A stretch of 64,000 nt of DNA, taken from an archaeon (lineage in GTDB: Archaea > Micrarchaeota > Micrarchaeia > Norongarragalinales > UBA97). Positions within the stretch are counted from its first letter, which is position 1; each line of letters opens with the position of its first letter. Under the pieces are notes generated by a model. The model had not been told where the DNA came from, ran no database searches, and saw only the letters and a program-made list of their open reading frames with translations. Of this stretch, positions 1 to 64,000 are shown piece after piece. The translations under genes and the position numbers were made by a program. The stretch is taken from assembly GCA_020057405.1 (NCBI GenBank), contig JAGVFW010000003.1, positions 64,001-128,000 of the forward strand, given 5' to 3'.

Positions 1-159
1 AACCACCTTAGCACGCGCGTTGCGGTGCTTGCGCTCCTAAAGGAGCGGAAGAAACTAGAGGAAGGCAACCTCTTTGACGCCAGTGTCAAGGCGAAGGTCG
101 TGCAGGGATTCGACGAGGACGGCGACGGGATTGTGGACGCGGTCGAAGTGCTCGAGTAA
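1..159 (+). CDS. 3' end of a CDS running in from the left edge (hypothetical)
   Basis: Frame 1 is open from base 1 to TAA at 157-159 and reads ...KVVQGFDEDGDGIVDAVEVLE*. Confidence 0.6.
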   Translation, partial: NHLSTRVAVLALLKERKKLEEGNLFDASVKAKVVQGFDEDGDGIVDAVEVLE

Positions 160-207
160 ATAAGGCAATTAAAACGGTTTAGGAAGAATAACTCAGTAGG
201 GAAGAAC

Positions 208-1032
208 GTGCACAAGCAAACAACCGACGTCAAGGAACTCGAGCGCATTGCAAACGACGTCCGCAAGTGGTCAATCAAGATGACTACTGCCGCCAACAGC
301 GGGCATCCGGGCGGCTCACTGTCATCAGCAGACTTTTTCACTGCCCTCTACTTCTCAGTCATGAAGCATGACCCGGCCAAGCCCGATTGGGATGGCCGCG
401 ACAGGTTCATCCTCTCAAACGGCCACATTTGCCCAGCTTGGTATTCAGTGCAGGCGCTCGCGGGCTACTTTCCCGTTGAAGAGTTAATGACTTTCCGCCA
501 GTTTGGCAGTCGCTTGCAGGGCCACCCCACGCGCGGCACGCTTCCCACAATTGAAATCTCTACGGGCTCGCTTGGCCAGGGCTTCTCCGCCGCAGTCGGC
601 TACGCACTTGGCCTCCAGTTGGCGGGCAAGCCGAACAAGGTGTTCGTTAGTGTTGGCGACGGCGAGCTTGAGGAAGGCGCGACCTGGGAAGCGGCAATGG
701 CTGGCAGCCACTACAAGCTAGGCAATCTCATCGCAGTGTGCGACCGAAACGGCCTGCAGCAGAACGGCTCAACTGAAGACTTGATTGGCCTTGAGCCGCT
801 TGCCGGCAAGTACACGGCGTTCGGCTGGCGAGTGGTAGAGGCAGAAGGCAACGACATGGCGAAAGTCCTCGACGCGTTCAAGAAGGCACTCGCACCATCG
901 CAGAAGCCTACGATGATTCTGTTCAAGACGGTTATGGGCAAGGGCGTCAAGTTCATGGAAAACGATCACCAGTGGCACGGAAAGGCCCTGCCGCAAGACA
1001 AGGCGGAAGCAGCACTAAAGGAACTAGGGTGA
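208..1032 (+). CDS. tkt: Transketolase N-terminal (TPP-binding) subunit
   Basis: SGHPGGSLS, DRFILSNGH, LQGHP, GSLGQG and GDGELEEG...N TPP motif. Confidence 0.95.
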   Translation: MHKQTTDVKELERIANDVRKWSIKMTTAANSGHPGGSLSSADFFTALYFSVMKHDPAKPDWDGRDRFILSNGHICPAWYSVQALAGYFPVEELMTFRQFGSRLQGHPTRGTLPTIEISTGSLGQGFSAAVGYALGLQLAGKPNKVFVSVGDGELEEGATWEAAMAGSHYKLGNLIAVCDRNGLQQNGSTEDLIGLEPLAGKYTAFGWRVVEAEGNDMAKVLDAFKKALAPSQKPTMILFKTVMGKGVKFMENDHQWHGKALPQDKAEAALKELG

Positions 1033-1037
1033 AGAAA

Positions 1038-1199
1038 ATGGGAATGAACGAAATGATTTTGTCCTCGGTTGTCGGGCTCGTAATTGGGATTGTATTCGGC
1101 GTTCTCAAGCTCCCGTTGCCAACGCCAGACAAGATTGAAGGAGTCATTGCCGTAATCGCAGTCTTTGCCGGAATGATGTTGGTCAAACAATTCACTTAA
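1038..1199 (+). CDS. Small two-helix membrane protein, XapX/DUF1427-like
   Basis: MGMNEMILSSVVGLVIGIVFGVLKLPLPTP...; the G-x3-G-x2-F-x3-KLPxPxP pattern is typical of XapX domains; it fills the gap between the two tkt genes. Confidence 0.65.
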   Translation: MGMNEMILSSVVGLVIGIVFGVLKLPLPTPDKIEGVIAVIAVFAGMMLVKQFT

Positions 1200-1207
1200 G
1201 TGAAAAC

Positions 1208-2173
1208 ATGGCAGTAAAACTCTCGACTGTTGAAAAGCCTCTTCTTGAGGCAACTCGCGATGGTTTTGGCAGGATGCTTGCTGCGCTTGGCGAGAAGGAC
1301 AGCCGCATCATCGGCCTTAGCGGCGACCTTAACGACAGCACGCGAATTGATTGGCTGAAGGAGAAGCGGCCAAAGCAGTTCGTTCAGGCTGGCATTGCGG
1401 AGCAGAACATGGTTGGCATGGCGGCGGGCCTGTCACTTGCGGGCTTCGTGCCCTTTGCAGCGACTTTCGGGGCATTCACCTTCAGGGCCGCCGACCACAT
1501 TCGCGTCTCAATCGCATTTAGCAACCTGAACGTCAAGATAGTCGCCACCCACTGCGGCGTGACGACGGGAGAAGACGGGGGCAACGCGCAGGTGCTTGAG
1601 GACATCGCCTTCTTCCGCTCGCTCCCGAACTTCACAGTCATTTCCCCCTGCGATTCGCTTGAGGCAGAGAAGGCAACCGAAGTCGCGGCTGGTTTACAAT
1701 CGCCGGTTTACCTGCGCCTTGGGCGCGAGAAAGTCCCGATTATCACTTCAGCAGAGACGCCGTTTTCGCTTGGCAAGGCCGAAGTGTTCCACGATGGTGA
1801 CGACGTAGCCATTATCGCAACTGGCCTCGAAGTGAATGAGGCGATGATTGCGGCTCGCGCGCTTGCCAAGGAAAAAATTAGCGCCCGAATAATCAACATG
1901 CACACGATTAAGCCCATTGACGAAGAGACGATTGTCAAGGCGGCCAAAGAGTGCGGCTGCGTGGTCACTGCAGAAGAGCACCAGGTGACAGGCGGGCTAG
2001 GCGGAGCGGTTGCCGAAGTCTTGGGCCAACGCCAGCCCGTGCCAATGAGATTTGTCGGCGTCCAGAACAGGTTCGGCGAGAGCGGCAAGGGCGCCGAATT
2101 GCTGCATAAGTTCGGATTAACAAGCGAGTTTATTGTCAAGGCGGCGAAGGAATCGGTTAAGGCAAGAAAGTAG
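1208..2173 (+). CDS. tkt: Transketolase C-terminal subunit
   Basis: [25 protein letters not shown] and [10 protein letters not shown] motifs. Confidence 0.95.
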
Positions 2174-2181
2174 GTAAAAAA

Positions 2182-2826
2182 ATGAAGCTCTTTTTGGACA
2201 CCGCGATTGTCGACGAAGTGCGAGAAGCCGCAAGCTGGGGCATCCTTGGAGGCGTGACGACGAACCCGACGCTCGTGATGAAGAGCGGCAGGAAATTCAA
2301 GGAAGTCGTAATCGAGATTTGCAACCTCGTTGACGGGCCAGTAAGCGCGGAAGTGACTAGCGAGAAGGCTGAGGACATGATGAAAGAGGCACGCGAGTTC
2401 GTCACCTGGCACGAGAACATCGTCGTGAAATTCCCGATGACTGAAGAAGGCATGAAGGCAGTCAGCCAGGCGAGCAAAGAAGGAATCAAGAGCAACGTCA
2501 CACTCGTCTTCACGCCAAACCAGGCCTTGGTTGCCGCGCGTGCCGGCGCGACGATGGTCTCGCCTTTTGTAGGCAGGCTAGATGACATAAAAGAGGACGG
2601 CATGCAGGTCGTGCGCGAAATCGTCGAGATTTTTTGCATCTACGAGATTGAGACTAAAGTGCTTGCCGCGAGCATTCGCCACCCCGAGCACGTGAGGCAG
2701 GCGGCCCTGGCCGGCGCAGACTACTGCACCATGCCGTTTAGCGTGATGAAGGAACTCTTCAAGCATCCGCTCACTGATGCTGGACTAAAGAAGTTTGCAG
2801 AAGACTGGGCAAAGGCGAAGAAGTAG
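2182..2826 (+). CDS. tal: Transaldolase (short TalC/Fsa family)
   Basis: [21 protein letters not shown] (Schiff-base Lys), [20 protein letters not shown]. Confidence 0.93.
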
Positions 2827-2828
2827 CT

Positions 2829-3212
2829 TTATTCGGTAGTACGCTCAGTTTCCCACGGGAAAAGGATCCACTGCTTTTTTTTCACGCGGACGTGAAAGTC
2901 GGGAATGAAGGTGGTGTTTTCATGCTTGTAGATTGTGCAGACGAGTGCAGCTTTCTTTGCGGCCTTGCTATTGGACAACGTTTTTCCCGAGTCGGCGATG
3001 TCATCGACCACTAGAGTTGTTGCGCCAACTTTTTTTTCGTCAAGCACTAGCGGCTGCTCAAGTATGTGCGAAAGTTTGACGGCAAGCACGAGGCCACCAC
3101 GAGGAAATCCGTAAATGCCGTCGATTTTCTTGCCACTGCCTCTCACATGGTCAGCTATTTTCAGACAATCGTTATCGAATTTTCTCCACGTCAAACGCTC
3201 GAGTTTTGGCAT
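2829..3212 (-). CDS. Type I phosphoribosyltransferase (purine PRTase-like)
   Basis: PRGG loop, PRPP-binding LVVDDIADSGKT, C-terminal WILFPWE. Confidence 0.85.
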   Translation of the reverse strand: MPKLERLTWRKFDNDCLKIADHVRGSGKKIDGIYGFPRGGLVLAVKLSHILEQPLVLDEKKVGATTLVVDDIADSGKTLSNSKAAKKAALVCTIYKHENTTFIPDFHVRVKKKQWILFPWETERTTE

Positions 3213-3218
3213 CTAAAA

Positions 3219-3923
3219 TCATACCCCCAACTTGTAGTAGAGCCGCTTGTTTTTTGCGCCCTTGTTGTCAAGCTTGATGACAACGATTCGGCCGATTTCG
3301 TTCAAATTGTGCACGTGCGGCCCGCCGTCGGCCTGGATGTCGACGCCCGGAATCTCGACAATGCGCAGAATTGGGATGTTCGGGGGCAGGACGTTGGCGA
3401 GCTTCACCATTTCTGGAATGGCTAGTGCCTGTTCTCGTGGCATTTCGGAGATTTTGAGTTCAACATCTTGGGCAAGGGCGGCGTTGGCCTCTCCGATTAT
3501 CGCGTCCAAGACCGACCGGTCAAATTCTTCCATTGACAAGTCAACGCGCGTCTCGTCAGGCCCTACTTGGTTGCCTGTGATTTTGTAGCCTTTGCCAAAC
3601 GCGATTGAGCCGAGTACGTGGAGAGAAGTGTGCATGCAGATGAGGGCGTAGCGGCGGGGCCAGTCGATTTCGCAGCGGACTTCGTCGCCGGTTGTCAGAC
3701 CCTCGCGGTCGACGGTGTGCAGCACACGGCCGCTGTCCTTTCGCACTTCGGTGACGGCGAACTTCTCGTTCGCCTTTTCAATCACCCCGAAGTCGCAGGG
3801 GACGCCCCCTCCGGTTGGGTAAAAGACAGTCTTGTCGAGCTCCACGCGGTTGCCGAAAACTGCAACGACTTTGGCGGTGCATTCTTTCTGGTAGGAGTCC
3901 TTGAGGCACAATAGTTCAGTCAA
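3219..3923 (-). CDS. alaX: Alanyl-tRNA editing protein AlaX (AlaXM type)
   Basis: LDKTVFYPTGGG, HTSLH (HxxxH) and QADGGPH zinc-site motifs. Confidence 0.9.
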   Translation of the reverse strand: MTELLCLKDSYQKECTAKVVAVFGNRVELDKTVFYPTGGGVPCDFGVIEKANEKFAVTEVRKDSGRVLHTVDREGLTTGDEVRCEIDWPRRYALICMHTSLHVLGSIAFGKGYKITGNQVGPDETRVDLSMEEFDRSVLDAIIGEANAALAQDVELKISEMPREQALAIPEMVKLANVLPPNIPILRIVEIPGVDIQADGGPHVHNLNEIGRIVVIKLDNKGAKNKRLYYKLGV

Positions 3924-3925
3924 GC

Positions 3926-5557
3926 TTAGTGGCCACCGTATTTCTTGTCCATTTCCGCAAGCTTTTTGTCGATTTTCTTTTCCGACTCGAGGCGCTCGAG
4001 GGTCGGCGAGGCCGAGTGGTCGACGAAAGTCATGTAATTGGCAAAGGCGGGGTGAACTTTTCCGATTTCGGCGTGCATTTTCTGGGCCATGCGACGGTAA
4101 TCGGGATGGCCCTGCGGAGTCGAGCGCAGTTCAAGCAGGTGGAATGCCTCGCGGAGGTTCAGGTCGGCGTACCAGCGCACGCGGTAGGCCATTGGCACGG
4201 CGTACTGGGCTTCTGATGCATGTGACTTGACAATCTCGTCGTAAGCGTTTGCGGCAACGGCCATGCAATCGTTGAATTCCGCGTCGAAGCCTGCGTCGAC
4301 GAGTTCTGACGGCAGGTCGTAGCCAAGGCGAGTGGTTAGCTCCTGACGCTCTTGGGTGAGCATGCGATGGCGCTGGAGGTCGCGGTAGGCGCCGTAGTTG
4401 CAGCAGAGGTCGAAAGTGTAGCGCGGGAGCTCGAAGGCTCGGCCGGGTTTGTTGCGGCGGTTGGCGCGCTCGCCAACGTAAGTCTTGATTACGGTTGCGC
4501 GCTCGTGGGCCGGCATTGCAGCAGCCTTTTGCCGCAAGTCTGCCATTGAATCATGCGAGTGGGGGTAGAGGGCTGCTGCGATAATGCGCTCTTCGGCGTT
4601 GGCATCGTAGTCGATGAGGGTGACTTCCTTTGAGAATGACGCCGCCGCCTTGTTTTGCTTTGCCGCGTGGCGCAGGTTCCGCCGGATTGCCTTCCAGTAC
4701 GCCTGCTGCTGGACGCCGTAGGCGTTGTTCGCGCGCTTGACGAAAGACGGGATTACTTTTGCGAGTTCCTCGTTCATTGCGCCTGAAATGTTTCTGATTT
4801 CCGCCAGGTCGCTTGAATACATTTTAGTGAGCAGGTACTCAAATGACCTGCCGTTGCCGTAAATGCCGGTATTCGTGATTGTCGAGGCCGGCAGCAGGCC
4901 GCGAAGCAAGTCGCAGGTCTTCGCGCGGACGGTAGACTTGTACGCCCTGTCGCTGACTTCAGTTTCTTGCGGGAAGCGCTCGATGACGTAGGCGCTGACT
5001 TTTGGAATGAGTTTTGCGTAGGTGCTGAAGAGTTTTTCGCAAGTTGCGACGTAGAGGTCGGCCTGGTGTGACGCCATTAGCGTTGGCTCGCGCAGGTAAA
5101 GGTACTCGCCGTTGACTTTCTCGTCGAAGTAGACGTAGCGCGTTGACTTCTCAAGCGGGCTTAGTCCGATGCGGCTGTCCTGGAGTGCTTTCGTTGCAAT
5201 GTTGCTTACTTGCTCGCAGGCAATGTGGACTCCCGCGAGTTCAGCGACACTATCATCGCCGTAGCCGACGAGGACTCTATCGTAGAATTCCTCTGCTTTC
5301 TTGATGGCAACGACGTCGGAGACGCCCCGCTCTTGCTGGTGGCCGACGATTGCCTCAAAGCCCATTTCGGGCGCGTTGATGAATTCGTCTAGAAGGACAC
5401 GGCGGAGGCTCTTTGCGGTGCGCGAGTAGCGGGAGAAGAGGGCGCCCTTGACGACTTCGGGGAGGTTCTTGAGGGCGAAGATGGGCTTGTCGAGGTTGGT
5501 GAAGAAGGGCGCTAGGATTTTTTCTTCTTCGGGGGTGAACTCGGTCATGTTTTTCAC
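3926..5557 (-). CDS. thyX: Flavin-dependent thymidylate synthase, long two-domain form
   Basis: GYGDDSVAEL, EKSTRY, RDLQRHR and ELRSTPQGHPDYR motifs; 543 aa. Confidence 0.9.
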   Translation of the reverse strand: MKNMTEFTPEEEKILAPFFTNLDKPIFALKNLPEVVKGALFSRYSRTAKSLRRVLLDEFINAPEMGFEAIVGHQQERGVSDVVAIKKAEEFYDRVLVGYGDDSVAELAGVHIACEQVSNIATKALQDSRIGLSPLEKSTRYVYFDEKVNGEYLYLREPTLMASHQADLYVATCEKLFSTYAKLIPKVSAYVIERFPQETEVSDRAYKSTVRAKTCDLLRGLLPASTITNTGIYGNGRSFEYLLTKMYSSDLAEIRNISGAMNEELAKVIPSFVKRANNAYGVQQQAYWKAIRRNLRHAAKQNKAAASFSKEVTLIDYDANAEERIIAAALYPHSHDSMADLRQKAAAMPAHERATVIKTYVGERANRRNKPGRAFELPRYTFDLCCNYGAYRDLQRHRMLTQERQELTTRLGYDLPSELVDAGFDAEFNDCMAVAANAYDEIVKSHASEAQYAVPMAYRVRWYADLNLREAFHLLELRSTPQGHPDYRRMAQKMHAEIGKVHPAFANYMTFVDHSASPTLERLESEKKIDKKLAEMDKKYGGH

Positions 5558-6060
5558 ACGTTTTCCTTGTGGTGGATGCCCTTGTAGAGTTCCGCGGCGT
5601 GGTCGTCGAGGGTGACGAACATGAGTTGAGTGATTTTAGCGTTTTTCTTTAGAGTCAGGCCCGCAGGGTTCATCACGGCCAGCATATTCTCGCTCCTGCC
5701 CGAATACCCCGGGTCCCAAAAACCTATTTGCACGGCTGCGCCGCAGCGGGTGAGTGAGGAGCGCGAGGAGTTGAAGGCGCAGAGGTCAGACGGCAGGGAG
5801 ACGATTTCATTGTAGCGCACTTTATAGGCGCCCGGCTTGAGGAATACCTTGTCGGATGCGTCAAACGGGAGTTCCTCTACTTCAGAGAGCTTGCGCTCCG
5901 CATTGTCAAAGTCGATTGTGCCGCCGTCCTTGAAGGCAAAGACTTTCTGCAGCGTCAGATCGAAGCTGGCGGGCTGGAGTTGCTGCTCGAGGTCGACGTA
6001 GTCGGTAAAGAGCTTCTGTTCCTTGATGCGGCGCAAGAGCTCTGACTTTTGAAGAATCAC
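5554..6060 (-). CDS. dUTPase / dCTP deaminase family protein (probably dUTPase)
   Basis: QLQPASFDLT, RSSLTRCG, WDPGYSGR; overlaps the thyX start. Confidence 0.85.
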   Translation of the reverse strand: MILQKSELLRRIKEQKLFTDYVDLEQQLQPASFDLTLQKVFAFKDGGTIDFDNAERKLSEVEELPFDASDKVFLKPGAYKVRYNEIVSLPSDLCAFNSSRSSLTRCGAAVQIGFWDPGYSGRSENMLAVMNPAGLTLKKNAKITQLMFVTLDDHAAELYKGIHHKENV

Positions 6061-6126
6061 TTAAATCCCACCGCAAGTAGATTGGGGGAAAAGGTTTTAT
6101 TGGCTGCGGGAAAGGGAGTTAACGGC

Positions 6127-9069
6127 TTAGCGTGGGACGATGACGTTGTGCATTCCAAGCGCCCAGGCGGGCGAGCCGGGTTGCAGGGTGTAGTCGTCGG
6201 CACTCGGGTTGGTGAAGAGCGGGTCGGCGATTACCGAGTCGGCGTCATAGCCAAACGCGTTCCACTGGGCCCAGGTGTAATGGCCGTTGGCTCCGCCGTG
6301 CCATGATGCTTCGGGATCGAGAACCGACACAGTGCCGCCGCCGTTCCAAATCAGGTTCTTGCTAAAGCGCGTGTTTGCAGTGCCGACAATGTGGCGCACC
6401 CAATAGAGGTTGGCAGTCGGGTGTCCCGGGTAGTAGACGATGTTGCGCTCAAAGCGGTTGTTTTCGTAGACCGTATTGTTCGCCATTGTCGCGGGGTTGG
6501 GCGCGTTTACCAAAAGCGGGTAATGCGAATAGTATTTTGCGGTGTCGAATCCCCAGCCGGTCATGTTTTGCAGTTCATTCCACATGCCAATGTAGTAAAC
6601 GAAAATGCTCGGCGGGCCCCACTCGCCTTGTGCGTACATGCCGTCGTAGATTCCCTCGACACCGATGTTGTCGTGGATGTAGTTGTCGCGGCCGGCGTGG
6701 ATTTGCGCGAACCCTGAGCCCGTCCTTGCGACGACGTTGTCGTTGATTTCAAATTCGCTTGAAAAGTCATCCGGGTAGATGCCCCAGCTGAAGCCCGGGT
6801 ATTGATAGGTGTTGGTTTGGCTCTTGTACTCGTAGCCGCCCAGGTCGTGGATGAAATTGTGGCGGACGGTGGTGTTGCGGTAGAGCCAGCTGCGGGAGAG
6901 AAATCCGATGCCGCCGGTGTCCTGCGTCTCGCGGTTGAGGTTGTAGACGTGGTTCCACTCGATTACGTTGTCGTTGCCCTGGCCGCCTATTGCAATTCTA
7001 GGCGTGTCGCGTATGGTGTTGTTGGCAATCACGATGCCGACTGCGCGGTAACTGATGGCGGCAGTTGCCTTGTTCAGCGTGCCGGTGTTGTAAATCGAGT
7101 TTCTCAATATACGGTAGTTGCCGGGGGTGAGGGTCTTGAAGTGGTACGCCTCTTGCGAACGGTCCTGGCCAGGCAGCCATGTGCCCCAACCGCTTTGCAA
7201 GTCTATGGCTGAACCGCCAGTGTCGTGAATAGTGTTGTCGGTAAACTCAAGGTTGTAGAAGTTAGTGTCCTGGCTCGGGTCGGAATAGGCTTCGATGCCC
7301 TTGCCGGTCAGGAAGGGCCCGCCGTTTGGCCGCGAGTTTTCGTTGTTGGCAATGTTGCGAATTTCGCTGTTGCGGATTGTGATGTCGTGGGCGTTCTTGA
7401 TTGTGAAGCCCTGGGCGCGGAATTCTTCTAGGGTGAGGCCGTTGAATTCGAGGTGGTGCGTGCCGGTGTCGACGAAAATACCCAGCGTTGTTGACGGCAC
7501 TGAGGCGCGGTCGTTTGTTGAATAAGCCGACGGCGGATAGACGTAGAGCTTTTGTACAGTGCTGTCGTAGAACCACTCACCTGGAACGTCAAGCGCTGCT
7601 CGCACGTGCTGGATGTAGAAGCGGTTGCCTTTGAGGATCGTGTAAGATGCGCCGGTGCCCCACTCAAGCAACCTAAGCGAGCCGTTTGAAGAGTCAACGC
7701 GCTCTAGCTTGCCAATGCCGTTCCAGTAGTTGGGGCCAGTGTAAATCACAAGCTGGCTGTTCTGCATTTGCCACGAGCTGGAGTCAAAAGCGTTTGGCTG
7801 GAACAGCACGAGCTTGTCGCTGATGTTGGTTGAGGCGCTTGCTAGCACGAAAGAGCCTGCCCACGGGTCTGTTTGACCGAAGTTTGGAGTAACGGCGTTT
7901 GGATAGCGCGCGGGTTCGAGAAGTTTTCCGTTCCAGAAGAGAACTAGCTGGCCGTTGGTGAAAACTGACGGTGCGACTGTAGCCTCGTAAACGTTCGATT
8001 GAGAGGACGGACTGAATGCAGTGATTGAATTGCTTCCGCGAAGGATTGGCGTTTCGCCGTAGTAGTTGCGCCAAATTATGCGGTAGCCGCTCTTGCCCGA
8101 GTCAGTTGCGGCGTAGAGGCTCAGTTGGCTTGCGAGATTGTAGGCGCCGCCTCGCAGAAATATGACGACGTTTTTCGTCATTCCTGAGGTGATGTTGGTG
8201 CGGACGGTAGTTTGGGCTTTTGAGAGTGTTAGGAAGGGTGCGGTTAGGGTGCCGGGGTTGGTGTCGCTGCCGTTTGTTGCAACGTAGAAGAATACGGTTG
8301 AGTCGCAGGCATCCCCAACGCCATTGCCGTCGGCGTCCCATTGGTTTGCGTTGGAGGTTGTGGGGCAGTTGTCGAGTGAGTCGGGGATGCCGTCGCCATC
8401 GGAATCGGGCAAGGGCGTTGGAGTTGGCGTTGGGGAACCATTCGGGGTTGGTGTCGGAGAACCGTTTGGAGTTGGCGATGGCGTGGGAGTGCCGCTTGGT
8501 GTCGGGGTGGGCGAACCCTGCGGTCCTGGAGTCGGCGTTGCCGTCGGTAGAGGAGTCGGCGAGGGCCTTGGCGTGACTATGGGTTCGGTTGAGTTAACGC
8601 AATTGGTTGCATCGACAATTTGCGCACCGCTGCACGCTGCGACGCACTCGTTAAAGTAAGTCCGACCGTCATTGCCGCAGACCGGCGTGTAGACGCTTGG
8701 GCAAGCGCAGGGGTCGGGCGTAGGCGTTGCCGTCGGCACCGGAGTCGGCTGGACTGAAGGCATTGGCGTGGGCGATGGGCTGGGCGTGACGATTGGCGTT
8801 GAGAACATATCGACTCCACGCAAGCCGAATAAGCTTTCGCCCAGCTCGCGAATTTTGGCCGCAACTTTCTCTTGCGCGCCGACCACGTGCTCAGCAGCGG
8901 TGACGACGGGAGTGTATTCGGCTTGCGTTGGCGGGGACGAGACGACGAAAAACGAGCCAGCCATTACAACGTAAGCGAGAACGGCGATTAGGAAAACGAT
9001 TGTAAACGCGGATGAAACGCCTTCGCCGAGCTTGCCTTTGATTGCAGCCAGCTCTTCCCCCAAGTTCAC
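6127..9069 (-). CDS. Membrane-anchored surface protein: TM helix, PT linkers, Kazal-like domain, TSP3-like repeat, right-handed beta-helix (lyase/hydrolase-like) domain
   Basis: CACPSVYTPVCGNDGRTYFNECVAAC (Kazal), DSDGDGIPDSLDNCP...DADGNGVGDACD (TSP3), FYVATNGSD...APFLT, LDVPGEWFYD, DTGGI, IYPDDFS, DPLF...DYTL. Confidence 0.8.
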   Translation of the reverse strand: MNLGEELAAIKGKLGEGVSSAFTIVFLIAVLAYVVMAGSFFVVSSPPTQAEYTPVVTAAEHVVGAQEKVAAKIRELGESLFGLRGVDMFSTPIVTPSPSPTPMPSVQPTPVPTATPTPDPCACPSVYTPVCGNDGRTYFNECVAACSGAQIVDATNCVNSTEPIVTPRPSPTPLPTATPTPGPQGSPTPTPSGTPTPSPTPNGSPTPTPNGSPTPTPTPLPDSDGDGIPDSLDNCPTTSNANQWDADGNGVGDACDSTVFFYVATNGSDTNPGTLTAPFLTLSKAQTTVRTNITSGMTKNVVIFLRGGAYNLASQLSLYAATDSGKSGYRIIWRNYYGETPILRGSNSITAFSPSSQSNVYEATVAPSVFTNGQLVLFWNGKLLEPARYPNAVTPNFGQTDPWAGSFVLASASTNISDKLVLFQPNAFDSSSWQMQNSQLVIYTGPNYWNGIGKLERVDSSNGSLRLLEWGTGASYTILKGNRFYIQHVRAALDVPGEWFYDSTVQKLYVYPPSAYSTNDRASVPSTTLGIFVDTGTHHLEFNGLTLEEFRAQGFTIKNAHDITIRNSEIRNIANNENSRPNGGPFLTGKGIEAYSDPSQDTNFYNLEFTDNTIHDTGGSAIDLQSGWGTWLPGQDRSQEAYHFKTLTPGNYRILRNSIYNTGTLNKATAAISYRAVGIVIANNTIRDTPRIAIGGQGNDNVIEWNHVYNLNRETQDTGGIGFLSRSWLYRNTTVRHNFIHDLGGYEYKSQTNTYQYPGFSWGIYPDDFSSEFEINDNVVARTGSGFAQIHAGRDNYIHDNIGVEGIYDGMYAQGEWGPPSIFVYYIGMWNELQNMTGWGFDTAKYYSHYPLLVNAPNPATMANNTVYENNRFERNIVYYPGHPTANLYWVRHIVGTANTRFSKNLIWNGGGTVSVLDPEASWHGGANGHYTWAQWNAFGYDADSVIADPLFTNPSADDYTLQPGSPAWALGMHNVIVPR

Positions 9070-9112
9070 CTAGGAGTAACGCAAGCGGAATTTAAGAAAT
9101 GAATGGCCAGCA

Positions 9113-10060
9113 TTAACGCGCCGCAAGAGGCTTGGCGAAATCCTTGCTTACTGAGGCCAGGTATTCCTCGATGTTCTTTCGCGTAGTCACCCACGCCCTG
9201 CCGCGCTTGAGTGCGTTGAGCCGGCCTTTCCTTGCAAGGAGGCTTAGGTATTCCTGGCTGTAGGGAGTGAGCTTTGCGGCATCTGAGAGTGAAATGAGGC
9301 CGGTTTTTTCGGATGGCTTTTCCAGGACTTCAAGGTAGAGGTCAAGCGAGCGTTCCACACTCCTTGCAACCAGTTCAACAAATGATCCGAAGGTTCCCGT
9401 GCGGGCGGCGTCAAGCGAAGAGTAGTAGCGGGGCCGATCGCCCTTTAGGATAACCGCGGGGGGAAAGCCGTGACGCATTAGAAAGAGGTTCGTCAGCAAC
9501 CGGGCCGTTCGGCCGTTGCCGTCAACGAACGGGTGGATGTCAACTAGCTTGAAGTGCGCGAGGGCCGCGAATTCAACTGATTCAAGCAAGCCGCGGGGCT
9601 CGGCCTTCAAAAACTTGACGAACTCCGTCATCAAGTGCGGCACTTTTTCGGGCGAGGGCGGAGTAAACTCCGAGCCCGTGATGCGTACGCGCTCGCGGCG
9701 GTAAAATCCGGCTCCGTGCGGGTCGATGCGGTCAAGCACGAGCGCGTGAATCTCAAGCACGTCAGCCTCGGAAATGCTCTTTTTCTTGAGCAGGCCATTG
9801 ACGAAGTCTATCGCGGCCTTATGGTTCGTCACTTCCAAGTGCTCGCGCATGCTCTTGCCCCCCACCGTAATGCCATCCCTAAGTACCAGCATCGTCTCGC
9901 GCAAAGTAAGCGAATTGCCTTCAATCGCGTTGGAATGGTAAGTCCACTCTAGCTCGAACCTCTCGCGAAGCTTTTCGAGCGACGCCGGAGGAATCGGCCT
10001 CAGCGCGTCAAGCCTCCGCCGCTTCTCCAAAATCCGCCCGGCAAGAACTGCTGGAATCAT
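9113..10060 (-). CDS. Fic family protein with C-terminal helix-turn-helix
   Basis: HPFVDGNGRTAR catalytic motif, SNAIEGN inhibitory motif, C-terminal ISLSDAAKLTPYSQEYLSLLARKGRL HTH. Confidence 0.92.
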   Translation of the reverse strand: MIPAVLAGRILEKRRRLDALRPIPPASLEKLRERFELEWTYHSNAIEGNSLTLRETMLVLRDGITVGGKSMREHLEVTNHKAAIDFVNGLLKKKSISEADVLEIHALVLDRIDPHGAGFYRRERVRITGSEFTPPSPEKVPHLMTEFVKFLKAEPRGLLESVEFAALAHFKLVDIHPFVDGNGRTARLLTNLFLMRHGFPPAVILKGDRPRYYSSLDAARTGTFGSFVELVARSVERSLDLYLEVLEKPSEKTGLISLSDAAKLTPYSQEYLSLLARKGRLNALKRGRAWVTTRKNIEEYLASVSKDFAKPLAAR

Positions 10061-10078
10061 AACAACAATTAGACGATA

Positions 10079-10131
10079 CCGATATTTAAGCCTATCCGAT
10101 AATTAAAGTATCGGAATGCGCGAAGTATCGG
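10079..10131. promoter_or_regulatory. Candidate operator of the Fic-HTH gene: four CCGATA/TATCGG half-sites
   Basis: CCGATA at 10079 and 10096, TATCGG at 10109 and 10126, arranged symmetrically over the AT-rich promoter. Confidence 0.5.
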
Positions 10132-10186
10132 ATATGCCCCACGCGAGCCGTTGCTTCAGGTAAACTGCTCAAAAACTCGGGGCCCG

Positions 10187-11182
10187 TTAATCCCACTTGA
10201 GCGAGCCGGCAGTCTGGTATTCGGTGACGCGCGTCTCGAAGAAGTTCTTTTCTTTCGGGAGGTCGGCGGACTGGCTCATCCATGGAAACGGGTTTTCAGT
10301 GTTGTAGGCCTTTGGCAGGCCGATGCGCTCGAAGCGGCGGTCGGCGATGTACTCGACGTAGGCGGCGAACTGGTCTGAGCGGATGCCGACGATGCCGTCG
10401 GGGCAGGCTTCGTAGGCGTACTTCTTCTCAAGCTCGACGGCCTTCTTGATTAGCTCAATGATGTTCTTCTCGAAAGCCGGAGTCCACACTCTTGGGTTCT
10501 CGGCCTTGATCGTGTTGATGAGGTCGCAGCCGTAGGCCAGGTGCAGGCTCTCGTCGCGCATGATGTACTCGAACTGCTCGCCTATGCCGATCATCTTGTT
10601 CTGGCGCTTTAGTGCAAGCATCATGGCGAAGCCCGCGTAGAAGAAAATGCCTTCCATGATGACGTAGTAGCCGACGAGGTCGTGGAGGAAGAGCCGGATG
10701 TTCTCGTCGCTGTCTGTCAAGAAGGTCGGGTCGAAAATGCTCTTGGTCAACTCGACGACGTAATCGTCTTTCGCCTTGATGCAGGGGATGGTGTTGTACA
10801 TGTTGTAAATCGTGTCCGGGTCAAGGCCAAGCGTGTCACAACAATAGATGAAAGTGTCAGTGTGGACTGCCTCCTCATAAGCCTGGCGCAGCATGTATTG
10901 CCTGCATTCCGGATTTGTCACGTGGCGGTAGACGGCGAGCACGATGTTGTTTGCGGTAAGCGACTCGGCGGTTGAGAAGAAGCCCAGGTTCCACAGGATG
11001 AGCTTGCGTTCCTCCGGCGAAAGGACTTTAGGCGACTTCCACTGCTCGACGTCCTTTTGCATTGACACTTCTTCCGGGGTCCAGTTGTTTGCGATGCCGT
11101 CCTTGTAGTACTTGCGCGCCCAAAGGTAGGACATCGGGAGAATCTTGTTCGGGTCGGTCTTGCTGTTGTTGATTATGGGCAT
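10187..11182 (-). CDS. nrdB: Ribonucleotide reductase beta subunit, class Ic (R2c, Mn/Fe type)
   Basis: FFSTAESL, EEAVHTDTF (Phe at the radical-Tyr position), MEGIFFY, RDESLH, EKNFFETRVTEY. Confidence 0.93.
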   Translation of the reverse strand: MPIINNSKTDPNKILPMSYLWARKYYKDGIANNWTPEEVSMQKDVEQWKSPKVLSPEERKLILWNLGFFSTAESLTANNIVLAVYRHVTNPECRQYMLRQAYEEAVHTDTFIYCCDTLGLDPDTIYNMYNTIPCIKAKDDYVVELTKSIFDPTFLTDSDENIRLFLHDLVGYYVIMEGIFFYAGFAMMLALKRQNKMIGIGEQFEYIMRDESLHLAYGCDLINTIKAENPRVWTPAFEKNIIELIKKAVELEKKYAYEACPDGIVGIRSDQFAAYVEYIADRRFERIGLPKAYNTENPFPWMSQSADLPKEKNFFETRVTEYQTAGSLKWD

Positions 11183-11221
11183 TTTTCACACCTTTTGATT
11201 GAGTTAATATTTTGGGTAAAA

Positions 11222-14212
11222 CTACTGGCAGGCTTCGCATTCGGGGTCGCCCACGCACACGAGGCCTGCATTCTTTGCGGCCGGGTCAAACTTGCCTTCT
11301 GCGGCCAGCTTCTTGGCTGCCATCTCAAGTGCGTTAGGAGCGCGGAACTCGGGTGCGGCTTGGCCTTGCTCGACTGCGGGCTGGACTACGGGCCTTGACA
11401 CTGCGCCTTCCATCACGGTGGTCCTGCCGGCGCCCTCCATTGCCATCATTGGCGCGCGGCGGGAGGCGGCGACGTCGACTGCAACTTGCGCAGAGGCGAG
11501 TGCCGTTGCGCCCGCGTCTTGCGCAACTGTCGCGTACTCGCGCTTTTGCGTGAAACCGTATTTCGTGTCTAGCGTTGACTTCTCGATTTGCGATGCGGCG
11601 AGGGTGCGCAGGTAGTAAGTCGTCTTCAGGCCCGCGTGCCATGCTGCAAAGTAAGTGTCGTCAAGCGCCTTGCCTGTTGCCCCGCCCATGAATATGTTGA
11701 GCGACTGGCTCTGGTCAATCCACTTGCCCCTAACGGCCGCGTGCTTGATGAGGCACTCGGACTCTACTTCAAACGCTTCCTTGTACTTTTCTTTGAGCTC
11801 TTTTGGAACGCCGGGGATGAGTTGGATGCTGCCGTCGTAGTACTTGAGTTGCTCAAGCATTTCGGTGTTCCACAGGCCCATGCCTTTTAGGTCCTCGACG
11901 AGGCCGGAGTTCACTATGGTGAACTCGCCGCTGATGTTGGCCTTCACATAGATGTTTTTGTAGATGGGCTCGATTGAGGGAAGGCAGCCGGCGATGTTGG
12001 AGATTGTCGCAGTCGGGGCGATTGCCATGGTGTTCGAGTTGCGCATGCCGTGCTTTCGCACGCTCTCGCGGACGGGAGTCCAGTCAAGCGACTCGTTTCG
12101 GTTGACTTCGACTTTCATGCCGCGCTCTTCCTCAAGCAATTGAAGGGTGTCAAGGGGGAATAGCCCCCGGTCCCACTTGCTGCCCTGATAGGATTCGTAG
12201 GTGCCGCGCTCTTTGGCAAGCTCGCTTGAAGCGAGGATGGCGTGGTAGGCGATGAATTCCATCATGTTGTCGGAAAACTCGATTGCCGCGGGCGAGTCAA
12301 AGGACAAATCCATTGCATAGAGGCTGTCTTGGAAGCCCATGATGCCTAAGCCGACTGGCCGGTGGCGCATGTTTGAGACTTTAGCCTCCGGAGTTGGGTA
12401 GTAGTTTACGTCAATGACGTTGTCCAGCATGCGCATGCCGGTCTTGGTGGTCGCCGCGAGAAGCTCGCGGTCGAGCTTGCTGCCATCCAGGTGGCGGGAG
12501 AGGTTGATTGAACCCAGGTTGCACACTGCAGTCTCTTCGGCCGAGGTGTTGAGCGTGATTTCAGTGCACAAGTTGCTGGAGTGCACCACGCCGGCGTGGT
12601 CCTGCGGCGAACGGATGTTGCACGGGTCCTTGAAAGTTACCCACGGGTGGCCGGTCTCGAAGAGGCGCGTTAGCATTTTCCGCCAGAGCTGGCGGGCTGA
12701 GAGGACTTTGTGCTTCTTGATTTGGCCGTTGCGGGCTTTTTCCTCGTAGCCTAGGTACTGGCTTTCGAACTTGCTTCCGTAAATGTGGTGCAGGTCGGGC
12801 ACTTCCTCTGGGGAAAAGAGCGTCCAGGTCTCGTCTGCGGCAACGCGCTTCATGAAGAGGTCGGGAATCCAGTTGGCCGTGTTCATGTCGTGCGTTCGGC
12901 GGCGCTCGTCGCCAGTGTTGCGGCGCAGGTCGAGGAAGTCCTCTATGTCAAGGTGCCACGTCTCGAGGTAGGCGCATGTCGCTCCGCGTCTCTTGCCGCT
13001 TCGGTTGATGGCGACAGTCACGTCGTTGGCGATTTTGAGGAATGGGATTACGCCCTGGCTCTCGACTTTGGTGCTTTTTATCCACGAGCCGGTCGCTCGG
13101 ATGTTGCTCCAGTCGTTGCCAAGCCCTCCGCTCCACTTCGAGAGCTGCGCGTTGTCGCCGAAGCTCTTGAAAATGTCGGTCAAGTCGTCGCTCACGGTGG
13201 TGAGATAACAAGAGGAGAGCTGCGGCCGCGCGGTTCCCGAGTGGAAGAGCGTCGGGGTCGAGGGGACGAAACGCATGAGAGAAATTGCGTCGTAGAACTC
13301 GAGTGCCTTTGCTTCCTTGTGCTTCTCGTTTAGGGACAGGCCCATTGCTACGCGCATCCAGAATGACTGCGGGAGTTCGGCGCGCTTGCCGGCGACGCTG
13401 AAGAAGTACCGCTCGTAGAGAGTCTGGATGCCGATGTATTGGAAGAGCGCGTCGCGGCCGGGAACTAGCCCGCCGGCCATCTTGTCGAGGTCGAAATCGA
13501 GCATGCGCTTGTCGAGTGTGCCCTCGTCGACGCCGGCGAGGATGCCTTTTGCGAACGCCGTGCGGTATGCCGCTTCCATTTCCTCGTCCTTGATTGAGCG
13601 GCCGATGACTTCCTTGTAGAGCTTTTGGAGAAATAGGTTGGCGGACAGGTAGCTATAGGCCGGGTCGCGCTCGATGAAGGAAATGCTTGAGAGGATGAGG
13701 GTCTTCTCTAGCTCGTCGGTTGAAATGCCGTCGTAGACGTTTTTCAGCGCCTCTTTTGAGACGAGCTCGACTGAAACGGCATCGCCAAGCGTGCGGCTGG
13801 AGCGGGCGATTGATGCGTTGAGCTTCATGATGTCGAAGATGACGGTCGCACCGTCGCGCTTTCGCACGCGCAGCTTGCCGAGAAGCGATTTGCGGACGTT
13901 CTGCTGCTTTTCTTCCTCGCGCTGGTCGTGGCGCTTGGCGCGGTAGAGGATGTAGCCTTTTGCGACTTCGTAGAGGCCCTTTTGGACCAAGTGTTTTTCG
14001 ACTAAATCCTGGATGTTCTCGACGTTGGGGTAAAAGTCGGTGAAGCGCCGCTGGACTTCGGTTGTTATTTCGGAAGTGATTTCGTCAACCGCGCCCGGGG
14101 GCAGGTCGGTCTGGGTTGCTGAAACTGCTTTCGAGATTGCGCTCTTGATTCGGTTAGCGTCAAAATCAACTACTTCGCCAGTTCTCCTGACGACCATCAT
14201 TCCGCCGTTCAT
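11222..14212 (-). CDS. nrdA: Ribonucleotide reductase class I alpha subunit with tandem ATP cones
   Basis: Two N-terminal ATP cones (VVRRTG, VRKRDG), PSTPTLF, QLSSCY, SNLCTEI, AIAPTATIS, LKTTYYLRT, C-terminal CEACQ; start placed at the ATG after a GGGGTGGGG RBS-like run. Confidence 0.95.
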   Translation of the reverse strand: MNGGMMVVRRTGEVVDFDANRIKSAISKAVSATQTDLPPGAVDEITSEITTEVQRRFTDFYPNVENIQDLVEKHLVQKGLYEVAKGYILYRAKRHDQREEEKQQNVRKSLLGKLRVRKRDGATVIFDIMKLNASIARSSRTLGDAVSVELVSKEALKNVYDGISTDELEKTLILSSISFIERDPAYSYLSANLFLQKLYKEVIGRSIKDEEMEAAYRTAFAKGILAGVDEGTLDKRMLDFDLDKMAGGLVPGRDALFQYIGIQTLYERYFFSVAGKRAELPQSFWMRVAMGLSLNEKHKEAKALEFYDAISLMRFVPSTPTLFHSGTARPQLSSCYLTTVSDDLTDIFKSFGDNAQLSKWSGGLGNDWSNIRATGSWIKSTKVESQGVIPFLKIANDVTVAINRSGKRRGATCAYLETWHLDIEDFLDLRRNTGDERRRTHDMNTANWIPDLFMKRVAADETWTLFSPEEVPDLHHIYGSKFESQYLGYEEKARNGQIKKHKVLSARQLWRKMLTRLFETGHPWVTFKDPCNIRSPQDHAGVVHSSNLCTEITLNTSAEETAVCNLGSINLSRHLDGSKLDRELLAATTKTGMRMLDNVIDVNYYPTPEAKVSNMRHRPVGLGIMGFQDSLYAMDLSFDSPAAIEFSDNMMEFIAYHAILASSELAKERGTYESYQGSKWDRGLFPLDTLQLLEEERGMKVEVNRNESLDWTPVRESVRKHGMRNSNTMAIAPTATISNIAGCLPSIEPIYKNIYVKANISGEFTIVNSGLVEDLKGMGLWNTEMLEQLKYYDGSIQLIPGVPKELKEKYKEAFEVESECLIKHAAVRGKWIDQSQSLNIFMGGATGKALDDTYFAAWHAGLKTTYYLRTLAASQIEKSTLDTKYGFTQKREYATVAQDAGATALASAQVAVDVAASRRAPMMAMEGAGRTTVMEGAVSRPVVQPAVEQGQAAPEFRAPNALEMAAKKLAAEGKFDPAAKNAGLVCVGDPECEACQ

Positions 14213-14240
14213 AATCCCCCACCCCAGACCTATAAACAAA

Positions 14241-14732
14241 TTACTGCGATTTTACGATTGCAATTTCCTTCTCTTCCCGCTTGAGCTCGCGCAAGGCCTT
14301 CTCAAACTCGCTCACGTCGGCAAACTCGCGGTAAACGGATGCAAAGCGGATGTAGGCGACCTTATCAAGCGCCTTTAGGTGCGCCATCACCTTTTCCCCA
14401 ACCTGGGCGCTTGCGACTTCCTCGGACTCGCTGCCAAAGCGGAGTTCGGCCTCGATTTCTGCAACAGTCTGGTCAACTTGCTCCATGCTGACTGGACGCT
14501 TGTGACAGGCCTCAACCAGGCCCTTTCGCAGCTTTAGGGGTGAAAACGTCTCGCGCCGGCCGTCTTTTTTGATGACGACTAAGTCGGGCGCCTCGACACG
14601 CTCGTAAGTGGTAAAACGCTTGCCGCAAGCCTCGTTTAGGCACTCCCGTCTGCGGCGGTTTGTTACCTCTCCCTCGGCCTCTCTTTTGTCGAGAACCCGC
14701 GTTTCAACGTGCAAACAAAACGGACATTTCAT
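14241..14732 (-). CDS. nrdR: Transcriptional repressor NrdR
   Basis: MKCPFC...RRRRECLNEACGKRFTTYE zinc ribbon plus ATP cone ending AYIRFASVYREF. Confidence 0.95.
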   Translation of the reverse strand: MKCPFCLHVETRVLDKREAEGEVTNRRRRECLNEACGKRFTTYERVEAPDLVVIKKDGRRETFSPLKLRKGLVEACHKRPVSMEQVDQTVAEIEAELRFGSESEEVASAQVGEKVMAHLKALDKVAYIRFASVYREFADVSEFEKALRELKREEKEIAIVKSQ

Positions 14733-14775
14733 GTAAATTCCCCACCAACATGGCACACGCCAAACAAGTGCCCCA

Positions 14776-14823
14776 AAACCACCAGTTGTGCCATACAACT
14801 TAATGAAACACAAGCTTTTGTGG
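14776..14823. promoter_or_regulatory. Tandem NrdR-box-like sites upstream of nrdR-nrdAB
   Basis: ACACAAGCTTTTGTGG (14808-14823, about 12/16 to acaCwAtATaTwGtgt) and weaker AAACCACCAGTTGTGC (14776-14791), 32 bp apart. Confidence 0.5.
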
Positions 14824-15013
14824 TTTTGCGTCATTCTCAACGCTATTCTAGTTTAAATAAGTTTCGGCTTTCTTCAAGAATATCCCGCCGTTTTAGGGAA
14901 AAACGCGTAGTGCTTTGGTGCGTACGAGAAGTTTGGCGGTTAGGCGCCGATGCTCACTCGGACAAGGTACGGGCGCAAGCAATGGTAAAGTTTATTAATG
15001 GTATTTTTTATAA

Positions 15014-15250
15014 ATGGTAGGTGGTTTTGTGGAGAATGTGAGTGTTGACAAGTCGGGCCGCTTCGTTATTCCAAAGAAGGTGCGAGCCGAGTTTGACACC
15101 AACGTGTTTTCAGTAGAGGTGGAGAAAGACGCCATTGTCTTGCGGCCGAAGAAGGGCCTTAGGGGACTTTTTGGCACGTTTCCGGACCTCGACATGAAGG
15201 AATTCGAGAAATGGAAGAGGGAGGAAGTAGAACGTGAGAATTCTTCTTGA
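15014..15250 (+). CDS. vapB: AbrB/MazE-type antitoxin
   Basis: VSVDKSGRFVIPKKVR...IVLRP swapped-hairpin motif; overlaps the PIN gene. Confidence 0.85.
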   Translation: MVGGFVENVSVDKSGRFVIPKKVRAEFDTNVFSVEVEKDAIVLRPKKGLRGLFGTFPDLDMKEFEKWKREEVERENSS

Positions 15251-15608
15251 CGCTTGGGCCATCCTTGAACTCATCAAGGGCAGCGACAAGGGCGCAAAAG
15301 TGGAAGAAATCGTGCGCGATAGCACGCTTGCCTGCACCACTTCCCTAAATCTCTACGAAGCGAAATACAAGCTTACCGGCCGGTACGGCGAGGCCAGAAT
15401 CGACAAAATGCTCGATGAAGTCAGGGCAACAACCCAAATCCTCCCAATCACCGAAGAAGCCGCGCTTGCGGCAGCGGAAGTAAAGCTGCAGCAAAAGCAG
15501 CTAAGCGCAGTTGACTGCAACGCTTATGCTGTCGCCCGGCTCCACAAACTAGAATTCGTTACAGGCGACAAGGGTTTTACCGGACTCGAAGGCGTCGTGC
15601 TGGTCTAA
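15234..15608 (+). CDS. vapC: PIN-domain toxin
   Basis: ILLDAWA, NLYE, LSAVD and VTGDKGF acidic PIN motifs. Confidence 0.9.
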   Translation: MRILLDAWAILELIKGSDKGAKVEEIVRDSTLACTTSLNLYEAKYKLTGRYGEARIDKMLDEVRATTQILPITEEAALAAAEVKLQQKQLSAVDCNAYAVARLHKLEFVTGDKGFTGLEGVVLV

Positions 15609-15620
15609 GTGCAGGGGGAG
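15605..15620 (+). repeat. att-like core copy A (CTAAGTGCAGGGGGAG)
   Basis: Exact 16-mer containing the vapC stop codon. Confidence 0.9.
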
Positions 15621-15710
15621 CGACTCTAGCTTCTTACTAGAGTCTGAAGCACCGGGCAGTTAACCCCACAAAACGTTGTTTTTTATGCATGCCAAACAAT
15701 CGCGCCCCTC

Positions 15711-15755
15711 TAGGCGTAGTCACTTAGAACGATTAATTTAAATAGGCGTAGTCAC
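15711..15755 (+). promoter_or_regulatory. 13-bp direct repeat TAGGCGTAGTCAC flanking the TATA box of the Fic gene
   Basis: Copies at 15711-15723 and 15743-15755 around TTTAAATA. Confidence 0.55.
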
Positions 15756-15766
15756 CTATTACTACT

Positions 15767-16705
15767 ATGCACGTTGAACTCCGCAAGGCTGGCGAGGGTC
15801 GTAAGTTCTACTTGGCACACTCATACCGGAGAGGCAAGAAAATAGTCAAGCTCCGCATCTACCTTGGCGCGAACCTTTCCCCCGATGAAATAGTGGAGAA
15901 AAAACACCTTGCCGAAAGCACGCTTCGCTATCGTGTCGATGCCAGCGCTGCCATGAGCGACCCGTTTGAAACCGCGCTTTCCAAGGGTGAGCTCGAGGAG
16001 CTTAAGACGCTTGAGGCCAAGGGAGAGCTCGCCATCAAGCACTTGTCCGAGGAGGACTGGCGCAACTTTACCGAAGCGTTCACTTACGACACGAATGCCA
16101 TCGAAGGCTCCACCATACTCCGGGAAGAAGTAGGGGACATCCTCGAGCGCGGGAAGTGGCCGGACAAGCCGAAGGGAGACATATCCGAAACGTATGGCGT
16201 GGCGAAAGCCATCGAACACGTAAGAAAAACCAAGGAGCACATCTCGCTGCCGCTGCTTTTAGAATTGCACCGCATAGTTTTCCTGAACTCTAAGCCGTAC
16301 GCGGGAAAGTTCAGGGCGCGCGGAGTGGAAGTAGTCGTGGCGGACGCATACGGGAATATCCTGCATCGCGGCGCCCCTTCGACGCAAGTGCGAAAGCTCC
16401 TAAAGCGGCTGGTGGAATGGTACGGGAAGAACAAAAAGCGCTACCCGCCACTAGTCCTCGCCGCCGTAGTGCACAACCAGTTCGAGAACATCCACCCGTT
16501 TCAGGACGGCAACGGGCGGGTCGGCAGGCTCTTGCTCAATAATATCCTGCTCAAACACGGGCTGCCGCCGCTCAACATCGAACTGCGCAACAGGCACGAA
16601 TACTACGCGGCGTTGCAGGCGTACGAGCACAAGCATGACATCCGGCCCACAATCCAGCTCATGCTCAAGGAATACCGTGCTCTCAAGAAACTCCTCAAGA
16701 GGTGA
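15767..16705 (+). CDS. Fic family protein with N-terminal basic beta-strand domain
   Basis: HPFQDGNGRVGR and TNAIEGS; N-terminus RKFYLAHSYRRGKKIVKLRIYLG. Confidence 0.92.
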   Translation: MHVELRKAGEGRKFYLAHSYRRGKKIVKLRIYLGANLSPDEIVEKKHLAESTLRYRVDASAAMSDPFETALSKGELEELKTLEAKGELAIKHLSEEDWRNFTEAFTYDTNAIEGSTILREEVGDILERGKWPDKPKGDISETYGVAKAIEHVRKTKEHISLPLLLELHRIVFLNSKPYAGKFRARGVEVVVADAYGNILHRGAPSTQVRKLLKRLVEWYGKNKKRYPPLVLAAVVHNQFENIHPFQDGNGRVGRLLLNNILLKHGLPPLNIELRNRHEYYAALQAYEHKHDIRPTIQLMLKEYRALKKLLKR

Positions 16706-16731
16706 CTACACCGCACAATTTTGTAGTCACC
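16701..16731. repeat. 10-bp inverted repeat overlapping the Fic stop codon (terminator or operator)
   Basis: GGTGACTACA-N11-TGTAGTCACC, sharing GTAGTCAC with the promoter repeats. Confidence 0.55.
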
Positions 16732-16740
16732 CAAAACAGC

Positions 16741-16805
16741 GTGCTTCTAGCCCTAGTCTAAGTGCAGGGGGAGTAAGCTTAGACCTGGACTAAGTGCATA
16801 CCGAA
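16741..16805 (+). repeat. att-like site B: core at 16758-16773 with palindromic arms on both sides
   Basis: gtgcttctagccctagt-CTAAGTGCAGGGGGAG-taagcttagacctggactaagtgcataccgaa. Confidence 0.9.
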
Positions 16806-16855
16806 ACGAAAGCACGATAATGCCGAATGTGGCAAAGCCAAATAAAAAGTGTCTC
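16798..16855 (+). repeat. 58-bp direct repeat, copy 1
   Basis: ataccgaaacgaaagcac...atgccgaatgtggcaaag...aataaaaagtgtctc, repeated at 17921-17978 with few mismatches. Confidence 0.9.
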
Positions 16856-16874
16856 GAGTTTGAGCGGACTTGGG

Positions 16875-17816
16875 CTATGCGCGCTTGTCGTGCCCGTTTT
16901 CGGCTTGTTCTTCGGGTTTCAGGATCGTGTACTGCTCAAGCAATTGCTGGGAAAGAAAGCTCGCGAAAGGCTTTTGGTTTCCCTTGTCCGCTTCTTCGAT
17001 CGCGTTGTAGTATTGTTCCTTGTTTCTCGTTTCAATGATTGCCGGCGGGAATCGATTCCGCATGAGGATCCAGTTCATCAACAGCCTTGACGTGCGACCG
17101 TTGCCATCGGTGAAGGGATGGATTTGAACGAACCCATTGTGCAACCATGATGCCAATTCTACAGGATGAAGCGCGCGCTTATTTTTTTGATATTCCTTGA
17201 AGAGTTCGCCCATCAACCGCGGTACGTCCTTTGCTGCCGGAGGCTTCCAGTCCGAACCGCCGATTCCGACTTCACTGTCGCGGTAATCGCCTTGAATCCT
17301 GCACGTCGTGTTTTTCGTGATCTCAAACTGTATTTTGCACGCGAATTCCTTGTTCACCTGTCCCTTGTACGACTTGACGAATTCCCACGCATCCTTGCCG
17401 TTCAACACCTCGATGACGTCGTTCGTCTTTACGCCTTGCGGCGCGATTCCTTCGGAAAGAATGAGCGCGGTTTGCCGCAAGGTGAGCGGATTGCCTTCGA
17501 TCGCGTTCGTGTTGTACGTAAAGCGCACGAGAAAATCGCTCGGCACCATGCCCTCCGGAAAACCCTTGAACGCGACTACGGCTGAATGCAAGTCCTCGAG
17601 CCGATCTTCCGCTTCCTGCGACAGCCACTTCGCCTCGTAAGGCTTCGGCGCCTTTCGTTCAAGCTCTGAAAAATACTTTTGCAACTCATCGTGGCCTGGC
17701 ACTTTCCTCCCCAAAAACACCCGAACTTTGCTAACCTTGGTGGGAGAAAGGCGCACGCTCTTGACGAGGTAGAAATAGTCGTGCTTCCCGTGCCTCTGCT
17801 TCTCGATAAACGCCAT
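16875..17816 (-). CDS. Fic family protein with N-terminal basic beta-strand domain
   Basis: HPFTDGNGRTSR and TNAIEGN; N-terminus YFYLVKSVRLSPTKVSKVRVFLG. Confidence 0.92.
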   Translation of the reverse strand: MAFIEKQRHGKHDYFYLVKSVRLSPTKVSKVRVFLGRKVPGHDELQKYFSELERKAPKPYEAKWLSQEAEDRLEDLHSAVVAFKGFPEGMVPSDFLVRFTYNTNAIEGNPLTLRQTALILSEGIAPQGVKTNDVIEVLNGKDAWEFVKSYKGQVNKEFACKIQFEITKNTTCRIQGDYRDSEVGIGGSDWKPPAAKDVPRLMGELFKEYQKNKRALHPVELASWLHNGFVQIHPFTDGNGRTSRLLMNWILMRNRFPPAIIETRNKEQYYNAIEEADKGNQKPFASFLSQQLLEQYTILKPEEQAENGHDKRA

Positions 17817-17920
17817 AATATGGCTACATCTTCAAACTATTTAAATATTGTGGTCATAATGCCTACTTTTACGCGCCTAATATAAATTGTAGCCATACGG
17901 ATTAATCTCGAGGGGAATTT

Positions 17921-17978
17921 ATACCGAAACGAAAGCACAGAAATGCCGAATGTGGCAAAGTCGAATAAAAAGTGTCTC
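17921..17978 (+). repeat. 58-bp direct repeat, copy 2
   Basis: Near-identical to 16798-16855. Confidence 0.9.
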
Positions 17979-17987
17979 TGCTTTTGG

Positions 17988-18731
17988 TTAAATCAAGTGA
18001 AGACCCGAAGCCAAAGCAACTAACCCCGAAAGCAAGACCAAAACCAATGAAATTTTCCTAAATAATTCGTCATCGACCTTGTGGACGATTGCCATGCCTG
18101 CAAGAGAACCTACGACCATTGCCGGAAAAAGCATAATCGTATAATTAATCACCTCGTTCGTAAGCAGGCCGTTCACAAAATAGAACGGAATCGTGAGAAG
18201 AAAGAGAACTGAAAAATAGGCGACTAAATCGGCGCGAAAATCATCTTTTTTTGTCCCTTGGTTTGCTAGAAAGAGCACTACTGGCGGACCGCTCATGGTG
18301 GTGCTGCCGTTAAGGACTCCACTTGCAAAGCCCGTTATCGCAAATCCCGTCAGCTTATTCTTTATTTCACGCCTGAAGCCAACGATCAACGCCAGGGCGG
18401 TTAAGGCGACTATTGTTCCTGCGAAAATTTTTAGCGTTGCAACGTCCAAATACAAGAGAATCCAAGTTCCTATCGGAATGCCCGCCAACCCGGCAACCAG
18501 CAATGGAAGTATGCGTTTGAAGCTGACGTTACGCCAGACCTGCACTAACACGATGAAATTTATCGCAGTGTTAAGGAGGAGAACTATTGGTATTGCCGTC
18601 TTTGGAGACAAGAAAAGTACGAGGAGTGGAACCGATACAAGGGCAAAACCAAATCCCGTCAAACCATAAGTCAAAGCAGCCAGGAGGATTATTGCAAACG
18701 CAAAAACAATCGGGATAGAAACTTCAAACAA
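17988..18731 (-). CDS. TauE/SafE family (sulfite exporter-like) membrane protein
   Basis: GLTGFGFALVSVPLL and SGVLNGSTTMSGPPVVLFL; about 8 TM helices. Confidence 0.85.
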   Translation of the reverse strand: MFEVSIPIVFAFAIILLAALTYGLTGFGFALVSVPLLVLFLSPKTAIPIVLLLNTAINFIVLVQVWRNVSFKRILPLLVAGLAGIPIGTWILLYLDVATLKIFAGTIVALTALALIVGFRREIKNKLTGFAITGFASGVLNGSTTMSGPPVVLFLANQGTKKDDFRADLVAYFSVLFLLTIPFYFVNGLLTNEVINYTIMLFPAMVVGSLAGMAIVHKVDDELFRKISLVLVLLSGLVALASGLHLI

Positions 18732-18870
18732 GGTAATTCAACTCTGCCAATTTACATTATCGCTCAGTTTGTTTAAATAGTGCCTAATGCCCTTTCGTTG
18801 ATCACCTAAAAAATGCTGAATTAATTAACGGCCAAATTCTACATTTCTGTGTAACATGAGGGCGAAAAAC

Positions 18871-18924
18871 TTCGGTATACCTTTAGACCAGGTCTAAGTG
18901 CAGGGGGAGTGCTTTGAACCCACG
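18871..18924 (+). repeat. att-like site C: perfect palindrome TTAGACCAGGTCTAA, core at 18894-18909, then a tRNA T-arm-like remnant
   Basis: Minus strand reads cgtgggttcaaagcactccccctgcac. Confidence 0.88.
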
Positions 18925-18932
18925 GAATAGGG

Positions 18933-21704
18933 CTACCCGCGGGGGAAGGGGAAGTCGGCCATGAGGCCTACGGGAGTGGTGTTGAAGTTGGTGAAGCCGG
19001 TTGCCAGGACTGCCCCGTTTTGGACGAAGTAGTCGCCTGCGGCGGGATTCCTGAACTGGGGGTCGGCGGTGACTGAATTGACGTCAAAGCCGTATTGCGA
19101 CTGCCATTGGGCGAGAGGGATTTTTGGCGTTCCTACTTGAATCGTATACCTCCCATCAGGCCGGTAAAACGAGTTGTAATCCGAAGCGCTTACTTTGTCG
19201 GATTGCCAGTCTGCAAACTTGAACATGGTGGGATCGAGCGCGTTCGAGGTGGAGGCATAGAAAATATTGCGAGTAATGTTCAGGTGGTGGTTGGGCATGC
19301 CCAGATACGCTTGGAAGAAAGCAAGCTCTCGCGGCTCGTCGGTTGCTACAATGTTGTTGGTGAGCGTGTTGTAATCGCCTTTGATTAAGAAAGTATAGGG
19401 ATTGGTGCGGATGTTGTAAACGAGGTTGTTGCTGACCATATTGTATCCGGACCCATCGTCAAGGTACATGCCAACGGCGAATGGATTGTTGACTTGAGTG
19501 GTCGCGGTAATGTCGTGAATGACATTGTTGGTGATGAGATTGTCCTTGCCGGAACCCCACAAATAGATTCCGCCGCCGTCATGCGTGTCCCGCATCACGT
19601 CCGAAACGTCGTTAAAGGCGATGGTGCCGTTTCTGGCGTAGACGTAATCGCGGTAGTTTTCCTGAGTTGCGTCCGGAATGAAAAGTTTAGTGTAGTTGAG
19701 AGTAAAGCCGAGGTAGAGGATTCCAGCGTAATTTCCGCGGTGGATTTTGTTGAAGGACACGTTGGTCGAGCTGATGCGCGCGAGAAGCATTCCCGCGGCC
19801 CTCGAATAGCGCCGGCCGAAGTCGTAAAAGCGGTTGTTGACAATGCGGTTAAAGCCACTCACGTCGCCATTGCCCGGATAAGGGCCGCCCAATTTGATTG
19901 CATCAGCGCCAAGCTCGTTTAGGTAATTGCCGTAAATGTCAAGGCCAGTAACGTAGAAGCCGCCCGTAATTCCATGAGTCAGTTGCTTGAATTCATTGAA
20001 GCGCACGCGGATGTTGTCGGCGTAGGCCACATGCAATCCCGTGGGCGTGCTTAGCGGCCCGTTGGAATTGGCTGTCTTAAAGCCGTTGCCCATTTCGAGA
20101 GTCAGGCCGCGCAGTTCGATGTTCGACGTTTTTACCGAGGGCGAAGAGCCGGAGACCTGGATTATCCGCTCGATTGTGGGCGCCAGGATTTCCTGCGAGT
20201 CAATCGGCGCGTTTCGCGGCCAGTAGTAAGTCAGGCCGGTCGTCTCGTCGTAGAAAAATTCTCCGGGAGAGTCAAGAAAGTCGAGTGAATTGATGAGGGC
20301 AAACCGGTTGTTGAGTCTTATGACGTAGCTCGTGTTGGCTGACAGGTTGATTGTGCGGGTGGAGAAGTTGACGTAAGTGATGGGAGTTATGTCAACGGCC
20401 CAGTCGTAAACGTAAGAGCCGCTTCCGCCGGGGAAGATGTAGGCCTTGGCACTGGAGTAGGAAAACGTGTCGGGAAGCGCGCCGGACGGGTAGACGAAGC
20501 TCGTGAAGTTGTTGTCGCCATAGCCGGCAACTTTCAGGTAACCTGAATTGGGCGTGCGCGCGGGCACCGCCTCGACGCCATTTTCGTAAAGCGAGTAAAT
20601 ATTGGGGCCTATGTTTGCAACGTAGATGTTGCCTGAATAAAGCGTCCAGCCGGTCGCGGCCTTGGATGCAATCAACCTTGGCTTCTCGCCGTAGTAGTTG
20701 CGCCAAATAACGCGATAGCCGTTCTTTCCGGAATCCGGGGGCTGGAGCAAAAGCCCGCTCGTAAGGTAGTACTTCCCACCTCGAAGAAAGACAACCGCAT
20801 TAGAGGTCATTCCGGAAGTGATGTTGGTGCGGATTGTAGTCTGGGCTTTTGAGAGTGTTAGGAATGGTGCGGTTAGTGTGCCGGGGTTGTTGTCATTGCC
20901 GTTTGTTGCAACGTAGAAGAAGACTGTCGAGTCGCAGGCGTCGCCCACGCCATTCTCGTCCGCATCCCATTGGTTGGCGTTCGCCACTGACGGACAATTG
21001 TCAACTGAATCGAGCACGCCGTCGTCGTCTGAGTCGGGCGGGGGCGTCGGAGTCGGCGTGGGAGTGGGAACGCAGGAGGGGCACGGTGTTGGCGTGGGTG
21101 TAGGCGAGCCGCTTGGCGTGGGGCTCGGCGTTGGGCTGCTGTTTGGAGTTGGCGTTGGGCTTCCTTGCGGGCCCGGAGTTGGGGTCGGCGATGATGTTGG
21201 CCGGGGGGTGACTATAGGGAGAGTAGAGTTCACGCAGTGCTCGGCAGGCGCGATTGATATTCCTTCGCAGCTGGCGACACACACGTTAAAGTAAGTCCTG
21301 CCGTCAGAGCCGCAGACCGGCGTGTAAACGCTTGGGCAAGCGCATGGGTCGGGCGTAGGTGTTGCCGTCGGCACCGGAATCGGCTGGACTGAAGGCATTG
21401 GCGTGGGCGTTGGGCTGGGCGTCACGATTGGCGTTGAAAATAAGTCGAGTCCCCGCAAGCCGAACAGGTTTTTGCCTAGCTCGCGAATTTTGGTGACGAT
21501 TTTCATCTGCGCATCCACCATCTGCTGCGCAACAGAAACAATAGGATGATACTCCGATTGCGTAGGCGGGGAAGAAACGATGAAGAAAGAACCTGCGAGT
21601 GTAATGTAAGCCAAAACCGCGATTAGAAAAACGATTGTAAAGGCCGACGCCGCACTTTCGCCTAACCTACCGCGCAGCGCCTCCAGCTCTTCCCAAAAAT
21701 CCAC
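18933..21704 (-). CDS. Paralogous surface protein (TM, PT, Kazal, TSP3, beta-helix)
   Basis: N-terminal part is nearly collinear with the 6127-9069 product; LDSPGEFFYD, DGGGIY, GMYLDDGS. Confidence 0.8.
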   Translation of the reverse strand: MDFWEELEALRGRLGESAASAFTIVFLIAVLAYITLAGSFFIVSSPPTQSEYHPIVSVAQQMVDAQMKIVTKIRELGKNLFGLRGLDLFSTPIVTPSPTPTPMPSVQPIPVPTATPTPDPCACPSVYTPVCGSDGRTYFNVCVASCEGISIAPAEHCVNSTLPIVTPRPTSSPTPTPGPQGSPTPTPNSSPTPSPTPSGSPTPTPTPCPSCVPTPTPTPTPPPDSDDDGVLDSVDNCPSVANANQWDADENGVGDACDSTVFFYVATNGNDNNPGTLTAPFLTLSKAQTTIRTNITSGMTSNAVVFLRGGKYYLTSGLLLQPPDSGKNGYRVIWRNYYGEKPRLIASKAATGWTLYSGNIYVANIGPNIYSLYENGVEAVPARTPNSGYLKVAGYGDNNFTSFVYPSGALPDTFSYSSAKAYIFPGGSGSYVYDWAVDITPITYVNFSTRTINLSANTSYVIRLNNRFALINSLDFLDSPGEFFYDETTGLTYYWPRNAPIDSQEILAPTIERIIQVSGSSPSVKTSNIELRGLTLEMGNGFKTANSNGPLSTPTGLHVAYADNIRVRFNEFKQLTHGITGGFYVTGLDIYGNYLNELGADAIKLGGPYPGNGDVSGFNRIVNNRFYDFGRRYSRAAGMLLARISSTNVSFNKIHRGNYAGILYLGFTLNYTKLFIPDATQENYRDYVYARNGTIAFNDVSDVMRDTHDGGGIYLWGSGKDNLITNNVIHDITATTQVNNPFAVGMYLDDGSGYNMVSNNLVYNIRTNPYTFLIKGDYNTLTNNIVATDEPRELAFFQAYLGMPNHHLNITRNIFYASTSNALDPTMFKFADWQSDKVSASDYNSFYRPDGRYTIQVGTPKIPLAQWQSQYGFDVNSVTADPQFRNPAAGDYFVQNGAVLATGFTNFNTTPVGLMADFPFPRG

Positions 21705-21797
21705 GCTAGGCTAACGCCAAGGGAATTTAAGAACAGAACGGCTCTCTGCTGTCGAAACACTAATGGAAAAGAAAAAAAGCGCATAGCTAACGGTGGA

Positions 21798-21867
21798 ACT
21801 CGAAGGCATCGTGCTGGTCTAAGTGCAGGGGGAGTACGCTGAGACGTCGTCTAGAAGCGGACTTTGC
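21798..21867 (+). repeat. att-like site D (core 21819-21834), preceded by a copy of the vapC 3' end
   Basis: 21798-21834 matches 15584-15620 at 36/37; right arm tgagacgtcgtctagaagcggactttgc. Confidence 0.9.
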
Positions 21868-21915
21868 GAGACACAATTGATTCGTTGATTAATATAGTCC
21901 TAAAATCAATTATTC

Positions 21916-22707
21916 TTGACAGAGGGAATCAACTTGATTTTGCGTCCAAGAACTTTAAAGTCAATGGCTGAACAACTAGCCCAATTGCCCCCTCAAAGAC
22001 GGAAAGTAGTGGTTTTAGTCGGTAGACACCTAAATGAAGGGTCAGTAAACTTAGCAAACAGGTGTCATGAATCTTGGGGAAAAAAAGGCGCGGTCACCAT
22101 CCAACTTCCAGTGGACTGGACTCCAGAAGGTTTTTGGCATAGTGCGATGCAACGAAATCTCACTGCTGAAGAAGTAGAGAATGAAGCGAAAGCTATTCCT
22201 TCAGATGAGGCTATTTTAGACTTTCTCTTCAAAAGAGGATTTCGAATTCCGGTTCTAAATATCCACGGCGCTGGACACGAGGCGCGCGATATAACTAATT
22301 CTTCTGCGGAAACTGCCGAGAATAGGGAAAAAATCGAGACTGAACGGACTCCGACAACAAGCATAACCACAGGTAATAAAACGAGAATTTTCGAGCACAA
22401 ACTCATTCGCCATCACTATGGTAATATTGAACATCCTAACGAAATTTTGATAGAAATATATTATGGCGGATCTAAAAGAAATACTAAATCTCTAGAATAT
22501 GCGGTAGGTTTGGATCCGCATTCGAGACTCGCAGTTAACAATTCTCCGAGTTATATTGCAAAAAGATACTTGCGCGGCATCGTTATCAACCGCGGTTCAC
22601 TTGAGCGCCTTCACAAGGACGTGACTCCGAAAATAGAAGAACTGATTGAACACCTATCAAAAACCGGTCTAAAAGCAAGGCTTGGAAAAAGAGACTATAT
22701 TCGCTGA
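21916..22707 (+). CDS. Hypothetical protein, possible M14-like zinc site (start may be ATG 21964)
   Basis: Long AT-rich ORF filling the D-E cassette; VVVLVGRHLNE ... VLNIHG. Confidence 0.65.
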   Translation: MTEGINLILRPRTLKSMAEQLAQLPPQRRKVVVLVGRHLNEGSVNLANRCHESWGKKGAVTIQLPVDWTPEGFWHSAMQRNLTAEEVENEAKAIPSDEAILDFLFKRGFRIPVLNIHGAGHEARDITNSSAETAENREKIETERTPTTSITTGNKTRIFEHKLIRHHYGNIEHPNEILIEIYYGGSKRNTKSLEYAVGLDPHSRLAVNNSPSYIAKRYLRGIVINRGSLERLHKDVTPKIEELIEHLSKTGLKARLGKRDYIR

Positions 22708-22742
22708 AATTGTGTCTCTGGATATGAAAACAAGTCGTTGGC

Positions 22743-22813
22743 GACAAGGTCTGCTTCTAGACCTGGACTAAGTGCAGGGGGAGTGCGCTTAGACGCGGTC
22801 TAGAAGTGGACTT
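22743..22813 (+). repeat. att-like site E (core 22768-22783), the most symmetric copy
   Basis: gcttctagacctggactaagtgca-GGGGGAG-tgcgcttagacgcggtctagaagt: 24-bp imperfect inverted arms around a 7-bp spacer. Confidence 0.92.
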
Positions 22814-22816
22814 TTC

Positions 22817-22834
22817 GAGACACAATTGTGTCTC
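22817..22834. repeat. Perfect 18-bp palindrome GAGACACAATTGTGTCTC
   Basis: Seen directly; its halves recur at 21868 and 22708. Confidence 0.85.
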
Positions 22835-22868
22835 AATCTATAAGTAGTCTTGTTTCACAAGTGATAGT

Positions 22869-23204
22869 ATGCGAATATCCTTTCGGGCTTTTGAACACCG
22901 TTATCCTGGCACCTATGGGACGAGCATGCTTTCTGCCAACGAACTGAGAGAAGCGAAATCGCTGAGGACATTCATAACTCGCAAAAAGTACGAAGATGCT
23001 ACTCGAGGAATTCCAAAAGGAAATCCAAAAATCGTTCGCGTCTTGGGTGAGATTTTTATCATCGACGGCCATCATCGAAGTAGGTTTGCCGTAGATCGCG
23101 GGGAAGGAATCACGGTAGAGCATTTCGAAACTGACTCTAAAGCACTCAAATTTATTTTGGATAAAAAGGCAAAAGCCAAGATTGGAGGAGTGGAAATTCG
23201 TTGA
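22869..23204 (+). CDS. Small ParB/Srx N-terminal-like protein
   Basis: PKIVRV...IFIIDGHHRSRFA motif. Confidence 0.65.
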   Translation: MRISFRAFEHRYPGTYGTSMLSANELREAKSLRTFITRKKYEDATRGIPKGNPKIVRVLGEIFIIDGHHRSRFAVDRGEGITVEHFETDSKALKFILDKKAKAKIGGVEIR

Positions 23205-23221
23205 TGAACGAAAAACGAGGC

Positions 23222-23284
23222 AGTACACTTCTAGATGTTGTCTAAGTGCAGGGGGAGCGATTTGAACTCTTGAACGCCGTTGAG
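23222..23284 (+). repeat. att-like site F (core 23242-23257), followed by a degenerate tRNA-Leu 3' half on the minus strand
   Basis: Minus strand reads ctcaacggcgttcaagagttcaaatcgctccccctgca. Confidence 0.88.
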
Positions 23285-23285
23285 T

Positions 23286-24206
23286 TTAGCGCTTTTCGCC
23301 CTGCCAAAGCGAGACGAATTCCTTGTAGTTTCGGGCAACCATCTCGACTGCTTCCTCGCGCGAGTGCTTGCCGTCCTTCAGGCCCGCCAGGGCGTCCCAG
23401 AAGATGGTGCGGCCGACTGCAAAACCGATGATACCGGGAATTTTGGCGCCAACGGAAAGCCATTCCTTGACTTTTTCCTTGCTTTCGCCGCGGCCGAGCG
23501 TGATGACGCCGGCTTTCCTGCCGTTTGCCTGCGCTTGGGCGACTATTGCACGCGCGTCCTTTGGCGAATCAACGCCCTCCATCTTCCAGACGTCGGGCTC
23601 GACGCCTGCGGCCTGGATGTCGGCCATTGCGCGGACCATGAGCTTGGGGCGAAGTTGGGAATCGTAAGCGGCCTTGTCCCCATTGAGTTTCGCCAACTGG
23701 TCGGCGGTCGCGGGGACGAGGAGCTCGAAGAGGTAACCCCGATTGGTGCGCTCGAGGTATTCGCCGAGGGTCTTGAGGCGGGCGAGCTGGCGCTTGTTCA
23801 TCACGGCATCAGCTTCGTGGTTGTAGCGCACGAGCACTTTTGCGAATGCGGGTGCAAAGTCTTCTAGGTGGTGGCCGAATGCCCCGCCGTACTCGAAGTC
23901 AAACTCGTCCTGACCGCTTTTCTCAACGGGCATGGCGAAGTTTACGCCATTTGCTCTCGCGTCGACCGCGATTGCCGCGCCGAACTGCTCGTCAACGAGA
24001 ATGCCTGCGATGGGCTTTGGCACGCCATCGGCAATCGCCTTTGAGAAGCCCTCGTAGACGACTTTCTTGAAGTCGCAAATGCGGGAAGTCTCTGCCACGG
24101 TAGGCGGGCGTCCCTTGATGCCGAATAGCTTCTCCATGAACGACCCGCGGTGGTCAAACGCGAGAATGAGCAGCTGCCGCTTAGTAAAGTCCTTCTCCAA
24201 TGCCAT
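23286..24206 (-). CDS. DUF2090 / IolC C-terminal-like, LacD-type class I aldolase fold
   Basis: LAFDHRGS, GILVDEQFG, PVEKSGQ, KVLVRY, LFELL, PDVWKMEG, GFAVGRTIF. Confidence 0.85.
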   Translation of the reverse strand: MALEKDFTKRQLLILAFDHRGSFMEKLFGIKGRPPTVAETSRICDFKKVVYEGFSKAIADGVPKPIAGILVDEQFGAAIAVDARANGVNFAMPVEKSGQDEFDFEYGGAFGHHLEDFAPAFAKVLVRYNHEADAVMNKRQLARLKTLGEYLERTNRGYLFELLVPATADQLAKLNGDKAAYDSQLRPKLMVRAMADIQAAGVEPDVWKMEGVDSPKDARAIVAQAQANGRKAGVITLGRGESKEKVKEWLSVGAKIPGIIGFAVGRTIFWDALAGLKDGKHSREEAVEMVARNYKEFVSLWQGEKR

Positions 24207-24238
24207 CTAAACCATCCCCCAAAATTGAATTCAAATTA

Positions 24239-25195
24239 TTAATGCGAGTGCCTGTGAATTGCCTCGACGTAGCGAACTGTGCCGCTTTTTGCGCGCATGA
24301 CGACGGAATGCGTGCGGATTACACCATGCGGCTCAAACGCTACGCCCTTAAGAAAAGTGCCGTCGGTGACACCAGTTGCCACAAACATTGTTTCTTTCCC
24401 GCCGGCCAAGTCCTCGAGCTTGAGAATCTTGTCGGGGTCGGCCAAGCCGTAGTCGATTGCGCGCTTGCGTTCCTCTGGATTGCGGAAGGCAAGCCTGCCC
24501 TCCATGTAACCGCCCAAGCACTTCATTGCCGCCGCGGCAAGCACGCCCTCTGGTGCCCCGCCGATGCCAAAGAGGGCGTCGACGTTTGAGCCCGGCATTG
24601 CCGAGGCGATTGCACCGGAGACGTCGCCGTCGCCGATTAGTTTTATGCGCGCACCGGCTGCTCGCACGTCGTCTATGAGTTTTTTGTGCCTCTCGCGGTC
24701 GAGGATGACGATTGAAAGCTCGTTAACTTCCTTCCCCGTCTTCTTGGCAATGCTTTTCAGGTTCTCGCCAACGGACCTTTCAAGCGAGACGGCATTGCCG
24801 ACGATGGGGCCGACGGCGATTTTCTCCATGTAAGTGTCGGGAGCATTAAGCAGCTTGCCGTGGGGTGCTGCTGCAAGAACGGCTAGTGCGTTTTCCCCGC
24901 CCCTTGCGGTGACGCCGGTGCCCTCAAGGGGGTCAACAGCGATGTCGATTTTCATGCCCTTGCCCGTGCCGACTTTCTCGCCGATGAAAAGCATTGGCGC
25001 CTCGTCCCGCTCGCCCTCGCCGATGACTACGGTACCCGCAATGTCGATGAAGTTGAGCCGCTCGCGCATCGCGGTGACTGCTGCCTGGTCTGCCGAGTTG
25101 CTGTCGCCCTTGCCTGCCCACTTTGATGCGGAGATGGCTGCGGCTTCGGTAACGCGAACGAATTCTAGAGCGAGATTCTTATCCATTTCCACCAA
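24239..25195 (-). CDS. glpX: Class II fructose-1,6-bisphosphatase
   Basis: VTEAAA, VVIGEGERDEAPML, AVDPLEGT, DGDV, GIGGAPEGVL, ATGVTDG. Confidence 0.96.
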   Translation of the reverse strand: MVEMDKNLALEFVRVTEAAAISASKWAGKGDSNSADQAAVTAMRERLNFIDIAGTVVIGEGERDEAPMLFIGEKVGTGKGMKIDIAVDPLEGTGVTARGGENALAVLAAAPHGKLLNAPDTYMEKIAVGPIVGNAVSLERSVGENLKSIAKKTGKEVNELSIVILDRERHKKLIDDVRAAGARIKLIGDGDVSGAIASAMPGSNVDALFGIGGAPEGVLAAAAMKCLGGYMEGRLAFRNPEERKRAIDYGLADPDKILKLEDLAGGKETMFVATGVTDGTFLKGVAFEPHGVIRTHSVVMRAKSGTVRYVEAIHRHSH

Positions 25196-25224
25196 CTCTT
25201 TCTTCTTAGCAAATCAATAATATA

Positions 25225-25351
25225 AGGAGGGAGGGCGCGACGGCGCAGAGCACTTTTGGGATTGCCTCCTTGGGGTTGCCTGGCGAAGCGCCCTCATTTG
25301 GTCCTTGTCCTGACGGCTCCCGAAGGCGCGGGTGAGCGCCCCCAACGGGAG
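25225..25351 (-). ncRNA. Candidate structured 5' leader of glpX
   Basis: GC-rich non-coding stretch between the TATA box and glpX, with stems ctcccg/cgggag, ggggcgc/gcgcctt and gagggcgc/gcgccctc. Confidence 0.3.
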
Positions 25352-25384
25352 TATGATAAAGTATGAAGACATCATATTTAAAAG
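25350..25384 (-). promoter_or_regulatory. glpX promoter with TCATACT-N3-TCATACT tandem site
   Basis: AGTATGA at 25350 and 25360 (plus strand), just downstream of a minus-strand TTTTAAATAT box. Confidence 0.6.
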
Positions 25385-25456
25385 TTTTGGCTAGGGCCGG
25401 CCAAACGTACCGGCAAAGTGGCCGAAATGCCGGGGGGAGCAGGCACAACCGCCGCA

Positions 25457-25489
25457 TTTAAATCCTACTTTATCATACTTCCTCTTATT
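25457..25489 (+). promoter_or_regulatory. RHH gene promoter with TCCTACT-N3-TCATACT-N3-TCTTATT
   Basis: Heptamers at 25463, 25473 and 25483 directly after TTTAAAT. Confidence 0.6.
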
Positions 25490-25499
25490 CGGTGGGGAT

Positions 25500-26345
25500 T
25501 TGGCAGAGTTAGAGCGCGTTACGGTCACCATAGACAGGAACCTGCTTGCAAGCGTGGACGCTACGGTGGGCTCCGGCGAGGCAAAGTCAAGGAGCCACGC
25601 GATTGACCTTCTTTTGAGAAAAGCGCTTGCACGGACTCAGATGAGGAAGGCCATTCTTTTGGCTGGCGGCAGCCGCGATAAGCTCATGGCACCTGATGGG
25701 AAGGAAATCAAGCCCTTAGTCGAAGTGGGCGGCGTCCCGGTTATTGAGCGCATCCTCTTGCAGCTAAAGCGTTTTGGCGTAGAGGAAGTCACGGTGAGTG
25801 TCGGCTACCATGGCGAGCGCATCGTATCCAGGCTGCAAAACGGCGAGCGCTTTGGCATCAGGGTCAAGTACGTCTGGGAGAACGCCGACTCGCCCTTGGG
25901 AAGCGCGGGGAGCCTGCGATCCGCCCAGCCTGCGCTAAACGAGACGTTCGTCTTAAGTTATGCCGACGTGCTCTACGACTCGCTTGACTTGGCCGACATG
26001 CACCGGTTCCACAAGGTAAACGGAGGCGCGTGCACACTCGCGCTTGCAAATGCCGAGCGGGCGAGCCACTTTGGCGTTGCGCAGATGGAGGGGTCGCGCA
26101 TTCTCGACTTTGCAGAAAAGCCAGTCAGTGCGCAGTCGCACTTGATTAACGCGGGGGTTGCGATTTGCGAGCCAAGCGTCTTTGCATTCATTCCGAAAAA
26201 AACGCCTTGCAGTTTTGAGCACGACTTGCTTCCCGCGATGGCCAAGAAGGGCAAGCTCTTCGGCTACGTCTATTCCGGCCCGTGGTTTGATGTCGGCAAG
26301 GCCCAGGCGCTGCAGTCAGCGCAAAAGTATTTTGAGCGAAGGTAA
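25500..26345 (+). CDS. Ribbon-helix-helix domain fused to a sugar-phosphate nucleotidyltransferase-like domain
   Basis: RVTVTIDRNLLASVD...SRSHAIDLLL (CopG/NikR-like) plus AILLAGG...KPL...PLGSAG...INAG...WFDVG. Confidence 0.85.
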   Translation: MAELERVTVTIDRNLLASVDATVGSGEAKSRSHAIDLLLRKALARTQMRKAILLAGGSRDKLMAPDGKEIKPLVEVGGVPVIERILLQLKRFGVEEVTVSVGYHGERIVSRLQNGERFGIRVKYVWENADSPLGSAGSLRSAQPALNETFVLSYADVLYDSLDLADMHRFHKVNGGACTLALANAERASHFGVAQMEGSRILDFAEKPVSAQSHLINAGVAICEPSVFAFIPKKTPCSFEHDLLPAMAKKGKLFGYVYSGPWFDVGKAQALQSAQKYFERR

Positions 26346-26379
26346 AGGCAAATAAGCCCCCTTTGCACGAATTCTCATT

Positions 26380-27483
26380 ATGCCGAAGATAGCTTCCAAG
26401 AACATTAAGTGGGGTCTTGCCTTCGAACTCCTAGCCATGGGCCACTCTAGGGACGCAGCCGTCCAAGTTCTCCAGCAAGAGCATCATCCCTGGAATTCAC
26501 TTGAAGAAGTTCATCGCGCTTATTTTCCCACAGGCGGTTCGCTCAAGTCACCTAATCTTGAGGGCGCTTCGCGCGAGGAAATTCTTGCGGAAATGAAAAG
26601 AATTGGCGAGATAAGGCGCAAAGTGAGTGAGCGGATGAAGGCACTGAACGACGACCCGGACTTCGCGACAATGAGAAACGCGCGCATCGCGGCAGTGAAT
26701 GCCGACCTCGAACTGACTGAAAAACGCAAGAAGGCGCAGAAAGTGGCGCTTGCGGAAGTTACGAACAGTCCGGATATGGGAAGGCAAATATCGATAGGCC
26801 TGCGCAAAAAAATTGCTGAAGACCCCGAATTTGCGCAGAGGCTTTCTCAAAACGGTTCTGCGGTCCTTAACGCGCTTTGGGACAACGACGACTTTCGGGC
26901 ACTGGCTTCCAAAAAGTCAAGCGCTTTTTTCACTCAACTTAACCAGGAGCCGTCTTTCGCTGCAAAGAGGGACGCCAAGATTGAGGGCGTAAACAAGCGG
27001 CGAAAAGAGAACCCGGCTTTCGGGAGGAGGTGGCTTAACGCGCTCAGGGCAGCGAAAACTAAAAAAACCAAGGCTGCAGCGATAAGAGGGTTTTTGGAAG
27101 GGCAAGACAGCACTTCCTCGGATTTCGAGCAAACTCCCGTAGATGCCAACACCCCAGAAAGCCATTTGATGACAAAACTCATGGCGGAAGAACTCATCAA
27201 AGCATTAGCCGCCCTTGAGCCGCAAGAGCGTCACGCGGTCAACGAGGAGTTCGAGCTTGGGATTGACTTGCCTAAAGCGCAATTCACTGACGACGAAAGG
27301 CAAAAACACGTCGCTAGCGCGCTTAAGAAAATGCGCGACCACTTCACCGACATCGACCTCCACGACTACCGGCCAGAGCCACAATGGCAGCCGAACACCA
27401 AGCGCTCGAAGGTAATAGACATCGAACTTCCAAGCGCCCTTGGCAGGCTGACCAAGGATACGCGCAAGAACCGCAAGCGCTAA
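26380..27483 (+). CDS. Hypothetical basic protein with DPEF-type helical repeats and a sigma70 region 4-like C-terminus
   Basis: DPDF/DPEF/DDF/EPSF/NPAF repeats; TPESHL...EELIKALAALEPQERHAV...ALKKMR. Confidence 0.65.
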   Translation: MPKIASKNIKWGLAFELLAMGHSRDAAVQVLQQEHHPWNSLEEVHRAYFPTGGSLKSPNLEGASREEILAEMKRIGEIRRKVSERMKALNDDPDFATMRNARIAAVNADLELTEKRKKAQKVALAEVTNSPDMGRQISIGLRKKIAEDPEFAQRLSQNGSAVLNALWDNDDFRALASKKSSAFFTQLNQEPSFAAKRDAKIEGVNKRRKENPAFGRRWLNALRAAKTKKTKAAAIRGFLEGQDSTSSDFEQTPVDANTPESHLMTKLMAEELIKALAALEPQERHAVNEEFELGIDLPKAQFTDDERQKHVASALKKMRDHFTDIDLHDYRPEPQWQPNTKRSKVIDIELPSALGRLTKDTRKNRKR

Positions 27484-27524
27484 CCCACCGCTTGTTTTAA
27501 ATATTACGGCTTCGAACTTTGTGC

Positions 27525-30500
27525 ATGGATAGGGGAGGGCTTGCACGCACTTACGTGCGCGGGGTAAAAAAAGCTCTTAAGGAAATTTACGAGGCCGGAG
27601 AGGAGGGCTTCTTCGGCCTGGCGGACGACTTCGAGGGCCGCGACGTTCCCGTCTACGAAAAATACATCAACCCCCTAGAGAAGCGCGGCGTGCCGAGCTT
27701 CCCGTTTACTACTGGCGTTTCCGGCATCGTCATGGTGATGGTGGGCCTGTTCCTCTACTCTCTTTTGGTTTCGCCCAACACTACGGTTGTCGAGTTCCGC
27801 GTGGTTGACACGCAAAACCATCCCATTGACGGGGCGCTCGTGCAGATTAACGACGCGTTCTCAAAGAAAGTCGAGACTTACTCTTACACTATTTCAGGCG
27901 GCAAGCTCTTGTTCAATCAAGTGCCTGCAGGAAAAGCGCTGACGTATGCGGCTTACAAGCCCGGATACGAGAGAAAGAGCGCGTCCATTGGCGGTAGCGA
28001 GCGGCTGATTACTATAGTAATGCGGTGTGTGAGCGGCGACTGCGGCACAAAGGCGCCCGCACTTCTTTTCTCGAACTTGAATGTCTGCGCTGACGGGACG
28101 CCAATCGGCGAGTGCAGCGTGACGCGGCGGCCCCTTAGGTGCAAGAATGGCGTGATGGTTCCCGATGCAAGCTGCGGGTGCGACGCTGGCTTTACATTCA
28201 AGGACGGCACGTGCGTTCCCGACAACGGATGCGGGTACTTCTGCCCCGACGGCACGCTCATCGGCTCGTGCTCGGCAAGCAAGCCGCTTGAATGCAATTC
28301 AGACCTGACCCTAACGACTAATGCGCAAAAGTGCGGCTGCCCGCCCGGATTCTTTGCCCAAGGCAACGTCTGTAAGCCCGAACGCACGACCACCGACTGC
28401 CCTGGCGGCGTTCCCCGCCTTGCGTGCAGTCCCAGCCAGCCATTTTACTGCAACCGCGACGGCAAGGTCGAGACTCGCGGAGACTTGTGCGGATGCCCCG
28501 AAGGGTTTACGCTTGATGGCACAAACTGCAAGGCTGACACGGGCGGGGGCGCAACTGAATGCGCAGACAACACCGCCAAGGGCCAGTGCAGCACTACGCG
28601 GCCGTTCTACTGCAATGACGCCCTTGAATTGGTTTCAAGGGAAAGCTGCGGGTGCGGCCCCAACTATCGTTACGCCAATGGCGTGTGCGAACCCCAGCAG
28701 CGGCCGACCGCCTGCAGTGATGGCACGGCTTTTGGCACCTGCTCGCGCAACAAGCCGTTTAGGTGTTCAGAGACGGGCGTGCTTGAGAACGCGGCGAGCA
28801 GCTGCGGATGCCCTGACGGTTTTGACTTGAATTCCGCCGACGACAGCTGCAAGCGGCGCGAAGGGACATACTTCTGCACGGATGGCACGCAGTCGACGAA
28901 GTGCTCCGCAGACAAGCTGTTCGTTTGCGATGCGACCTGCACTCTAAAGTACGCTCCGACCAGTTGTAGTTGCACGCCAAACCTGGCGATATTGTCGTGG
29001 CACCCGACTTTCGCGTGGCAGACTCTGACAATAAAGACCGACAGGGGCACCCTCGTCGTCACAATGCCGCCAGTAAATCCCGGCAAGCCGACCGAGTGGC
29101 CGGTGATTCTTTACGTGGCCCAAGACGGCACGCTTTACTACGGCGATGACGCACACGATGGCACCGGCAACCGATTGAACTTCGAGCAGGCCGCATCTAT
29201 CGCGCATAGGGTTGACCCAAGCAAGGCAATCAACAGCGCTGCTTTCGTGCTAACTGCTGTAACAGGCATGGTCTCAACTCGCGGCGATGTCTCAAGCGAC
29301 TTGCGCCAGGGCGAGATTTACGCAGCCTGGGGAATTAACGCCAAGAGCGGCTCGCGCGAACTGCCCGGCAACCACTTTGGCTACCTTGACCGGTTCAACA
29401 AATTTGTTTTGCAGGCCTGCACTGACAACTCTTGTTCAGTCAGGTCGGGAAGCCAATGTGGAGGCGGCGGTGGAGGCACCCCAACGCCCACTCCGGGAGG
29501 CATCACTCCGACACCCACGTCAACCCCGACGCCTACGCCCACTCCAGGCGGGCCTTACTGCGGTGACGGCATTTGCCAAGCTCCCGCCAACGACGCGCAG
29601 GGCACGTATGCTGAAACTTGCTTGCTTTGCCCGATGGACTGCGGCGTTTGCCCGCCTGAAGACAACACTGGCGACGTCGAGGCGCGGGTTAGCGAGTGCG
29701 GAAGCGGCCAGCCTATTGCTATTCCCAACGCGGTTGTTGTTGCCGGCGGAGTGCGCGGCGTGACGGACTCGGTGGGCCGCGTGCTGCTTACCCAAGTGCC
29801 CGCAGGCATCGGCAAGCCCGTTGACTCGTTCAAGGACACTTACTTGGCTTACCAGGGCAGCGTTGATGTGCCCCTTGGAGGCATTGCGCATGCGAACTTG
29901 TGCCTTAGGGCGAACACTGCGCCCACCCCGTTGACTGGAAGCGTGCAGGCTACAATCACATCCTGCAAAACGCAGCAGCCAATCCCGCTTGCAAGAGTGT
30001 TTGCTGGAGGAATCGGAGGAGAAACTGACTCTAGTGGAAGCGTGCTTTTAGCGCGCGTGCCAGTCGGAACGCAGCCCTTCGACGCTTTTGCCAATAGTTA
30101 CAAAGCTTACAAAGGACAAGTAACTGTGTTTTCGAACCAAGTGGCTTCGGCCCGCGCCTGCCTCGAAGAAACTGGCGGCGGCAGCACTCTTCTTGCTGGC
30201 GACTGCAGCTCGCCTGGCTTGATGGTGTATTCTTACGCCCCGCAGCCTGTTGCGCAGACTCTTGGTGTTGAGACCGAGTCAGGCGTAGTGGCAATTGCAT
30301 TGCCCGCTTTCTCGCCCGCAAGCGCCGAGCGTCCGATTGCGTTCTACATTGACTCTCAAGGAAAAGCGTATTTTGCCGACTCCAAGCACGACGGCACTGG
30401 CGCGAGGCTGACTTTCGAACAGGCGACTGCAGTCATGGGCTCTGTTGGAGGCGGCGGGAAGGCCGTGCCATTGACGTCCCAGTTTGCCTATGAGGTTGAG

Positions 30501-30842
30501 ACCACGCGCGGCGACTTGTCGGGCTCGACGCAAAGCCCCGTGCTCTACCTGGGCTGGGGTTACTCGACGACAAGCGGCTCGGACAAGTATCCTGCAAACG
30601 CGTTTGGTTACGTCAGCGCAAGTGGTGCTTTTGTTCCAGCAGGCTGCCGGGTTAACGACTGGCAAGTGTGCAGGTTTGGCAGGCCAATGGCACCAGAAGT
30701 TGTGCAAAACACTTGCGCAAACAAGGCAAGTGCATTCACTTCCTACCCATCCGGTTCGGCAGGAGCAAACATCGGTGCGCCAAGCGTGCCTGACAAGTGC
30801 ACCGACGGCACGCTCCCAGGCCAATGCAGTGTGGCAAAATGA
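27525..30842 (+). CDS. Large Cys-rich membrane-anchored surface protein (carboxypeptidase-regulatory-like domains, CxDGT repeats)
   Basis: TM helix near the N-terminus; repeated CxDGTxxGxCS...CGCP units; CGDGIC; PT linker. Confidence 0.75.
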   Translation: MDRGGLARTYVRGVKKALKEIYEAGEEGFFGLADDFEGRDVPVYEKYINPLEKRGVPSFPFTTGVSGIVMVMVGLFLYSLLVSPNTTVVEFRVVDTQNHPIDGALVQINDAFSKKVETYSYTISGGKLLFNQVPAGKALTYAAYKPGYERKSASIGGSERLITIVMRCVSGDCGTKAPALLFSNLNVCADGTPIGECSVTRRPLRCKNGVMVPDASCGCDAGFTFKDGTCVPDNGCGYFCPDGTLIGSCSASKPLECNSDLTLTTNAQKCGCPPGFFAQGNVCKPERTTTDCPGGVPRLACSPSQPFYCNRDGKVETRGDLCGCPEGFTLDGTNCKADTGGGATECADNTAKGQCSTTRPFYCNDALELVSRESCGCGPNYRYANGVCEPQQRPTACSDGTAFGTCSRNKPFRCSETGVLENAASSCGCPDGFDLNSADDSCKRREGTYFCTDGTQSTKCSADKLFVCDATCTLKYAPTSCSCTPNLAILSWHPTFAWQTLTIKTDRGTLVVTMPPVNPGKPTEWPVILYVAQDGTLYYGDDAHDGTGNRLNFEQAASIAHRVDPSKAINSAAFVLTAVTGMVSTRGDVSSDLRQGEIYAAWGINAKSGSRELPGNHFGYLDRFNKFVLQACTDNSCSVRSGSQCGGGGGGTPTPTPGGITPTPTSTPTPTPTPGGPYCGDGICQAPANDAQGTYAETCLLCPMDCGVCPPEDNTGDVEARVSECGSGQPIAIPNAVVVAGGVRGVTDSVGRVLLTQVPAGIGKPVDSFKDTYLAYQGSVDVPLGGIAHANLCLRANTAPTPLTGSVQATITSCKTQQPIPLARVFAGGIGGETDSSGSVLLARVPVGTQPFDAFANSYKAYKGQVTVFSNQVASARACLEETGGGSTLLAGDCSSPGLMVYSYAPQPVAQTLGVETESGVVAIALPAFSPASAERPIAFYIDSQGKAYFADSKHDGTGARLTFEQATAVMGSVGGGGKAVPLTSQFAYEVETTRGDLSGSTQSPVLYLGWGYSTTSGSDKYPANAFGYVSASGAFVPAGCRVNDWQVCRFGRPMAPEVVQNTCANKASAFTSYPSGSAGANIGAPSVPDKCTDGTLPGQCSVAK

Positions 30843-33800
30843 AGACTAAAATACAGGCAATTGTAGTAATCGCGGCAATGTTGCTGATTTTGACAGCTGG
30901 AGGCATCAACGCGGCCACGCCAACCCCAACCGGCCAGCCTACGGTCACCCCGACAGCCTGCGAATTGTGCCAAATCGAAGGCGGCCCCTGCCCTACAGAC
31001 TGTCCGGGCGGATCGCCGGGCCCAAGCCCCACGCCAATTGACTGCTTATTGTGCGAGACCATCCAAGGCAACGTAGCGTTGCCCTATTACTGTTACTTGA
31101 CCCCACCAGACGGGTGTGGATTGCCGACTCCAACGCCTTCAGGCACGCCCACCCCGACGCCGCTTGGCACGCCCACTCCAACTCCGGGCTGGTGCGGTGA
31201 CGGCATTTGCCAAGGCGGTGGCGGAGGGTTTGGCTCGCCTACGCCCATCGGGGTGATTGACGTCATTACCGCAAAGGGCGGATTCATGTCATTTCTTCCA
31301 GTCAAGGACATTGGCCTAGGCAACGGCGGGAGCGGCGGTTACTCTGAAACGTGTTCCTCGTGTGCAGTTGACTGCGGCGTGTGCCCGACGCCTTCACCAA
31401 CGCCATACGGCTTCTGCGGCGACGGCATTTGCGGAGCAACTGAAAACTGCATGCAGTGCACCCGCGACTGCGGTGCGTGCCCGACTCCCTCGCCCACTCC
31501 AACAACCGTTCCGTGCAACTGCTTCTGCGTTCCAAACCCGACTCCAACGCCTGGGCCGCAGAGCAACGCCTGCGCTGTTCGACCGCAGCTCGTTGACTTC
31601 ACCGCCTGCAAGCTTCAGTTGGGCGACATTTCTGGCCCCTCGCCATCATCCTGCCAGTCTGACCTGACTGTTCGCGTCTGCGACGCCACCGGTTTGCCGC
31701 TTGGCGGCAAGGTATCTGTTTTTGATGGCGTGTCGGACTTAAACTCCGGCTTGCGCATTCAAACGCTTACGCGAAACCGCGGGCGCACTTCGGCAACTGC
31801 AAAAGGAGGCACGCTGGCGCTTGACATTACAACCGGCACGGACGAACTGGTGCCGCCACTTGTCGTAAAGGCGTGGTGCGGCGACGGCAAGGCATTCGAG
31901 TGGCGCACGCCAGAGTTTAACCGCGGAGTCTCGGTCGGCATTGAGCCGAGCGACTTGCTGTTATACGCTTCAAGCGACGGCTCGACTTACTTTGCGACCA
32001 AGGACGGCAAGACAATCAGTTTTGCGGCTGCTGCAGTGCCCGCAAACTTGGCTGCCAAGAAACCGGCGTCACTGGGAGACTTGTCTGTTGAGATTGCCGA
32101 CCCGTTCCTCGTTGGCAACGGCGATGCGCTAAAGGAGCCGGGCATTGGCGTGCCTTTTGTCGCGCGTGTGCTGCTGGTTAACCGCGGCACCGAGTCATTG
32201 GGCCCCGCGTTTAGCCTGCACGCCTACGTTGACGGGGTGCAAGTGTATTCCGCCACAATCGAGCGCACTCTGGCGCCCCGCGAGTCTTTTGCTTATGAAA
32301 TTCCACTCACGTCCAACAAGTTCGGACAGCAGCAGGTTGCGGTCGAGGCCGGCGACCTGCAGGGAACTACGGGCTGCGGGTTTAGCGAAGTTACGCTTTA
32401 CAACAATAAGCTTACTGAAACAGTCACCGTCGCCACCGACCCCGTGGCGGATACTGAAGGAAGGCCGATTGTCAAGTGCGATGACGGCACCGTAGTCGGC
32501 AGCTGCAGTAGCCAAACGCCGGACAAGTATTGTGCCCTCGCGCCACTCCTGACGCCCCAGGGAAGCACGCCCGGCTGGGTGTCCGCCGACGGCAAGGCGC
32601 CTGGCACGGTCAATGACGATTATTCTGGCACTTCGTGCGCGGGCTTGAGTTCTCCGACAACTCAAAAGTGCTTCGGCGGCGCGAAAAACGCGCTTTCGGG
32701 CACCGCAACCTACTCGGGCCTCGTGCGCGTGTTTAATGGCGAGGACATCACATTTACCATCGAGCCCGACGACGACGGCGTGCTTTACTTTGACGGCGAG
32801 GCTTTCTTGGCCGCCCACTATGAAGTGCAGGGAGACGGAACGCCTAGGAGAAAGACGGCAACTGCAACGCGTTTTGTCACCGCCGGCCTCCACTCGATCC
32901 AATTTAGCACAACTAACATCGAACCCCCTGATGTCGGCGGATTCATTTACTGGAAGGGCGAGTCGTTCCCGGAGCAGGAAATTTCGCCCGCGGTCTTTCT
33001 AGAGTGCAATGGCGGGACCGGCAGCGACTGCCATGATGTCCCGAGGCTCTTGCCAATGCCGCCTAACGGCTGCACTTGGGTTGAAAAATCAATATGCCCC
33101 GCGGGCAGTTACTCTTGGAACTGGGAGCTTCAGTGCCGCCGCGAGACTTGCGCGCGCGTTGGCGGCTCTTTAATCGGCTGCGAGTGCAGCGACGGGACTC
33201 CCGCAAGCGAGTGCAGCCTTGACTCGCGTGGACTCATTTGCGCATTTACTGGTTCTAACAACAACCTAGTCGGCGGCGGTAGCGTCACCCTCAAGCAGGA
33301 TGACCGCTGCGCTGTTGGCGGCGGGACCTGCACCGAAGGCTGGACTGACAAGACGGGCACGCAAACGGGCCTTATTGAATTTACTTACCACGAGCCCTAC
33401 CTCGACACTTACGGCCAGGGCACGATAACACACACTGGCACTTCGCCTCGCCTCGAGTTTGATGGGAAAGCAAGCGATTACAGCGCAACGGGCTATCTTA
33501 AGGTTATCCAGCCGCGCGTGGTCGCGTTCAAGTTGTCTTCGCAGGAGCACGCGAAGTTCTTCATCAACGGCAGGCTTGTCTTTGAGAAGAAGCAATGCCG
33601 AGGCGCGCTAAACTGCCCGCCGGCTGTTGTCGTCTCCCGCTTCCTTGACGCTAATGTCTACCGCGTGAATGTTGATGTTGTTGATGAAGCTTCAAGCGGC
33701 GGCAATGGCCACGTTGGAGTCAAGCTCGAATGGCAGGCCAAGCCGCCCGAAGGCACCTGCACTTCGGGCCTGCCGTTTGAACCAATCGGCCCGTCAAACT

Positions 33801-34237
33801 GCGGTGGCCCGACGCCGACTCCCACTCCAAGCATCACGCCAACCCCGACTCCCACACCGACAATCACCCCGACGCCACCGCCACAGTGCAACGATGACAG
33901 CCAATGCCAGCCGCCTGACAAGTGCACGCCAATCTGCGTGAGGCAAGGCAATGTCATCGTGTGCTACGGCGTTTGCGAACCGCCGTGCGACGGGACTTGC
34001 AGGGACGGCTACGTCTGCATCGAACCCTCGCCGACTCCGACGCCAACCATCACGCCATTCCCAACGCCAAGCCCCACGCCAATAAACTGCGGCGCGTGCG
34101 AGGCTATCCAAGGCAACGCGGCCTTGCCCGGTTACTGCTACGTTGCGCCCCCAGACGGGTGTGGCTATCCGACGCCAACGCCCTACCCTACGGGAACACC
34201 TACTGCAACAGCTGACATCACGCCCCTTCCTGCTTAG
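30839..34237 (+). CDS. Large secreted Cys/PT-rich protein with CARDB-like and PA14-like domains
   Basis: Signal peptide MKTKIQAIVVIAAML; CGDGIC repeats; NRGT...NNKL Ig-like domain; DDDGVLYFDG PA14-like; ATGA overlap with the upstream gene. Confidence 0.75.
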   Translation: MKTKIQAIVVIAAMLLILTAGGINAATPTPTGQPTVTPTACELCQIEGGPCPTDCPGGSPGPSPTPIDCLLCETIQGNVALPYYCYLTPPDGCGLPTPTPSGTPTPTPLGTPTPTPGWCGDGICQGGGGGFGSPTPIGVIDVITAKGGFMSFLPVKDIGLGNGGSGGYSETCSSCAVDCGVCPTPSPTPYGFCGDGICGATENCMQCTRDCGACPTPSPTPTTVPCNCFCVPNPTPTPGPQSNACAVRPQLVDFTACKLQLGDISGPSPSSCQSDLTVRVCDATGLPLGGKVSVFDGVSDLNSGLRIQTLTRNRGRTSATAKGGTLALDITTGTDELVPPLVVKAWCGDGKAFEWRTPEFNRGVSVGIEPSDLLLYASSDGSTYFATKDGKTISFAAAAVPANLAAKKPASLGDLSVEIADPFLVGNGDALKEPGIGVPFVARVLLVNRGTESLGPAFSLHAYVDGVQVYSATIERTLAPRESFAYEIPLTSNKFGQQQVAVEAGDLQGTTGCGFSEVTLYNNKLTETVTVATDPVADTEGRPIVKCDDGTVVGSCSSQTPDKYCALAPLLTPQGSTPGWVSADGKAPGTVNDDYSGTSCAGLSSPTTQKCFGGAKNALSGTATYSGLVRVFNGEDITFTIEPDDDGVLYFDGEAFLAAHYEVQGDGTPRRKTATATRFVTAGLHSIQFSTTNIEPPDVGGFIYWKGESFPEQEISPAVFLECNGGTGSDCHDVPRLLPMPPNGCTWVEKSICPAGSYSWNWELQCRRETCARVGGSLIGCECSDGTPASECSLDSRGLICAFTGSNNNLVGGGSVTLKQDDRCAVGGGTCTEGWTDKTGTQTGLIEFTYHEPYLDTYGQGTITHTGTSPRLEFDGKASDYSATGYLKVIQPRVVAFKLSSQEHAKFFINGRLVFEKKQCRGALNCPPAVVVSRFLDANVYRVNVDVVDEASSGGNGHVGVKLEWQAKPPEGTCTSGLPFEPIGPSNCGGPTPTPTPSITPTPTPTPTITPTPPPQCNDDSQCQPPDKCTPICVRQGNVIVCYGVCEPPCDGTCRDGYVCIEPSPTPTPTITPFPTPSPTPINCGACEAIQGNAALPGYCYVAPPDGCGYPTPTPYPTGTPTATADITPLPA

Positions 34238-34249
34238 GAGATGTAAAAA

Positions 34250-35476
34250 ATGAACAACAAATTCATCGGAATCGCTGCAATTGCGCTAGTGCTTCTCGTC
34301 GTGGTCGCGCCACAGCAGGCAACGGCCAAGCCGGCAGTGTGCGGAGACCTCTTCTGCGACCCCGGAGAGTGCGGCGCGTGCCCTGGCGACTGCAACCCAG
34401 TGTTGTGCCCCAGCCCCACGCCTACTGCAACGCCCACTCCCTCGCCAACCATAAGCCCGACGCCTTCGGGCAGTCCCACTCCAACGCCAACCGGCACGCC
34501 CTTCCCGACACCTAGCCCGACTCCCGACATTTGCGTGCTTTGCCAAACGCAAGGATACGGCCTGCCGTGCCCGGGCTACTGCGGCGGCGGAGTTTGCGTG
34601 CCAATAGAGTGCAAGTTTAACTCCGACTGCCTGCCCGGCTGGGAGTGCCTGCAAATCTACAGCGTCCAGTGCCCGGTCGGCCTGCAGAACCGCTGCCCTA
34701 CAGGCAGAGTTTGCGTGCCCCCCGCCCCGACTCCAAGCCCCGTGCCAACTGCAACGCCAGTGCCTTCACCAACTCCTAGGCCCAAGCCTACTCCCACTAT
34801 AGCCCCAACTCCTTCAGTAGAGCCATTCTGCGGTGACGCAATCTGCTCTGCGGGCGAAAGCTGCGCCAGCTGCGCTACTGACTGCGGAAGGTGCTCGCAA
34901 AAAGACATTTGCGGCGACGGAATTTGCGGCCTTACTGAAGACCAGAAGACCTGCCCGGCCGACTGCGCGGGACCGACAATAACGCCGGGACCAAGCGCAA
35001 CGCCCGCGCCTACTCCAATATTCATCACTCCAGCGCCTACGGCAACGCCAATCGGAGGAGGCGGTACGACGCCCACTCCAACGCCGGTGCCAACTGCAAC
35101 GCCAATAGCAATCGGCTGCGGTGACGGCATCTGCTCGGCGACAATCGCAATCGACGGCGCAGTAGGCGGAATCAGCAGTTCCAAGGTCAGCGTTGGTGAA
35201 ACGTGTTCGAGCTGCCCGGCTGACTGCGGAGTGTGCGTGACTCCGGCGCCTACTGCAACTCCGACACCCCTGCCAACTGAGGTAATCGTTACTGCGGTCC
35301 CGATTGGCGGCTCGGTTCCAGTTATCACCCCGACGCCCGTACCGACTGCAACGCCCGCTGGAGGCATTGACGCGGCCCAGGGAGGCAACCAGGCGACGGG
35401 CTTCTCGCTTAACCGCGATGCTATAACGCCGTTCTTCCGCGCAATGGCCTGCCGATTCATCGGCTTAGGCTGCTAA
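34250..35476 (+). CDS. Secreted Cys/PT-rich protein with CGDxIC...CPxDC repeats
   Basis: Signal peptide; four CGD..C repeats separated by PTPTP linkers. Confidence 0.75.
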   Translation: MNNKFIGIAAIALVLLVVVAPQQATAKPAVCGDLFCDPGECGACPGDCNPVLCPSPTPTATPTPSPTISPTPSGSPTPTPTGTPFPTPSPTPDICVLCQTQGYGLPCPGYCGGGVCVPIECKFNSDCLPGWECLQIYSVQCPVGLQNRCPTGRVCVPPAPTPSPVPTATPVPSPTPRPKPTPTIAPTPSVEPFCGDAICSAGESCASCATDCGRCSQKDICGDGICGLTEDQKTCPADCAGPTITPGPSATPAPTPIFITPAPTATPIGGGGTTPTPTPVPTATPIAIGCGDGICSATIAIDGAVGGISSSKVSVGETCSSCPADCGVCVTPAPTATPTPLPTEVIVTAVPIGGSVPVITPTPVPTATPAGGIDAAQGGNQATGFSLNRDAITPFFRAMACRFIGLGC

Positions 35477-35492
35477 ACGAAGTGAAGAGCAA

Positions 35493-35618
35493 ATGGACCG
35501 GAAGAATGCGGGCTATGTTATCCTCCTAGTCGGCCTCGTGGCCGCGGTTGGAGTTCCGGACTACAGCATCATTGGGGCGGCTTTGATGGTCGCGGGCCTG
35601 CTTTTGGCTTTTAGTTAG
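35493..35618 (+). CDS. 41-aa two-helix membrane peptide (below the ORF-track cutoff)
   Basis: MDRKNAGYVILLVGLVAAVGVPDYSIIGAALMVAGLLLAFS*; fills the intergenic gap. Confidence 0.55.
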   Translation: MDRKNAGYVILLVGLVAAVGVPDYSIIGAALMVAGLLLAFS

Positions 35619-36559
35619 GGATTCTGGGGCGCAAGCCGGTTGATTGCCGCTGCGTTGCGGGCATAGTCAGCTCCGTTGACAAAGAGCCTCACGCCGTGGC
35701 TGCGCTCGATGTAGGCAGCCAGTTGGGCGGGCACGTCGTAGAGGCCCAGTTGCTCTCCCGCCATCGCGCTATTGGTACCCAAGAGGCGCTTGAACTCCTC
35801 TGCAGTAACCCGCTCGGAATAGTCGTTGCCAGACAAGCTATAAGACTCGACTGCGGGAGTGCCGTCCTCGTCACGGTACTGCACTTGAATCTCGTCCTTG
35901 ACCCGCACTATTTTCTCGACAGAACCACCCCGGCCGAAGATGCCTGAAAGCACTTCCTTTGCGGGCACTGCCTCGAGTCCCAACTGCCTGCCCGTCAATG
36001 AACTAGCGCCGTCAAGCACTTTTTTGAACTCTTCGGCGGTAAAGCGCTTGCTCTTGTCGGCGTCGGCCAAGTTTAGTTCGGTTACGCGGCCGTAGCCTTT
36101 GCTATCGAACCAATGAACGCGAATTGCGTTGCCCGCGTCGTCAACGCGGTTTAGCTTCCCGCCGCTTTTGACTAGCCCGTCGACCATCTTTTTGGCCGCG
36201 CCGCTTCCCCAATCGACTATTACCGGCTTTGGAACGGCAGGCGAACGCGAGTTTATCGCCTGCATTGCCTCCATGTCGCGGCCCCGGCTGCTCTTCTGCA
36301 GCTCGTTTCGAAGCAAGCGCAGGTACTCCTCGCTTGCGCGCTGTTGTTTTGACTTGAAGAGCCCGAATAACCAGCCCCTGCCGACTGACTCGTTAAGCAG
36401 CCGTCGGCTCTCGCGCTCCCACTCGCCGGAGTCCTTCCAAAGGGGGTTGGCACCTTCCTTGCGCTCGACTCCCATGCGCAAAAACTGCTCGGCCGCTGCG
36501 CGCTGGGCTTCGCTTTTGAAAAGCACGAGGCTGCGCGCTGCGTCGAAGAACCGCTTCAC
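35615..36559 (-). CDS. Hypothetical protein with internal duplications
   Basis: Two GG...TAEEFK...G.QLGL units and two LFKS..QRA..E..LR units. Confidence 0.7.
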   Translation of the reverse strand: MKRFFDAARSLVLFKSEAQRAAAEQFLRMGVERKEGANPLWKDSGEWERESRRLLNESVGRGWLFGLFKSKQQRASEEYLRLLRNELQKSSRGRDMEAMQAINSRSPAVPKPVIVDWGSGAAKKMVDGLVKSGGKLNRVDDAGNAIRVHWFDSKGYGRVTELNLADADKSKRFTAEEFKKVLDGASSLTGRQLGLEAVPAKEVLSGIFGRGGSVEKIVRVKDEIQVQYRDEDGTPAVESYSLSGNDYSERVTAEEFKRLLGTNSAMAGEQLGLYDVPAQLAAYIERSHGVRLFVNGADYARNAAAINRLAPQNP

Positions 36560-36590
36560 AAATTGCTTAGCGCGAGGGTGTTAAAAAAAG

Positions 36591-36719
36591 CGCCGGGAGG
36601 GAGATTCGAACTCCCGCACCCGTGAGGGAACTGGTTGGCCCGTGTTGAAAGCCGAAGGCCCATAAGTAGGGCGTTAGGCTATTTCGAGACCAGCGCGATA
36701 ACCACTCTGCCATCCCGGC
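36591..36719 (-). tRNA. tRNA-Ser(CGA) with canonical-position intron (about 46 nt)
   Basis: GCCGGGA/TCCCGGC acceptor stem, CTGGT-CT-CGA-A[intron]A-ACCAG, long variable arm, GGGAG-TTCGAAT-CTCCC. Confidence 0.92.
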
Positions 36720-36773
36720 CTGAAAGTATTGTGACCGCGGAAGCTAATTAAATCCACGGGCACATTTCTTTCC

Positions 36774-37376
36774 ATGGCAGTAGTCTCAAGAGTGGTTGTT
36801 CTGACCCACCCCCACTTCATGGTAAACTATAGCCTGAACGCCAGGCTACCGGCCTCAAGCGCCATGCTGGAAAAGCTGCATCCGAAAGTCGAGGAGCTAG
36901 CGCAGGGAAACGAGGTGGCCCGTAAAAAACTGCTTTACCTCGCCTCGCTGCAAAACCATTACCGCACTCAGGTTGACGCGATTGCGAAAGAATCCGGCAC
37001 CCACTTGATTTTCCTCGCCGACATTTTCCACAGCGACCCGGACTACATAGGCAATGAAATGGAGGAACTGTCCAGGGCAGGGCTGTCTTCCGAAGTTGCG
37101 AAAAACGTCTTTGACTTTGCGCACGACATGCAGGCGAAGCTCGCTTCCTACGCGAAGGAAAAGATGGCAGACCGCATTTGGGTTTCAAGGGCCACGCCAG
37201 CTTCCGCCGGCCGCGTGCTAAAGGGATACCTTCGACGCAATGGGCACGACCTTCACCCGAAAGCTGAAATCAGCGTCTTTGGCGAATGCTTAGGCGAGTG
37301 CGTCGACGAAGCGCATCAAAGCCTGAAGGATGCCGGCTTTAGAAACGCGGTAATCGACAGGACAAAATCAATTTAA
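36774..37376 (+). CDS. Hypothetical protein (HPHF ... GExxxxCV; possibly cysteine-hydrolase-like fold)
   Basis: 200-aa ORF after an AT-rich TATA-like box; VVVLTHPHF and VFGECLGECV. Confidence 0.65.
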   Translation: MAVVSRVVVLTHPHFMVNYSLNARLPASSAMLEKLHPKVEELAQGNEVARKKLLYLASLQNHYRTQVDAIAKESGTHLIFLADIFHSDPDYIGNEMEELSRAGLSSEVAKNVFDFAHDMQAKLASYAKEKMADRIWVSRATPASAGRVLKGYLRRNGHDLHPKAEISVFGECLGECVDEAHQSLKDAGFRNAVIDRTKSI

Positions 37377-37385
37377 AAAATAGTA

Positions 37386-37546
37386 ATGCGAACACGTATG
37401 ACCGAATTAGTACCGCTTGTTGCGGTGATTGCACACCCCCACTTTCGGGCGAAGTCCACAACGTGTGCGTCACAGAAACCCACGAAAGCATTGTCGCGGC
37501 TGGTTTTGCCAGAGCCAAAATAGCTAGAGAAAAGTCTTTGGGATAA
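37386..37546 (+). pseudogene. Internally deleted paralog of the preceding gene
   Basis: N-terminal LVAVIAHPHF joined out of frame to GEVHNVCVTETHESIVAAGFARAKIAREKSLG*; the two parts match the two termini of 36774-37376. Confidence 0.7.
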
Positions 37547-37551
37547 GCTGC

Positions 37552-38475
37552 CTAGAACTGCACTAGCGAGCGGTACTGCTCGAAGCGCTCGGCAATGTCC
37601 TCGGCGTCTATTGCCGCGAGGCGCTTTAGGGAGAAGTCCTCCACAGCGAAGCTGCCCATCACGCTGCCGTAAGCAATTGCCTTTCGCAATTGCGCTGGAG
37701 TGAGGCCGTCGCGCTCGACGCCGTGCTTTGCGAGGTAGCCGATGAAACCGCCGGCGAATGAGTCGCCTGCGCCCGTCGGGTCCTTTAGTTCCTCTAGCGG
37801 AAATGCGGGGAAGGGATAGACTGCGCCGTGATAGAAGAGGAGGCAGCCGTGCTCGCCTTTCTTGATGACAACTACCTTGGGGCCCATGTCCCAAATCTTT
37901 TTGCCGGCCTTTAGGAGATTGCTTTCTTTTGTGAGAAGGCGAACTTCTGCGTCGTTAAGCACGAGGCAGTCAACAGCGGCGATTGTCTTTAGGAGCGCCT
38001 CGCGCTCGGTGTTGATGTAGAACTCAATAGTGTCCATTGCGGAGAAGCCGCAGTTTTTCACGCTCTTTAGCACGGCGAGCTGCTTTTGCGGCGGCATTGT
38101 CGCGAGGTAGACGAAGCGCGAGTTCTCTGCAGCCGAGTTAGGCACTACAGGATTGAAGGTCGCCAGGCTGTTTAGCTGCGTCTCGTTCGTCGTCCGGCCG
38201 CCCAAGTCGTAGCCGAAGGAAGAGTCGTAGAAGAACGTCTTTTCGCTTGCCGAACGCTGCACGCCAGCCAAGTCAAGGCCGGTGCGTTTTGCGAGGAAAT
38301 CCCAGTGCTCTTTAGGAAAGTCGTTGCCCACAATGCTCACCAAGCTTACTGGTGAAAAGAAGCTCGCGCTGTAGCTAAAGTAGCTGGCCGCCCCGCCGAG
38401 TACGCGCTCTGCAGTCGCGAAAGGCGTGCGAGTCGTGTCAAGGGCTATCGAGCCCGCGCAAAGAATGGATTGCAT
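37552..38475 (-). CDS. PfkB family carbohydrate kinase
   Basis: GSIALD, LGGAASY, IKKGEHG, DPTGAGDSFAGG. Confidence 0.92.
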   Translation of the reverse strand: MQSILCAGSIALDTTRTPFATAERVLGGAASYFSYSASFFSPVSLVSIVGNDFPKEHWDFLAKRTGLDLAGVQRSASEKTFFYDSSFGYDLGGRTTNETQLNSLATFNPVVPNSAAENSRFVYLATMPPQKQLAVLKSVKNCGFSAMDTIEFYINTEREALLKTIAAVDCLVLNDAEVRLLTKESNLLKAGKKIWDMGPKVVVIKKGEHGCLLFYHGAVYPFPAFPLEELKDPTGAGDSFAGGFIGYLAKHGVERDGLTPAQLRKAIAYGSVMGSFAVEDFSLKRLAAIDAEDIAERFEQYRSLVQF

Positions 38476-38547
38476 GAAAATAGTTTGTGGCGGAAAAGAA
38501 GATATACCTTTAAGCTCGGCGTCCCCCCTAGGTTATTGGGAAATGGT

Positions 38548-40590
38548 GTGGAAATCAAAGTAGCCTTGTTGTTAATCACCGCGTGTCTCGTTCTAACCGG
38601 TTGCTTGCAGCAAGAGGCGCCCGAAGCGACTCCGACCCCCACGCCAGCCATTGAAACGCCGACTCCAACTGCCGAGCCGACGCCATCGCCTACGCCAAGC
38701 CCCACTCCGTCGCCAACGCCGTTGCCGACTCCAATGCCAAAGACGTTCCTGCCATTCCCGTCGGTTGAGAACGGCACTGGCTTTTCCATCCAAACGCAAC
38801 TTTACGATTTTCTTGACGAGAGCCAGAACACTGTCGGCGACTACGGCCGCGTCAACGACATTTTCTGGAGTCCGATAACTGGGAACATCGCCAGCATGGG
38901 AGGGTACAAAATCATCGGCTACAAGCGCGGCATCGCGGGAACCGTCTCCACCCAGCAGGACTACTACTTCCTTGCAGGCAGATCGTACTACGACGACAAC
39001 CAAACCGCTTACGTCGCCCGCTACCTACAAGCCTGGCAAGTCATCAACTTCACGCCCGCAATCACCTCGACCGTCATCGCAAACACACACCCGACGATAT
39101 ACATCTTCGGGCAAGAGTACCAAATTGACAACTTCTGGCCCGGCAACTCGAGCCTAGGGCCCGAAGTGACTTTATCGAGAAACAGCACAATACAATCAAT
39201 AAGAAGCCTTACGATTACAATCGGAGAAAAGTTTGAGCTAGATAATGGAAAGCAAATACGACTACAAAAAACCACTCCTCACAGCAGTAATGGCGTGCCC
39301 TACGCTACATTTGAAATTTTAGAAAATAACCTAACGCTTGATTCCACTAGCGTTAACGTGTCACAAGGATTCTATGAAAAAAACGATGTCAGAATCGCAG
39401 TAAAAGACATTAATGAGAACAATTCAATAATTGATGTTGACGCCTCAGCCAAAACCCGATTGAAACTCGCTGACCTCGAACCGATAACAATAACTCAAGA
39501 TGCAAATAAAAGTCAGATTCTATTCACCCAACGGAAGAAAGCGGGCGAGGTTATCGACGCGCCCGGAAACCTGCGGTTGATCCTAGTTTCGATTTCACCA
39601 TACTCCGATTATAACTCACCATTCGCAAGCTTTGAAATTACTCAAAACGGTGCGCGGCTTGACTTCTTTAGCATGAGCAAATCTAGCCAAACCTATTCAA
39701 AGTACGGATTGCAGCTTACGGTTCACGATGTGTTTGTCGGCGGAGGGGATTCCTCCTATGTCGATTTCACTGTGGGCGATGGTTCAAAGTCAGTCAACCA
39801 GGCCAACTACGATAATGGTTGGTCGGTGCGCGTGCGGGCGGAAGATTTCCCGGAGAACCTTAGCTTTATGCCGGCGCTAAAAAGCATCGAGTTGAGGCAA
39901 GCGCCTTCGGACTTCGTTTCTGAAGGCGGTTCGATTAACATGATTTCATGGCCCGTATTCGCACGGCTTACATTCAACGGCCGAACGCAGGTGCCTTTCG
40001 ACACTTTCAACTTGGAGGCATTGGGCCAGCGCAGGTTCTTCATCAACGGCAGTCCCGTTGAATTCGACGCGGTGCTTTTGACTGTTGGCGACAAGTTTTT
40101 GGATGTCGGGAACGGAGCGAACGCTTCGCAGGTCCTCATCGACGCTTCCGAAAACGGCGCGTTCTACTACGCTGCGGACGAAAACCAGTCGATTTACGGA
40201 AACTCGAGCATTTTGAAAGTGCAAACTGATTTTGTCAAGTACACTGGCGACTTTGACTCAAACGTGTCAAGAAATCCGTTGATTTACCACTCTAACGACG
40301 GCACGCTGCAGGTAGAGGAGCTATACGGGTTCGCCAACCACTCTTACTACAATGGCCACTTTGCAATCGGGCTGCCGAAGCTTGAGTCCAACGACACTCC
40401 GGAAGTGAGGTACTACTTTGACACGCCCGGAATCGACAAGGTCAGGCAGCTCAATTCGGGTGCGCAAGTCAAGGAAGGCTGGGTTTCACCGCTCGGGTCA
40501 GTCCTCTCTAGCGACCGGCCGGGCCAAATAAGCATCAACCACGCCAGGACGCAAGCTTACGCAGTATACTACTTCACCGTAACGCCCTAA
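38548..40590 (+). CDS. Lipoprotein-signal surface protein, S-layer-like
   Basis: LVLTGCLQ lipobox-like signal, PT linker, many NxS/T sequons, IYIFGQEY; GTG start chosen. Confidence 0.6.
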   Translation: MEIKVALLLITACLVLTGCLQQEAPEATPTPTPAIETPTPTAEPTPSPTPSPTPSPTPLPTPMPKTFLPFPSVENGTGFSIQTQLYDFLDESQNTVGDYGRVNDIFWSPITGNIASMGGYKIIGYKRGIAGTVSTQQDYYFLAGRSYYDDNQTAYVARYLQAWQVINFTPAITSTVIANTHPTIYIFGQEYQIDNFWPGNSSLGPEVTLSRNSTIQSIRSLTITIGEKFELDNGKQIRLQKTTPHSSNGVPYATFEILENNLTLDSTSVNVSQGFYEKNDVRIAVKDINENNSIIDVDASAKTRLKLADLEPITITQDANKSQILFTQRKKAGEVIDAPGNLRLILVSISPYSDYNSPFASFEITQNGARLDFFSMSKSSQTYSKYGLQLTVHDVFVGGGDSSYVDFTVGDGSKSVNQANYDNGWSVRVRAEDFPENLSFMPALKSIELRQAPSDFVSEGGSINMISWPVFARLTFNGRTQVPFDTFNLEALGQRRFFINGSPVEFDAVLLTVGDKFLDVGNGANASQVLIDASENGAFYYAADENQSIYGNSSILKVQTDFVKYTGDFDSNVSRNPLIYHSNDGTLQVEELYGFANHSYYNGHFAIGLPKLESNDTPEVRYYFDTPGIDKVRQLNSGAQVKEGWVSPLGSVLSSDRPGQISINHARTQAYAVYYFTVTP

Positions 40591-40659
40591 CTCTAGCCGC
40601 TGGCCCCCGGCGCAACGGCTTTTAACGCTTGCCGCGCTAATGATTGCGGTGGGTTTAGT

Positions 40660-40974
40660 TTGACGGTTTTCACGGAGTGGCCTTCGGCCCTTACCCTGCT
40701 GCAAACGCTTTTTGCGCTAGTCGTTTTCCTCTTCCTTCCGGGCTACTTCATCGCCCTCGCGCGCCAAAAGCGGACCGACTTTAAGTCATTGCTTTTTGAG
40801 TCGCCGGCAGAGGCGGTTGGCGAAAGCGTGCTTGTCTCGGCGCTCTTACTCGGGTTTGCGTCAATGGCACTCAGCTTTTCAATCGGATTTAGCACACTAG
40901 CGATAGTCATTGTCGAAATGGCCGTACTTGGCGGCACGTGGTTTTATTGGACAAAGACAAGCAAGCGAACGTGA
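40660..40974 (+). CDS. Small membrane protein (DUF1616-like)
   Basis: FLFLPGYF...E...SVLVS pattern with three hydrophobic helices. Confidence 0.6.
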   Translation: MTVFTEWPSALTLLQTLFALVVFLFLPGYFIALARQKRTDFKSLLFESPAEAVGESVLVSALLLGFASMALSFSIGFSTLAIVIVEMAVLGGTWFYWTKTSKRT

Positions 40975-41447
40975 TTGCACCCGCACTGTTCCTGGCAATA
41001 GTGCTAGCGTCCGCTTGGCTAATTTTGCCGGGAGCGAGAACGACTTTAGGCCCGTGGTACGACCCAGTCGTGACTAAGGAGGAGGTCGACGCTGCTCTTT
41101 GGGTTGACAAGAACATTCCCGCAAAGAGCTTGTTTGCGGCAGACTTGTTCGCCTGCGAGATGCTCGTCTCTGCTGGCAACCAGTTTTGCACCATTGGCGG
41201 AGCATGGGAGCTTGCCGATAGGGCCAACACTCGCTTTTACGAAAACGAGCAGGCATTCATGAGCAACAGCTCCGAACAGGCCCACTCGCTTTTCGTCAAG
41301 TATGGGGTGCAGTACGTCTTCACGCACCCCCGGACGTCTTTCTACGCGTACGGGTGGAAGAAGGGGAACATCAGCAAGTTTGAGGACGCGCGGTACTTCG
41401 AGCGAATCTACTCCGATAGGGGAGTGGAGATTTTCAAGGTGAAATGA
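40938..41447 (+). CDS. Stand-alone GT-C/STT3-like C-terminal soluble domain with an N-terminal anchor
   Basis: EEVDAALWVDKNIP...KYGVQYVF...FERIYSDRGVEIFKV, homologous to the C-termini of the two long GT-C genes. Confidence 0.65.
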   Translation: MVLLDKDKQANVIAPALFLAIVLASAWLILPGARTTLGPWYDPVVTKEEVDAALWVDKNIPAKSLFAADLFACEMLVSAGNQFCTIGGAWELADRANTRFYENEQAFMSNSSEQAHSLFVKYGVQYVFTHPRTSFYAYGWKKGNISKFEDARYFERIYSDRGVEIFKVK

Positions 41448-42526
41448 TGGAGAAAAAAATCCACGCAATCGCGCTCCTCGCAGTAATCCTCATGTCGACT
41501 TACATAGTCTACGACGGGCTATTCAACAAGGCAGGCTACTTCCTGCCGACTTTCGACAACTCGATGCTTCACGCCGGCAGGGCGCGCGTCGTCGTAGACA
41601 CTGGCCACTGGGCGGAAATGGAACTGGTTTTCGGCGGCATCACGAAAAGCTACCACCTGCCGCTTTACCCTGACATCGTCGCGGGCCTCTCGGCCCTCAC
41701 CGGATTAAACGTCTGGTGGGCAGTTCGCCTGGCCGGCCTATTGATTACCGGCCTTTTGTTGCCGCTTTCAATCTACTTGCTTGCAAAGCAAGTTAGCGGC
41801 AGTTGGCAAGCGGGAGTCATCGCCGCATTAGTCACGCCCAGCCTGCCTTCGATAATCACTTGGGGAACGCGCACAAGCCCGATTAGCTTAGGCGTCGTGC
41901 TAGTCGCCTTCGGCATTTACTTTTTGGCAAAAGAAGACTACTGGCTCGCGGGCCTAGCCGGCCTGGCAGTCGCCTTCACGCACCAGCCGTCGCTTTTGGC
42001 ATTCGGCCTCGGGCTATTCATCTTCTTTGGACTAAGGACTATACTACAGGCAAGGGAGGAAAAGAAGCGGGATTACGTCAGGCTCGCGCAGTCTGCATGG
42101 CCGCTGTTTGCCGTCGGCAGCCTCACCCTCGGAGTATACCTATTGTGGCACTTGCGCCAGACTGGCTTCTCGTGCCTGGACTTCAAGTGCCTGCCCCACC
42201 TGGCCTCACACGAGTACGGCACTTCAGTTGACTTGGCGAAATACCTGCAGCTATTGCCCCGTGTTCTCGCCGTTGGCGGCGTGGCGCTGGTCGCGATTTC
42301 AAACCGCTTCAAGTTCGAGCACAAGCTGTTGCTCTTTTCCTGGCTCGCGGCACTCCTAATCCTCGTCAAGAACGACATGCTTGGCATAGGTGTATTCACC
42401 GAGCGCTTCCTAACTTTCTTTGACGAGGCGTTGGCCGTCTTCGCCGGCCTCTTGGCTGGCTGGGCGTACGCCTTGGCAAGCGAGGCACTCGAACAAATCA
42501 GCGGCAGGATGAAATCAAAGGCCTAA
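41444..42526 (+). CDS. GT-C-like polytopic membrane glycosyltransferase domain
   Basis: TFDNSMLH, YHLPLY, IYLLAKQVSGS...AGVIAA, FTHQ and ERF motifs. Confidence 0.65.
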   Translation: MMEKKIHAIALLAVILMSTYIVYDGLFNKAGYFLPTFDNSMLHAGRARVVVDTGHWAEMELVFGGITKSYHLPLYPDIVAGLSALTGLNVWWAVRLAGLLITGLLLPLSIYLLAKQVSGSWQAGVIAALVTPSLPSIITWGTRTSPISLGVVLVAFGIYFLAKEDYWLAGLAGLAVAFTHQPSLLAFGLGLFIFFGLRTILQAREEKKRDYVRLAQSAWPLFAVGSLTLGVYLLWHLRQTGFSCLDFKCLPHLASHEYGTSVDLAKYLQLLPRVLAVGGVALVAISNRFKFEHKLLLFSWLAALLILVKNDMLGIGVFTERFLTFFDEALAVFAGLLAGWAYALASEALEQISGRMKSKA

Positions 42527-42528
42527 AA

Positions 42529-43251
42529 TTAGTAAAGAATCCCGCGCTTCCAAAGCCTCAGGCGCATTGCGACGATGTCTGCAAACATCCTAAGCGAGTC
42601 GCGCAGGAAATTGACTTTCGACTGCCCCGCAAAGCGCTCTTCACTCCAGGCAATGGGCACTTCGGCAGTGCGGTAGCCCATCTTTTGCGCCAGGACGAGA
42701 ACTTCAGTGTCCCAAAACCAGCCACGGCTCTTCACGCGCTTGCAAATCTCGAGGATGACCGGCTTTTTGAAGGCCTTGAGGCCGCACTGGTGGTCGCGCA
42801 AACCCGAGCCGAGCACTATCTGCACGAGAAAGTTGAACACGCTGCTTGCAGTGAGGCGCGAGAGCTCGCGCTTTGCTTTCGCGCCGGGTGCGTAGCGCGA
42901 GCCCGTGACAACATCGCAGCCCTCAAGGGCGGTAAACAACTCCCGAAGCGCTTTCGGGTCTGGTGACAAGTCGGTGTCAATGTAGGCGACAAACTCGCCT
43001 TTTGCTTTGCTAAAGGCGTTGATGAGGGCGCCCCCGCGGCCCAAGCGGCCCTCGAAGTGAAAGACGCGAACGTTTGAGAAACCTCGGGCTGCTTTCTTTG
43101 CAGCCTGAAAAGTCCCGTCCCTGCTTCCGTCCTCGGCGACAATTACTTCGGCAGGCAGGCCCTTAAGCGCGCCTGCGACTTTACCGATTGCCCTGCCAAT
43201 CGACTCTGCCTCGTTGTAGGCGGGCAGGATGACGGAATACTTGATTGCCAT
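42529..43251 (-). CDS. GT2 dolichyl-phosphate hexose synthase-like glycosyltransferase
   Basis: SVILPAYNE, EDGSRDGT, GRGGAL, IDTD, GSRY, DHQCGLKAF, WFWDTE. Confidence 0.9.
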   Translation of the reverse strand: MAIKYSVILPAYNEAESIGRAIGKVAGALKGLPAEVIVAEDGSRDGTFQAAKKAARGFSNVRVFHFEGRLGRGGALINAFSKAKGEFVAYIDTDLSPDPKALRELFTALEGCDVVTGSRYAPGAKAKRELSRLTASSVFNFLVQIVLGSGLRDHQCGLKAFKKPVILEICKRVKSRGWFWDTEVLVLAQKMGYRTAEVPIAWSEERFAGQSKVNFLRDSLRMFADIVAMRLRLWKRGILY

Positions 43252-43288
43252 GTGTGCAGTCATTAGCCCGAAAACCATTTTAAACGGG

Positions 43289-45382
43289 TCAGCTGCGCGT
43301 GCGGAAAATCGCTATGCCCGAATTGGAATAGGCGAGCTCGAAGAACGGCGACGACGAGAAGGTGGCCATGGCGTTGCACTCCCCGCCGGGCCGGACGAGG
43401 ATGTAGCGCGCGCCGTAGTTACTCATCAGCGAGGCGGACTTTGCCGCGTCGCCGCCACAGTAAATCGCCTTGACGTCATGTTCGCGCGACGACGGGTCGT
43501 AGCCAGTGTTGCTGACGTAGGGCGTGAAGGTTAGGAGCCTCAGGCGGCCGGCAACGTCGGTCGGCTGGTTGATGAAAATGTCGGTGACAAAAACGTCCTT
43601 GATGGTCGTGTGGCCTTCCATCCACGAGGCGGCCTGCAAGTCAGTATCCGAGAGGGCGAAAGGCGAGCCGAGCACAAACCACCCCGCTACGAGGAGCGGC
43701 GAGAGCACGCTCGCGGCTATGGCGATTGCGATTACCGGCTTCGGCAGCCTCGCGAGCACGGCGGCGGCCATGATGCAGAGGGGAAGCCACATGAACTGGA
43801 AGAACTTGCCCGTGTCCCAGGAGATTGCGGTGAGCGCAACCGCGTTAGGCACTACAAAGAGCGCGGCCGCCAGGAGCCACAAAAACTTGCTGTCGGCAAC
43901 CTGCGGCGACAGGCGGGAACAGACGGCCGTGGCCCTGGCACCCAACGAAGCGAGCGCGGTCTTGCCCTTGGTTGCAAAAGCCCTACTGCCAAGCCAGGCG
44001 AATGCCAGGCCGGCGATGGCAAGGAAGAGGGGCACGCCAAAGTTGAGGCCATAAAATGTTGCGAATGAAGTCGGGTCGTGGCTGCCTGACTCCCAGCCCC
44101 AATTGAACCGCACTGCCCCCGACGAGCCGGCTTTCTGGAGTGGCAGCAGAACGAATGGAATGGCGAGGACAAGGGGGATTGCAAAACACAAGCCGAGCTT
44201 GAAAACGTCTTTTGCATTCTGCCTGCTCTTGAAAAGTTGGTTTAGCAAGAGGAGGCCGACGGCGATGGCGGAGACAGGCAGGGCGAAGAACTGGAAGGGA
44301 GGCAACAGCGCGGTGAGCAATCCTGCGACAAGCGCCTTTTTGGCCGAGCGCTGCTCAAACGCGAGCGCGATTAGGAGAAGCACGGCGGTGAAGGCGGGCA
44401 GGGCGACGGTTGTCGCGCGGTGGGTGAGGAGTCCGACGCCCATTACTGAAGGGACTTTGAACACGCGCGAGTTCCAGTCGTTGTCAAACGAGCGGTGGCT
44501 AATCATGTCGAGTGCGTCTTTTCCGTGCGAGAGGCCGTCGAAAAACTCCAGGTATCCCATGCCGCCCCCAAAGACAATCAAGACGACCGCGAGGGCGGCG
44601 GCCTTTCGCGAGCGGAGGAAATGCTCGGCTGTTGAGAAAGCCAGGAGTGCAAGCGAGAGGGCGAGGAAGGCTTGGGCGAAAATCATGACGTGCGCAAGCC
44701 ATGCGCCTGAGGAGACTGCGACGAGGGCGGAGTGCAGGTCGGCAAAATAGTGGTAGGCAAACGGCGTGCCGGCAAAGTAAGGCGTCTGGGGAGGGAAGTT
44801 GCCGGCGGCGATAGTTGCGGCAACGGAGTAGTGGAAGAGAAAGTCGCTCCAGTTCCAGCCGCCGTTGACAATGCCGCCGGTCACGTGGCGCCAAGTGCTT
44901 TGGTAGAGAACGCCTGCGACGAAAAGAAATGCTGCAGCGCCAAGCGAGAGAACGAGACGGTCTGCAAAAAGCGAGTTCAGCTCGCCCTTTAGCTTGCTAA
45001 AGTCAATTGCGTAGGCAAGCAAGGCAAGGACGACGGTGCAGGCGGAAACTAAAGCGGGCGAATAGCCGAATACGGTCGCAGCTGCGTTGGCGAAGTGGGT
45101 TGAGGCGAGCACGCTTGCAACTATCGAGGCGCCCACTTTTGCGGGCAACGGCAGCTCCAGGCGGGCAAACGAAATGAGTGCGTATCCTGTTGTGAAAAAG
45201 AAGACTGCAAAGGCCGCGGGCAAGGCGAGGAGGGGGTTTGCAAACCCGAGCACCGCGCTGGCGAGGAGAAATGAAGCGAGGGGATTGGCTTTGGCAAAGG
45301 CAAGGACGCCGTCACCGCCGGTGGAACGCAGACCGCGCCCTACGTTCTTGAGAGAACCGTGCAGCGCTCTTGCCTCACTCAT
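43289..45382 (-). CDS. GT-C-like membrane glycosyltransferase with C-terminal soluble domain
   Basis: WSDFLFH, FPPQTPYFAG...YHYFAD; start reassigned to the ATG of MSEAR, which abuts the upstream stop. Confidence 0.75.
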   Translation of the reverse strand: MSEARALHGSLKNVGRGLRSTGGDGVLAFAKANPLASFLLASAVLGFANPLLALPAAFAVFFFTTGYALISFARLELPLPAKVGASIVASVLASTHFANAAATVFGYSPALVSACTVVLALLAYAIDFSKLKGELNSLFADRLVLSLGAAAFLFVAGVLYQSTWRHVTGGIVNGGWNWSDFLFHYSVAATIAAGNFPPQTPYFAGTPFAYHYFADLHSALVAVSSGAWLAHVMIFAQAFLALSLALLAFSTAEHFLRSRKAAALAVVLIVFGGGMGYLEFFDGLSHGKDALDMISHRSFDNDWNSRVFKVPSVMGVGLLTHRATTVALPAFTAVLLLIALAFEQRSAKKALVAGLLTALLPPFQFFALPVSAIAVGLLLLNQLFKSRQNAKDVFKLGLCFAIPLVLAIPFVLLPLQKAGSSGAVRFNWGWESGSHDPTSFATFYGLNFGVPLFLAIAGLAFAWLGSRAFATKGKTALASLGARATAVCSRLSPQVADSKFLWLLAAALFVVPNAVALTAISWDTGKFFQFMWLPLCIMAAAVLARLPKPVIAIAIAASVLSPLLVAGWFVLGSPFALSDTDLQAASWMEGHTTIKDVFVTDIFINQPTDVAGRLRLLTFTPYVSNTGYDPSSREHDVKAIYCGGDAAKSASLMSNYGARYILVRPGGECNAMATFSSSPFFELAYSNSGIAIFRTRS

Positions 45383-46611
45383 TAAAACGCCCACCTGCCG
45401 AGTGCGAAGAGGAAGAAGAGTGCGGCCATGAGGACTGCCGAAGCGGTGAGGACTAGCGTGCGGGCGCGGCTGTCTTTCGTCCAGACCGCAATTGCGATAA
45501 AGAGCGGGAACGCGGCGAGGAGGTAGCGCGGCAGGCTTATTGGCCAAGAGTCGGCAAGCGACGGGAGAAGAAGCGCCCAGGCAAAGACCTGATAGGAAGG
45601 GCGCATCCACTTTGCCGAAGCAAGAAGAACGAGGACTGCAAACGCAAGCGCTGCCAGCGGGGCGAGGAACACTAGCGCGTTGAAGTAGGATGGGGGCTGG
45701 GACGACACGGTCCGAGCCGCCTCTGCGAAGAACCCGAGAGAAAAAGTGATGGCGTGGTGCCAGTGGTTGCGCTGTATTTCCATAAACGCAAGCGGGCTGC
45801 CGAGCACTGACGCGTTTAGGGCCAAGTAGGCTGCAAAGCCTATGGGCACGAGCAAAATCCACGCAAACGGCGCGAGGCTCGAAAGAGTAAGGTGACTGGA
45901 AGATTTGGAGAGGGTTGAAGTTTGGAGGCTCAAGCGTTGCCGGCTGTTTGCTTTAGTGCGCTTTTGCAGGAAAGAAGGCAGGAGCTTGCCCCCGTTTAGC
46001 TGCATCCACGCTTCAAGCGCGAGTGCGGGAAAGAGCGCGAGGCCGTGGATGCGTGCAAGCGATGCGAGGAATCCTGCAATGCCCGCGTGCATCCAGTTTC
46101 CTTTGCGGGCGAAGTAGACTGACGCTATTGCACAAGCGAGGAAGATTGCCTCGGTGTAAGGGAGGGCAAGGAAATAGGCTGTTGGAAAGAGGAAGAACGC
46201 CCAAAGCGCGCGCTTTGCAGTCGGGAAGTCATAGTCGATGCGCACAAGCGCTTGGAGGAAAAAACCCGCTGCAACGGAAGCCGCAAGCGAGACGAACAGG
46301 CCGGCGGCAACGTAGTCGGGCACGAAATAGTGAACGAGGCTTACTGCAAGGGGGAAGAGCGGGAAGAAGACGATGAAGAGGCGCGCTTCGTCCGAAGGCA
46401 GGTAGCCGTTTTGGGCGATGCTGATGAAGTGCGGGGCGTCCCAGCGGTTGACAGAGTCGGAAACGACTTTCCACGCGGGCGCGCTTGAGTCTAGCACGGC
46501 AAAGCCGGCGATGAGGGCAACTGCAATGAGCGCGAGGCGCACGCCGGAGGCAAGGGCAAGGGCGCTCCCGAACATCCTGCGTTCCTCTAAAGACAGCCGA
46601 CGGAATTTCAC
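45382..46611 (-). CDS. Mannosyltransferase, PIG-V/PMT-like GT-C
   Basis: RWDAPHF..IAQNGY, FFPLFP, FPTAYFL..PYTEAIF, LARIHG, PRYLL..FPLF. Confidence 0.85.
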   Translation of the reverse strand: MKFRRLSLEERRMFGSALALASGVRLALIAVALIAGFAVLDSSAPAWKVVSDSVNRWDAPHFISIAQNGYLPSDEARLFIVFFPLFPLAVSLVHYFVPDYVAAGLFVSLAASVAAGFFLQALVRIDYDFPTAKRALWAFFLFPTAYFLALPYTEAIFLACAIASVYFARKGNWMHAGIAGFLASLARIHGLALFPALALEAWMQLNGGKLLPSFLQKRTKANSRQRLSLQTSTLSKSSSHLTLSSLAPFAWILLVPIGFAAYLALNASVLGSPLAFMEIQRNHWHHAITFSLGFFAEAARTVSSQPPSYFNALVFLAPLAALAFAVLVLLASAKWMRPSYQVFAWALLLPSLADSWPISLPRYLLAAFPLFIAIAVWTKDSRARTLVLTASAVLMAALFFLFALGRWAF

Positions 46612-46666
46612 TAGCGAGTTACGTGCCGCAGGTATTTTAATTCCTGCGGAGTCTTCAATACTGGAA

Positions 46667-48586
46667 ATGCTTTTCTCCTCGTGGCTTTTAGCCGCGTCAG
46701 TCGCTCTTGCCTACGCCATTGCATGCAAGTCAAGCCGCCTCGAGTTCCTTGAGCGCGTAGCGATTGCAGTGCCGCTCGGCCTCGCCATCGGCACGTGGGT
46801 GGCCCTTGCCGCTTCGCTAGTTTTGCAGCAGACGAGCTGGATTTCGACCTCCGTTGCATCTGCGTTACTCACCATTGCCACCGCGCTTCTCCTTGCTGGC
46901 CAAAAAATCCCGAGCATCAAGTCGCTAAAGGAAACGGCCAACGAACACCGCGGCCTCATTGTGCTGCTTGCAATTGGCGCAGTCGGGTTCGGCCTGCTGC
47001 TCTCAACGCACGTGCTTGAGGAAAAAGACGGGGCAACCTACTCTGCCGGCAGCACTTGGGGCGACTTGGCAATCCACCTTTCCTTCATCAACTCTTTTGT
47101 GCGCGGGCAAAACGCATTGCCATCCGCGAACTTCCCTTCTGACCCGACTTATTCGGGCGCCAGGCTCTCGTACCCGTTTTTGCCGGATTACAACGCGGCC
47201 GCATTGATTGCGTCGGGAGCAAGCTTGCGGGCGGCAATAATCGCGCCAAGCCTCCTCCTCTTCCTCGCACTCATCGCGCTCCTTTACTTCCTCGCGCTCC
47301 GCTTTAGCGGCAAAAAAGAAGTTGCGCTCGTCGCGGTCGCGGTCGCCATATTTGCCGGCGGCATTGGTTTTCTGCAGTTTCCTGCCGACCTGGCGTCGTC
47401 AAGCTATGGCCTGCCGGAGTTTTTGGTGCATCTTTCGCACGACTACGTCCACTCTTCGGGCACGGGCCACGACTACTACTGGCTTAGCTTGGTAAACGAC
47501 ATCATCTTGCCCCAGCGATCGGCGCTCTTCGCGTTCCCGCTAAGCATTGCCGTGTTTCTCTTGCTCTGGACCGGCCTTGATGCAAACTCCCCTGACAAGC
47601 GAAACGCTTTTGCACTCGCAGGCGTTTGCGCCGGGCTGCTTCCGTTTTTGCAGGGCCACGCGTTTATCGCGGTTGGCATCGTGAGTGTTGCGGCAGCGCT
47701 GTTAACTGCCAAAAAGCCGTTCCAAAAGCAATTCAGCGACTGGCTTTACTTCTTCGCGCCGGCAGCGGTCTTGGGGGGTCCCCAAATGCTTTGGTTTGCC
47801 GGCCAGGCAAGCGCCTGGGGCTTCGCGCGCTTTTCGCCCGTGTGGCAGAACGCCGAGCCGTTCTCGTTTTGGTTTGCCAACCTCGGCCTCTTTGCCGTTC
47901 TTTCCCTTGCCGGAATCGCGTTTCTCAACCGCAAGCAAGGCGTTTTTTACGCCGGTTTCCTTGCCGTGTTCCTCGCAGCCAGCCTCTTGTCATTCCAGCC
48001 CTGGCCACAGGACAACACCAAGCTGTTCTACCAGTGGGTCTTTGCTGCGGCGATAGTCGCATCTCTTGCGGCGTTTAGGATTGGCGAACGGGTTAGCGGG
48101 GCTATTGGCAAGGGCGGGCTTGGAAAACTGGTGGGCGCGGCAACCGTTGCAGTCATCGTCATCGCCTTGATTGCCTCAGGGGCCTTGGCAGTGTTGCGCG
48201 AGTCGTCCCTCCACTACCAGTTCCACTCTGCAAACGACATTGCAATTGGCGAGTGGATTGCTGCCAACACGCCAAAGGACGCGATAATTTTGACTAGCGA
48301 CTGGCACGCCCAGCCTGCGGCGACGATTGCGGGCAGGCCTCTTGTGATGGGCTATCGGGGTTGGCTCTGGAGCCACGGCTATGATTACGGGCAGCGCGAA
48401 AAAGACGTGAGGCTCATGCTGACGGGCGGGCTAAACGCAATCGAACTGCTTGGGAAATACCACGTCAGCTATGCGGTAATCGGGCCGAGTGAACTGCGCG
48501 ACTATAGCGCCGACAAGCCGTTCTTCAACTCGCACTACACGCGCGTCTACTCTGCTGGCGGCTACGTCGTCTACAAAATCAGTTAG
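46667..48586 (+). CDS. GT-C-like membrane glycosyltransferase with C-terminal soluble domain
   Basis: WGDLAIH, YPFLPD, PQRSALF, WPQDNTK, GYRGWLWSHG; start reassigned to ATG 46667. Confidence 0.75.
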   Translation: MLFSSWLLAASVALAYAIACKSSRLEFLERVAIAVPLGLAIGTWVALAASLVLQQTSWISTSVASALLTIATALLLAGQKIPSIKSLKETANEHRGLIVLLAIGAVGFGLLLSTHVLEEKDGATYSAGSTWGDLAIHLSFINSFVRGQNALPSANFPSDPTYSGARLSYPFLPDYNAAALIASGASLRAAIIAPSLLLFLALIALLYFLALRFSGKKEVALVAVAVAIFAGGIGFLQFPADLASSSYGLPEFLVHLSHDYVHSSGTGHDYYWLSLVNDIILPQRSALFAFPLSIAVFLLLWTGLDANSPDKRNAFALAGVCAGLLPFLQGHAFIAVGIVSVAAALLTAKKPFQKQFSDWLYFFAPAAVLGGPQMLWFAGQASAWGFARFSPVWQNAEPFSFWFANLGLFAVLSLAGIAFLNRKQGVFYAGFLAVFLAASLLSFQPWPQDNTKLFYQWVFAAAIVASLAAFRIGERVSGAIGKGGLGKLVGAATVAVIVIALIASGALAVLRESSLHYQFHSANDIAIGEWIAANTPKDAIILTSDWHAQPAATIAGRPLVMGYRGWLWSHGYDYGQREKDVRLMLTGGLNAIELLGKYHVSYAVIGPSELRDYSADKPFFNSHYTRVYSAGGYVVYKIS

Positions 48587-48632
48587 CGCACAAAGGGGGT
48601 TTTAATTCCCTAGCCGACCAAATTTGGTTAAC

Positions 48633-48745
48633 GGGCCCGTAGCTCAGCCTGGATAGAGCGGCTGCTTCCGAATTCCTTCGGGGTCTCTGACTTTCCGGAT
48701 GAGGGAGACAGCAGCAGGCCGCGCGTTCGAATCGCGCCGGGCCCG
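48633..48745 (+). tRNA. tRNA-Arg(CCG) with intron (about 38 nt)
   Basis: GGGCCCG/CGGGCCC acceptor stem, GCTGC-TT-CCG-A[intron]A-GCAGC, GCGCG-TTCGAAT-CGCGC. Confidence 0.92.
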
Positions 48746-48790
48746 CCTCTTTACCCCTTTTTATTTCCGCGGCGCCACTATCCTATTGCT

Positions 48791-48916
48791 GGGCCCGTAG
48801 CTTAACCCGGACAGAGCGACTGGCTTCGAATGCCCCCAAGGCCGACTTCGACTTTAGGGAAAAAGCCGCCCGCAGGAGCAACCAGTAGGTTGTGGGTTCA
48901 AATCCCATCGGGCCCG
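48791..48916 (+). tRNA. tRNA-Arg(TCG) with intron (about 51 nt)
   Basis: GGGCCCG/CGGGCCC acceptor stem, ACTGG-CT-TCG-A[intron]A-CCAGT, GTGGG-TTCAAAT-CCCAT. Confidence 0.92.
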
Positions 48917-48943
48917 CTTTATTAATTTTAAGAACGTAAAAGA

Positions 48944-49690
48944 ATGCAAGCAATGGTCCTCGAGTACATAATTGCGGCAACAATCGTCGTCAGCCTAGTG
49001 TCATTAGTAGGCATCGTGCTGATTTTCAGAAAAGACTACGAGGGCCTCATCCTTCCGCTCGTCAGCTTCTCCGCGGGCACACTACTTGGCGCTGCGTTCC
49101 TCGACCTCTTGCCGGAGGCGCTTGAGGCAACCGGCACGCGCGAGGCACTCGGCATGGCGCTTGCGGGCCTCCTCGTCTTCTTCGCTTTAGAAAAGCTCAT
49201 CCTGTGGCACCACCACCACTCGGGGTCGCACGCAACCGAGAAGCCGGCTGGCTATCTTAACCTAATCGGCGACGGGCTGCACAACTTTTTTGACGGCATG
49301 GTAATTGCAGCCGCGTTTCTTACGAGCACTCCGCTTGGAATCGTCACCACAATCGCAGTCATTCTCCACGAAATCCCGCAGGAAATCGGCGACTTCTCGC
49401 TTTTGCTCTACAGCGGCTTTACGGTAAAGAAAGCCCTTGCGTATAACCTGCTTAGCGCCCTTGCGGCAGTTGCCGGGGCGCTTGCGTTCTACTACGCTTC
49501 TGGGGCAGTGTCGGGCCTGCAGGCTTTCGGCCTCTCGTTTACAGCAGGAATGTTCATCTACATCGCGCTTGCCGACCTGGTGCCAGAGCTGCACAAGGAG
49601 CACGGAGCCGGCAGTGCAGCCCAGCAGCTGGCCCTCATCACCGCGGGTGCGGCCGCGATTTACTTCATTGCCACCTACCTCGGCGTTTAG
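48944..49690 (+). CDS. ZIP family metal transporter
   Basis: HHHH loop, DGLHNFFDG, HEIPQEIGDF, FIYIALADLVPEL. Confidence 0.92.
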   Translation: MQAMVLEYIIAATIVVSLVSLVGIVLIFRKDYEGLILPLVSFSAGTLLGAAFLDLLPEALEATGTREALGMALAGLLVFFALEKLILWHHHHSGSHATEKPAGYLNLIGDGLHNFFDGMVIAAAFLTSTPLGIVTTIAVILHEIPQEIGDFSLLLYSGFTVKKALAYNLLSALAAVAGALAFYYASGAVSGLQAFGLSFTAGMFIYIALADLVPELHKEHGAGSAAQQLALITAGAAAIYFIATYLGV

Positions 49691-49776
49691 ACAATTACTC
49701 TACCTGCCGCTCCGGCACAAAACCAAGGGGCACACGCTTTTAAATCCTCAAGCGACTCTTTTTTGGAGGGATACAA

Positions 49777-50148
49777 ATGGAACAGCTTGCAAAACAACTT
49801 CGCGGAAAAGTAGTTTTCGCCTACATGCCCGACCACATGCGCGGAAAGCCCGGCGTAAAGATTGACCAGATCAGGGACAACGTAATTTACGTGGCACCAG
49901 CTGAAGGCTCGGAACTCACTAACGCACAACTTCACGACCTGATTGCCGGCCACATCAAAGAAAAACACGAGCGAAAAATCTCAGTGTCAATCCGCGAAAC
50001 GGGCATCATTGAAACAAACCACAGCCGACTGCTGCAAACCGACCCGGCCTGGAAACCACTCATGCGCACAAAATTCTTCAAAATATCGTCGTCCGGGCAC
50101 GATGGGGACGCGCTTCTTGAGGAACTGGCCAAGCGCCTTAATGCCTAA
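49777..50148 (+). CDS. Hypothetical protein
   Basis: 123-aa ATG ORF after TTTAAAT and a GGAGG RBS. Confidence 0.6.
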   Translation: MEQLAKQLRGKVVFAYMPDHMRGKPGVKIDQIRDNVIYVAPAEGSELTNAQLHDLIAGHIKEKHERKISVSIRETGIIETNHSRLLQTDPAWKPLMRTKFFKISSSGHDGDALLEELAKRLNA

Positions 50149-50221
50149 AGCGCCAACGCCAAAACCGTTTTTAATCCTCTTGAGGCAATAATTGCTTTAA
50201 CGATTAATTAGGCGAGTTTAC

Positions 50222-50476
50222 ATGGCACGCTACAAGATTGAATTTGACCGCGCCGGATGCATCGGGGCTGCTGCCTGCGCCGCAGTCTACCCTGAGAAGT
50301 GGGTGATGAAGGACGACGGCAAGCCCGACATGGTGGGCGCTGTTGAGGGAGCAGACAAGCAGGAACTAATTGTAGAGAACGAGGCGGAAGTGAAAAAGCA
50401 CATCGAGGCCGCCAAATCCTGCCCCGTGCTAGTCATCCACGTGACCAACCTCGACACTGGCGAGAAAATAATTTAG
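50222..50476 (+). CDS. Single-cluster ferredoxin (3Fe-4S-like)
   Basis: CIGAAAC ... AAKSCPV. Confidence 0.85.
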   Translation: MARYKIEFDRAGCIGAAACAAVYPEKWVMKDDGKPDMVGAVEGADKQELIVENEAEVKKHIEAAKSCPVLVIHVTNLDTGEKII

Positions 50477-50823
50477 GCAATCTTTGCGCCGTGTGCATCA
50501 AACCACGCGCGCAAGGCTTCTTTTGACTGCTCGCCTACGATGCGCTCGTTGTTTGCGGCAAGCCATGTTGGCGTACCCGTGATGCTATAAGTTTGCCAAA
50601 GCGAAGCGTCGGCACCTGCGTTCATCATTTTCACGCGGTAGCCCTCGGCCGCAAGCTCGGCGAGGATGGGCTTCATTGCAATGCAGTGCGAGCACGTTTC
50701 CGAGTAGAAGTACATCACGGGCGACTTGTCGTCGGCGTAAGGAGTCTTGGCACCCGTCGAAGTGAGGGCAAAGGCGAGTACGACTACGACGATTGCGCCG
50801 ATTACGATTAGCAGCTTGTTCAT
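50473..50823 (-). CDS. Exported thioredoxin-like protein
   Basis: Signal anchor, CSHC active site, GTPT cis-Pro loop. Confidence 0.85.
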   Translation of the reverse strand: MNKLLIVIGAIVVVVLAFALTSTGAKTPYADDKSPVMYFYSETCSHCIAMKPILAELAAEGYRVKMMNAGADASLWQTYSITGTPTWLAANNERIVGEQSKEALRAWFDAHGAKIA

Positions 50824-50861
50824 TGTAAATAGCTTTAACTCCCAGAGCTCTTAAAAACAAT

Positions 50862-51683
50862 TTGGTTGAGATGAGAAACGCCATTTTACTGCTTGCCGTC
50901 CTGTCGCTTGCCGTCTTTGCCAGTGCGTACGAGAATGAAACCAGCGGCGGGGCACTTTGCGGCGCTCCGGTGCCGACAGAATACACGCTGAGCGGTTTGC
51001 AGGCTGGCGGCCTGGCGGTCGCGTTTGTCATTGGCCTTGCGGCGCTTGCTGCCGCAGCGTTAAACTTCAAGCCGCTTGCGAAATACAAGACAACCGCCGT
51101 AGCGGCGGCAATGCTGCTTTGCATCGGCAGCGTGGGCTACTACTTCCTCGCAACTCCAGGCTACAACTCCCTTTTCGATTCTTTCGGCAAGGCCGGAAGC
51201 GTGCACTACCACGCCAACCTCCTCGTGATGATTAACGGAAAGCAGCTGAACCTCTCGCAGGACAAGTACATGAGCACGCTTTCCTCGCCCAAGAGCATGT
51301 TCGTGCACGTTCACGACGGGGAAGGCAGTGTCATCCACTACCACGCGCCCAACGTTCCACTTTGGTACTTCTTCCACATCAGCGGAATGTCGCTAACCTC
51401 CTCGTGCCTGCAAGTAGATGACAATACCTACTGCAGCGACTCAACCCACGTGCTGGAATTGTTCGTAAACGGCGGCCGCGTGCAAGACTTGGCTAACTAC
51501 GTCGCCCGCGACATGCACACCACGACAAACGAGGACAAGCTGCTTTTGTGGTACGGGCCCGACGACGCGGCGGCAATAGCGCAGGCGGAAAGCCAGGTTG
51601 CCAACCACTCGTGCTGGTACGACGAAACCTGCCCATTGCCGGAGGGCGTGACGCTGCCGCCCGAAAGCTGCTCGAGCGGCTGA
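50862..51683 (+). CDS. Membrane protein with a His-rich extracellular domain
   Basis: HYHA, VHVHDG, IHYH; TM helices. Confidence 0.65.
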   Translation: MVEMRNAILLLAVLSLAVFASAYENETSGGALCGAPVPTEYTLSGLQAGGLAVAFVIGLAALAAAALNFKPLAKYKTTAVAAAMLLCIGSVGYYFLATPGYNSLFDSFGKAGSVHYHANLLVMINGKQLNLSQDKYMSTLSSPKSMFVHVHDGEGSVIHYHAPNVPLWYFFHISGMSLTSSCLQVDDNTYCSDSTHVLELFVNGGRVQDLANYVARDMHTTTNEDKLLLWYGPDDAAAIAQAESQVANHSCWYDETCPLPEGVTLPPESCSSG

Positions 51684-51714
51684 AGGGAAAATAGTTTGGA
51701 AGCGAGCAACTGGA

Positions 51715-52443
51715 CTAGTGCAGGCCGGTAAACGCTTCGCGCCGCACGCGCTTCTTCTCAATGCCGGCACCTTCAAGCATAGTGCACATTGCGGCGACCA
51801 TTGTCGGCCCGGCGCAGACGTACCAGAGGCGCTGGCGGAAGTCGGGAACGTGCTTTTCAACAAACGCCAAGTCAATGCGGCCCTTGTTGCCATCCCACGG
51901 AACGGTGCTTTCCTGGGGACGCGTTATCGTGTGCACCATCTTGAGGTTAGGATTTGCTGCGCACGCTTCCTCTAGCTCGCGGCCGTAGGCGATGAATTCC
52001 GGCAGCTTGTTGCTATAGAGTAGAACCGCGTCAGTAGGCAAACGCTCGTCGTTGATGTGATCCATCATCGACTTGAAGGGCGTGATGCCTACCCCGCCGG
52101 CAATGAAGCCGACTTTCGGCGCGGTAGGGTCGAGAGTGAATGCACCGTAGGGACCTATGATGTTGACGCCGTCACCGTCCTTGACTTCCTTCCACTTGGC
52201 CTTGTAGGGAGAGGCAGTCATTTCCGCAAGCAAGTCGATGTAGGGCGCCGGGCCGACTGCCTTTAGGGGCGAGGAGGCGATTGAGAACGCCTTTGCCCCA
52301 ACGCCTTCGAAGGCAACCATGACGAACTGGCCGGGGGCAAACTCGAGGGACTGGGGCAGCTGAAGCCGCCAGTGGATGTTCTCCACTCCCTCAAGCCTAA
52401 CTTGGTCCGCCTTTGCCTGCAGTCGAAGAATGTTTAGTGGCAT
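51715..52443 (-). CDS. FAD/NAD(P)-binding oxidoreductase (ferredoxin-NADP reductase-like)
   Basis: PGQF, FSIASSP, GPYG.F, IAGGVGITP, YVCAGP, EAF. Confidence 0.9.
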   Translation of the reverse strand: MPLNILRLQAKADQVRLEGVENIHWRLQLPQSLEFAPGQFVMVAFEGVGAKAFSIASSPLKAVGPAPYIDLLAEMTASPYKAKWKEVKDGDGVNIIGPYGAFTLDPTAPKVGFIAGGVGITPFKSMMDHINDERLPTDAVLLYSNKLPEFIAYGRELEEACAANPNLKMVHTITRPQESTVPWDGNKGRIDLAFVEKHVPDFRQRLWYVCAGPTMVAAMCTMLEGAGIEKKRVRREAFTGLH

Positions 52444-52498
52444 CTAGTTTAACCCTCAAAAAGCCGTTTAATAGCTTTGGCCGCAAACAAATTAAAAC

Positions 52499-52780
52499 AT
52501 GGCTGTTGGAAAGGCCGTGCTCAAGGTGGTGGGAGGCAAGCTCTTGCGCGCCGAGGTAGAGCACGAGGAAGGCATCATCAAGCGAGTCAAGCTCAGCGGC
52601 GACTTCTTCCTCTACCCCGAGGAGGCGCTTGAGGCGATTGAACTCGACCTGCAGGGCGCCACAGTCGAGCAGGTTGCCGACAGAGTGAATGAGACTGCCA
52701 AGGCACTAAACGCCGAGCTAGTTGGCTTTAGCGCAAAAGACGTGCAGGCGGTTGTCGAAATGGCGGTGAGTTCATCATGA
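52499..52780 (+). CDS. Lipoate-protein ligase accessory subunit (LplB-like)
   Basis: KVVGGKLL...SGDFFLYPEE; overlaps lplA. Confidence 0.85.
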   Translation: MAVGKAVLKVVGGKLLRAEVEHEEGIIKRVKLSGDFFLYPEEALEAIELDLQGATVEQVADRVNETAKALNAELVGFSAKDVQAVVEMAVSSS

Positions 52781-53523
52781 AATGGCGGGTAATTCCGGTA
52801 AGCGAACGGCCGGGCGCGCTCAATATGGCCCTAGACGAGGCGGTAAGCGAGGGAGTCAAGGCCGGCACGACTCAGCCGACAATACGATTCTACTCGTGGA
52901 ACCCATCGTGCGTCAGCATCGGGTACTTTCAGTCAATTGAGGAGGAGGTCAACCTCCCCGAGTGCGAGGCCCGCGGCATTGATGTCGTCCGCAGGATTAC
53001 CGGAGGTGGGGCGGTCTACCACGACCGCGCGGGCGAAATCACTTACTCAGTCATCGCGCCGCAAGAAATGTTTCCGACAGGCATCATCGACAGCTACAAA
53101 GTCATTTGCGGCTGGATTATTGGGGGCTTAGCCGAGCTTGGAGTGCAGGCGGAATTCAAGCCCATCAACGACATTATCGCGGACGGCAAGAAAATCAGCG
53201 GCAACGCACAAACGAGGCGGGGCGGCGTGCTGCACCAGCACGGGACAGTAATCTACGACCTAGACGTTACGACGATGTTTACCGTCCTGCGGGTGAGCAA
53301 GGAGAAAATCAGCGACAAGCTTATTGCTTCAGTCGAGGAGCGCGTCACTTCGCTGCATAAAGTGTGCGGAGCCTCCCGCGAGCAGTGCTACGCGGCCATG
53401 ATGGCCGGCTTCACTGCCGGAAAAGAGTGGTCTCAAGGCGACTTTACCCCAACTGAGCTTGAGCGCGCAGCAGAGCTTGCGAAGGAAAAGTACTCCAGCC
53501 GCGAGTGGAACTTCAGCAAGTGA
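52777..53523 (+). CDS. lplA: Lipoate-protein ligase A catalytic subunit
   Basis: NMALDE, RRITGGGAVYHD, KKISGNAQ, QHGT. Confidence 0.92.
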   Translation: MKWRVIPVSERPGALNMALDEAVSEGVKAGTTQPTIRFYSWNPSCVSIGYFQSIEEEVNLPECEARGIDVVRRITGGGAVYHDRAGEITYSVIAPQEMFPTGIIDSYKVICGWIIGGLAELGVQAEFKPINDIIADGKKISGNAQTRRGGVLHQHGTVIYDLDVTTMFTVLRVSKEKISDKLIASVEERVTSLHKVCGASREQCYAAMMAGFTAGKEWSQGDFTPTELERAAELAKEKYSSREWNFSK

Positions 53524-53527
53524 ACGC

Positions 53528-54961
53528 CTACTTCTTTTTCGGCAGGTGAGTCGAGCTTCCTAGCGCCACTTCGCAGGCCTCCGAGAGTGCCTCTGGGAAG
53601 GTGGGGTGCGTGTGAATCGTGTTCGCTATGTCTTCAAGCATCAGCCCCGCCTCTACTGCGACTGCAACTTCGCCGATGAGGTCTGCAGCCGAGTGGCCGA
53701 CGATGGTGCCGCCAAGGACGGTGTGAGTCGCCGGGTCGGCGACGATTTTGACATAACCGCTTGGCGCGTTGCTCGCAAGAGCCCTGCCGAGGGCGCGGAA
53801 CGGGAACTTGCCGACAATGACGCTAGTGCCTTTTGCTTTTGCCTCGTGTTCTTGTAAGCCGACTGAGGCGATTTCGGGGTCGGAAAATACTACGGCTGGC
53901 ACGACTTTGACGTCGTAAACAACGTCGTGGCCGGCGATGACTTCGGCAGCGACCCTGCCTTGCCGGTAGCCGCGGTGCGCGAGCATGGGGTGGCCGGTGA
54001 CGTCGCCGATGGCGTAAATGTCCTCGTTGGAGGAACGTAGCTTGGCGTCAACCTTGATGAAGCCGCGCTCGTCAAGCGAGACGCCGGCGTGCTCAATGCC
54101 AAGGCCCTGCGTTGTCGGGTTGTGGCCAACCGCCACAAGCACTTTTTCCACGTGCAGTTCGCTAGTTCCACTGGCCCCGTTTGAGGAAAAGTGGATTGTC
54201 ACACCGCTTGCGTCAATGTCGCACTTTTCAGCCTTTGAGTTGAAGAAGAACTGCACGCCTAGGCCCTTTAGCTTCTCAAGCACCATGCTTGACGCCTCGG
54301 GGTCGCAAACGCTTAGGATGTGGTCGCCGTGCTCGATTACGCTGACTTTCGTGCCAAGCTTGGCGAAGACCGTACCGAGCTCGATGCCGACGTAGCCGCC
54401 GCCAAAGACCGCCATCGTGGCGGGAATCTTGTCAAGGGCGAGTGCCTCGCGCGAGGAGAGGATGTTGACTCCGTCGAAGGCGGCTTCGGCAAGCTTGCGG
54501 GGCGTGCTGCCTGTTGCGATGACCGCCTTTCTAAACTCGAATGCGCGCACGCCGTTGTCGGTGGTGACTGCAAGCCGCTTTTGCGACTGGAATACCGCCG
54601 TGCCTTTGACGATTTCGATGTTGTATTGCTTGAAGAGCGCTTCGAGGCCGGAATTGAGTTGGCGTATGACGCGGTTCTTCCACTCTTGCGTCTTGACCCA
54701 GTCAAGCTTGACCTCGCCCACCGTGATGCCCAGGTCGCCTAGGTGCTTGACCTCGTCGAAAGCCGAGGCGGCATGGATGAGGGCCTTTGAGGGAATGCAG
54801 CCGTGCAGGAGGCAGAGGCCGCCTAAGCCGCCGGGGCCGTCCTTGTCAACGAGAGTGACTTGCTTGCCAAGCTGCGCCAAGCGCAAAGCACAAGTATAGC
54901 CAGCGGGACCGCCGCCGATTACGATGATGTCAGCGCCTTCAGCAAGCTCGCCCATTACCAC
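53528..54961 (-). CDS. lpdA: Dihydrolipoyl dehydrogenase (E3)
   Basis: GGGPAGY, GGLCLLHGCIPSK, GGGYVGIE, HTHPTFPE. Confidence 0.95.
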   Translation of the reverse strand: MVMGELAEGADIIVIGGGPAGYTCALRLAQLGKQVTLVDKDGPGGLGGLCLLHGCIPSKALIHAASAFDEVKHLGDLGITVGEVKLDWVKTQEWKNRVIRQLNSGLEALFKQYNIEIVKGTAVFQSQKRLAVTTDNGVRAFEFRKAVIATGSTPRKLAEAAFDGVNILSSREALALDKIPATMAVFGGGYVGIELGTVFAKLGTKVSVIEHGDHILSVCDPEASSMVLEKLKGLGVQFFFNSKAEKCDIDASGVTIHFSSNGASGTSELHVEKVLVAVGHNPTTQGLGIEHAGVSLDERGFIKVDAKLRSSNEDIYAIGDVTGHPMLAHRGYRQGRVAAEVIAGHDVVYDVKVVPAVVFSDPEIASVGLQEHEAKAKGTSVIVGKFPFRALGRALASNAPSGYVKIVADPATHTVLGGTIVGHSAADLIGEVAVAVEAGLMLEDIANTIHTHPTFPEALSEACEVALGSSTHLPKKK

Positions 54962-54982
54962 GACAACCGCACCCCCGAAAGT

Positions 54983-54999
54983 TCATACTAATTCATACT
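54983..54999. promoter_or_regulatory. TCATACT-N3-TCATACT tandem site upstream of lpdA
   Basis: Exact heptamers at 54983 and 54993, between a minus-strand TTAAAAG box (about 55025-55032) and the start codon. Confidence 0.55.
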
Positions 55000-55054
55000 A
55001 GAGATAAGTTGGTAGTCGGGGAAAGCTTTTAAGCTTTCTTTGCGGCCCCTGCGC

Positions 55055-56425
55055 CTAGAGTTGGCTGCGCCAGTAGTCAGAGGGCTTTTGCAGTTCGCTG
55101 GCCACGATGGCCGCAAAGCGCGCCCCATCCCCACCGTCGATGATGCGGTGGTCGTAGGTGACGGTCAGGGGCATGATTTTTCTGGCGACGATTGCGCCGT
55201 TTACCACGCGCGGCAGTTCCTTGCTGCGGTAGAGGCCGAGGATTGCGGTTTCGGGGTGGTTGATGATTGGCGTTGCGCCATTGCCGCCGACGCTCCCGAT
55301 ATTCGTGATGGTAAAAGTGCTGCCGCGCATTTCATCCATTGAGGCTTTTCTCTCGCGGCCCCTGGCGGCAAGGTCGTTGATGCGGCGGGCGAGCTCAAAT
55401 ACGCCGAGCTTGTCGGCATCCTTGACGTTTACTACGATGAGACCGTCGGGAGTGTCAACCGCGATGCCCAGGTTGTAGTACTTTTTGTAGACAATCTCGT
55501 TCGTCATTTCGTCGAGAGAGGCGTTGAAGACGGGTAATTGCTTGAGGCCAACAAGCACGGCTTTTGCCGCAAACGGAAGGAGCGTGAGGTGGATGCCTTT
55601 TGCCGCCGCGTCGGCCTTTAGCGACTCGCGGAGGGCCCAGAGGTCGGTAACGTCGGCTTCCTCAAAGTGCGTCACTTGCGGTGCCTTTGAAATGCTCTCA
55701 AGCATTTTTCTCGCAACTGCTTTTCTAAGCGAGGACATTGAAACGCGCTCGACTGGGCCGTCAAGCCTAAGCGGGGTTGGTGCAGGGGCGGAGGGCATTG
55801 CAGCCTGCATTGCCGGGGAGGCAGCTGAAGGAGCGGCACTTGAACCGGACTGGATTGCCTTCTGCACGTCCTCTGCGCTGATGCGGCCGCCGTGGCCTGT
55901 GCCTACGACGCGGGAAATGTCAACGTTTAGCTGCCGTGCCAGGTTTCGCACTGCGGGAGTGGCAAGAGCGGAGCCAGAGGAAGGCGGCGATGATGCGGAT
56001 GCAGACGGTAGTGGTGCCACTGCGGGTTGTGCGGGCCGAGAACCGCTTATGGTGTAGTGGTCTTTTTCGCCTGCGACGCCTATGACGTGCTGGCTCGTGG
56101 CGGGCATTGGAACGACGTTGGCTAGCGACACGCCAGCGTGGCTCTCGCCTCCAAGCTGTGGGGGCACTGTCTCGCCTGGGTTGCCGATGACTAAGAGTAT
56201 TTGGCCGACCTTGACCATTTCACCTTCCTTGAAATAGAGCTTGAGCATGGTGCCGGTAGACGGGCACGGGAGTTCGACAATTGCCTTGTCGGTCTCGACT
56301 TCGCCGATTATGGCGTCGGCCTTGACAACGTCGCCGTCCTTGACTAGCCACTTGACAATCTTGCCTTCGTGGACGCCTTCACCAAGATCCGGAAACTTGA
56401 AAACAAATGCCATTTTTCCCACCAA
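55055..56425 (-). CDS. pdhC: 2-oxoacid dehydrogenase E2 (dihydrolipoamide acyltransferase)
   Basis: Lipoyl ETDKA, ATPAVR...GTGHGGRI binding domain, TYDHRIIDG. Confidence 0.93.
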   Translation of the reverse strand: MVGKMAFVFKFPDLGEGVHEGKIVKWLVKDGDVVKADAIIGEVETDKAIVELPCPSTGTMLKLYFKEGEMVKVGQILLVIGNPGETVPPQLGGESHAGVSLANVVPMPATSQHVIGVAGEKDHYTISGSRPAQPAVAPLPSASASSPPSSGSALATPAVRNLARQLNVDISRVVGTGHGGRISAEDVQKAIQSGSSAAPSAASPAMQAAMPSAPAPTPLRLDGPVERVSMSSLRKAVARKMLESISKAPQVTHFEEADVTDLWALRESLKADAAAKGIHLTLLPFAAKAVLVGLKQLPVFNASLDEMTNEIVYKKYYNLGIAVDTPDGLIVVNVKDADKLGVFELARRINDLAARGRERKASMDEMRGSTFTITNIGSVGGNGATPIINHPETAILGLYRSKELPRVVNGAIVARKIMPLTVTYDHRIIDGGDGARFAAIVASELQKPSDYWRSQL

Positions 56426-56453
56426 CTCTGATTGTTTAACAACTTAAGCGAAT

Positions 56454-56936
56454 TTAATTATGCAAGTGCGCAGGCGAATCGACGTAGTTTAGGGCCGCCA
56501 CAAACACGGGCCAAAGCGAAAAGTGCGTCGCCACGAGCGGAACGGTTTTCTTTGACTCGATTACCTTTGCCTTGTTTCGCTGCCATTTCCCCAGGTCAAA
56601 GTCAGTCTCTTCAACCGCCTTGTCAATTGCCGGAAACACCACGTCGTGCTCCAAATCAAGCTTCGCGCGCACTTTGTCATCCAGGTTAAGCCCTTTCCGC
56701 AACCGCTCGACCCTCTCCCGCAAATCTCCTTCGGGAAGTCTGTGGAAAAAATTGTTCATGAACGCGAAGGCCGCGACGTGCGCTTTGCGCTCGTCACTAA
56801 GCTTCGGGTTTATTTGTCTTAACAAAAGCGCGTGGTTGAAGGCCTCGACTAAGCCCGCTTCGACTTCCGGAACGTGCCGCGTCGGAATGCGGTCGAACAA
56901 CAGCGTCTTCTTTTGCGCCGGACTCAGCCTATCCAA
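56454..56936 (-). CDS. Hypothetical protein inside the dehydrogenase cluster
   Basis: 160-aa co-oriented ORF filling the gap between E1 beta and E2. Confidence 0.55.
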   Translation of the reverse strand: MDRLSPAQKKTLLFDRIPTRHVPEVEAGLVEAFNHALLLRQINPKLSDERKAHVAAFAFMNNFFHRLPEGDLRERVERLRKGLNLDDKVRAKLDLEHDVVFPAIDKAVEETDFDLGKWQRNKAKVIESKKTVPLVATHFSLWPVFVAALNYVDSPAHLHN

Positions 56937-56954
56937 TAACTTTCGCCCCGCTCT

Positions 56955-57944
56955 TCAGTATCCCGCACTCTTCTGCACCGCCGTTAGGATGCGCTTGATG
57001 TCGGGGATGAAGAAGTCCTCATTCGTGCCGAGCGGAAGCTGGGTATCCCAACCGCACACGCGCATTGGCGCTGCCTGCAGGGAATCGAAGGCGCGTTCGT
57101 TGACGCGGGCGATGACTTCGGCTGCAACGCCGAAGCTTTTCGGCGCTTCCTGCACGACGACGAGCCGCCCCGTCTTGCGCACGCTCTTGACCACTTCGTC
57201 AGTCTCGTCGAGGGGGGAAATCGTGCGCAAGTCGATTACCTCGCAGAGGATGCCGTGCTCTTTCGCCTTTTCGGCGGCGTCGAGAGTTTGCTTCATTTGC
57301 GGGCCCCAACTAACGAGAGTGACCTTGTCGCCCTGCTGCACGACGTTGGCAACGCCGATTGGCACGGTGTACTCTTCGTCCGGCACTTCGGCCTTAATCG
57401 AGCGGTAGAGGCGGGTGGGCTCCTCGAACAGCGTGGTGCAGTCGCCGCGGATGGCGCTGGCGAGAAGGCCTTTTGCATCATAAGGGTTGCTTGGGCAGAC
57501 GACTTTGAGGCCGGGAACGTGGGCGTAAGTCGCTTCGATGCACTCGCAGTGGTGCTCGAGGGCTCGGATGCCGCCGCCGCTTGGCGTGCGGATTGTAATC
57601 GGCATTTTCGTCTTGCCGCGGCTTCGGTAGTAGAGGCGCGCGCAGTGGTTGACGATGTGATTGTGGGCGACGCCGACAAAGCCGCTGAATTGGATTTCTG
57701 GAACCGGCCGCAGGCCCGCTGCGGCCATGCCGATTGACGTTGCGATGATGTTCTCTTCAGCAAGGGGCGTGTCAATCACGCGTTCTTTGCCGAATTTCGC
57801 CTGCAGGCCGTCGGTTGCGCGAAAGACTCCGCCCTCGTGGCCGATGTCCTCGCCTAGGGCGATTACGGTGCCGTCGCGGCCCATTTCCTGGTGCAGCCCT
57901 GCGTTGATTGCCTGAATCGTTGTCATCAAAGTCATTTCACTCAC
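56955..57944 (-). CDS. pdhB: 2-oxoacid dehydrogenase E1 beta
   Basis: GEDIG..GGVFRAT, DTPLAE, EIQFSGF, IDLRTISPLD. Confidence 0.93.
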   Translation of the reverse strand: MSEMTLMTTIQAINAGLHQEMGRDGTVIALGEDIGHEGGVFRATDGLQAKFGKERVIDTPLAEENIIATSIGMAAAGLRPVPEIQFSGFVGVAHNHIVNHCARLYYRSRGKTKMPITIRTPSGGGIRALEHHCECIEATYAHVPGLKVVCPSNPYDAKGLLASAIRGDCTTLFEEPTRLYRSIKAEVPDEEYTVPIGVANVVQQGDKVTLVSWGPQMKQTLDAAEKAKEHGILCEVIDLRTISPLDETDEVVKSVRKTGRLVVVQEAPKSFGVAAEVIARVNERAFDSLQAAPMRVCGWDTQLPLGTNEDFFIPDIKRILTAVQKSAGY

Positions 57945-58348
57945 TCCTTCACGTTAACGCGTACCACATTTACAGGCTTGCCGGGTTGCAGGAGCTTTAC
58001 GACGTCCTCCAGCGCTCTTGCGTGGTGGATGAACGTCTTCTCCGGTCCCGAATACCTTACCGAGGCGACTGAACCCTTCATCAAGAGCACCGCGACGAAA
58101 TTGCCCGGAGCGTGATGCCGAATTAGGTCGTCCGTGCTAGTAACACTCGAGATAACCGGTTTTGCGAGCGCTTTGGCTGCTTCGGGCGTGAGCTTAGTCG
58201 CCACTCCGAGCACCAGGTGGTGATTGTCAGACTGGCTGGCAACGGTGTCAAAGCCTGCGCGTCGCAAATAGGCCTCCGCGCTTGCCATGAAAGGCGTAGC
58301 GGCCTGAATTCGATTTAGTTTTTCTGTCCTTATGCCTCTTGAATTCAT
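57941..58348 (-). CDS. Hypothetical protein coupled between E1 alpha and E1 beta
   Basis: 4-bp start/stop overlaps with both neighbours. Confidence 0.6.
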   Translation of the reverse strand: MNSRGIRTEKLNRIQAATPFMASAEAYLRRAGFDTVASQSDNHHLVLGVATKLTPEAAKALAKPVISSVTSTDDLIRHHAPGNFVAVLLMKGSVASVRYSGPEKTFIHHARALEDVVKLLQPGKPVNVVRVNVKE

Positions 58349-59415
58349 AGCCCGTACACCTCGCTAAACTCGGCCTTCTGGCGCTGGAGTTCCGCCGTCA
58401 TCTGGGGGTAGACGAAGTCGAACATTTGGGAGGGCGAGTCCTTGAATTCCTCGGCCTTGGCGACCGCAGCCTCGACTTCCGTTACAATCGCCGCGTCGAG
58501 CTTGGCCTGCACGTCGTTGTTCCAAAGGCCCTTGCGCTCTAGGTACTTGCGGTAGCGGACGGCCCAGTCGAGCTTGCGCCAAGGATCGGCTTCGGCGTCT
58601 TCCCGGTACTTCTTGGGGTCATCCGCGGTGCTATGCGGCCCGAACCGGTAGGCAATTGCCTCAACGAGAGTCGGGCCTTCGCCCTTGCGCGCGCGGTCAA
58701 ATGCTTCGGAGAGGACGTGCTCCATTGCAAGCGGATCCATGCCATCAGCTTGCACGCCGTGGATGCCGTACCCCATTGCGCGCTGGGCGATTGTCTCCGA
58801 CGCCGTTTGCATCATGCGGGGAGTGCTGATTGCGTACTGGTTGTTCGTGCAGATGAACACGACGGGCAGCTTGTAGATGCCGCTAAAGTTGAGCGCCTCG
58901 TGGAAGTCGCCTTGGCTGCTTGCACCGTCGCCGAAAAAAGCGATGGCAATTTTGCCGTTTTTGAGGAGCTTGTTGGCGTAGGCGGCACCCGGGGCGTGCG
59001 CGATTTGGGAGCCAACCGGGATGGAGAGCGGGAAGTCGTTAGTCTTGTCCGGAATTGCCATTCCGTCCTCGTGGCCCTTGAGGTAGGTAAAGAGCATTGA
59101 CATGGGAGCGCCGCGGGCGAGGTAGAATGCGCTTTCGCGGTAGGAAGGGAATGCCCAGTCCTTGGGATCAAGCAGACGAGCTGCAGTGACTTGGATGGCT
59201 TCCTGGCCCTCAAAGGGCGTGTAGGTGAATGACCTGCCCTGCCTCTGGAGTGAGACGGCCTTTCGGTCAAAGGCACGGGTGGTTGACATGATGACGTAAC
59301 GGCGGACCAGCTCTTCTTGGGAAAGAGTGGGCTCGAGGCTCGCATCCGCATTGCCTTCCTCATCAAGCACTGAAACGTGCTTTACATGGCCACTAAACGC
59401 TATTGTCTCCGGCAT
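58345..59415 (-). CDS. pdhA: 2-oxoacid dehydrogenase E1 alpha
   Basis: LQRQGR, GQEA, GDGASSQGDFHEALN, NNQYAIS, YRFGPHSTADDP. Confidence 0.93.
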   Translation of the reverse strand: MPETIAFSGHVKHVSVLDEEGNADASLEPTLSQEELVRRYVIMSTTRAFDRKAVSLQRQGRSFTYTPFEGQEAIQVTAARLLDPKDWAFPSYRESAFYLARGAPMSMLFTYLKGHEDGMAIPDKTNDFPLSIPVGSQIAHAPGAAYANKLLKNGKIAIAFFGDGASSQGDFHEALNFSGIYKLPVVFICTNNQYAISTPRMMQTASETIAQRAMGYGIHGVQADGMDPLAMEHVLSEAFDRARKGEGPTLVEAIAYRFGPHSTADDPKKYREDAEADPWRKLDWAVRYRKYLERKGLWNNDVQAKLDAAIVTEVEAAVAKAEEFKDSPSQMFDFVYPQMTAELQRQKAEFSEVYGL

Positions 59416-59416
59416 T

Positions 59417-60424
59417 TCAACACACCCCTTCTGATACAGTACTCACTGTTTCCTTGTTTTTAATAACGCTTGCGATGAAGAACTCGCCGGCGCGATAAGA
59501 GCTTCGCACGAATGGACCGGCGGCGCAGTAGAGAAAACCGGCGTCAAGAGCGTGCCTCTCAAATTGCTTGAAGCGCGAAGGCGGGATGAACTCGGCTACC
59601 GGCAGGTGCCTTGAGGACGGCCGCAGGTACTGGCCGAGAGTAAGAAAATCACAGCCAATTGCGCGCAAGTCTGAAAACGCCTGCAGCAGCTGCTCTTCCG
59701 ACTCCCCCAGGCCGAGCATGATGGACGATTTCGTGAAAATCGATGGGTCGAGTGCCTTTACTGTTTGCAGGACTTTGAGCGACTGATCGTAGTTTGCGCG
59801 CGGGTCGCGCACGAACTTCTGCAGGCCGGCAGTTGTTTCCACATTGTGTGCGATGACGTGCGGCTTGGCAGCGACTATGGTGCGGATGCACTGCTCGTCA
59901 GCGCGGAAGTCAGGGATTAGCACTTCGACTAGAGTCTTTGGCGCCTGGCGCCTGATTTCGCGGATGACTTCGGCATAGTGGCCGGCGCCCTGGTCAGGCA
60001 AGTCGTCGCGGTCCACGCTTGTGATGACGACGTACTCAAGGCCCCACTTTGCAACTGCCTCGCCGACTTTTCGCGGCTCGTCCGCGTCAAGAACATCGCC
60101 TTTGGGCCCGTGGGGAACTGCGCAAAAGCGGCAGCCGCGAGTGCAAGTGTTGCCAAGCACCATGAAAGTCGCTGTGCCTCCGCTCCAGCACTCGGTGATG
60201 TTGGGGCAGTGGGCGCTTTCGCACACTGTATGCAAGCCGAGTGACTTGACTGTCGCCTTGACGTCGGCAAACTGGCCGGTTGGTGTCTTGATGCGCAGCC
60301 AGTCGGGTTTTGCGGGGTCTGCAACTTGCGAGAAGCTTAGAGTAGCGTAGTGCGGCGCAAGCTGGTGGGCTGAAATGCCTTCTTCCTGCGGTTCCCCGGC
60401 AGGCTCTACGCGCAGCGGAATCAT
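59417..60424 (-). CDS. lipA: Lipoyl synthase
   Basis: CESAHCPNITEC, CTRGCRFC radical-SAM motif, VRSSY. Confidence 0.96.
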   Translation of the reverse strand: MIPLRVEPAGEPQEEGISAHQLAPHYATLSFSQVADPAKPDWLRIKTPTGQFADVKATVKSLGLHTVCESAHCPNITECWSGGTATFMVLGNTCTRGCRFCAVPHGPKGDVLDADEPRKVGEAVAKWGLEYVVITSVDRDDLPDQGAGHYAEVIREIRRQAPKTLVEVLIPDFRADEQCIRTIVAAKPHVIAHNVETTAGLQKFVRDPRANYDQSLKVLQTVKALDPSIFTKSSIMLGLGESEEQLLQAFSDLRAIGCDFLTLGQYLRPSSRHLPVAEFIPPSRFKQFERHALDAGFLYCAAGPFVRSSYRAGEFFIASVIKNKETVSTVSEGVC

Positions 60425-60555
60425 AGCACAGAGAATTGGCGCTGCAAGCAATTTAAAAACGATGCTGGAGGTAAAGCCAACGGCAAAAGACGAAGGGGAC
60501 CGGCACGGAGGGGTTAAACCCCACGCTTTTTAGCCCTTGGGGGTATCAACTCCTA

Positions 60556-61491
60556 GTGGTGGATTTAGTGGACGAGATTTACGACTTTGCAGTCATCGGG
60601 GCCGGCGGAACTGGCTTTGCGGCAGCGATGTATGCCGGAAGGTTCCAGCTAAAGACTATAGTCATCGGCGAGACGCTAGGGGGCACCATCATTTTGACTG
60701 ACGTGGTAGAAAACTACCCTGGCTTCAAGAAGCTGACTGGCATGGAATTGGCCGAGAAAATCCAGGAGCACGCAATGGATTACCCAAGCGTGAAAGTGGA
60801 GAACGACCGCGTGACGGACGTCAAGAAGGAAGGCGAGCTCTTCGCAATCACCACGCTTGAGGGAAAGGTCTTCAAGTCCAAGACCCTGCTTTTCGCAACC
60901 GGCACCGAGTGGAAGAAGCTCGGCGTGCCCGGCGAGAAGGAACTGATGAACCGCGGCGTGCACTACTGCGCTCTCTGCGATGGCCCCCTATACAAGGACA
61001 AGACTTTAGTCGTCGTCGGAGGCGGGGACAGCGCGGCAAAGGAAGCCCTCTTGCTAACGCAGTGGGCAAAGAAAGTCTACATGGTCTACCGTGGCGAGAA
61101 AATCCGGCCCGAGCCAATCAACTATGATAGGTGCATCGCCAACCCCAAGCTTGAGATAATCAGCACCACCAAGGTAGTTCAAATCAAGGGCGAGAAGAAA
61201 GTGGAAGGCGTAGTCTTCGACAAGCCCTACAACGGCAGCACGGAATTTCCCTGTGACGCCGTCTTTGTCGAGATTGGCCACCTGCCGCTATCGCAGCTTG
61301 CAGTCAAGCTGGGCGTGAAAGTGAACAAGAAGGGCGAGATTGAGATTGACAGGCTTGCAAGAACCAACGCGCCGGGAGTTTTCGCTGCAGGCGATGTTGT
61401 TGACACCGAGTTCAAGCAGGCGATTACTGGCGTTGCCGAAGGCGTCCTGGCGGCTTACAGTGCGAACGAGTTTTTGAAGGGCAAAGCCTAA
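60556..61491 (+). CDS. trxB: Thioredoxin reductase
   Basis: VENYPGF, CALCDG, GGGDSA, FAAGD. Confidence 0.93.
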   Translation: MVDLVDEIYDFAVIGAGGTGFAAAMYAGRFQLKTIVIGETLGGTIILTDVVENYPGFKKLTGMELAEKIQEHAMDYPSVKVENDRVTDVKKEGELFAITTLEGKVFKSKTLLFATGTEWKKLGVPGEKELMNRGVHYCALCDGPLYKDKTLVVVGGGDSAAKEALLLTQWAKKVYMVYRGEKIRPEPINYDRCIANPKLEIISTTKVVQIKGEKKVEGVVFDKPYNGSTEFPCDAVFVEIGHLPLSQLAVKLGVKVNKKGEIEIDRLARTNAPGVFAAGDVVDTEFKQAITGVAEGVLAAYSANEFLKGKA

Positions 61492-61532
61492 ACGCAAACG
61501 CTTTAAACCCCGAAGAGTATAAGTGTGTTATA

Positions 61533-62108
61533 GTGATTTCAATGGAACACGTCAAGGGCGACATGCTCGTTGGTGAAATTGTTGCGCGCTACCCGCAGGT
61601 GGTGCCGGTTTTCCTAAAGTACGGCCTCCATTGCGTTGGCTGCCGCGTCTCGCCTTTTGAGACTATTGAAGAGGGCAGCATGGGCCACGGCATGCCGAAA
61701 GACGTTTTTGAGAAGATGATTGTCGAGGCAAATGAACTCGTTACCAACTCAAAGGCCGAAAAAGTCGCAAGCGGCGGGGAAAGCAAGCCCGTCTGGGTCA
61801 CCGAGAAGGCCGCGGTACAGATTCGAAAGATTGCAGAGGGCGAGGGCAAGGCCGGCTTTGGCTTGCGCATCAGCGTGCAGGCGGGAGGCTGCGCCGGCCA
61901 CAGCTACCAAATGGACTTCGAGGAGCAGCCCGATAAGGACGACGTCGTCATTGAGGCGCACGGCATAAAAGTTTTCTACTCAAGCGAGCTTGACAGCCTC
62001 ATCCACGGAACTACTATTGACTACCGCGAGGCGCTGCAGGGCGCGGGCTTTGTGATGCAGAACCCGAACGCCAAGACCTCATGCGGCTGCGGCCAGTCGT
62101 TTGCCTAA
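61533..62108 (+). CDS. DUF1858-like domain fused to an IscA/HesB A-type Fe-S carrier
   Basis: GLHCVGC...ETIEEG..GHG plus GGCAG...CGCGQSF. Confidence 0.88.
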   Translation: MISMEHVKGDMLVGEIVARYPQVVPVFLKYGLHCVGCRVSPFETIEEGSMGHGMPKDVFEKMIVEANELVTNSKAEKVASGGESKPVWVTEKAAVQIRKIAEGEGKAGFGLRISVQAGGCAGHSYQMDFEEQPDKDDVVIEAHGIKVFYSSELDSLIHGTTIDYREALQGAGFVMQNPNAKTSCGCGQSFA

Positions 62109-62467
62109 TCTTTTTTCAGGCCGAACCGAGATCCCAAGTCGTCCGCCTTTGACTTTTTGGCCGGCTTGTCGGAATATTTGAGCGAATAGTATTTTCCAAG
62201 GGCGAATGACGAACCCGCGTCAGGCGCGGTGTCCTTATCGTTGCCGTAGGCGGACGGCAGGTTGGAGAAAAGAACTTTCTGGCCGGCAAAGGCGACTGCG
62301 ACAACGAGCACTAGGCCCGCAACTCCGAACACCAGGCGGTTGGACACGCCAAACAGGTTGCCGCTGCCGGCGCCAGACACTAGTAGGGAGACACCGCCAA
62401 GAACTGCGCCAAAAAGGATTAGAAACTGCACAATTCGAATTGCTAGCGCCTTGGATCGATTGTCCAT
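62105..62467 (-). CDS. Hypothetical two-TM protein
   Basis: Two hydrophobic helices; start placed at ATG 62467. Confidence 0.6.
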   Translation of the reverse strand: MDNRSKALAIRIVQFLILFGAVLGGVSLLVSGAGSGNLFGVSNRLVFGVAGLVLVVAVAFAGQKVLFSNLPSAYGNDKDTAPDAGSSFALGKYYSLKYSDKPAKKSKADDLGSRFGLKKD

Positions 62468-62500
62468 ACGCTTTTTATGGCCGCTTTGGTTAAGAACTTT

Positions 62501-62959
62501 GTGAAAACGGTTTTTCTGGCAGCCGACCACGCCGGTTTTGAGCTAAAGGAATTCGTCAAGCACTTGCTCAAGCGCAAGGGCTATTCCGTCAAGGACTTCG
62601 GCACGCACTCAAACGAAAGCTGCGACTATCCTGACTTTATCATTCCCTGCGCAGCGGCGGTTGCCAAGAGCAAGGGCGCGGCCGCGGGAATCGTCTTCGG
62701 GGGAAGCGGCAACGGCGAGCAAATGGCCGCCAACAAAGTCAGGGGCATCCGAGCCGCGCTTTGCTATGACTTGCAGACTACAGTGCTTGCGCGGGAGCAC
62801 AATGACGCCAACGTGCTTAGCCTAGGGAGCCGGACGGTGACGAAGGACAAAAAGCTCGCGACGAAAATTGTGCTCGCGTTTTTGACAACCGCCTTTAGCG
62901 GCGAGGCGAGGCACAAGCGGCGTTTGAGGAAAATCGCGGCTTACGAGAGGCGCAAATAA
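62501..62959 (+). CDS. rpiB: Ribose-5-phosphate isomerase B
   Basis: ADHAGFELK, DYPD, GGSGNGE, REHNDANVL, RH.RR. Confidence 0.93.
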   Translation: MKTVFLAADHAGFELKEFVKHLLKRKGYSVKDFGTHSNESCDYPDFIIPCAAAVAKSKGAAAGIVFGGSGNGEQMAANKVRGIRAALCYDLQTTVLAREHNDANVLSLGSRTVTKDKKLATKIVLAFLTTAFSGEARHKRRLRKIAAYERRK

Positions 62960-63939
62960 TGGCAAAACTCTTGTTCATTGGAACGCTCGCCCTTGATGTC
63001 ATCGCCAAGCTGGATAAGCCGGGCAACACGGTTGTCGGGAAATTGACTGCAGCTGATTTCATGGCCAAAGCATTTGCCGACAAAGTCGAGCTTGACCGGC
63101 TGGAGGTGCGGCCCGGCGGGAGTGCCGCAAACGCGGCCATCGCCGCCCACGCGCTTGGAAGCAACTGCAGCCTCGTAAGCGCAGTTGGTGGCGACTTGTT
63201 CGGCAGGCACTTGGTTGCCAACATGAAGGGCCACGGCATTGCAGTTAACGGCGTTGCGGTGATGGCGGGACAAAAGACGAGCACGAGCGTCATTTTGCTT
63301 AGCGACGGCAACAAGGCGGTTCTCTCAAGCCGGGGCGCGTTTGCCCACCTCGGGCCCAAGCACTTGGGCGAAGAGCTCGTGAGAAAGAACGAGGTCATCA
63401 TCACCACTTCCCTATCCTCTAACGACAACTTCGCGCTCTTTCTAAAAGCCGTGAAGTTGGCGCACAAGGACCGCAAGAAAATCGTTTTCGCCCCAAGCAT
63501 GACGATGCTTAAGGCGCAGGGAAAGAAGTTCGCCAAGCTGCACCCGCACTTTGACCTGGCAATTTGCAACGAGGCCGAGGCGGCCTACTACACTGGCGAA
63601 AAAACGGCCGAGGCGGCAGTAAGAAAGCTGCCGGGCAAGGTGCGCGTGGTGACGATGGCGCAAAAGGGCGCGATTGCTTTTGCGGAAGGCAAGATTTTGA
63701 GAATTGCTGCCCCGCCGGTTAAGGTTGTCGACACTACGGGCGCAGGCGATTCATTTACGGGCGCGTTTGTGCACGAATTCTATAGCCACGGTAGCGTGAG
63801 AAATGCGTTGCAAACCGCAACTGCTGTCGCCGGACTCAAACTTGCGCACTTGGGCGCGCACTTTACTGGCACGGCTAAGGAAGTTAAAGCGTTCAGGAAA
63901 GCGCATGGCCGCCAGATGCTGGTAAAAACAGCGAACTAG
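62959..63939 (+). CDS. PfkB family carbohydrate kinase
   Basis: PGGSAANAA, NEAEA, VDTTGAGDSFTG. Confidence 0.92.
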   Translation: MAKLLFIGTLALDVIAKLDKPGNTVVGKLTAADFMAKAFADKVELDRLEVRPGGSAANAAIAAHALGSNCSLVSAVGGDLFGRHLVANMKGHGIAVNGVAVMAGQKTSTSVILLSDGNKAVLSSRGAFAHLGPKHLGEELVRKNEVIITTSLSSNDNFALFLKAVKLAHKDRKKIVFAPSMTMLKAQGKKFAKLHPHFDLAICNEAEAAYYTGEKTAEAAVRKLPGKVRVVTMAQKGAIAFAEGKILRIAAPPVKVVDTTGAGDSFTGAFVHEFYSHGSVRNALQTATAVAGLKLAHLGAHFTGTAKEVKAFRKAHGRQMLVKTAN

Positions 63940-64000
63940 TTGTTGGGCGCCTTTAGGATGCCTTGAAGGAATTTGTACGCGGCAGTAACCGGTTCGGGAT
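63936..64000 (-). CDS. Possible 3' end of a convergent CDS running in from the right edge
   Basis: Minus frame ...PEPVTAAYKFLQGILKAPNN* with a 4-bp convergent overlap. Confidence 0.35.
   Translation of the reverse strand, partial: PEPVTAAYKFLQGILKAPNN

Follow-up and report, generated by a model that had tools for sequence, protein, structure and literature searches.

Tandem integrase-less mini-cassettes with a tRNA-Leu-derived core in a Norongarragalinales archaeon, probably the products of site-specific integration

In the window, the 64-kb stretch of DNA analysed here from a genome of the order Norongarragalinales (Ca. Micrarchaeota), a 16-mer, CTAAGTGCAGGGGGAG, recurs between genes in the manner of an integron array, which raises the question of what the repeat is and how the genes between its copies came to be there. 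Exact copies stand on the + strand at 15605, 16758, 18894, 21819, 22768 and 23242 (cores A to F), separated core to core by 1153, 2136, 2925, 949 and 474 bp. All six share one orientation and sit between ORFs; core A overlaps the end of vapC, at its final sense codon and stop codon. Allowing up to two mismatches, a scan of the window returned no match beyond these six; the chance expectation is 0.03, and six copies were reached in none of 100 shuffles. An earlier sequence-only reading had given the same positions, orientation, spacings and gene-boundary placement, all of which are exact. It had also described several cassettes as AT-rich, which agrees with a GC content of 0.41-0.47 at 17750-18750 and 21500-23250 against about 0.55-0.60 in the flanks, and had resolved the layout into two sub-arrays, A-B-C and D-E-F; this division holds, with vapC-end flanks at A and D (a common stretch of 22-24 nt) and tRNA-like remnants after C and F. 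At least two classes of conserved arm (class 1 and class 2) are present in the units, and the parts of the locus are as follows.

14241..14840, - strand: nrdR (Pfam ATP-cone and Zn_ribbon_NrdR), left chromosomal flank of the variable region
15014-15250, + strand: vapB (Pfam MazE_antitoxin, E 1.1e-4)
15234-15608, + strand: vapC/PIN (Pfam PIN, E 1.6e-15), whose 3' end (15582-15604) is the left flank of core A
15605..15620, + strand: core A, the CTAAG arm end and the 11-nt core at 15610-15620
15621..15649, + strand: class-2 right arm at A, a hairpin (8-bp stem, 7-nt loop), then CTGAAG
15767..16705, + strand: Fic-domain protein of 312 aa, cassette A-B (Pfam Fic, E 4.1e-20; PADLOC SoFic, E 5.4e-33)
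16741..16798, + strand: junction B, with a short class-1-like left arm (16741-16757), core B (16758-16773) and a truncated right arm that holds a partial second core (16790-16798)
16875-17816, - strand: second Fic (Pfam), cassette B-C
17988-18731, - strand: TauE/SafE permease (Pfam), cassette B-C, AT-rich (GC 0.42-0.47)
18880..18925, + strand: junction C, with a short class-1-like left arm (18880-18893) and core C (18894-18909)
18910-18925, + strand: T-arm-like tRNA-Leu remnant at junction C
18933..21704, - strand: secreted-type protein of 923 aa, interval C-D (Pfam Kazal, TSP3, beta-helix)
21795..21898, + strand: junction D, where 24 nt of the vapC 3' end are copied (21795-21818), followed by core D (21819-21834) and a class-1 right arm (21835-21898); the arm has a GAGACACAAT box (21868) and, about 24 nt ahead of the ORF start, an AT-rich box of TATA-like type
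21916..22707, + strand: protein of 263 aa, cassette D-E, with no Pfam or PADLOC family
22707..22845, + strand: junction E, a complete attP-like class-1 site, with left arm (22707-22767), core E (22768-22783) and right arm (22784-22845), the last containing an 18-bp palindrome, GAGACACAATTGTGTCTC (22817-22834), and CTATAAGT (22838-22845)
22869..23204, + strand: ORF of 111 aa, cassette E-F, with an IIDGHHR stretch and a start about 25-30 nt past the TATA-like box
23227..23285, + strand: junction F, with a diverged class-1 left arm (23227-23241) and core F (23242-23257)
23258-23285, + strand: 28-nt remnant at junction F, similar to the T-arm/variable-arm part of tRNA-Leu(TAG) and abutting the DUF2090 stop codon
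23286..24206, - strand: DUF2090 gene (Pfam), right chromosomal flank

Pfam bears out most of the cargo named from the sequence (Fic; Fic with TauE; a beta-helix protein; a familyless protein). The exception is the 'ParB-like' gene of cassette E-F, where the label comes down to a sub-threshold ParBc_2 match (E 0.1, 13.2 bits); a homologue of this 111-aa ORF was found in 0 of the 67 other genomes of the order.

The origin of the core is seen in the tRNA genes of the same genome. CTAAGTGCAGGGGGAG is made up of a 5-nt arm end (CTAAG) followed by an 11-nt core, TGCAGGGGGAG, whose reverse complement forms the 3' acceptor end of two tRNA-Leu genes. One is tRNA-Leu(TAG) (C11, 147075-147159), which ends in the 11-mer; the other lies at C16, 59045-59171, where the reverse complement of the whole 16-mer overlaps the 3' end of the tRNA. 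ARAGORN called the latter a tRNA Val(CAC) with intron, yet we read it as tRNA-Leu(CAA), a class-II tRNA, which is the call made for its counterparts in L060, L071 and L072. Both genes bear cassette arrays. The 3' end of a tRNA gene is a classical target of tyrosine integrases. A core of this tRNA-Leu origin is no new kind of site, and the suggestion of an undescribed capture system with a novel site is not supported. The T-arm remnants noted earlier are real tRNA-Leu fragments, about 16-28 nt long and placed directly after cores C and F; in the window, ARAGORN found no tRNA gene and Rfam no tRNA match, and the intact target tRNA gene is absent from the array.

Searched across the 1.22-Mb genome, the 16-mer occurs 11 times and the exact 11-mer 18 times, as opposed to 0 for a reversed control; elsewhere in the order, the counts per genome are 0-9 for the 11-mer and 0-3 for the control. 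The motif marks at least six places, both tRNA-Leu genes among them, which contradicts the idea of capture at one site, and about 13 core-bounded units are spread over these places. The array at the C11 tRNA-Leu gene has three cassettes of 636-798 bp with ArsR and DsrE, GNAT and two small ORFs. At tRNA-Leu genes elsewhere in the order, G021:C3 and G045:C6 have three cassettes each (689-1101 bp) and G033:C31 has two. As in the window, the cores within such arrays share a single orientation. A census of 35 core-to-core intervals gave a median of 891 bp, with 26 of them between 474 and 1650 bp.

The arms show how the units relate to one another. Class-1 and class-2 arms, together with the core, recur in several other families of the order; the class-2 type of junction A is also present at two C11 sites (147957, 148646) and in relatives from other families, and the arms of junction E are likewise conserved in other families. 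Two congeners have a class-1 left arm in common at 99% identity across 107 nt, whereas identity in the adjoining chromosome is 74% and the cargo is different. Some junctions are hybrids; for example, that at C16 54543 joins a class-2 left arm to a class-1 right arm, and junction A joins the vapC-end flank to a class-2 right arm. The exchange point is therefore placed inside the 11-mer. Within the window, cassettes D-E and E-F have class-1 arms (the left arm at F diverged) and A-B has a class-2 right arm, all three without an integrase. Interval C-D has neither class of arm; it is bordered by a tRNA-like right flank on one side and a vapC-end-like left flank on the other. As the arms at B, C and F are short or diverged and C-D is armless, some units may be fossils.

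Searches for tyrosine integrases, serine recombinases and Cas1 came back empty for the window, as had been read from the sequence. The whole assembly of 17 contigs contains one tyrosine integrase, outside the window, and no serine recombinase or Cas1. This single integrase (C17) belongs to a distant clade; the 5.3-kb element that contains it lies at tRNA-Phe and has a 21-bp repeat of its own. A tyrosine recombinase with R-K-H-R-[H/W]-Y is present neither in the window nor in any core-bounded unit of the genome, and an integrase of the cognate clade was not found in the 17 contigs, which are about 91% complete, so that its absence is unproven.

Tyrosine recombinases beside other copies of the core are found in relatives, where the same arms and core enclose integrases of roughly 370-400 aa adjoining tRNA-Leu genes. 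Among 20 integrase loci inspected out of 42 integrase matches, the core or a tRNA-Leu lies within about 1 kb of the gene in eight. Seven of these eight integrases belong to a single clade of 14 members, within which the subclades correspond to the arm classes; L050, an integrase next to a core, branches outside this main clade. An alignment of six integrases shows R, K, HxxR, W and Y without variation. Two core-bounded units at tRNA-Leu, of 3,286 and 3,309 bp, hold an integrase and a few cargo genes, and in autonomous relatives a class-1-type arm precedes the integrase gene.

We favor, with a probability of about 0.68, the explanation that the window contains tandem integrase-less mini-cassettes inserted site-specifically by a tyrosine integrase, with the tRNA-Leu 3' end as core. 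The array is best read as a set of CIME-like mini-elements of 0.47-2.9 kb carrying Fic, VapBC and TauE, non-autonomous because the assembly holds no integrase of the cognate clade, and inserted, on this view, one at a time at a core beside tRNA-Leu 3' fragments; for all its likeness to an integron, we take it for a variant of the usual integration at tRNA genes. Each unit has TGCAGGGGGAG as direct repeats at both ends; its right arm, of class 1 or class 2, follows the left-hand core directly, and its left arm directly precedes the right-hand one. On circle closure, the two arms and the core would form attP, and an incoming circle could recombine with any resident core, so that the right arm of the newcomer would meet the old left flank and its left arm the old right flank. 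With insertion at a resident core and arms placed in this way, arrays would grow by accretion. The window would represent two insertion points, each at first a core with a vapC 3' end to its left and a tRNA-Leu 3' fragment to its right, and each now with two cassettes (A-B and B-C; D-E and E-F), with the C-D interval between them. Class-1 cassettes would bring a putative promoter of their own, since their right arms combine a conserved palindrome, possibly an operator-like box, with a TATA-like box about 25-30 nt before the ORF.

Movement would need an integrase in trans, as none of the cognate clade is in the assembly; it could come from an unassembled element or from an incoming integrase-bearing one. 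This is in line with the trans-acting recombinase of the sequence-only reading, whose view of the repeats as recombination-site cores and of the intervals as non-autonomous cassettes probably stands. From sequence comparison we infer recombination at the core, the order of insertion and present-day mobility. A point against this explanation is that the array, with its core and tRNA fragments, lies between nrdR and DUF2090 and away from any tRNA gene.

A different history would make the locus a fossil, in which larger elements decayed and lost their integrases, as in classical CIME formation, and left small units that never moved by themselves and are now fixed. Integrase loss and tandem integration are known both for archaeal elements (PMC8371274) and for bacterial CIMEs (PMC5704250), and the missing cognate integrase, the truncated or diverged arms at B, C and F and the fact that no identical cassette was found at two places would suit such decay. 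We nevertheless regard it as improbable: all 11 genome copies of the 16-mer are perfect despite differing arms, junction E still has a complete site with both arms, fully armed units of about 0.5-1.2 kb occur at tRNA-Leu in at least four other genomes, the arms of congeners stay 99% identical around unlike cargo, and the hybrid arm combinations require exchange at the core. It is very unlikely that the locus is an integron analogue, with a fixed platform and a dedicated integrase capturing promoterless cassettes via folded single-stranded attC-like hairpins, as the idea of an integron-like array had implied. Junction E does fold as ssDNA into a strong two-stem hairpin with internal loops that recalls attC (-15.8 kcal/mol, z -4.8), yet the other five window junctions fold no better than shuffles (z -0.76 to +1.03). 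The toxin-antitoxin, GNAT and Fic cargo is like that of integron cassettes, and integrase-less arrays resemble CALINs as described in PMC9668308. However, a RYYYAAC...GTTRRRY pair within 150 nt on either strand is present in 0 of the 6 sites, as the sequence-only reading had remarked of the attC signature, and no IntI-type integrase with attI and Pc stands beside the array. Lacking the attC signature, general folding and IntI, the array does not qualify as an integron. Further points against the analogy are the tRNA-derived core, the apparent promoter of class-1 cassettes and the integrases of relatives, which lie inside cassette-like, core-bounded units at tRNA-Leu with no fixed platform or attI alongside and whose best solved relatives are XerA-type proteins (E 2.8e-15; IntI4 2.3e-7 over 74 residues).

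That the repeat is no recombination site at all, and instead a dispersed promoter, terminator, REP-like element, small RNA or an assembly or duplication artefact, we find hardly credible, even though the copies lie at gene boundaries, the class-2 arm is a hairpin and the class-1 arm has a promoter-like box. The core is a tRNA-Leu 3' end that abuts tRNA-Leu genes in many genomes, no Rfam family matches, terminator-like sites are not enriched (8 found against 11.4 expected), each copy has unique flanks, and the array and arm architecture is repeated in MAGs from independent assemblies as well as in metagenome contigs.

The genomes of DPANN archaea are tiny, and to our knowledge little is known of how these archaea gain genes. 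Arrays like that of the window are found at tRNA-Leu genes in other families of the order, and satellite cassettes carry Fic, PIN/ParE toxin-antitoxin, GNAT, methyltransferase and restriction-modification genes. These observations point to a simple, recurrent mechanism made up of a tRNA-Leu-specific integrase and very small satellite cassettes. More tentatively, Norongarragalinales may possess a distributed, integron-like exchange of promoter-bearing single-gene cassettes of ~0.5-1.2 kb, each with both arms of a complete attP around the tRNA-Leu 3' end, among tRNA-Leu and secondary sites, with the integrase itself a cassette; we think this possible though doubtful. If true, it would be a main route by which these reduced genomes gain defence, toxin-antitoxin and accessory genes. 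The 11-nt core and the two arm classes can serve as markers for accessory genes and assembly break points in Micrarchaeota MAGs. A targeted literature search found no description of such arrays in Micrarchaeota, and the main text of the archaeal-integron paper (PMC9668308) mentions neither Micrarchaeota nor tRNA; its supplementary tables could list such genomes.

The proposed integration has close precedents. According to PMC8371274, pT26-2-related plasmids of Methanococcales use classical (non-suicidal) tyrosine integrases that target tRNA-Ser or tRNA-Leu, and archaeal tRNA-targeting elements are described as integrating in tandem, losing the integrase and using secondary sites. As here, the att core is part of the tRNA gene, direct repeats bound the element and an intact integrase gene lies inside it (here, in relatives). 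Unlike the elements described there, the present units are much shorter, with a median of 0.9 kb and autonomous forms of about 3.3 kb, lack replication and virion genes in those examined, often have no integrase yet keep both arms, form arrays also away from intact tRNA genes and reside in a DPANN (Micrarchaeota) host. Streptococcal CIMEs, as presented in PMC5704250, have similarly lost integration genes while keeping attL and attR, and newcomers accrete in tandem by site-specific integration at a resident att (tRNA or other). However, these are the decayed remains of ICEs or IMEs, many kilobases long, that move by conjugation, whereas the units here are single-gene cassettes with strongly conserved arms around varied cargo and no known transfer machinery. 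Tycheposons of Prochlorococcus (bioRxiv 10.1101/2020.12.28.424599) are likewise tyrosine-recombinase elements at tRNA genes, in which no more than a partial tRNA separates successive integrations, islands contain scattered partial tRNAs as well as degraded remnants, and some forms carry cargo; they are bacterial and each described one has an integrase, while the present units are mostly integrase-less and much smaller. Integrons and CALINs, including archaeal ones (PMC9668308), share the co-oriented, mostly single-gene cassettes, the toxin-antitoxin and acetyltransferase cargo and an integrase that is often not nearby. In contrast to those described, the sites here have a tRNA end as core in place of the attC signature or general hairpin, the integrase (in relatives) travels on a cassette-like unit rather than on a platform with attI and Pc, and the cassettes, generally promoterless in integrons, apparently bring a putative promoter.

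The locus itself differs in a congener. The DUF2090 gene is kept in five of six other genomes of the family, and nrdR is also next to the locus in the congener G001. There the nrdR-DUF2090 interval holds different genes, including a protein that differs from the 923-aa one of interval C-D, and has no core, a difference in content that favors the mini-cassette explanation; that it is a replacement rather than a clean empty site speaks against it. Identity between the Fic cargo of G021 and that of the window is only 32%, and the two window Fic proteins are 30% identical to each other. The 263-aa protein of cassette D-E belongs to a patchy multi-copy family, with homologues in 17 of 68 genomes of the order and up to nine copies per genome.

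The 16-mer CTAAGTGCAGGGGGAG is present in six exact copies in the window, all on the + strand (chance expectation 0.03; six copies reached in 0 of 100 shuffles), and no further copy with up to two mismatches was found there. These cores, A to F between nrdR and the DUF2090 gene, had been described in the sequence-only reading as the att-like sites of an integron-like array, and their positions (15605, 16758, 18894, 21819, 22768 and 23242), single orientation, placement at gene boundaries and spacing (1153, 2136, 2925, 949 and 474 bp) were all correct. The proposed gene content was upheld by Pfam for the two Fic genes, TauE, the Kazal/beta-helix gene and vapB/vapC, but the "ParB-like" label was not, as the 111-aa ORF concerned has only a sub-threshold ParBc_2 match (E 0.1); no homologue of this ORF was found in the order. 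The 263-aa ORF between D and E matched no Pfam family. ARAGORN found no tRNA gene in the window, and Rfam gave no match at E <= 1 within window 14500-24000.

The origin of the core became apparent from the whole assembly of G000, the genome under study (1.22 Mb, 17 contigs, ~91% complete), in which the window is 64001-128000 of contig C6. A genome-wide search returned 11 copies of the 16-mer, one of them on contig C16, where it coincides in part with the 3' end of a tRNA gene (59045-59171). ARAGORN calls this gene tRNA-Val(CAC) with an intron; our reading is tRNA-Leu(CAA) interrupted at 37/38 by an intron of 41 nt, in view of the long variable arm, an anticodon loop of sequence CTCAAGG and the calls made for its counterparts in relatives. 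Of the 16-mer, the last 11 bases, TGCAGGGGGAG, correspond in reverse complement to the 3' strand of the acceptor and three bases of the T-stem, and the first five, CTAAG, are part of the flank. tRNA-Leu(TAG) on C11 ends in the 11-mer too, of which G000 has 18 copies versus 0 for the reversed control.

Copies of the 11-mer in G000
Window: six
C11, at tRNA-Leu(TAG): three, plus one degenerate copy
C16: one at tRNA-Leu(CAA) and four more 4.6-6.4 kb distant
C1, between uvrA and vapBC/uvrC: two
C11, solo site: one
C2, inside a gene: one, probably a chance match

The explanation we favour, with a probability of roughly 0.7, is that the window holds tandem non-autonomous mini-integrative elements, which would sit at att cores derived from tRNA-Leu. 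It keeps the cassettes and the trans-acting recombinase of the sequence-only reading, and gives up its new kind of site, since the core is a tRNA-Leu end, and its integron.

The cores are flanked by conserved arms. The class-1 left arm (~60-110 nt) terminates in CTTCTAGACC(A/T)GG(T/A)CTAAG before the core, and the class-1 right arm, which follows the core and is ~65-75 nt long, carries a palindrome of 18 bp, GAGACACAATTGTGTCTC, and, ~25-30 nt ahead of the first ORF, a CTATAAGT box. Class-2 arms show, on both sides of the core, a stem of 7-8 bp closed by a 7-nt loop, and then CTGAAG. The six junctions combine these parts differently.

Junctions of the window (start of core, strand, left and right flank)
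15605, +, junction A: vapC end, then class-2 right arm
16758, +, junction B: short class-1 left arm, then truncated right arm with partial second core
18894, +, junction C: short class-1 left arm, then T-arm-like remnant
21819, +, junction D: 24-nt copy of the vapC end, then class-1 right arm
22768, +, junction E: full class-1 left arm, then full class-1 right arm
23242, +, junction F: diverged class-1 left arm, then 28-nt remnant of a tRNA-Leu(TAG)-like T-arm region

Hybrid junctions, such as that at C16 54543, where a class-2 left arm meets a class-1 right arm, place the exchange point inside the 11-mer. On insertion, a newcomer would bring its right arm next to the former left flank, and its left arm next to the former right flank. 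The sub-arrays A-B-C and D-E-F would then each go back, by two insertions, to a "vapC end / core / tRNA fragment" site. Core doublets 13-32 nt apart form "empty" mini-intervals at window 16758-16798, at C16 52729-52771 and in locus L073 (5290-5313), and may be scars of excision or abortive recombination. The solo core at C11 90744-90759, between a 308-aa ORF and a DUF359 gene, is flanked on either side by a short class-1-like stub, with no cassette.

Similar arrays occur in relatives. The 16-mer, with <=1 mismatch, was found in 12 of 41 related genomes, and of the 68 genomes of the order, 61 have the 11-mer, for the most part as the end of tRNA-Leu (0-9 copies, against the maximum of 18 in G000). 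Co-oriented arrays terminate at a tRNA-Leu gene in G021:C3 and G045:C6 (three cassettes each, 689-1101 bp) and in G033:C31 (two cassettes); G053:C39 carries a similar array, with tRNA-Leu absent from the stretch examined. Their cargo includes Fic, PIN, ParE, a methyltransferase and an asparaginase fragment, the Fic of the G021 array being only 32% identical to the window Fic. Core-to-core intervals <=5 kb (n = 35, from 18 loci and G000) have a median of 891 bp, with 26 of them within 474-1650 bp. Between two congeners, the class-1 left arm and core are 99% identical over 107 nt, compared with 74% for the neighbouring chromosome, and the cargo differs. The 263-aa ORF (window 21916-22707), whose relatives are 28-49% identical, belongs to a patchy multi-copy family present in 17 of 68 genomes of the order; the highest number, nine copies, is in G026, which has only one 11-mer core, so the family spreads by other means too. 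A viral origin was set aside, as the class-1 and class-2 arm patterns gave 0 matches in a viral contig collection.

The nrdR-DUF2090 region itself is variable: the two genes are 3.4 kb apart in the congener G001 versus 8.4 kb in G000, and the G001 interval encodes a DsbA-like protein and an ArsR regulator and lacks the core, while the flanking genes share 75-79% protein identity with G000. A comparison of cassette content between strains had been proposed for this locus; between G000 and this congener, gene content does differ. G001 does not offer a clean empty site, the place being taken by those other genes and the intergenic DNA being unalignable by eye.

PF00589 tyrosine recombinases of ~370-410 aa are present in 22 of 41 genomes (0-5 matches each), a patchy spread as expected for mobile integrases. 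A search for such genes beside other core copies had been suggested, and at 8 of the 20 integrase loci examined, from 42 matches in relatives, a core or tRNA-Leu lies <= ~1 kb from the gene. In a tree of these 20 integrases and that of G000, seven of the eight belong to a single clade of 14 members (SH-aLRT 90), whose subclades match arm classes 1, 2 and 3, the third left-arm type going with a subclade of its own; the eighth, from L050, belongs to a neighbouring group. Complete units, those carrying an integrase, are small. In G017:C10, tRNA-Leu(TAA) and a class-1 left arm precede a 3,309-bp unit that encodes a Dam methylase, a PD-(D/E)XK protein and an integrase, and the far core bears a class-1 right arm. 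The unit in G017:C14 is of class 2 and spans 3,286 bp, and in two metagenome contigs a class-1 right arm is followed by an integrase and restriction-modification-type genes. Six aligned integrases share the residues R, K, HxxR, W and Y without exception, and among solved proteins the closest relatives are of the archaeal XerA type (E 2.8e-15), with IntI4 matching only weakly. The single tyrosine integrase of G000 (382 aa) is disfavoured as the driver: it is 31-32% identical to the tRNA-Leu clade, groups elsewhere in the tree and has its own tRNA-Phe att site. It is carried by a 5.3-kb element at tRNA-Phe(GAA) (C17 33577-38934; L013 5577-10935) with the 21-bp direct repeat CAAATCACCCCTGCGGCATTC at both ends. 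Neither a serine recombinase nor Cas1 was found in G000.

Membership in the integrons fails on several counts. The attC signature is present at 0 of 6 sites, as the sequence-only reading had noted; junction E alone folds, and a hairpin (attC-like) model was rejected for the other five of the six; IntI and attI are missing; and class-1 cassettes appear, judged by their sequence, to bring their own promoter. A purely fossil array, left by the decay of larger elements, is unlikely; against it speak perfect cores, arms that are complete around cargo of different kinds, and a cassette size that recurs. It is very unlikely that the repeats are regulatory elements or artefacts; a promoter/terminator scan, using a bacterial consensus, showed no enrichment.

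The favoured mini-integrative elements resemble integrative elements that target tRNA genes, accrete in tandem and lose their integrase. Such behaviour is described for archaea (PMC8371274), and the same kind for streptococcal CIMEs (PMC5704250) and tycheposons (bioRxiv 10.1101/2020.12.28.424599). In contrast to these, the present units are very small and single-gene, integrase-less units keep conserved two-armed sites, arrays also lie away from intact tRNA genes, and the host is a DPANN archaeon. As to the suggestion of an undescribed archaeal gene-capture system, no description of such arrays in Micrarchaeota was found in the literature searched, largely at title and abstract level, and neither "Micrarchaeota" nor "tRNA" occurs in the main text of the archaeal-integron paper (PMC9668308).

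Several further observations were made. Two co-oriented cores bracket tRNA-Leu(CAA) and 4.6 kb upstream of it (C16 54543-59175, locus L010), a stretch encoding an epimerase, a CARF-like protein and unassigned ORFs; the next core-bounded unit (53501-54543) encodes a bacterial-type PolyA_pol/CCA-like nucleotidyltransferase. The end of C16, 200 bp past this tRNA gene, falls within a class-1 arm, suggesting that the assembly broke at a repeat. Introns were predicted in about 23 of the 40 tRNA genes that ARAGORN, in intron mode, called in G000; some of these introns are very long and some are probably mis-calls (e.g. 868 nt in tRNA-Cys). Loci L034 (G005:C1) and L076 (G059:C53), whose MAGs were placed in separate families, have 5,847 bp in common (99.98% identity), with tRNA-Leu(TAG) and one cassette lying within this stretch; the cause could be a contig that was shared or mis-binned, or a transfer of very recent date. 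Finally, at window 11222-14840, a bacterial-type NrdR repressor gene adjoins the gene for a class I/II-type ribonucleotide reductase large subunit, in an archaeon.

Follow-up and report, generated by a model that had tools for sequence, protein, structure and literature searches.

The window, a stretch of 64,000 nucleotides from a Micrarchaeota archaeon, contains a locus where one short sequence recurs between genes of different kinds. This raises the question of what sort of unit lies between the repeats, and of how such units might have come to stand in tandem. As part of the explanation favoured below, we consider it likely that the locus comprises mobile gene cassettes that are non-autonomous and stand in two short arrays, A-B-C and D-E-F, where the letters denote the junctions (Table 1).

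The junction core is the tip of a tRNA-Leu gene

There are six exact occurrences of CTAAGTGCAGGGGGAG in the window (at 15605, 16758, 18894, 21819, 22768 and 23242), all on the + strand, compared with a chance expectation of 0.52, and this count was reached in 0 of 100 shuffles. The core of the junctions, TGCAGGGGGAG, has 11 nucleotides and, by sequence comparison, is in reverse complement the 3′ end of a tRNA-Leu gene, spanning three nucleotides of the T-stem, the 3′ strand of the acceptor stem and the discriminator base. In the source genome (G000, 90.6% complete), ARAGORN places a tRNA-Leu(TAG) gene at C11:147075-147159, of which the core is 147149-147159, and three cassettes come after it. 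Similarly, the end of contig C16 carries a tRNA that contains an intron, has the same tip and adjoins a cassette right end. That the core equals the end of tRNA-Leu had gone unnoticed in the original prediction.

No tRNA is predicted by ARAGORN in the window, whose arrays are not located at a tRNA gene. Both arrays end in sequences that look like parts of one. Site C is followed on its right by the segment tgcTTTGAACCCACGGAA, which resembles the T-loop and T-stem in tRNA-Leu 3′ ends, and a portion of this segment, tgctttgaaccca, also terminates a metagenome array (L229). Together with the site C core the segment may constitute a pseudo attachment site of approximately 30 nucleotides. To the right of site F, cgaTTTGAACTCTTGAACGCC resembles the T-arm of the tRNA-Leu(TAG) on C11 and is a candidate for a second such site. 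G001, a genome from the same genus, lacks this stretch at the corresponding position.

At sites B, D and E, direct reading of the sequence shows that ctaag and ct(t/g)ag are 15 bp apart, and the last 4 of these 15 bp vary among junctions. The invariant repeat across all junctions is 11 nucleotides, with no identical duplication of 14 to 15 nucleotides, and core positions 8-10 can differ between junction cores of one array.

Table 1. Coordinates of the arrays and flanking genes in the window
Feature	Coordinates	Strand	Remarks
vapB-like	15014-15250	+	Pfam MazE_antitoxin, E 1.1e-4, below curated cut-off
vapC/PIN	15234-15608	+	Pfam PIN, E 1.6e-15; toxin-antitoxin pair with vapB-like, together 15014..15608
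Site A core	15610..15620	+	TGCAGGGGGAG; reverse complement of tRNA-Leu 3′ end
Cassette A-B	15621..16762	+	Fic gene between type-2 left end and type-1 right end
A-B left end, type-2	15621-15652		hairpin gACTCTAG-N7-CTAGAGTc, then tgaagc
A-B Fic gene	15767-16705		Pfam Fic, E 4.1e-20
A-B right end, type-1	16737-16762
Site B core	16763..16773	+
Cassette B-C	16774..18898	+	'TACCGAA' end family; Pfam Fic and TauE
B-C left end	16774-16855
B-C Fic gene	16875-17816	-	Pfam
B-C second, partial left-end copy	17921-17978		internal repeat, 58 nt, 91%
B-C TauE permease	17988-18731	-	Pfam
B-C right end	18871-18898
Site C core	18899..18909	+
tRNA-Leu T-loop/T-stem look-alike	18910..18930	+	tgcTTTGAACCCACGGAA; right of site C
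Segment C-D	18933..21823	-	secreted-protein gene and copy of vapC 3′ boundary; Pfam
C-D gene	18933-21704	-	923-aa secreted beta-helix/Kazal/TSP3 protein; Pfam
C-D copy of vapC 3′ boundary	21798-21834		37 nt
Site D core	21824..21834	+
Cassette D-E	21835..22772	+	left-end module, ORF, right-end module
D-E left-end module, type-1	21835-21897		holds GTCTAGAAGCGGAC and GAGACACAATTG
D-E ORF	21916-22707		263 aa; without known family
D-E right-end module	22707-22772
Site E core	22773..22783	+	centre of the sole long palindrome within the array itself
Cassette E-F	22784..23246	+	left-end module, ORF, right end
E-F left-end module	22784-22848		carries palindrome GAGACACAATTGTGTCTC
E-F ORF	22869-23204		111 aa
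E-F right end	23222-23246
Site F core	23247..23257	+
tRNA-Leu T-arm look-alike	23258..23285	+	cgaTTTGAACTCTTGAACGCC; right of site F
DUF2090 gene	23286-24206	-	stop abuts the site F look-alike

Anatomy of the cassettes

On its left side the first array is bounded by the last 26 nucleotides of vapC together with the core, and the repeat search finds this boundary copied at site D (37 nucleotides, 97% identical). Cassette A-B is a hybrid in which a type-2 left end is combined with a type-1 right end. It shares 71% nucleotide identity with a metagenome Fic cassette from the gene through the right end, and the left ends of the two are not alike. Cassette B-C belongs to an end family found again in two other cassettes (L212 and L056). 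It contains a second, partial copy of its left end and probably arose when two cassettes fused at a junction that has decayed. Segment C-D does not match the pattern and differs in kind from these cassettes.

The ORF of cassette D-E has no Pfam match. The right-end module of this cassette is seen again, at approximately 90-92% identity and with other cargo, on contigs C1 and C16 of the source genome, such that a module of 88-119 nucleotides is common to three cassettes with unrelated cargo. The left-end module of E-F can be aligned with that of an integrase-bearing element (G021C23_INT) and includes a TATA-like ctataagta some 25 nucleotides upstream of the ATG, which suggests that the module may contain a promoter.

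Distribution beyond the window

The exact 11-mer is present in 61 of 68 genomes of the order. There are 18 exact cores in the source genome, of which 17 are associated with a tRNA or a cassette, and one- or two-gene cassettes bounded by the same core are found directly behind tRNA-Leu elsewhere in this genome and in relatives from the order. Arrays of one to three cassettes behind tRNA-Leu occur in G055, G021, G033, G005, G007, G066, G023, G063 and G042, as well as on metagenome contigs. In two genomes of the same genus, the core and right end are 99% identical over 107 nucleotides (the tRNA being 94% identical) and the cargo differs. Because end modules are shared around unrelated cargo, the units are cassettes and not a repeated gene. 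Cargo includes Fic proteins, toxin-antitoxin systems, GNAT proteins and methyltransferases, with none in common between any two cassettes of the source genome. Units without cargo also exist, as pairs of cores 21, 2 and 60 nucleotides apart. The ORFs run along the core in 18 of 51 cases and against it in 33. No pair of sequences before and after insertion is available for the arrays of the window because G001 carries unrelated genes at their position. Neither a circle nor an empty site nor any recent transposition came to light in the analysis.

Inverted ends and palindromes

The original prediction held that each cassette is bounded by inverted ends that vary together. Every sequence fact quoted in its support was verified, including the six junctions, the 15-bp spacing and the arms of site E. 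The repeat search yields inverted end pairs of 28 nucleotides for B-C (24/28, 86%), 18 for D-E (16/18, 89%) and 29 for E-F (79%). When the two 45-nucleotide ends of each cassette were compared with 2000 shuffles, the inversion of these three was in each case reached in 0 of 2000. The generality implied by the word 'each' does not hold, however, given that the ends of the hybrid A-B are only weakly inverted (26/2000) and inverted ends are absent from C-D, where the score of 8 lies beneath the null mean of 10.5 and was reached in 1995 of 2000 shuffles.

Covariation of the ends is likewise borne out at one level and not at another. Between end families it is evident, as types agree in 39 of 42 cassettes and are mixed in the other 3, but it does not extend to single cassettes. 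In a larger sample, with comparisons kept within one source, the score is 17.1 for the two ends of one cassette (n=42) and 16.1 for other pairings (n=54), and inside an array the ends of a cassette resemble each other no more than they resemble the ends of its neighbours. For type-1 cassettes of the source genome, 60 of 720 pairings are as good as the true one, a proportion that becomes 0.44 of 120 pairings when B-C is omitted.

Site E is the sole palindrome around GGGGGAG in the array, with 31-nucleotide arms (77%) flanking a 7-nucleotide gap, and it folds at -20.4 kcal/mol (z -6.3) with GGGGGAG as the loop. None of the actual junctions A, B, C, D and F folds better than shuffled sequence (z >= 0). 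A further proposal was that the two ends of a cassette make one palindrome in an excised circle. This agrees with modelled circle junctions for B-C, D-E and E-F (-18.6, -18.7 and -22.7 kcal/mol, compared with -7.5 to -10.2 for shuffled arms), but modelled type-2 circle junctions fold no better than shuffles, and thus the palindrome is not general. That GGGGGAG serves as the recombination overlap is plausible, although cores of one array can vary at positions 8-10, which lie inside the proposed overlap.

A tyrosine integrase family linked to the core

There are 63 matches to PF00589 among 61 relatives, and at least 8 of them lie approximately 500 bp from an exact core. Seven core-adjacent integrases share 43-78% mutual identity, are approximately 400 amino acids long and combine the PF00589 domain with a C-terminal zinc ribbon. 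Their nearest solved chains are archaeal XerA proteins (4a8e, E 1.4e-15; 5hxy, E 1.8e-11), with IntI4 a weaker match. We also sampled 71 loci of the family from species-representative genomes with at least 200 bp upstream, allowing at most one mismatch in the core. Within 400 bp of the gene start, 18 have a core on the tRNA side and 9 more have one on the far side. No such core is found within 400 bp at 41 of the 71 loci, some of which adjoin other tRNAs.

The integrase elements also resemble the cassettes at their ends. Three of them (G021:C23, L151 and L153) have a left-end module as in cassettes D-E and E-F, and right ends carry a GTGCT-YWGAGAC motif at a cassette-like distance from the core. 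The source genome is devoid of this tRNA-Leu clade in tblastn searches with seven members as queries. Its single integrase is 31-35% identical to the clade and resides in a separate 5.3-kb element at tRNA-Phe. Searches of this genome also gave 0 matches for Cas1, Y1 transposases and serine recombinases.

Proposed mechanism and its rivals

These observations are probably best explained if the units are cassettes of a family of tRNA-Leu-targeting integrative elements in Micrarchaeota-type archaea, with a split palindromic attP and an integrase acting in trans. In its free form a cassette would exist as a small circle, and the attachment site of this circle, composed of right-end module, core and left-end module, would form an imperfect palindrome of approximately 60 to 200 bp. 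A tyrosine integrase would recombine the core of the circle with the same 11 nucleotides at the tip of tRNA-Leu or at a look-alike of a tRNA end. Integration would split the palindrome, so that the integrated cassette has inverted-repeat ends and a regenerated core, which could then receive the next cassette. The enzyme may be the conserved XerA-like integrase described above, encoded by larger relatives elsewhere. As the source genome lacks this integrase clade, its cassettes would either be moved in trans by visiting elements or be stranded now.

Perhaps, instead, full integrase elements integrated serially at tRNA-Leu ends and were then reduced by deletion, such that the small form was never mobile. 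Tandem integration followed by decay is known, according to the available text of the respective sources, for tycheposons (10.1101/2020.12.28.424599) and archaeal elements (PMC8371274). Decay would also suit the missing cognate integrase, the fused or decayed junctions such as that within B-C, the 3 hybrids among 42 cassettes and the tRNA fragments that adjoin arrays. Nevertheless, intact modules flank both sides of many one- or two-gene cargos across genomes, and separate deletions would rarely be expected to spare both ends of ~60-120 nucleotides and to leave 0.5-1.2 kb. In addition, independent cassettes (B-C, L212 and L056) have left and right ends of one and the same family. We therefore regard this history as unlikely. 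Host recombination that uses the end modules as portable homology, and swaps cargo without a site-specific enzyme, is quite improbable as the only process. It would fit the 90-99% identity of 60-120-nucleotide modules around unrelated cargo and the one-sided likeness of the window Fic cassette to its metagenome relative, but would not explain the exact tRNA tip at every junction, the arrays that start at tRNA-Leu, or the presence of an integrase gene beside this core in elements with matching ends. Such recombination could operate in addition to site-specific recombination.

That the arrays are true integrons or CALINs, with junction palindromes acting as attC sites for an IntI-type integrase that shuffles cassettes, is very improbable. 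The arrays are indeed built of small cassettes without a recombinase, and their cargo is typical of integrons. However, the palindrome is divided between the two ends of a cassette rather than whole at one, five of the six junctions do not fold, there is neither an adjoining integrase nor an attI, the anchor is the tip of tRNA-Leu, ORFs run in both directions, and the linked integrases match XerA ahead of IntI4. The attC boxes of integrons read GTTRRRY/RYYYAAC, unlike the GTCTAAG of these junctions. Archaea are reported to have integrons and CALINs in the available text of one study (PMC9668308). Least credible of all is that a Cas1-type casposase inserted units with terminal inverted repeats (TIRs) at the 3′ end of tRNA-Leu and duplicated ~15 bp of target. 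The 15-bp spacing at B, D and E would agree with this, as would the casposons of Methanosarcina, for which the consulted portion of the source describes a tRNA-Leu target, TIRs, 14-bp duplications and possible tandems (PMC4779613). Yet the last 4 of the 15 bp vary, type-2 ends begin without ctaag or cttag, and Cas1 (PF01867) is found in 6 of 68 genomes of the order, with none near an array among the contigs examined. The preference for a tyrosine recombinase over a casposase voiced in the original prediction is thus upheld, because an integrase family adjoins the same core and shares the end modules, Cas1 is rare and the repeat is 11 nucleotides.

Comparison with known systems

The arrangement has parallels in tandem accretion and in CIME-like and integron-like arrays. 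In the islands of Prochlorococcus, as far as the available description goes, tycheposons with tyrosine recombinases lie next to island tRNAs, neighbours have nothing but a partial tRNA copy between them, and remnants and partial tRNAs are scattered throughout (10.1101/2020.12.28.424599). The tRNA-anchored integration, tandem elements and tRNA fragments are therefore alike, but in that description tycheposons encode their own integrase or count as remnants, and we found in it no account of integrase-less single-gene cassettes with intact, inverted ends. The ssrA islands of Dehalococcoides also use the 3′ end of a small RNA gene as their integration site and are mobilised site-specifically, but are, in the portion of the source available, bacterial, multi-gene and targeted to tmRNA (PMC3146451). 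The casposons of Methanosarcina, in the part of their description considered here, share the tRNA-Leu 3′ region as target, the terminal inverted repeats and the tandem stacking. They differ from the present arrays, which have no Cas1 and no element of PolB size, are linked to a tyrosine integrase instead, and show an invariant 11-nucleotide repeat rather than a 14-nucleotide duplication (PMC4779613).

For CALINs, movement by an integrase encoded elsewhere has been proposed in the available text (PMC9668308). Integrons and CALINs resemble our arrays, as far as that text extends, in having small recombinase-less cassettes with an imperfect palindromic site each and similar cargo. They are unlike them in that the window palindrome is cut mid-way with half at either cassette end, attC boxes, attI and IntI are lacking, docking is at a tRNA tip, genes of window-type units lie in both orientations, and a promoter-like module occupies the left end.

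The linked integrase is nearest to XerA among solved proteins, and site E, with 11-nucleotide inverted arms and a 7-nucleotide spacer, recalls the 11+6+11 layout of dif. IMEX, which are Xer-exploiting elements, likewise stack in tandem without a recombinase of their own. In contrast to XerA, the linked enzyme is encoded by elements, has an extra zinc ribbon and is not a universal host gene (any PF00589 match occurs in only 32 of 61 relatives), and its target is a tRNA tip instead of dif.

Site-specific accretion with cis-mobilizable elements (CIMEs), as in the ICESt1/ICESt3 family, and integrative mobilizable elements in general also involve units that lack an integrase, are bounded by att sites and follow one another at the 3′ end of a gene. 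These units are thought to be mobilised by an integrase that a related autonomous element encodes. Our cassettes share the integrase-less tandem units at a gene 3′ end and the proposed movement by a relative's integrase. Elements of that group occur in bacteria, descend from conjugative elements, usually extend over several kb and are few at any one site, whereas window-type units are archaeal, mostly 0.5-1.2 kb and equipped with one or two genes, a split palindromic attP, a promoter-like left-end module, and an anchor that is the last 11 nucleotides of tRNA-Leu.

The tRNA-Leu core at cassette junctions

There are six copies of the 16-mer CTAAGTGCAGGGGGAG in the window, compared with 0.52 expected by chance, and none of 100 shuffled sequences attains this number. 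The only part that is common to all junctions, those of the window (sites A to F) and those of other loci, is the 11-nucleotide core TGCAGGGGGAG. This core corresponds to the last 11 nucleotides of tRNA-Leu(TAG) on the opposite strand, namely the last three nucleotides of the T-stem, the acceptor 3' strand CCCCTGC and the discriminator A. The direct repeats at the junctions are therefore a tRNA gene 3' end, as in elements that target tRNA genes.

There are 18 exact cores in G000, the genome that contains the window, and 17 of these are found in a tRNA or cassette context, leaving one on contig C2 without recognisable ends. On contig C11, three cassettes of 0.6-0.8 kb are located behind tRNA-Leu(TAG) with a core at each boundary. 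At the end of contig C16, a cassette right end adjoins an intron-bearing tRNA with an identical tip, which ARAGORN labels Val(cac) and whose 3' part corresponds to that of tRNA-Leu(CAA) in relatives. The exact core is present in 61 of the 68 genomes of the order, mostly just in tRNA-Leu genes, and its copy number is highest in G000. Arrays of one to three cassettes are found behind tRNA-Leu genes in the relatives G055, G021, G033, G005, G007, G066, G023, G063 and G042, and also on metagenome contigs (e.g. L172, L183, L188, L212 and L239) among 80 fetched metagenome loci, many of which match only by chance and lie in unrelated DNA. The genomes are without exception metagenome bins, in which arrays interrupt the assembly, as where C16 ends inside one.

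One cassette seemed to occur in two families (L042 from G005:C1 and L027 from G048:C53). This candidate was rejected, as 1803 nucleotides comprising tRNA-Leu, cassette and flanks are 100% identical, which is most simply one contig in two bins rather than transfer. Because the identity extends over the flanks, the two were treated as a single contig.

Two further observations concern the tRNA genes themselves. At loci L013, L025, L026 and L028, the sequence 'ggattttcacc...' comes after the tRNA-Leu tip and the 5' end of the tRNA is more than 150 nucleotides away, which suggests an intron in or near the T-loop, beside the integrase target. At L011, a decayed second tRNA-Leu-like sequence is located about 440 nucleotides behind an intact tRNA-Leu(CAG), just beyond one cassette.

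Coordinates of features in the window and in other loci (Gnnn, genomes of the same order; Lnnn, fetched loci; genome:contig)
Feature	Sequence	Position	Strand	Remarks
16-mer CTAAGTGCAGGGGGAG	window	15605, 16758, 18894, 21819, 22768, 23242	+	six copies
Partial copy of B-C left end	window	16798-16855 vs 17921-17978		58 nt, 91%
Predicted secreted protein	window	18933-21704	-	923 aa
tRNA-Leu(TAG)	G000:C11	147075-147159		ARAGORN
Core in tRNA-Leu(TAG)	G000:C11	147149-147159
Core without recognisable ends	G000:C2	37374
Cargo-less unit	G000:C16	52719-52761		core pair 21 nt apart; inner palindrome only
Cargo-less unit	L053	2291-2314		core pair 2 nt apart
Cargo-less unit	L084			core pair 60 nt apart; left and right end only
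Decayed tRNA-Leu-like sequence	L011 (G021:C20)	1949-2030
tRNA-Phe element	G000:C17 (L009)	33575-38934		outside the window
Integrase-ATPase fusion	L040 (G020:C1)	6216-9314
Integrases about 500 bp from a core	G007:C69, G007:C68, G020:C1 (two), G021:C23, G029:C25, G008:C27, G057:C6

Cassette ends and cargo

There are two main types of cassette ends, type 1 and type 2, and these labels are our own, assigned after the data had been viewed. Type 1 has the left end ...GTCTAGAAGYGGAC... and the right end ...GTCTGCTTCTAGAC-N5-CTAAG, and type 2 has a left hairpin ACTCTAG-N7/8-CTAGAGTCTGAAG and the right end AGACTCTAG.... The type-1 left-end module also holds the palindrome GAGACACAATTGTGTCTC and a TATA-like ctataagta some 25 nucleotides before the first ATG, which may represent the operator and promoter for a leaderless transcript.

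End modules are found with different cargo. The D-E right-end module has copies on contigs C1 and C16 of G000 that are about 90-92% identical over 88-119 nucleotides with different cargo, and the D-E left-end module likewise recurs on other contigs of this genome. Similarly, two same-genus genomes share a core and right end at 99% over 107 nucleotides and a tRNA at 94%, with unrelated cargo. A metagenome Fic cassette matches the Fic cassette A-B at 71% identity from the Fic gene through the right end, and the left-end type differs, implying that ends can be swapped.

The cassettes carry only cargo and no recombination genes. Fic is encoded by four cassettes, toxin-antitoxin cargo includes PIN/MazE-like and ParE-type genes, and others encode GNAT proteins, methyltransferases, a nucleotidyltransferase, an ArsP permease with a thioredoxin, and TauE, while many cargo ORFs have no Pfam family. 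Among unvalidated ORFs of at least 50 amino acids, 18 of 51 are oriented with the core and 33 against it. Cargo-less units consisting of closely spaced core pairs were also seen at three loci. In addition, cassette B-C contains a second partial copy of its left end preceded by a core-like tcgaggggaat. B-C probably represents the fusion of two cassettes whose junction has decayed.

Pairing of the two ends

The original prediction described the two ends of each cassette as co-varying inverted repeats, and all of the end pairs that it quoted were recovered by a repeat search of the window. Inverted pairs span 28 nucleotides at 86% for B-C, 18 at 89% for D-E and 29 at 79% for E-F, and site E itself has 31-nucleotide arms (77%) around a 7-nucleotide gap. 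When the 45-nucleotide left end is scored against the reverse complement of the 45-nucleotide right end, the scores of B-C (36), D-E (26) and E-F (25) are each attained in none of 2000 shuffles. The score of 17 for A-B is attained in 26 of 2000. Segment C-D, with a score of 8 that is attained in 1995 of 2000, has no inverted ends. Thus, inverted-repeat ends are well supported for three cassettes and weakly for A-B, and they are not a property of C-D.

Co-variation was assessed with intervals of 150-4000 nucleotides between consecutive same-strand cores. There are 35 such intervals, and 31 cassettes are left after removal of one duplicate contig, two chance one-mismatch matches and one tRNA-like remnant. 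Own pairs score 15.9 versus 12.8 for all other pairings (0 of 10000 permutations), although this and the following p-values overstate the case because the sequences are related rather than independent. Compared with other pairs from the same source, however, own pairs are not favoured (15.9, n=31, versus 16.3, n=48), and in 14 adjacent pairs the arms across the junction score 16.7 versus 17.0 and 19.0 for the own pairs. The signal is present in type 1 (n=10, 18.0 versus 13.1, p 0.0006) and not in type 2 (n=13, 16.4 versus 16.3, p 0.48). For the six type-1 cassettes of G000, 60 of 720 pairings equal the true one, and without B-C the fraction is 0.44 of 120.

An enlarged set of 42 cassettes was obtained by adding 11 from nine metagenome loci, picked by eye for recognisable ends and with duplicates omitted. 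Own pairs score 17.0 versus 13.6 in type 1 (n=23, 6 of 20000 permutations), 18.3 versus 17.3 in type 2 (n=16, 3690 of 20000), and 17.1 (n=42) versus 16.1 (n=54) for other pairs from the same source. The end types, as we labelled them, agree in 39 of the 42 cassettes, and the 'TACCGAA' family of B-C occurs again in L212 and L056, where the left ends match the right ends. This recurrence and the family-level scores imply that both ends of a cassette come from the same family or sub-family. Therefore, in the comparison that had been named in advance as able to refute it, co-variation holds at the level of families and sub-families, but it fails cassette by cassette within arrays.

Folding of junctions

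Site E is the only long hairpin in the array, with a predicted energy of -20.4 kcal/mol (z -6.3, 0 of 200 shuffles) and the loop GGGGGAG. None of the sites A, B, C, D and F folds better than shuffles (z 0.06 to 1.0). An expectation that excised circle junctions fold as hairpins was borne out for modelled B-C (-18.6 kcal/mol), D-E (-18.7) and E-F (-22.7), compared with -7.5 to -10.2 kcal/mol for shuffled arms, but type-2 circles fold no better than shuffles. Across all 31 cassettes the folding effect is small (own pairs -12.1, non-own pairs -10.9, real junctions -12.05). As modelled for the window, the palindrome belongs to the two ends of one cassette and not to a junction. A palindrome formed from joined ends would be expected if crossover took place at the centre of a palindromic attP, and is the opposite of the arrangement in an integron attC.

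Site of strand exchange

One possibility is that strands are exchanged at GGGGGAG, acting as the overlap of a recombinase. Site E has 11-nucleotide arms (9/11 by our count) around these seven nucleotides and in this respect resembles dif, for which PMC8371274 gives an 11+6+11 layout. However, the inner 9-nucleotide arms match at only 3-6 of 9 positions (our count) at the other five sites of the window, and type-2 right ends have no matching arm. The linked enzyme is XerA-like and nearly all left ends begin T-R-x with AG at positions 8-9 after the core, which also favours this overlap, but cores can differ at positions 8-10 within one array or element. For example, the junction cores of G023 read GGGAGAG at the tRNA, then GGGGAAG, then GGGGGAG, and variants are also found at L050, L084 and contig C11 of G000. 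Among cores in cassette contexts, positions 1-6 are invariant apart from position 2 of a single far junction, and the core variants mirror differences between tRNA-Leu isoacceptors. As judged from these sequences, either exchange occurs within the last seven nucleotides of the tRNA, or heterology would be tolerated in the right part of the overlap.

Arrays located away from tRNA genes

There are no tRNA genes in the window according to ARAGORN. Arrays are found directly at a tRNA gene on contigs C11 and C16 and in relatives, whereas those of the window end at tRNA-Leu 3' look-alikes of about 30 nucleotides. To the right of sites C and F are some 20-28 nucleotides that resemble the tRNA-Leu T-loop and T-stem (TTTGAACCC..), and 'tgctttgaaccca' from the look-alike also terminates metagenome array L229. 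The left boundary of site A is the 3' end of vapC, and that of site D is a 37-nucleotide copy of it (97% identity). We read the left of A with the right of C, and the left of D with the right of F, as two putative copies of a pseudo attachment site that would hold two cassettes each.

In the same-genus genome G001, the interval between nrdR and DUF2090 contains no core and has unrelated genes, which from their sequence encode an ArsR-like regulator and thioredoxin-fold proteins, and no empty site was found by synteny. Metagenome arrays ending in '...gcggtttagcgc' were considered as occupying the DUF2090 locus too, and this was rejected because tblastx reveals no DUF2090 there. An Rfam scan of window positions 14000-25000 yields no matches at E up to 1. 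Between the two arrays of the window is a gene for a predicted secreted protein with Kazal, thrombospondin type 3 and right-handed beta-helix domains.

A candidate integrase

There is no PF00589 match in the window, and therefore its arrays lack the integrase of their own that tRNA-targeting elements carry. The single match in G000 is a 382-amino-acid integrase within a 5.3-kb element in the 3' end of tRNA-Phe. This resident enzyme is unlikely to act on the cassettes, because it is part of a separate element, the one in tRNA-Phe, whose 21-nucleotide direct repeat is not the core.

At least 8 of the 63 PF00589 matches in relatives are found about 500 bp from an exact core, and in two of these elements a further core, at distances of 11.9 kb and 6.5 kb, marks the other boundary. 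Seven extracted integrases have a mutual identity of 43-78%, compared with 31-35% to the G000 integrase, and carry PF00589 together with a zinc ribbon at the C-terminus. Conserved Arg, His-x-x-Arg and Tyr positions align among them, and their nearest solved chains are archaeal XerA (4a8e, E 1.4e-15; 5hxy, E 1.8e-11), with XerD and IntI4 (E 4.1e-8) ranking below. In the 11.9-kb element with two cores, a tRNA-Leu-clade integrase is fused in a 1032-amino-acid frame to a TraG/HerA-type P-loop ATPase. A tblastn search with the seven integrases revealed no tRNA-Leu-clade integrase in G000.

A scan of species-representative genomes recovered 262 relatives, and 78 loci were kept, almost all labelled Candidatus Micrarchaeota or Micrarchaeia. 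Of the 71 with at least 200 bp upstream, 18 have a tRNA-side core (up to one mismatch) within 400 bp of the gene start, nine more have a far-side core followed by a left end, and in another three a type-2-like hairpin follows a variant core with two mismatches. The other 41 have none of these cores, and some are located beside other tRNAs. In G021:C23, L151 and L153 the integrase gene is directly behind a type-1 left-end module, which aligns with those of D-E and E-F over a stretch that includes the palindrome and the TATA-like box. A GTGCT-YWGAGAC motif in the right ends of integrase-bearing elements has the same spacing to the core as it has in cassettes.

A search of IMG/VR with the integrase alignment gave one distant match (24% identity), and thus the elements are not known viruses. 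Only 32 of 61 genomes of the order, which are incomplete, have any PF00589 match, and so no XerA-type chromosome resolvase is evidently shared by the whole group.

Proposed function and comparison with known systems

We tentatively propose, as a reading that we consider rather less probable than its failure, that Micrarchaeota-type archaea run a tRNA-anchored analogue of integrons, with shuffling in trans, a split dif-like core, tolerant exchange and seeds of about 30 nucleotides. Cassettes of one gene with its own promoter might be shuffled in trans by the XerA-like zinc-ribbon integrase of visiting elements. This enzyme would act through a dif-like core of about 29 bp (11-nucleotide arms and a 7-nucleotide spacer) whose halves are located at the two ends of every cassette. 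Mismatches in the right-hand part of this core might be tolerated during strand exchange, as they are in systems that exchange a single strand, and tRNA-Leu 3' fragments of about 30 nucleotides might suffice to seed arrays off tRNA genes, as in the window.

DPANN-type archaea have tiny genomes, and we know of no described route by which they trade single genes. If true, the stacking of small cassettes, ready for expression, at docking sites on tRNA-Leu tips would offer them such exchange for Fic, toxin-antitoxin pairs, acetyltransferases, methyltransferases and transporters, and would represent an integron-like solution that had arisen a second time and independently. The two half-sites and the family of the candidate enzyme have been delimited well enough for in vitro work.

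The array format is integron-like. In integrons, attC is a complete palindrome at the 3' end of the cassette with R'' and R' boxes. An integron or CALIN was nevertheless rejected, because sites A, B, C, D and F do not fold, the palindrome arises only from joined ends and the junctions read GTCTAAG. Neither IntI nor attI was identified, as the window has no PF00589 match and, among solved chains, the linked integrases match XerA best. Casposons at tRNA-Leu, as described in PMC4779613, have this target in common with the cassettes but not the enzyme. Cas1 is found in 6 of the 68 genomes of the order and not near arrays, and an identical target-site duplication of about 14-15 bp flanking TIRs is absent, in that 11 nucleotides are common to all junctions and the next four read cgac, taag, tgct, tacg, tgcg and cgat. 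The casposon was rejected on these grounds and, like the Y1/HUH and serine-recombinase readings, because Cas1, Y1 transposase and serine recombinase each have no matches in G000. A search of open-access papers and preprints found neither the cassettes nor the integrase family described for Micrarchaeota or DPANN archaea.

CIMEs arise when units without an integrase accrete in tandem at an att site, and the logic of the cassettes is the same. They are CIME-like in that they are bounded by the att sites of an autonomous family and lack its recombination genes, since their end modules align with those of integrase-bearing elements and they hold cargo alone. A similar logic of accretion applies to tycheposon islands with partial tRNA copies, as described in 10.1101/2020.12.28.424599.
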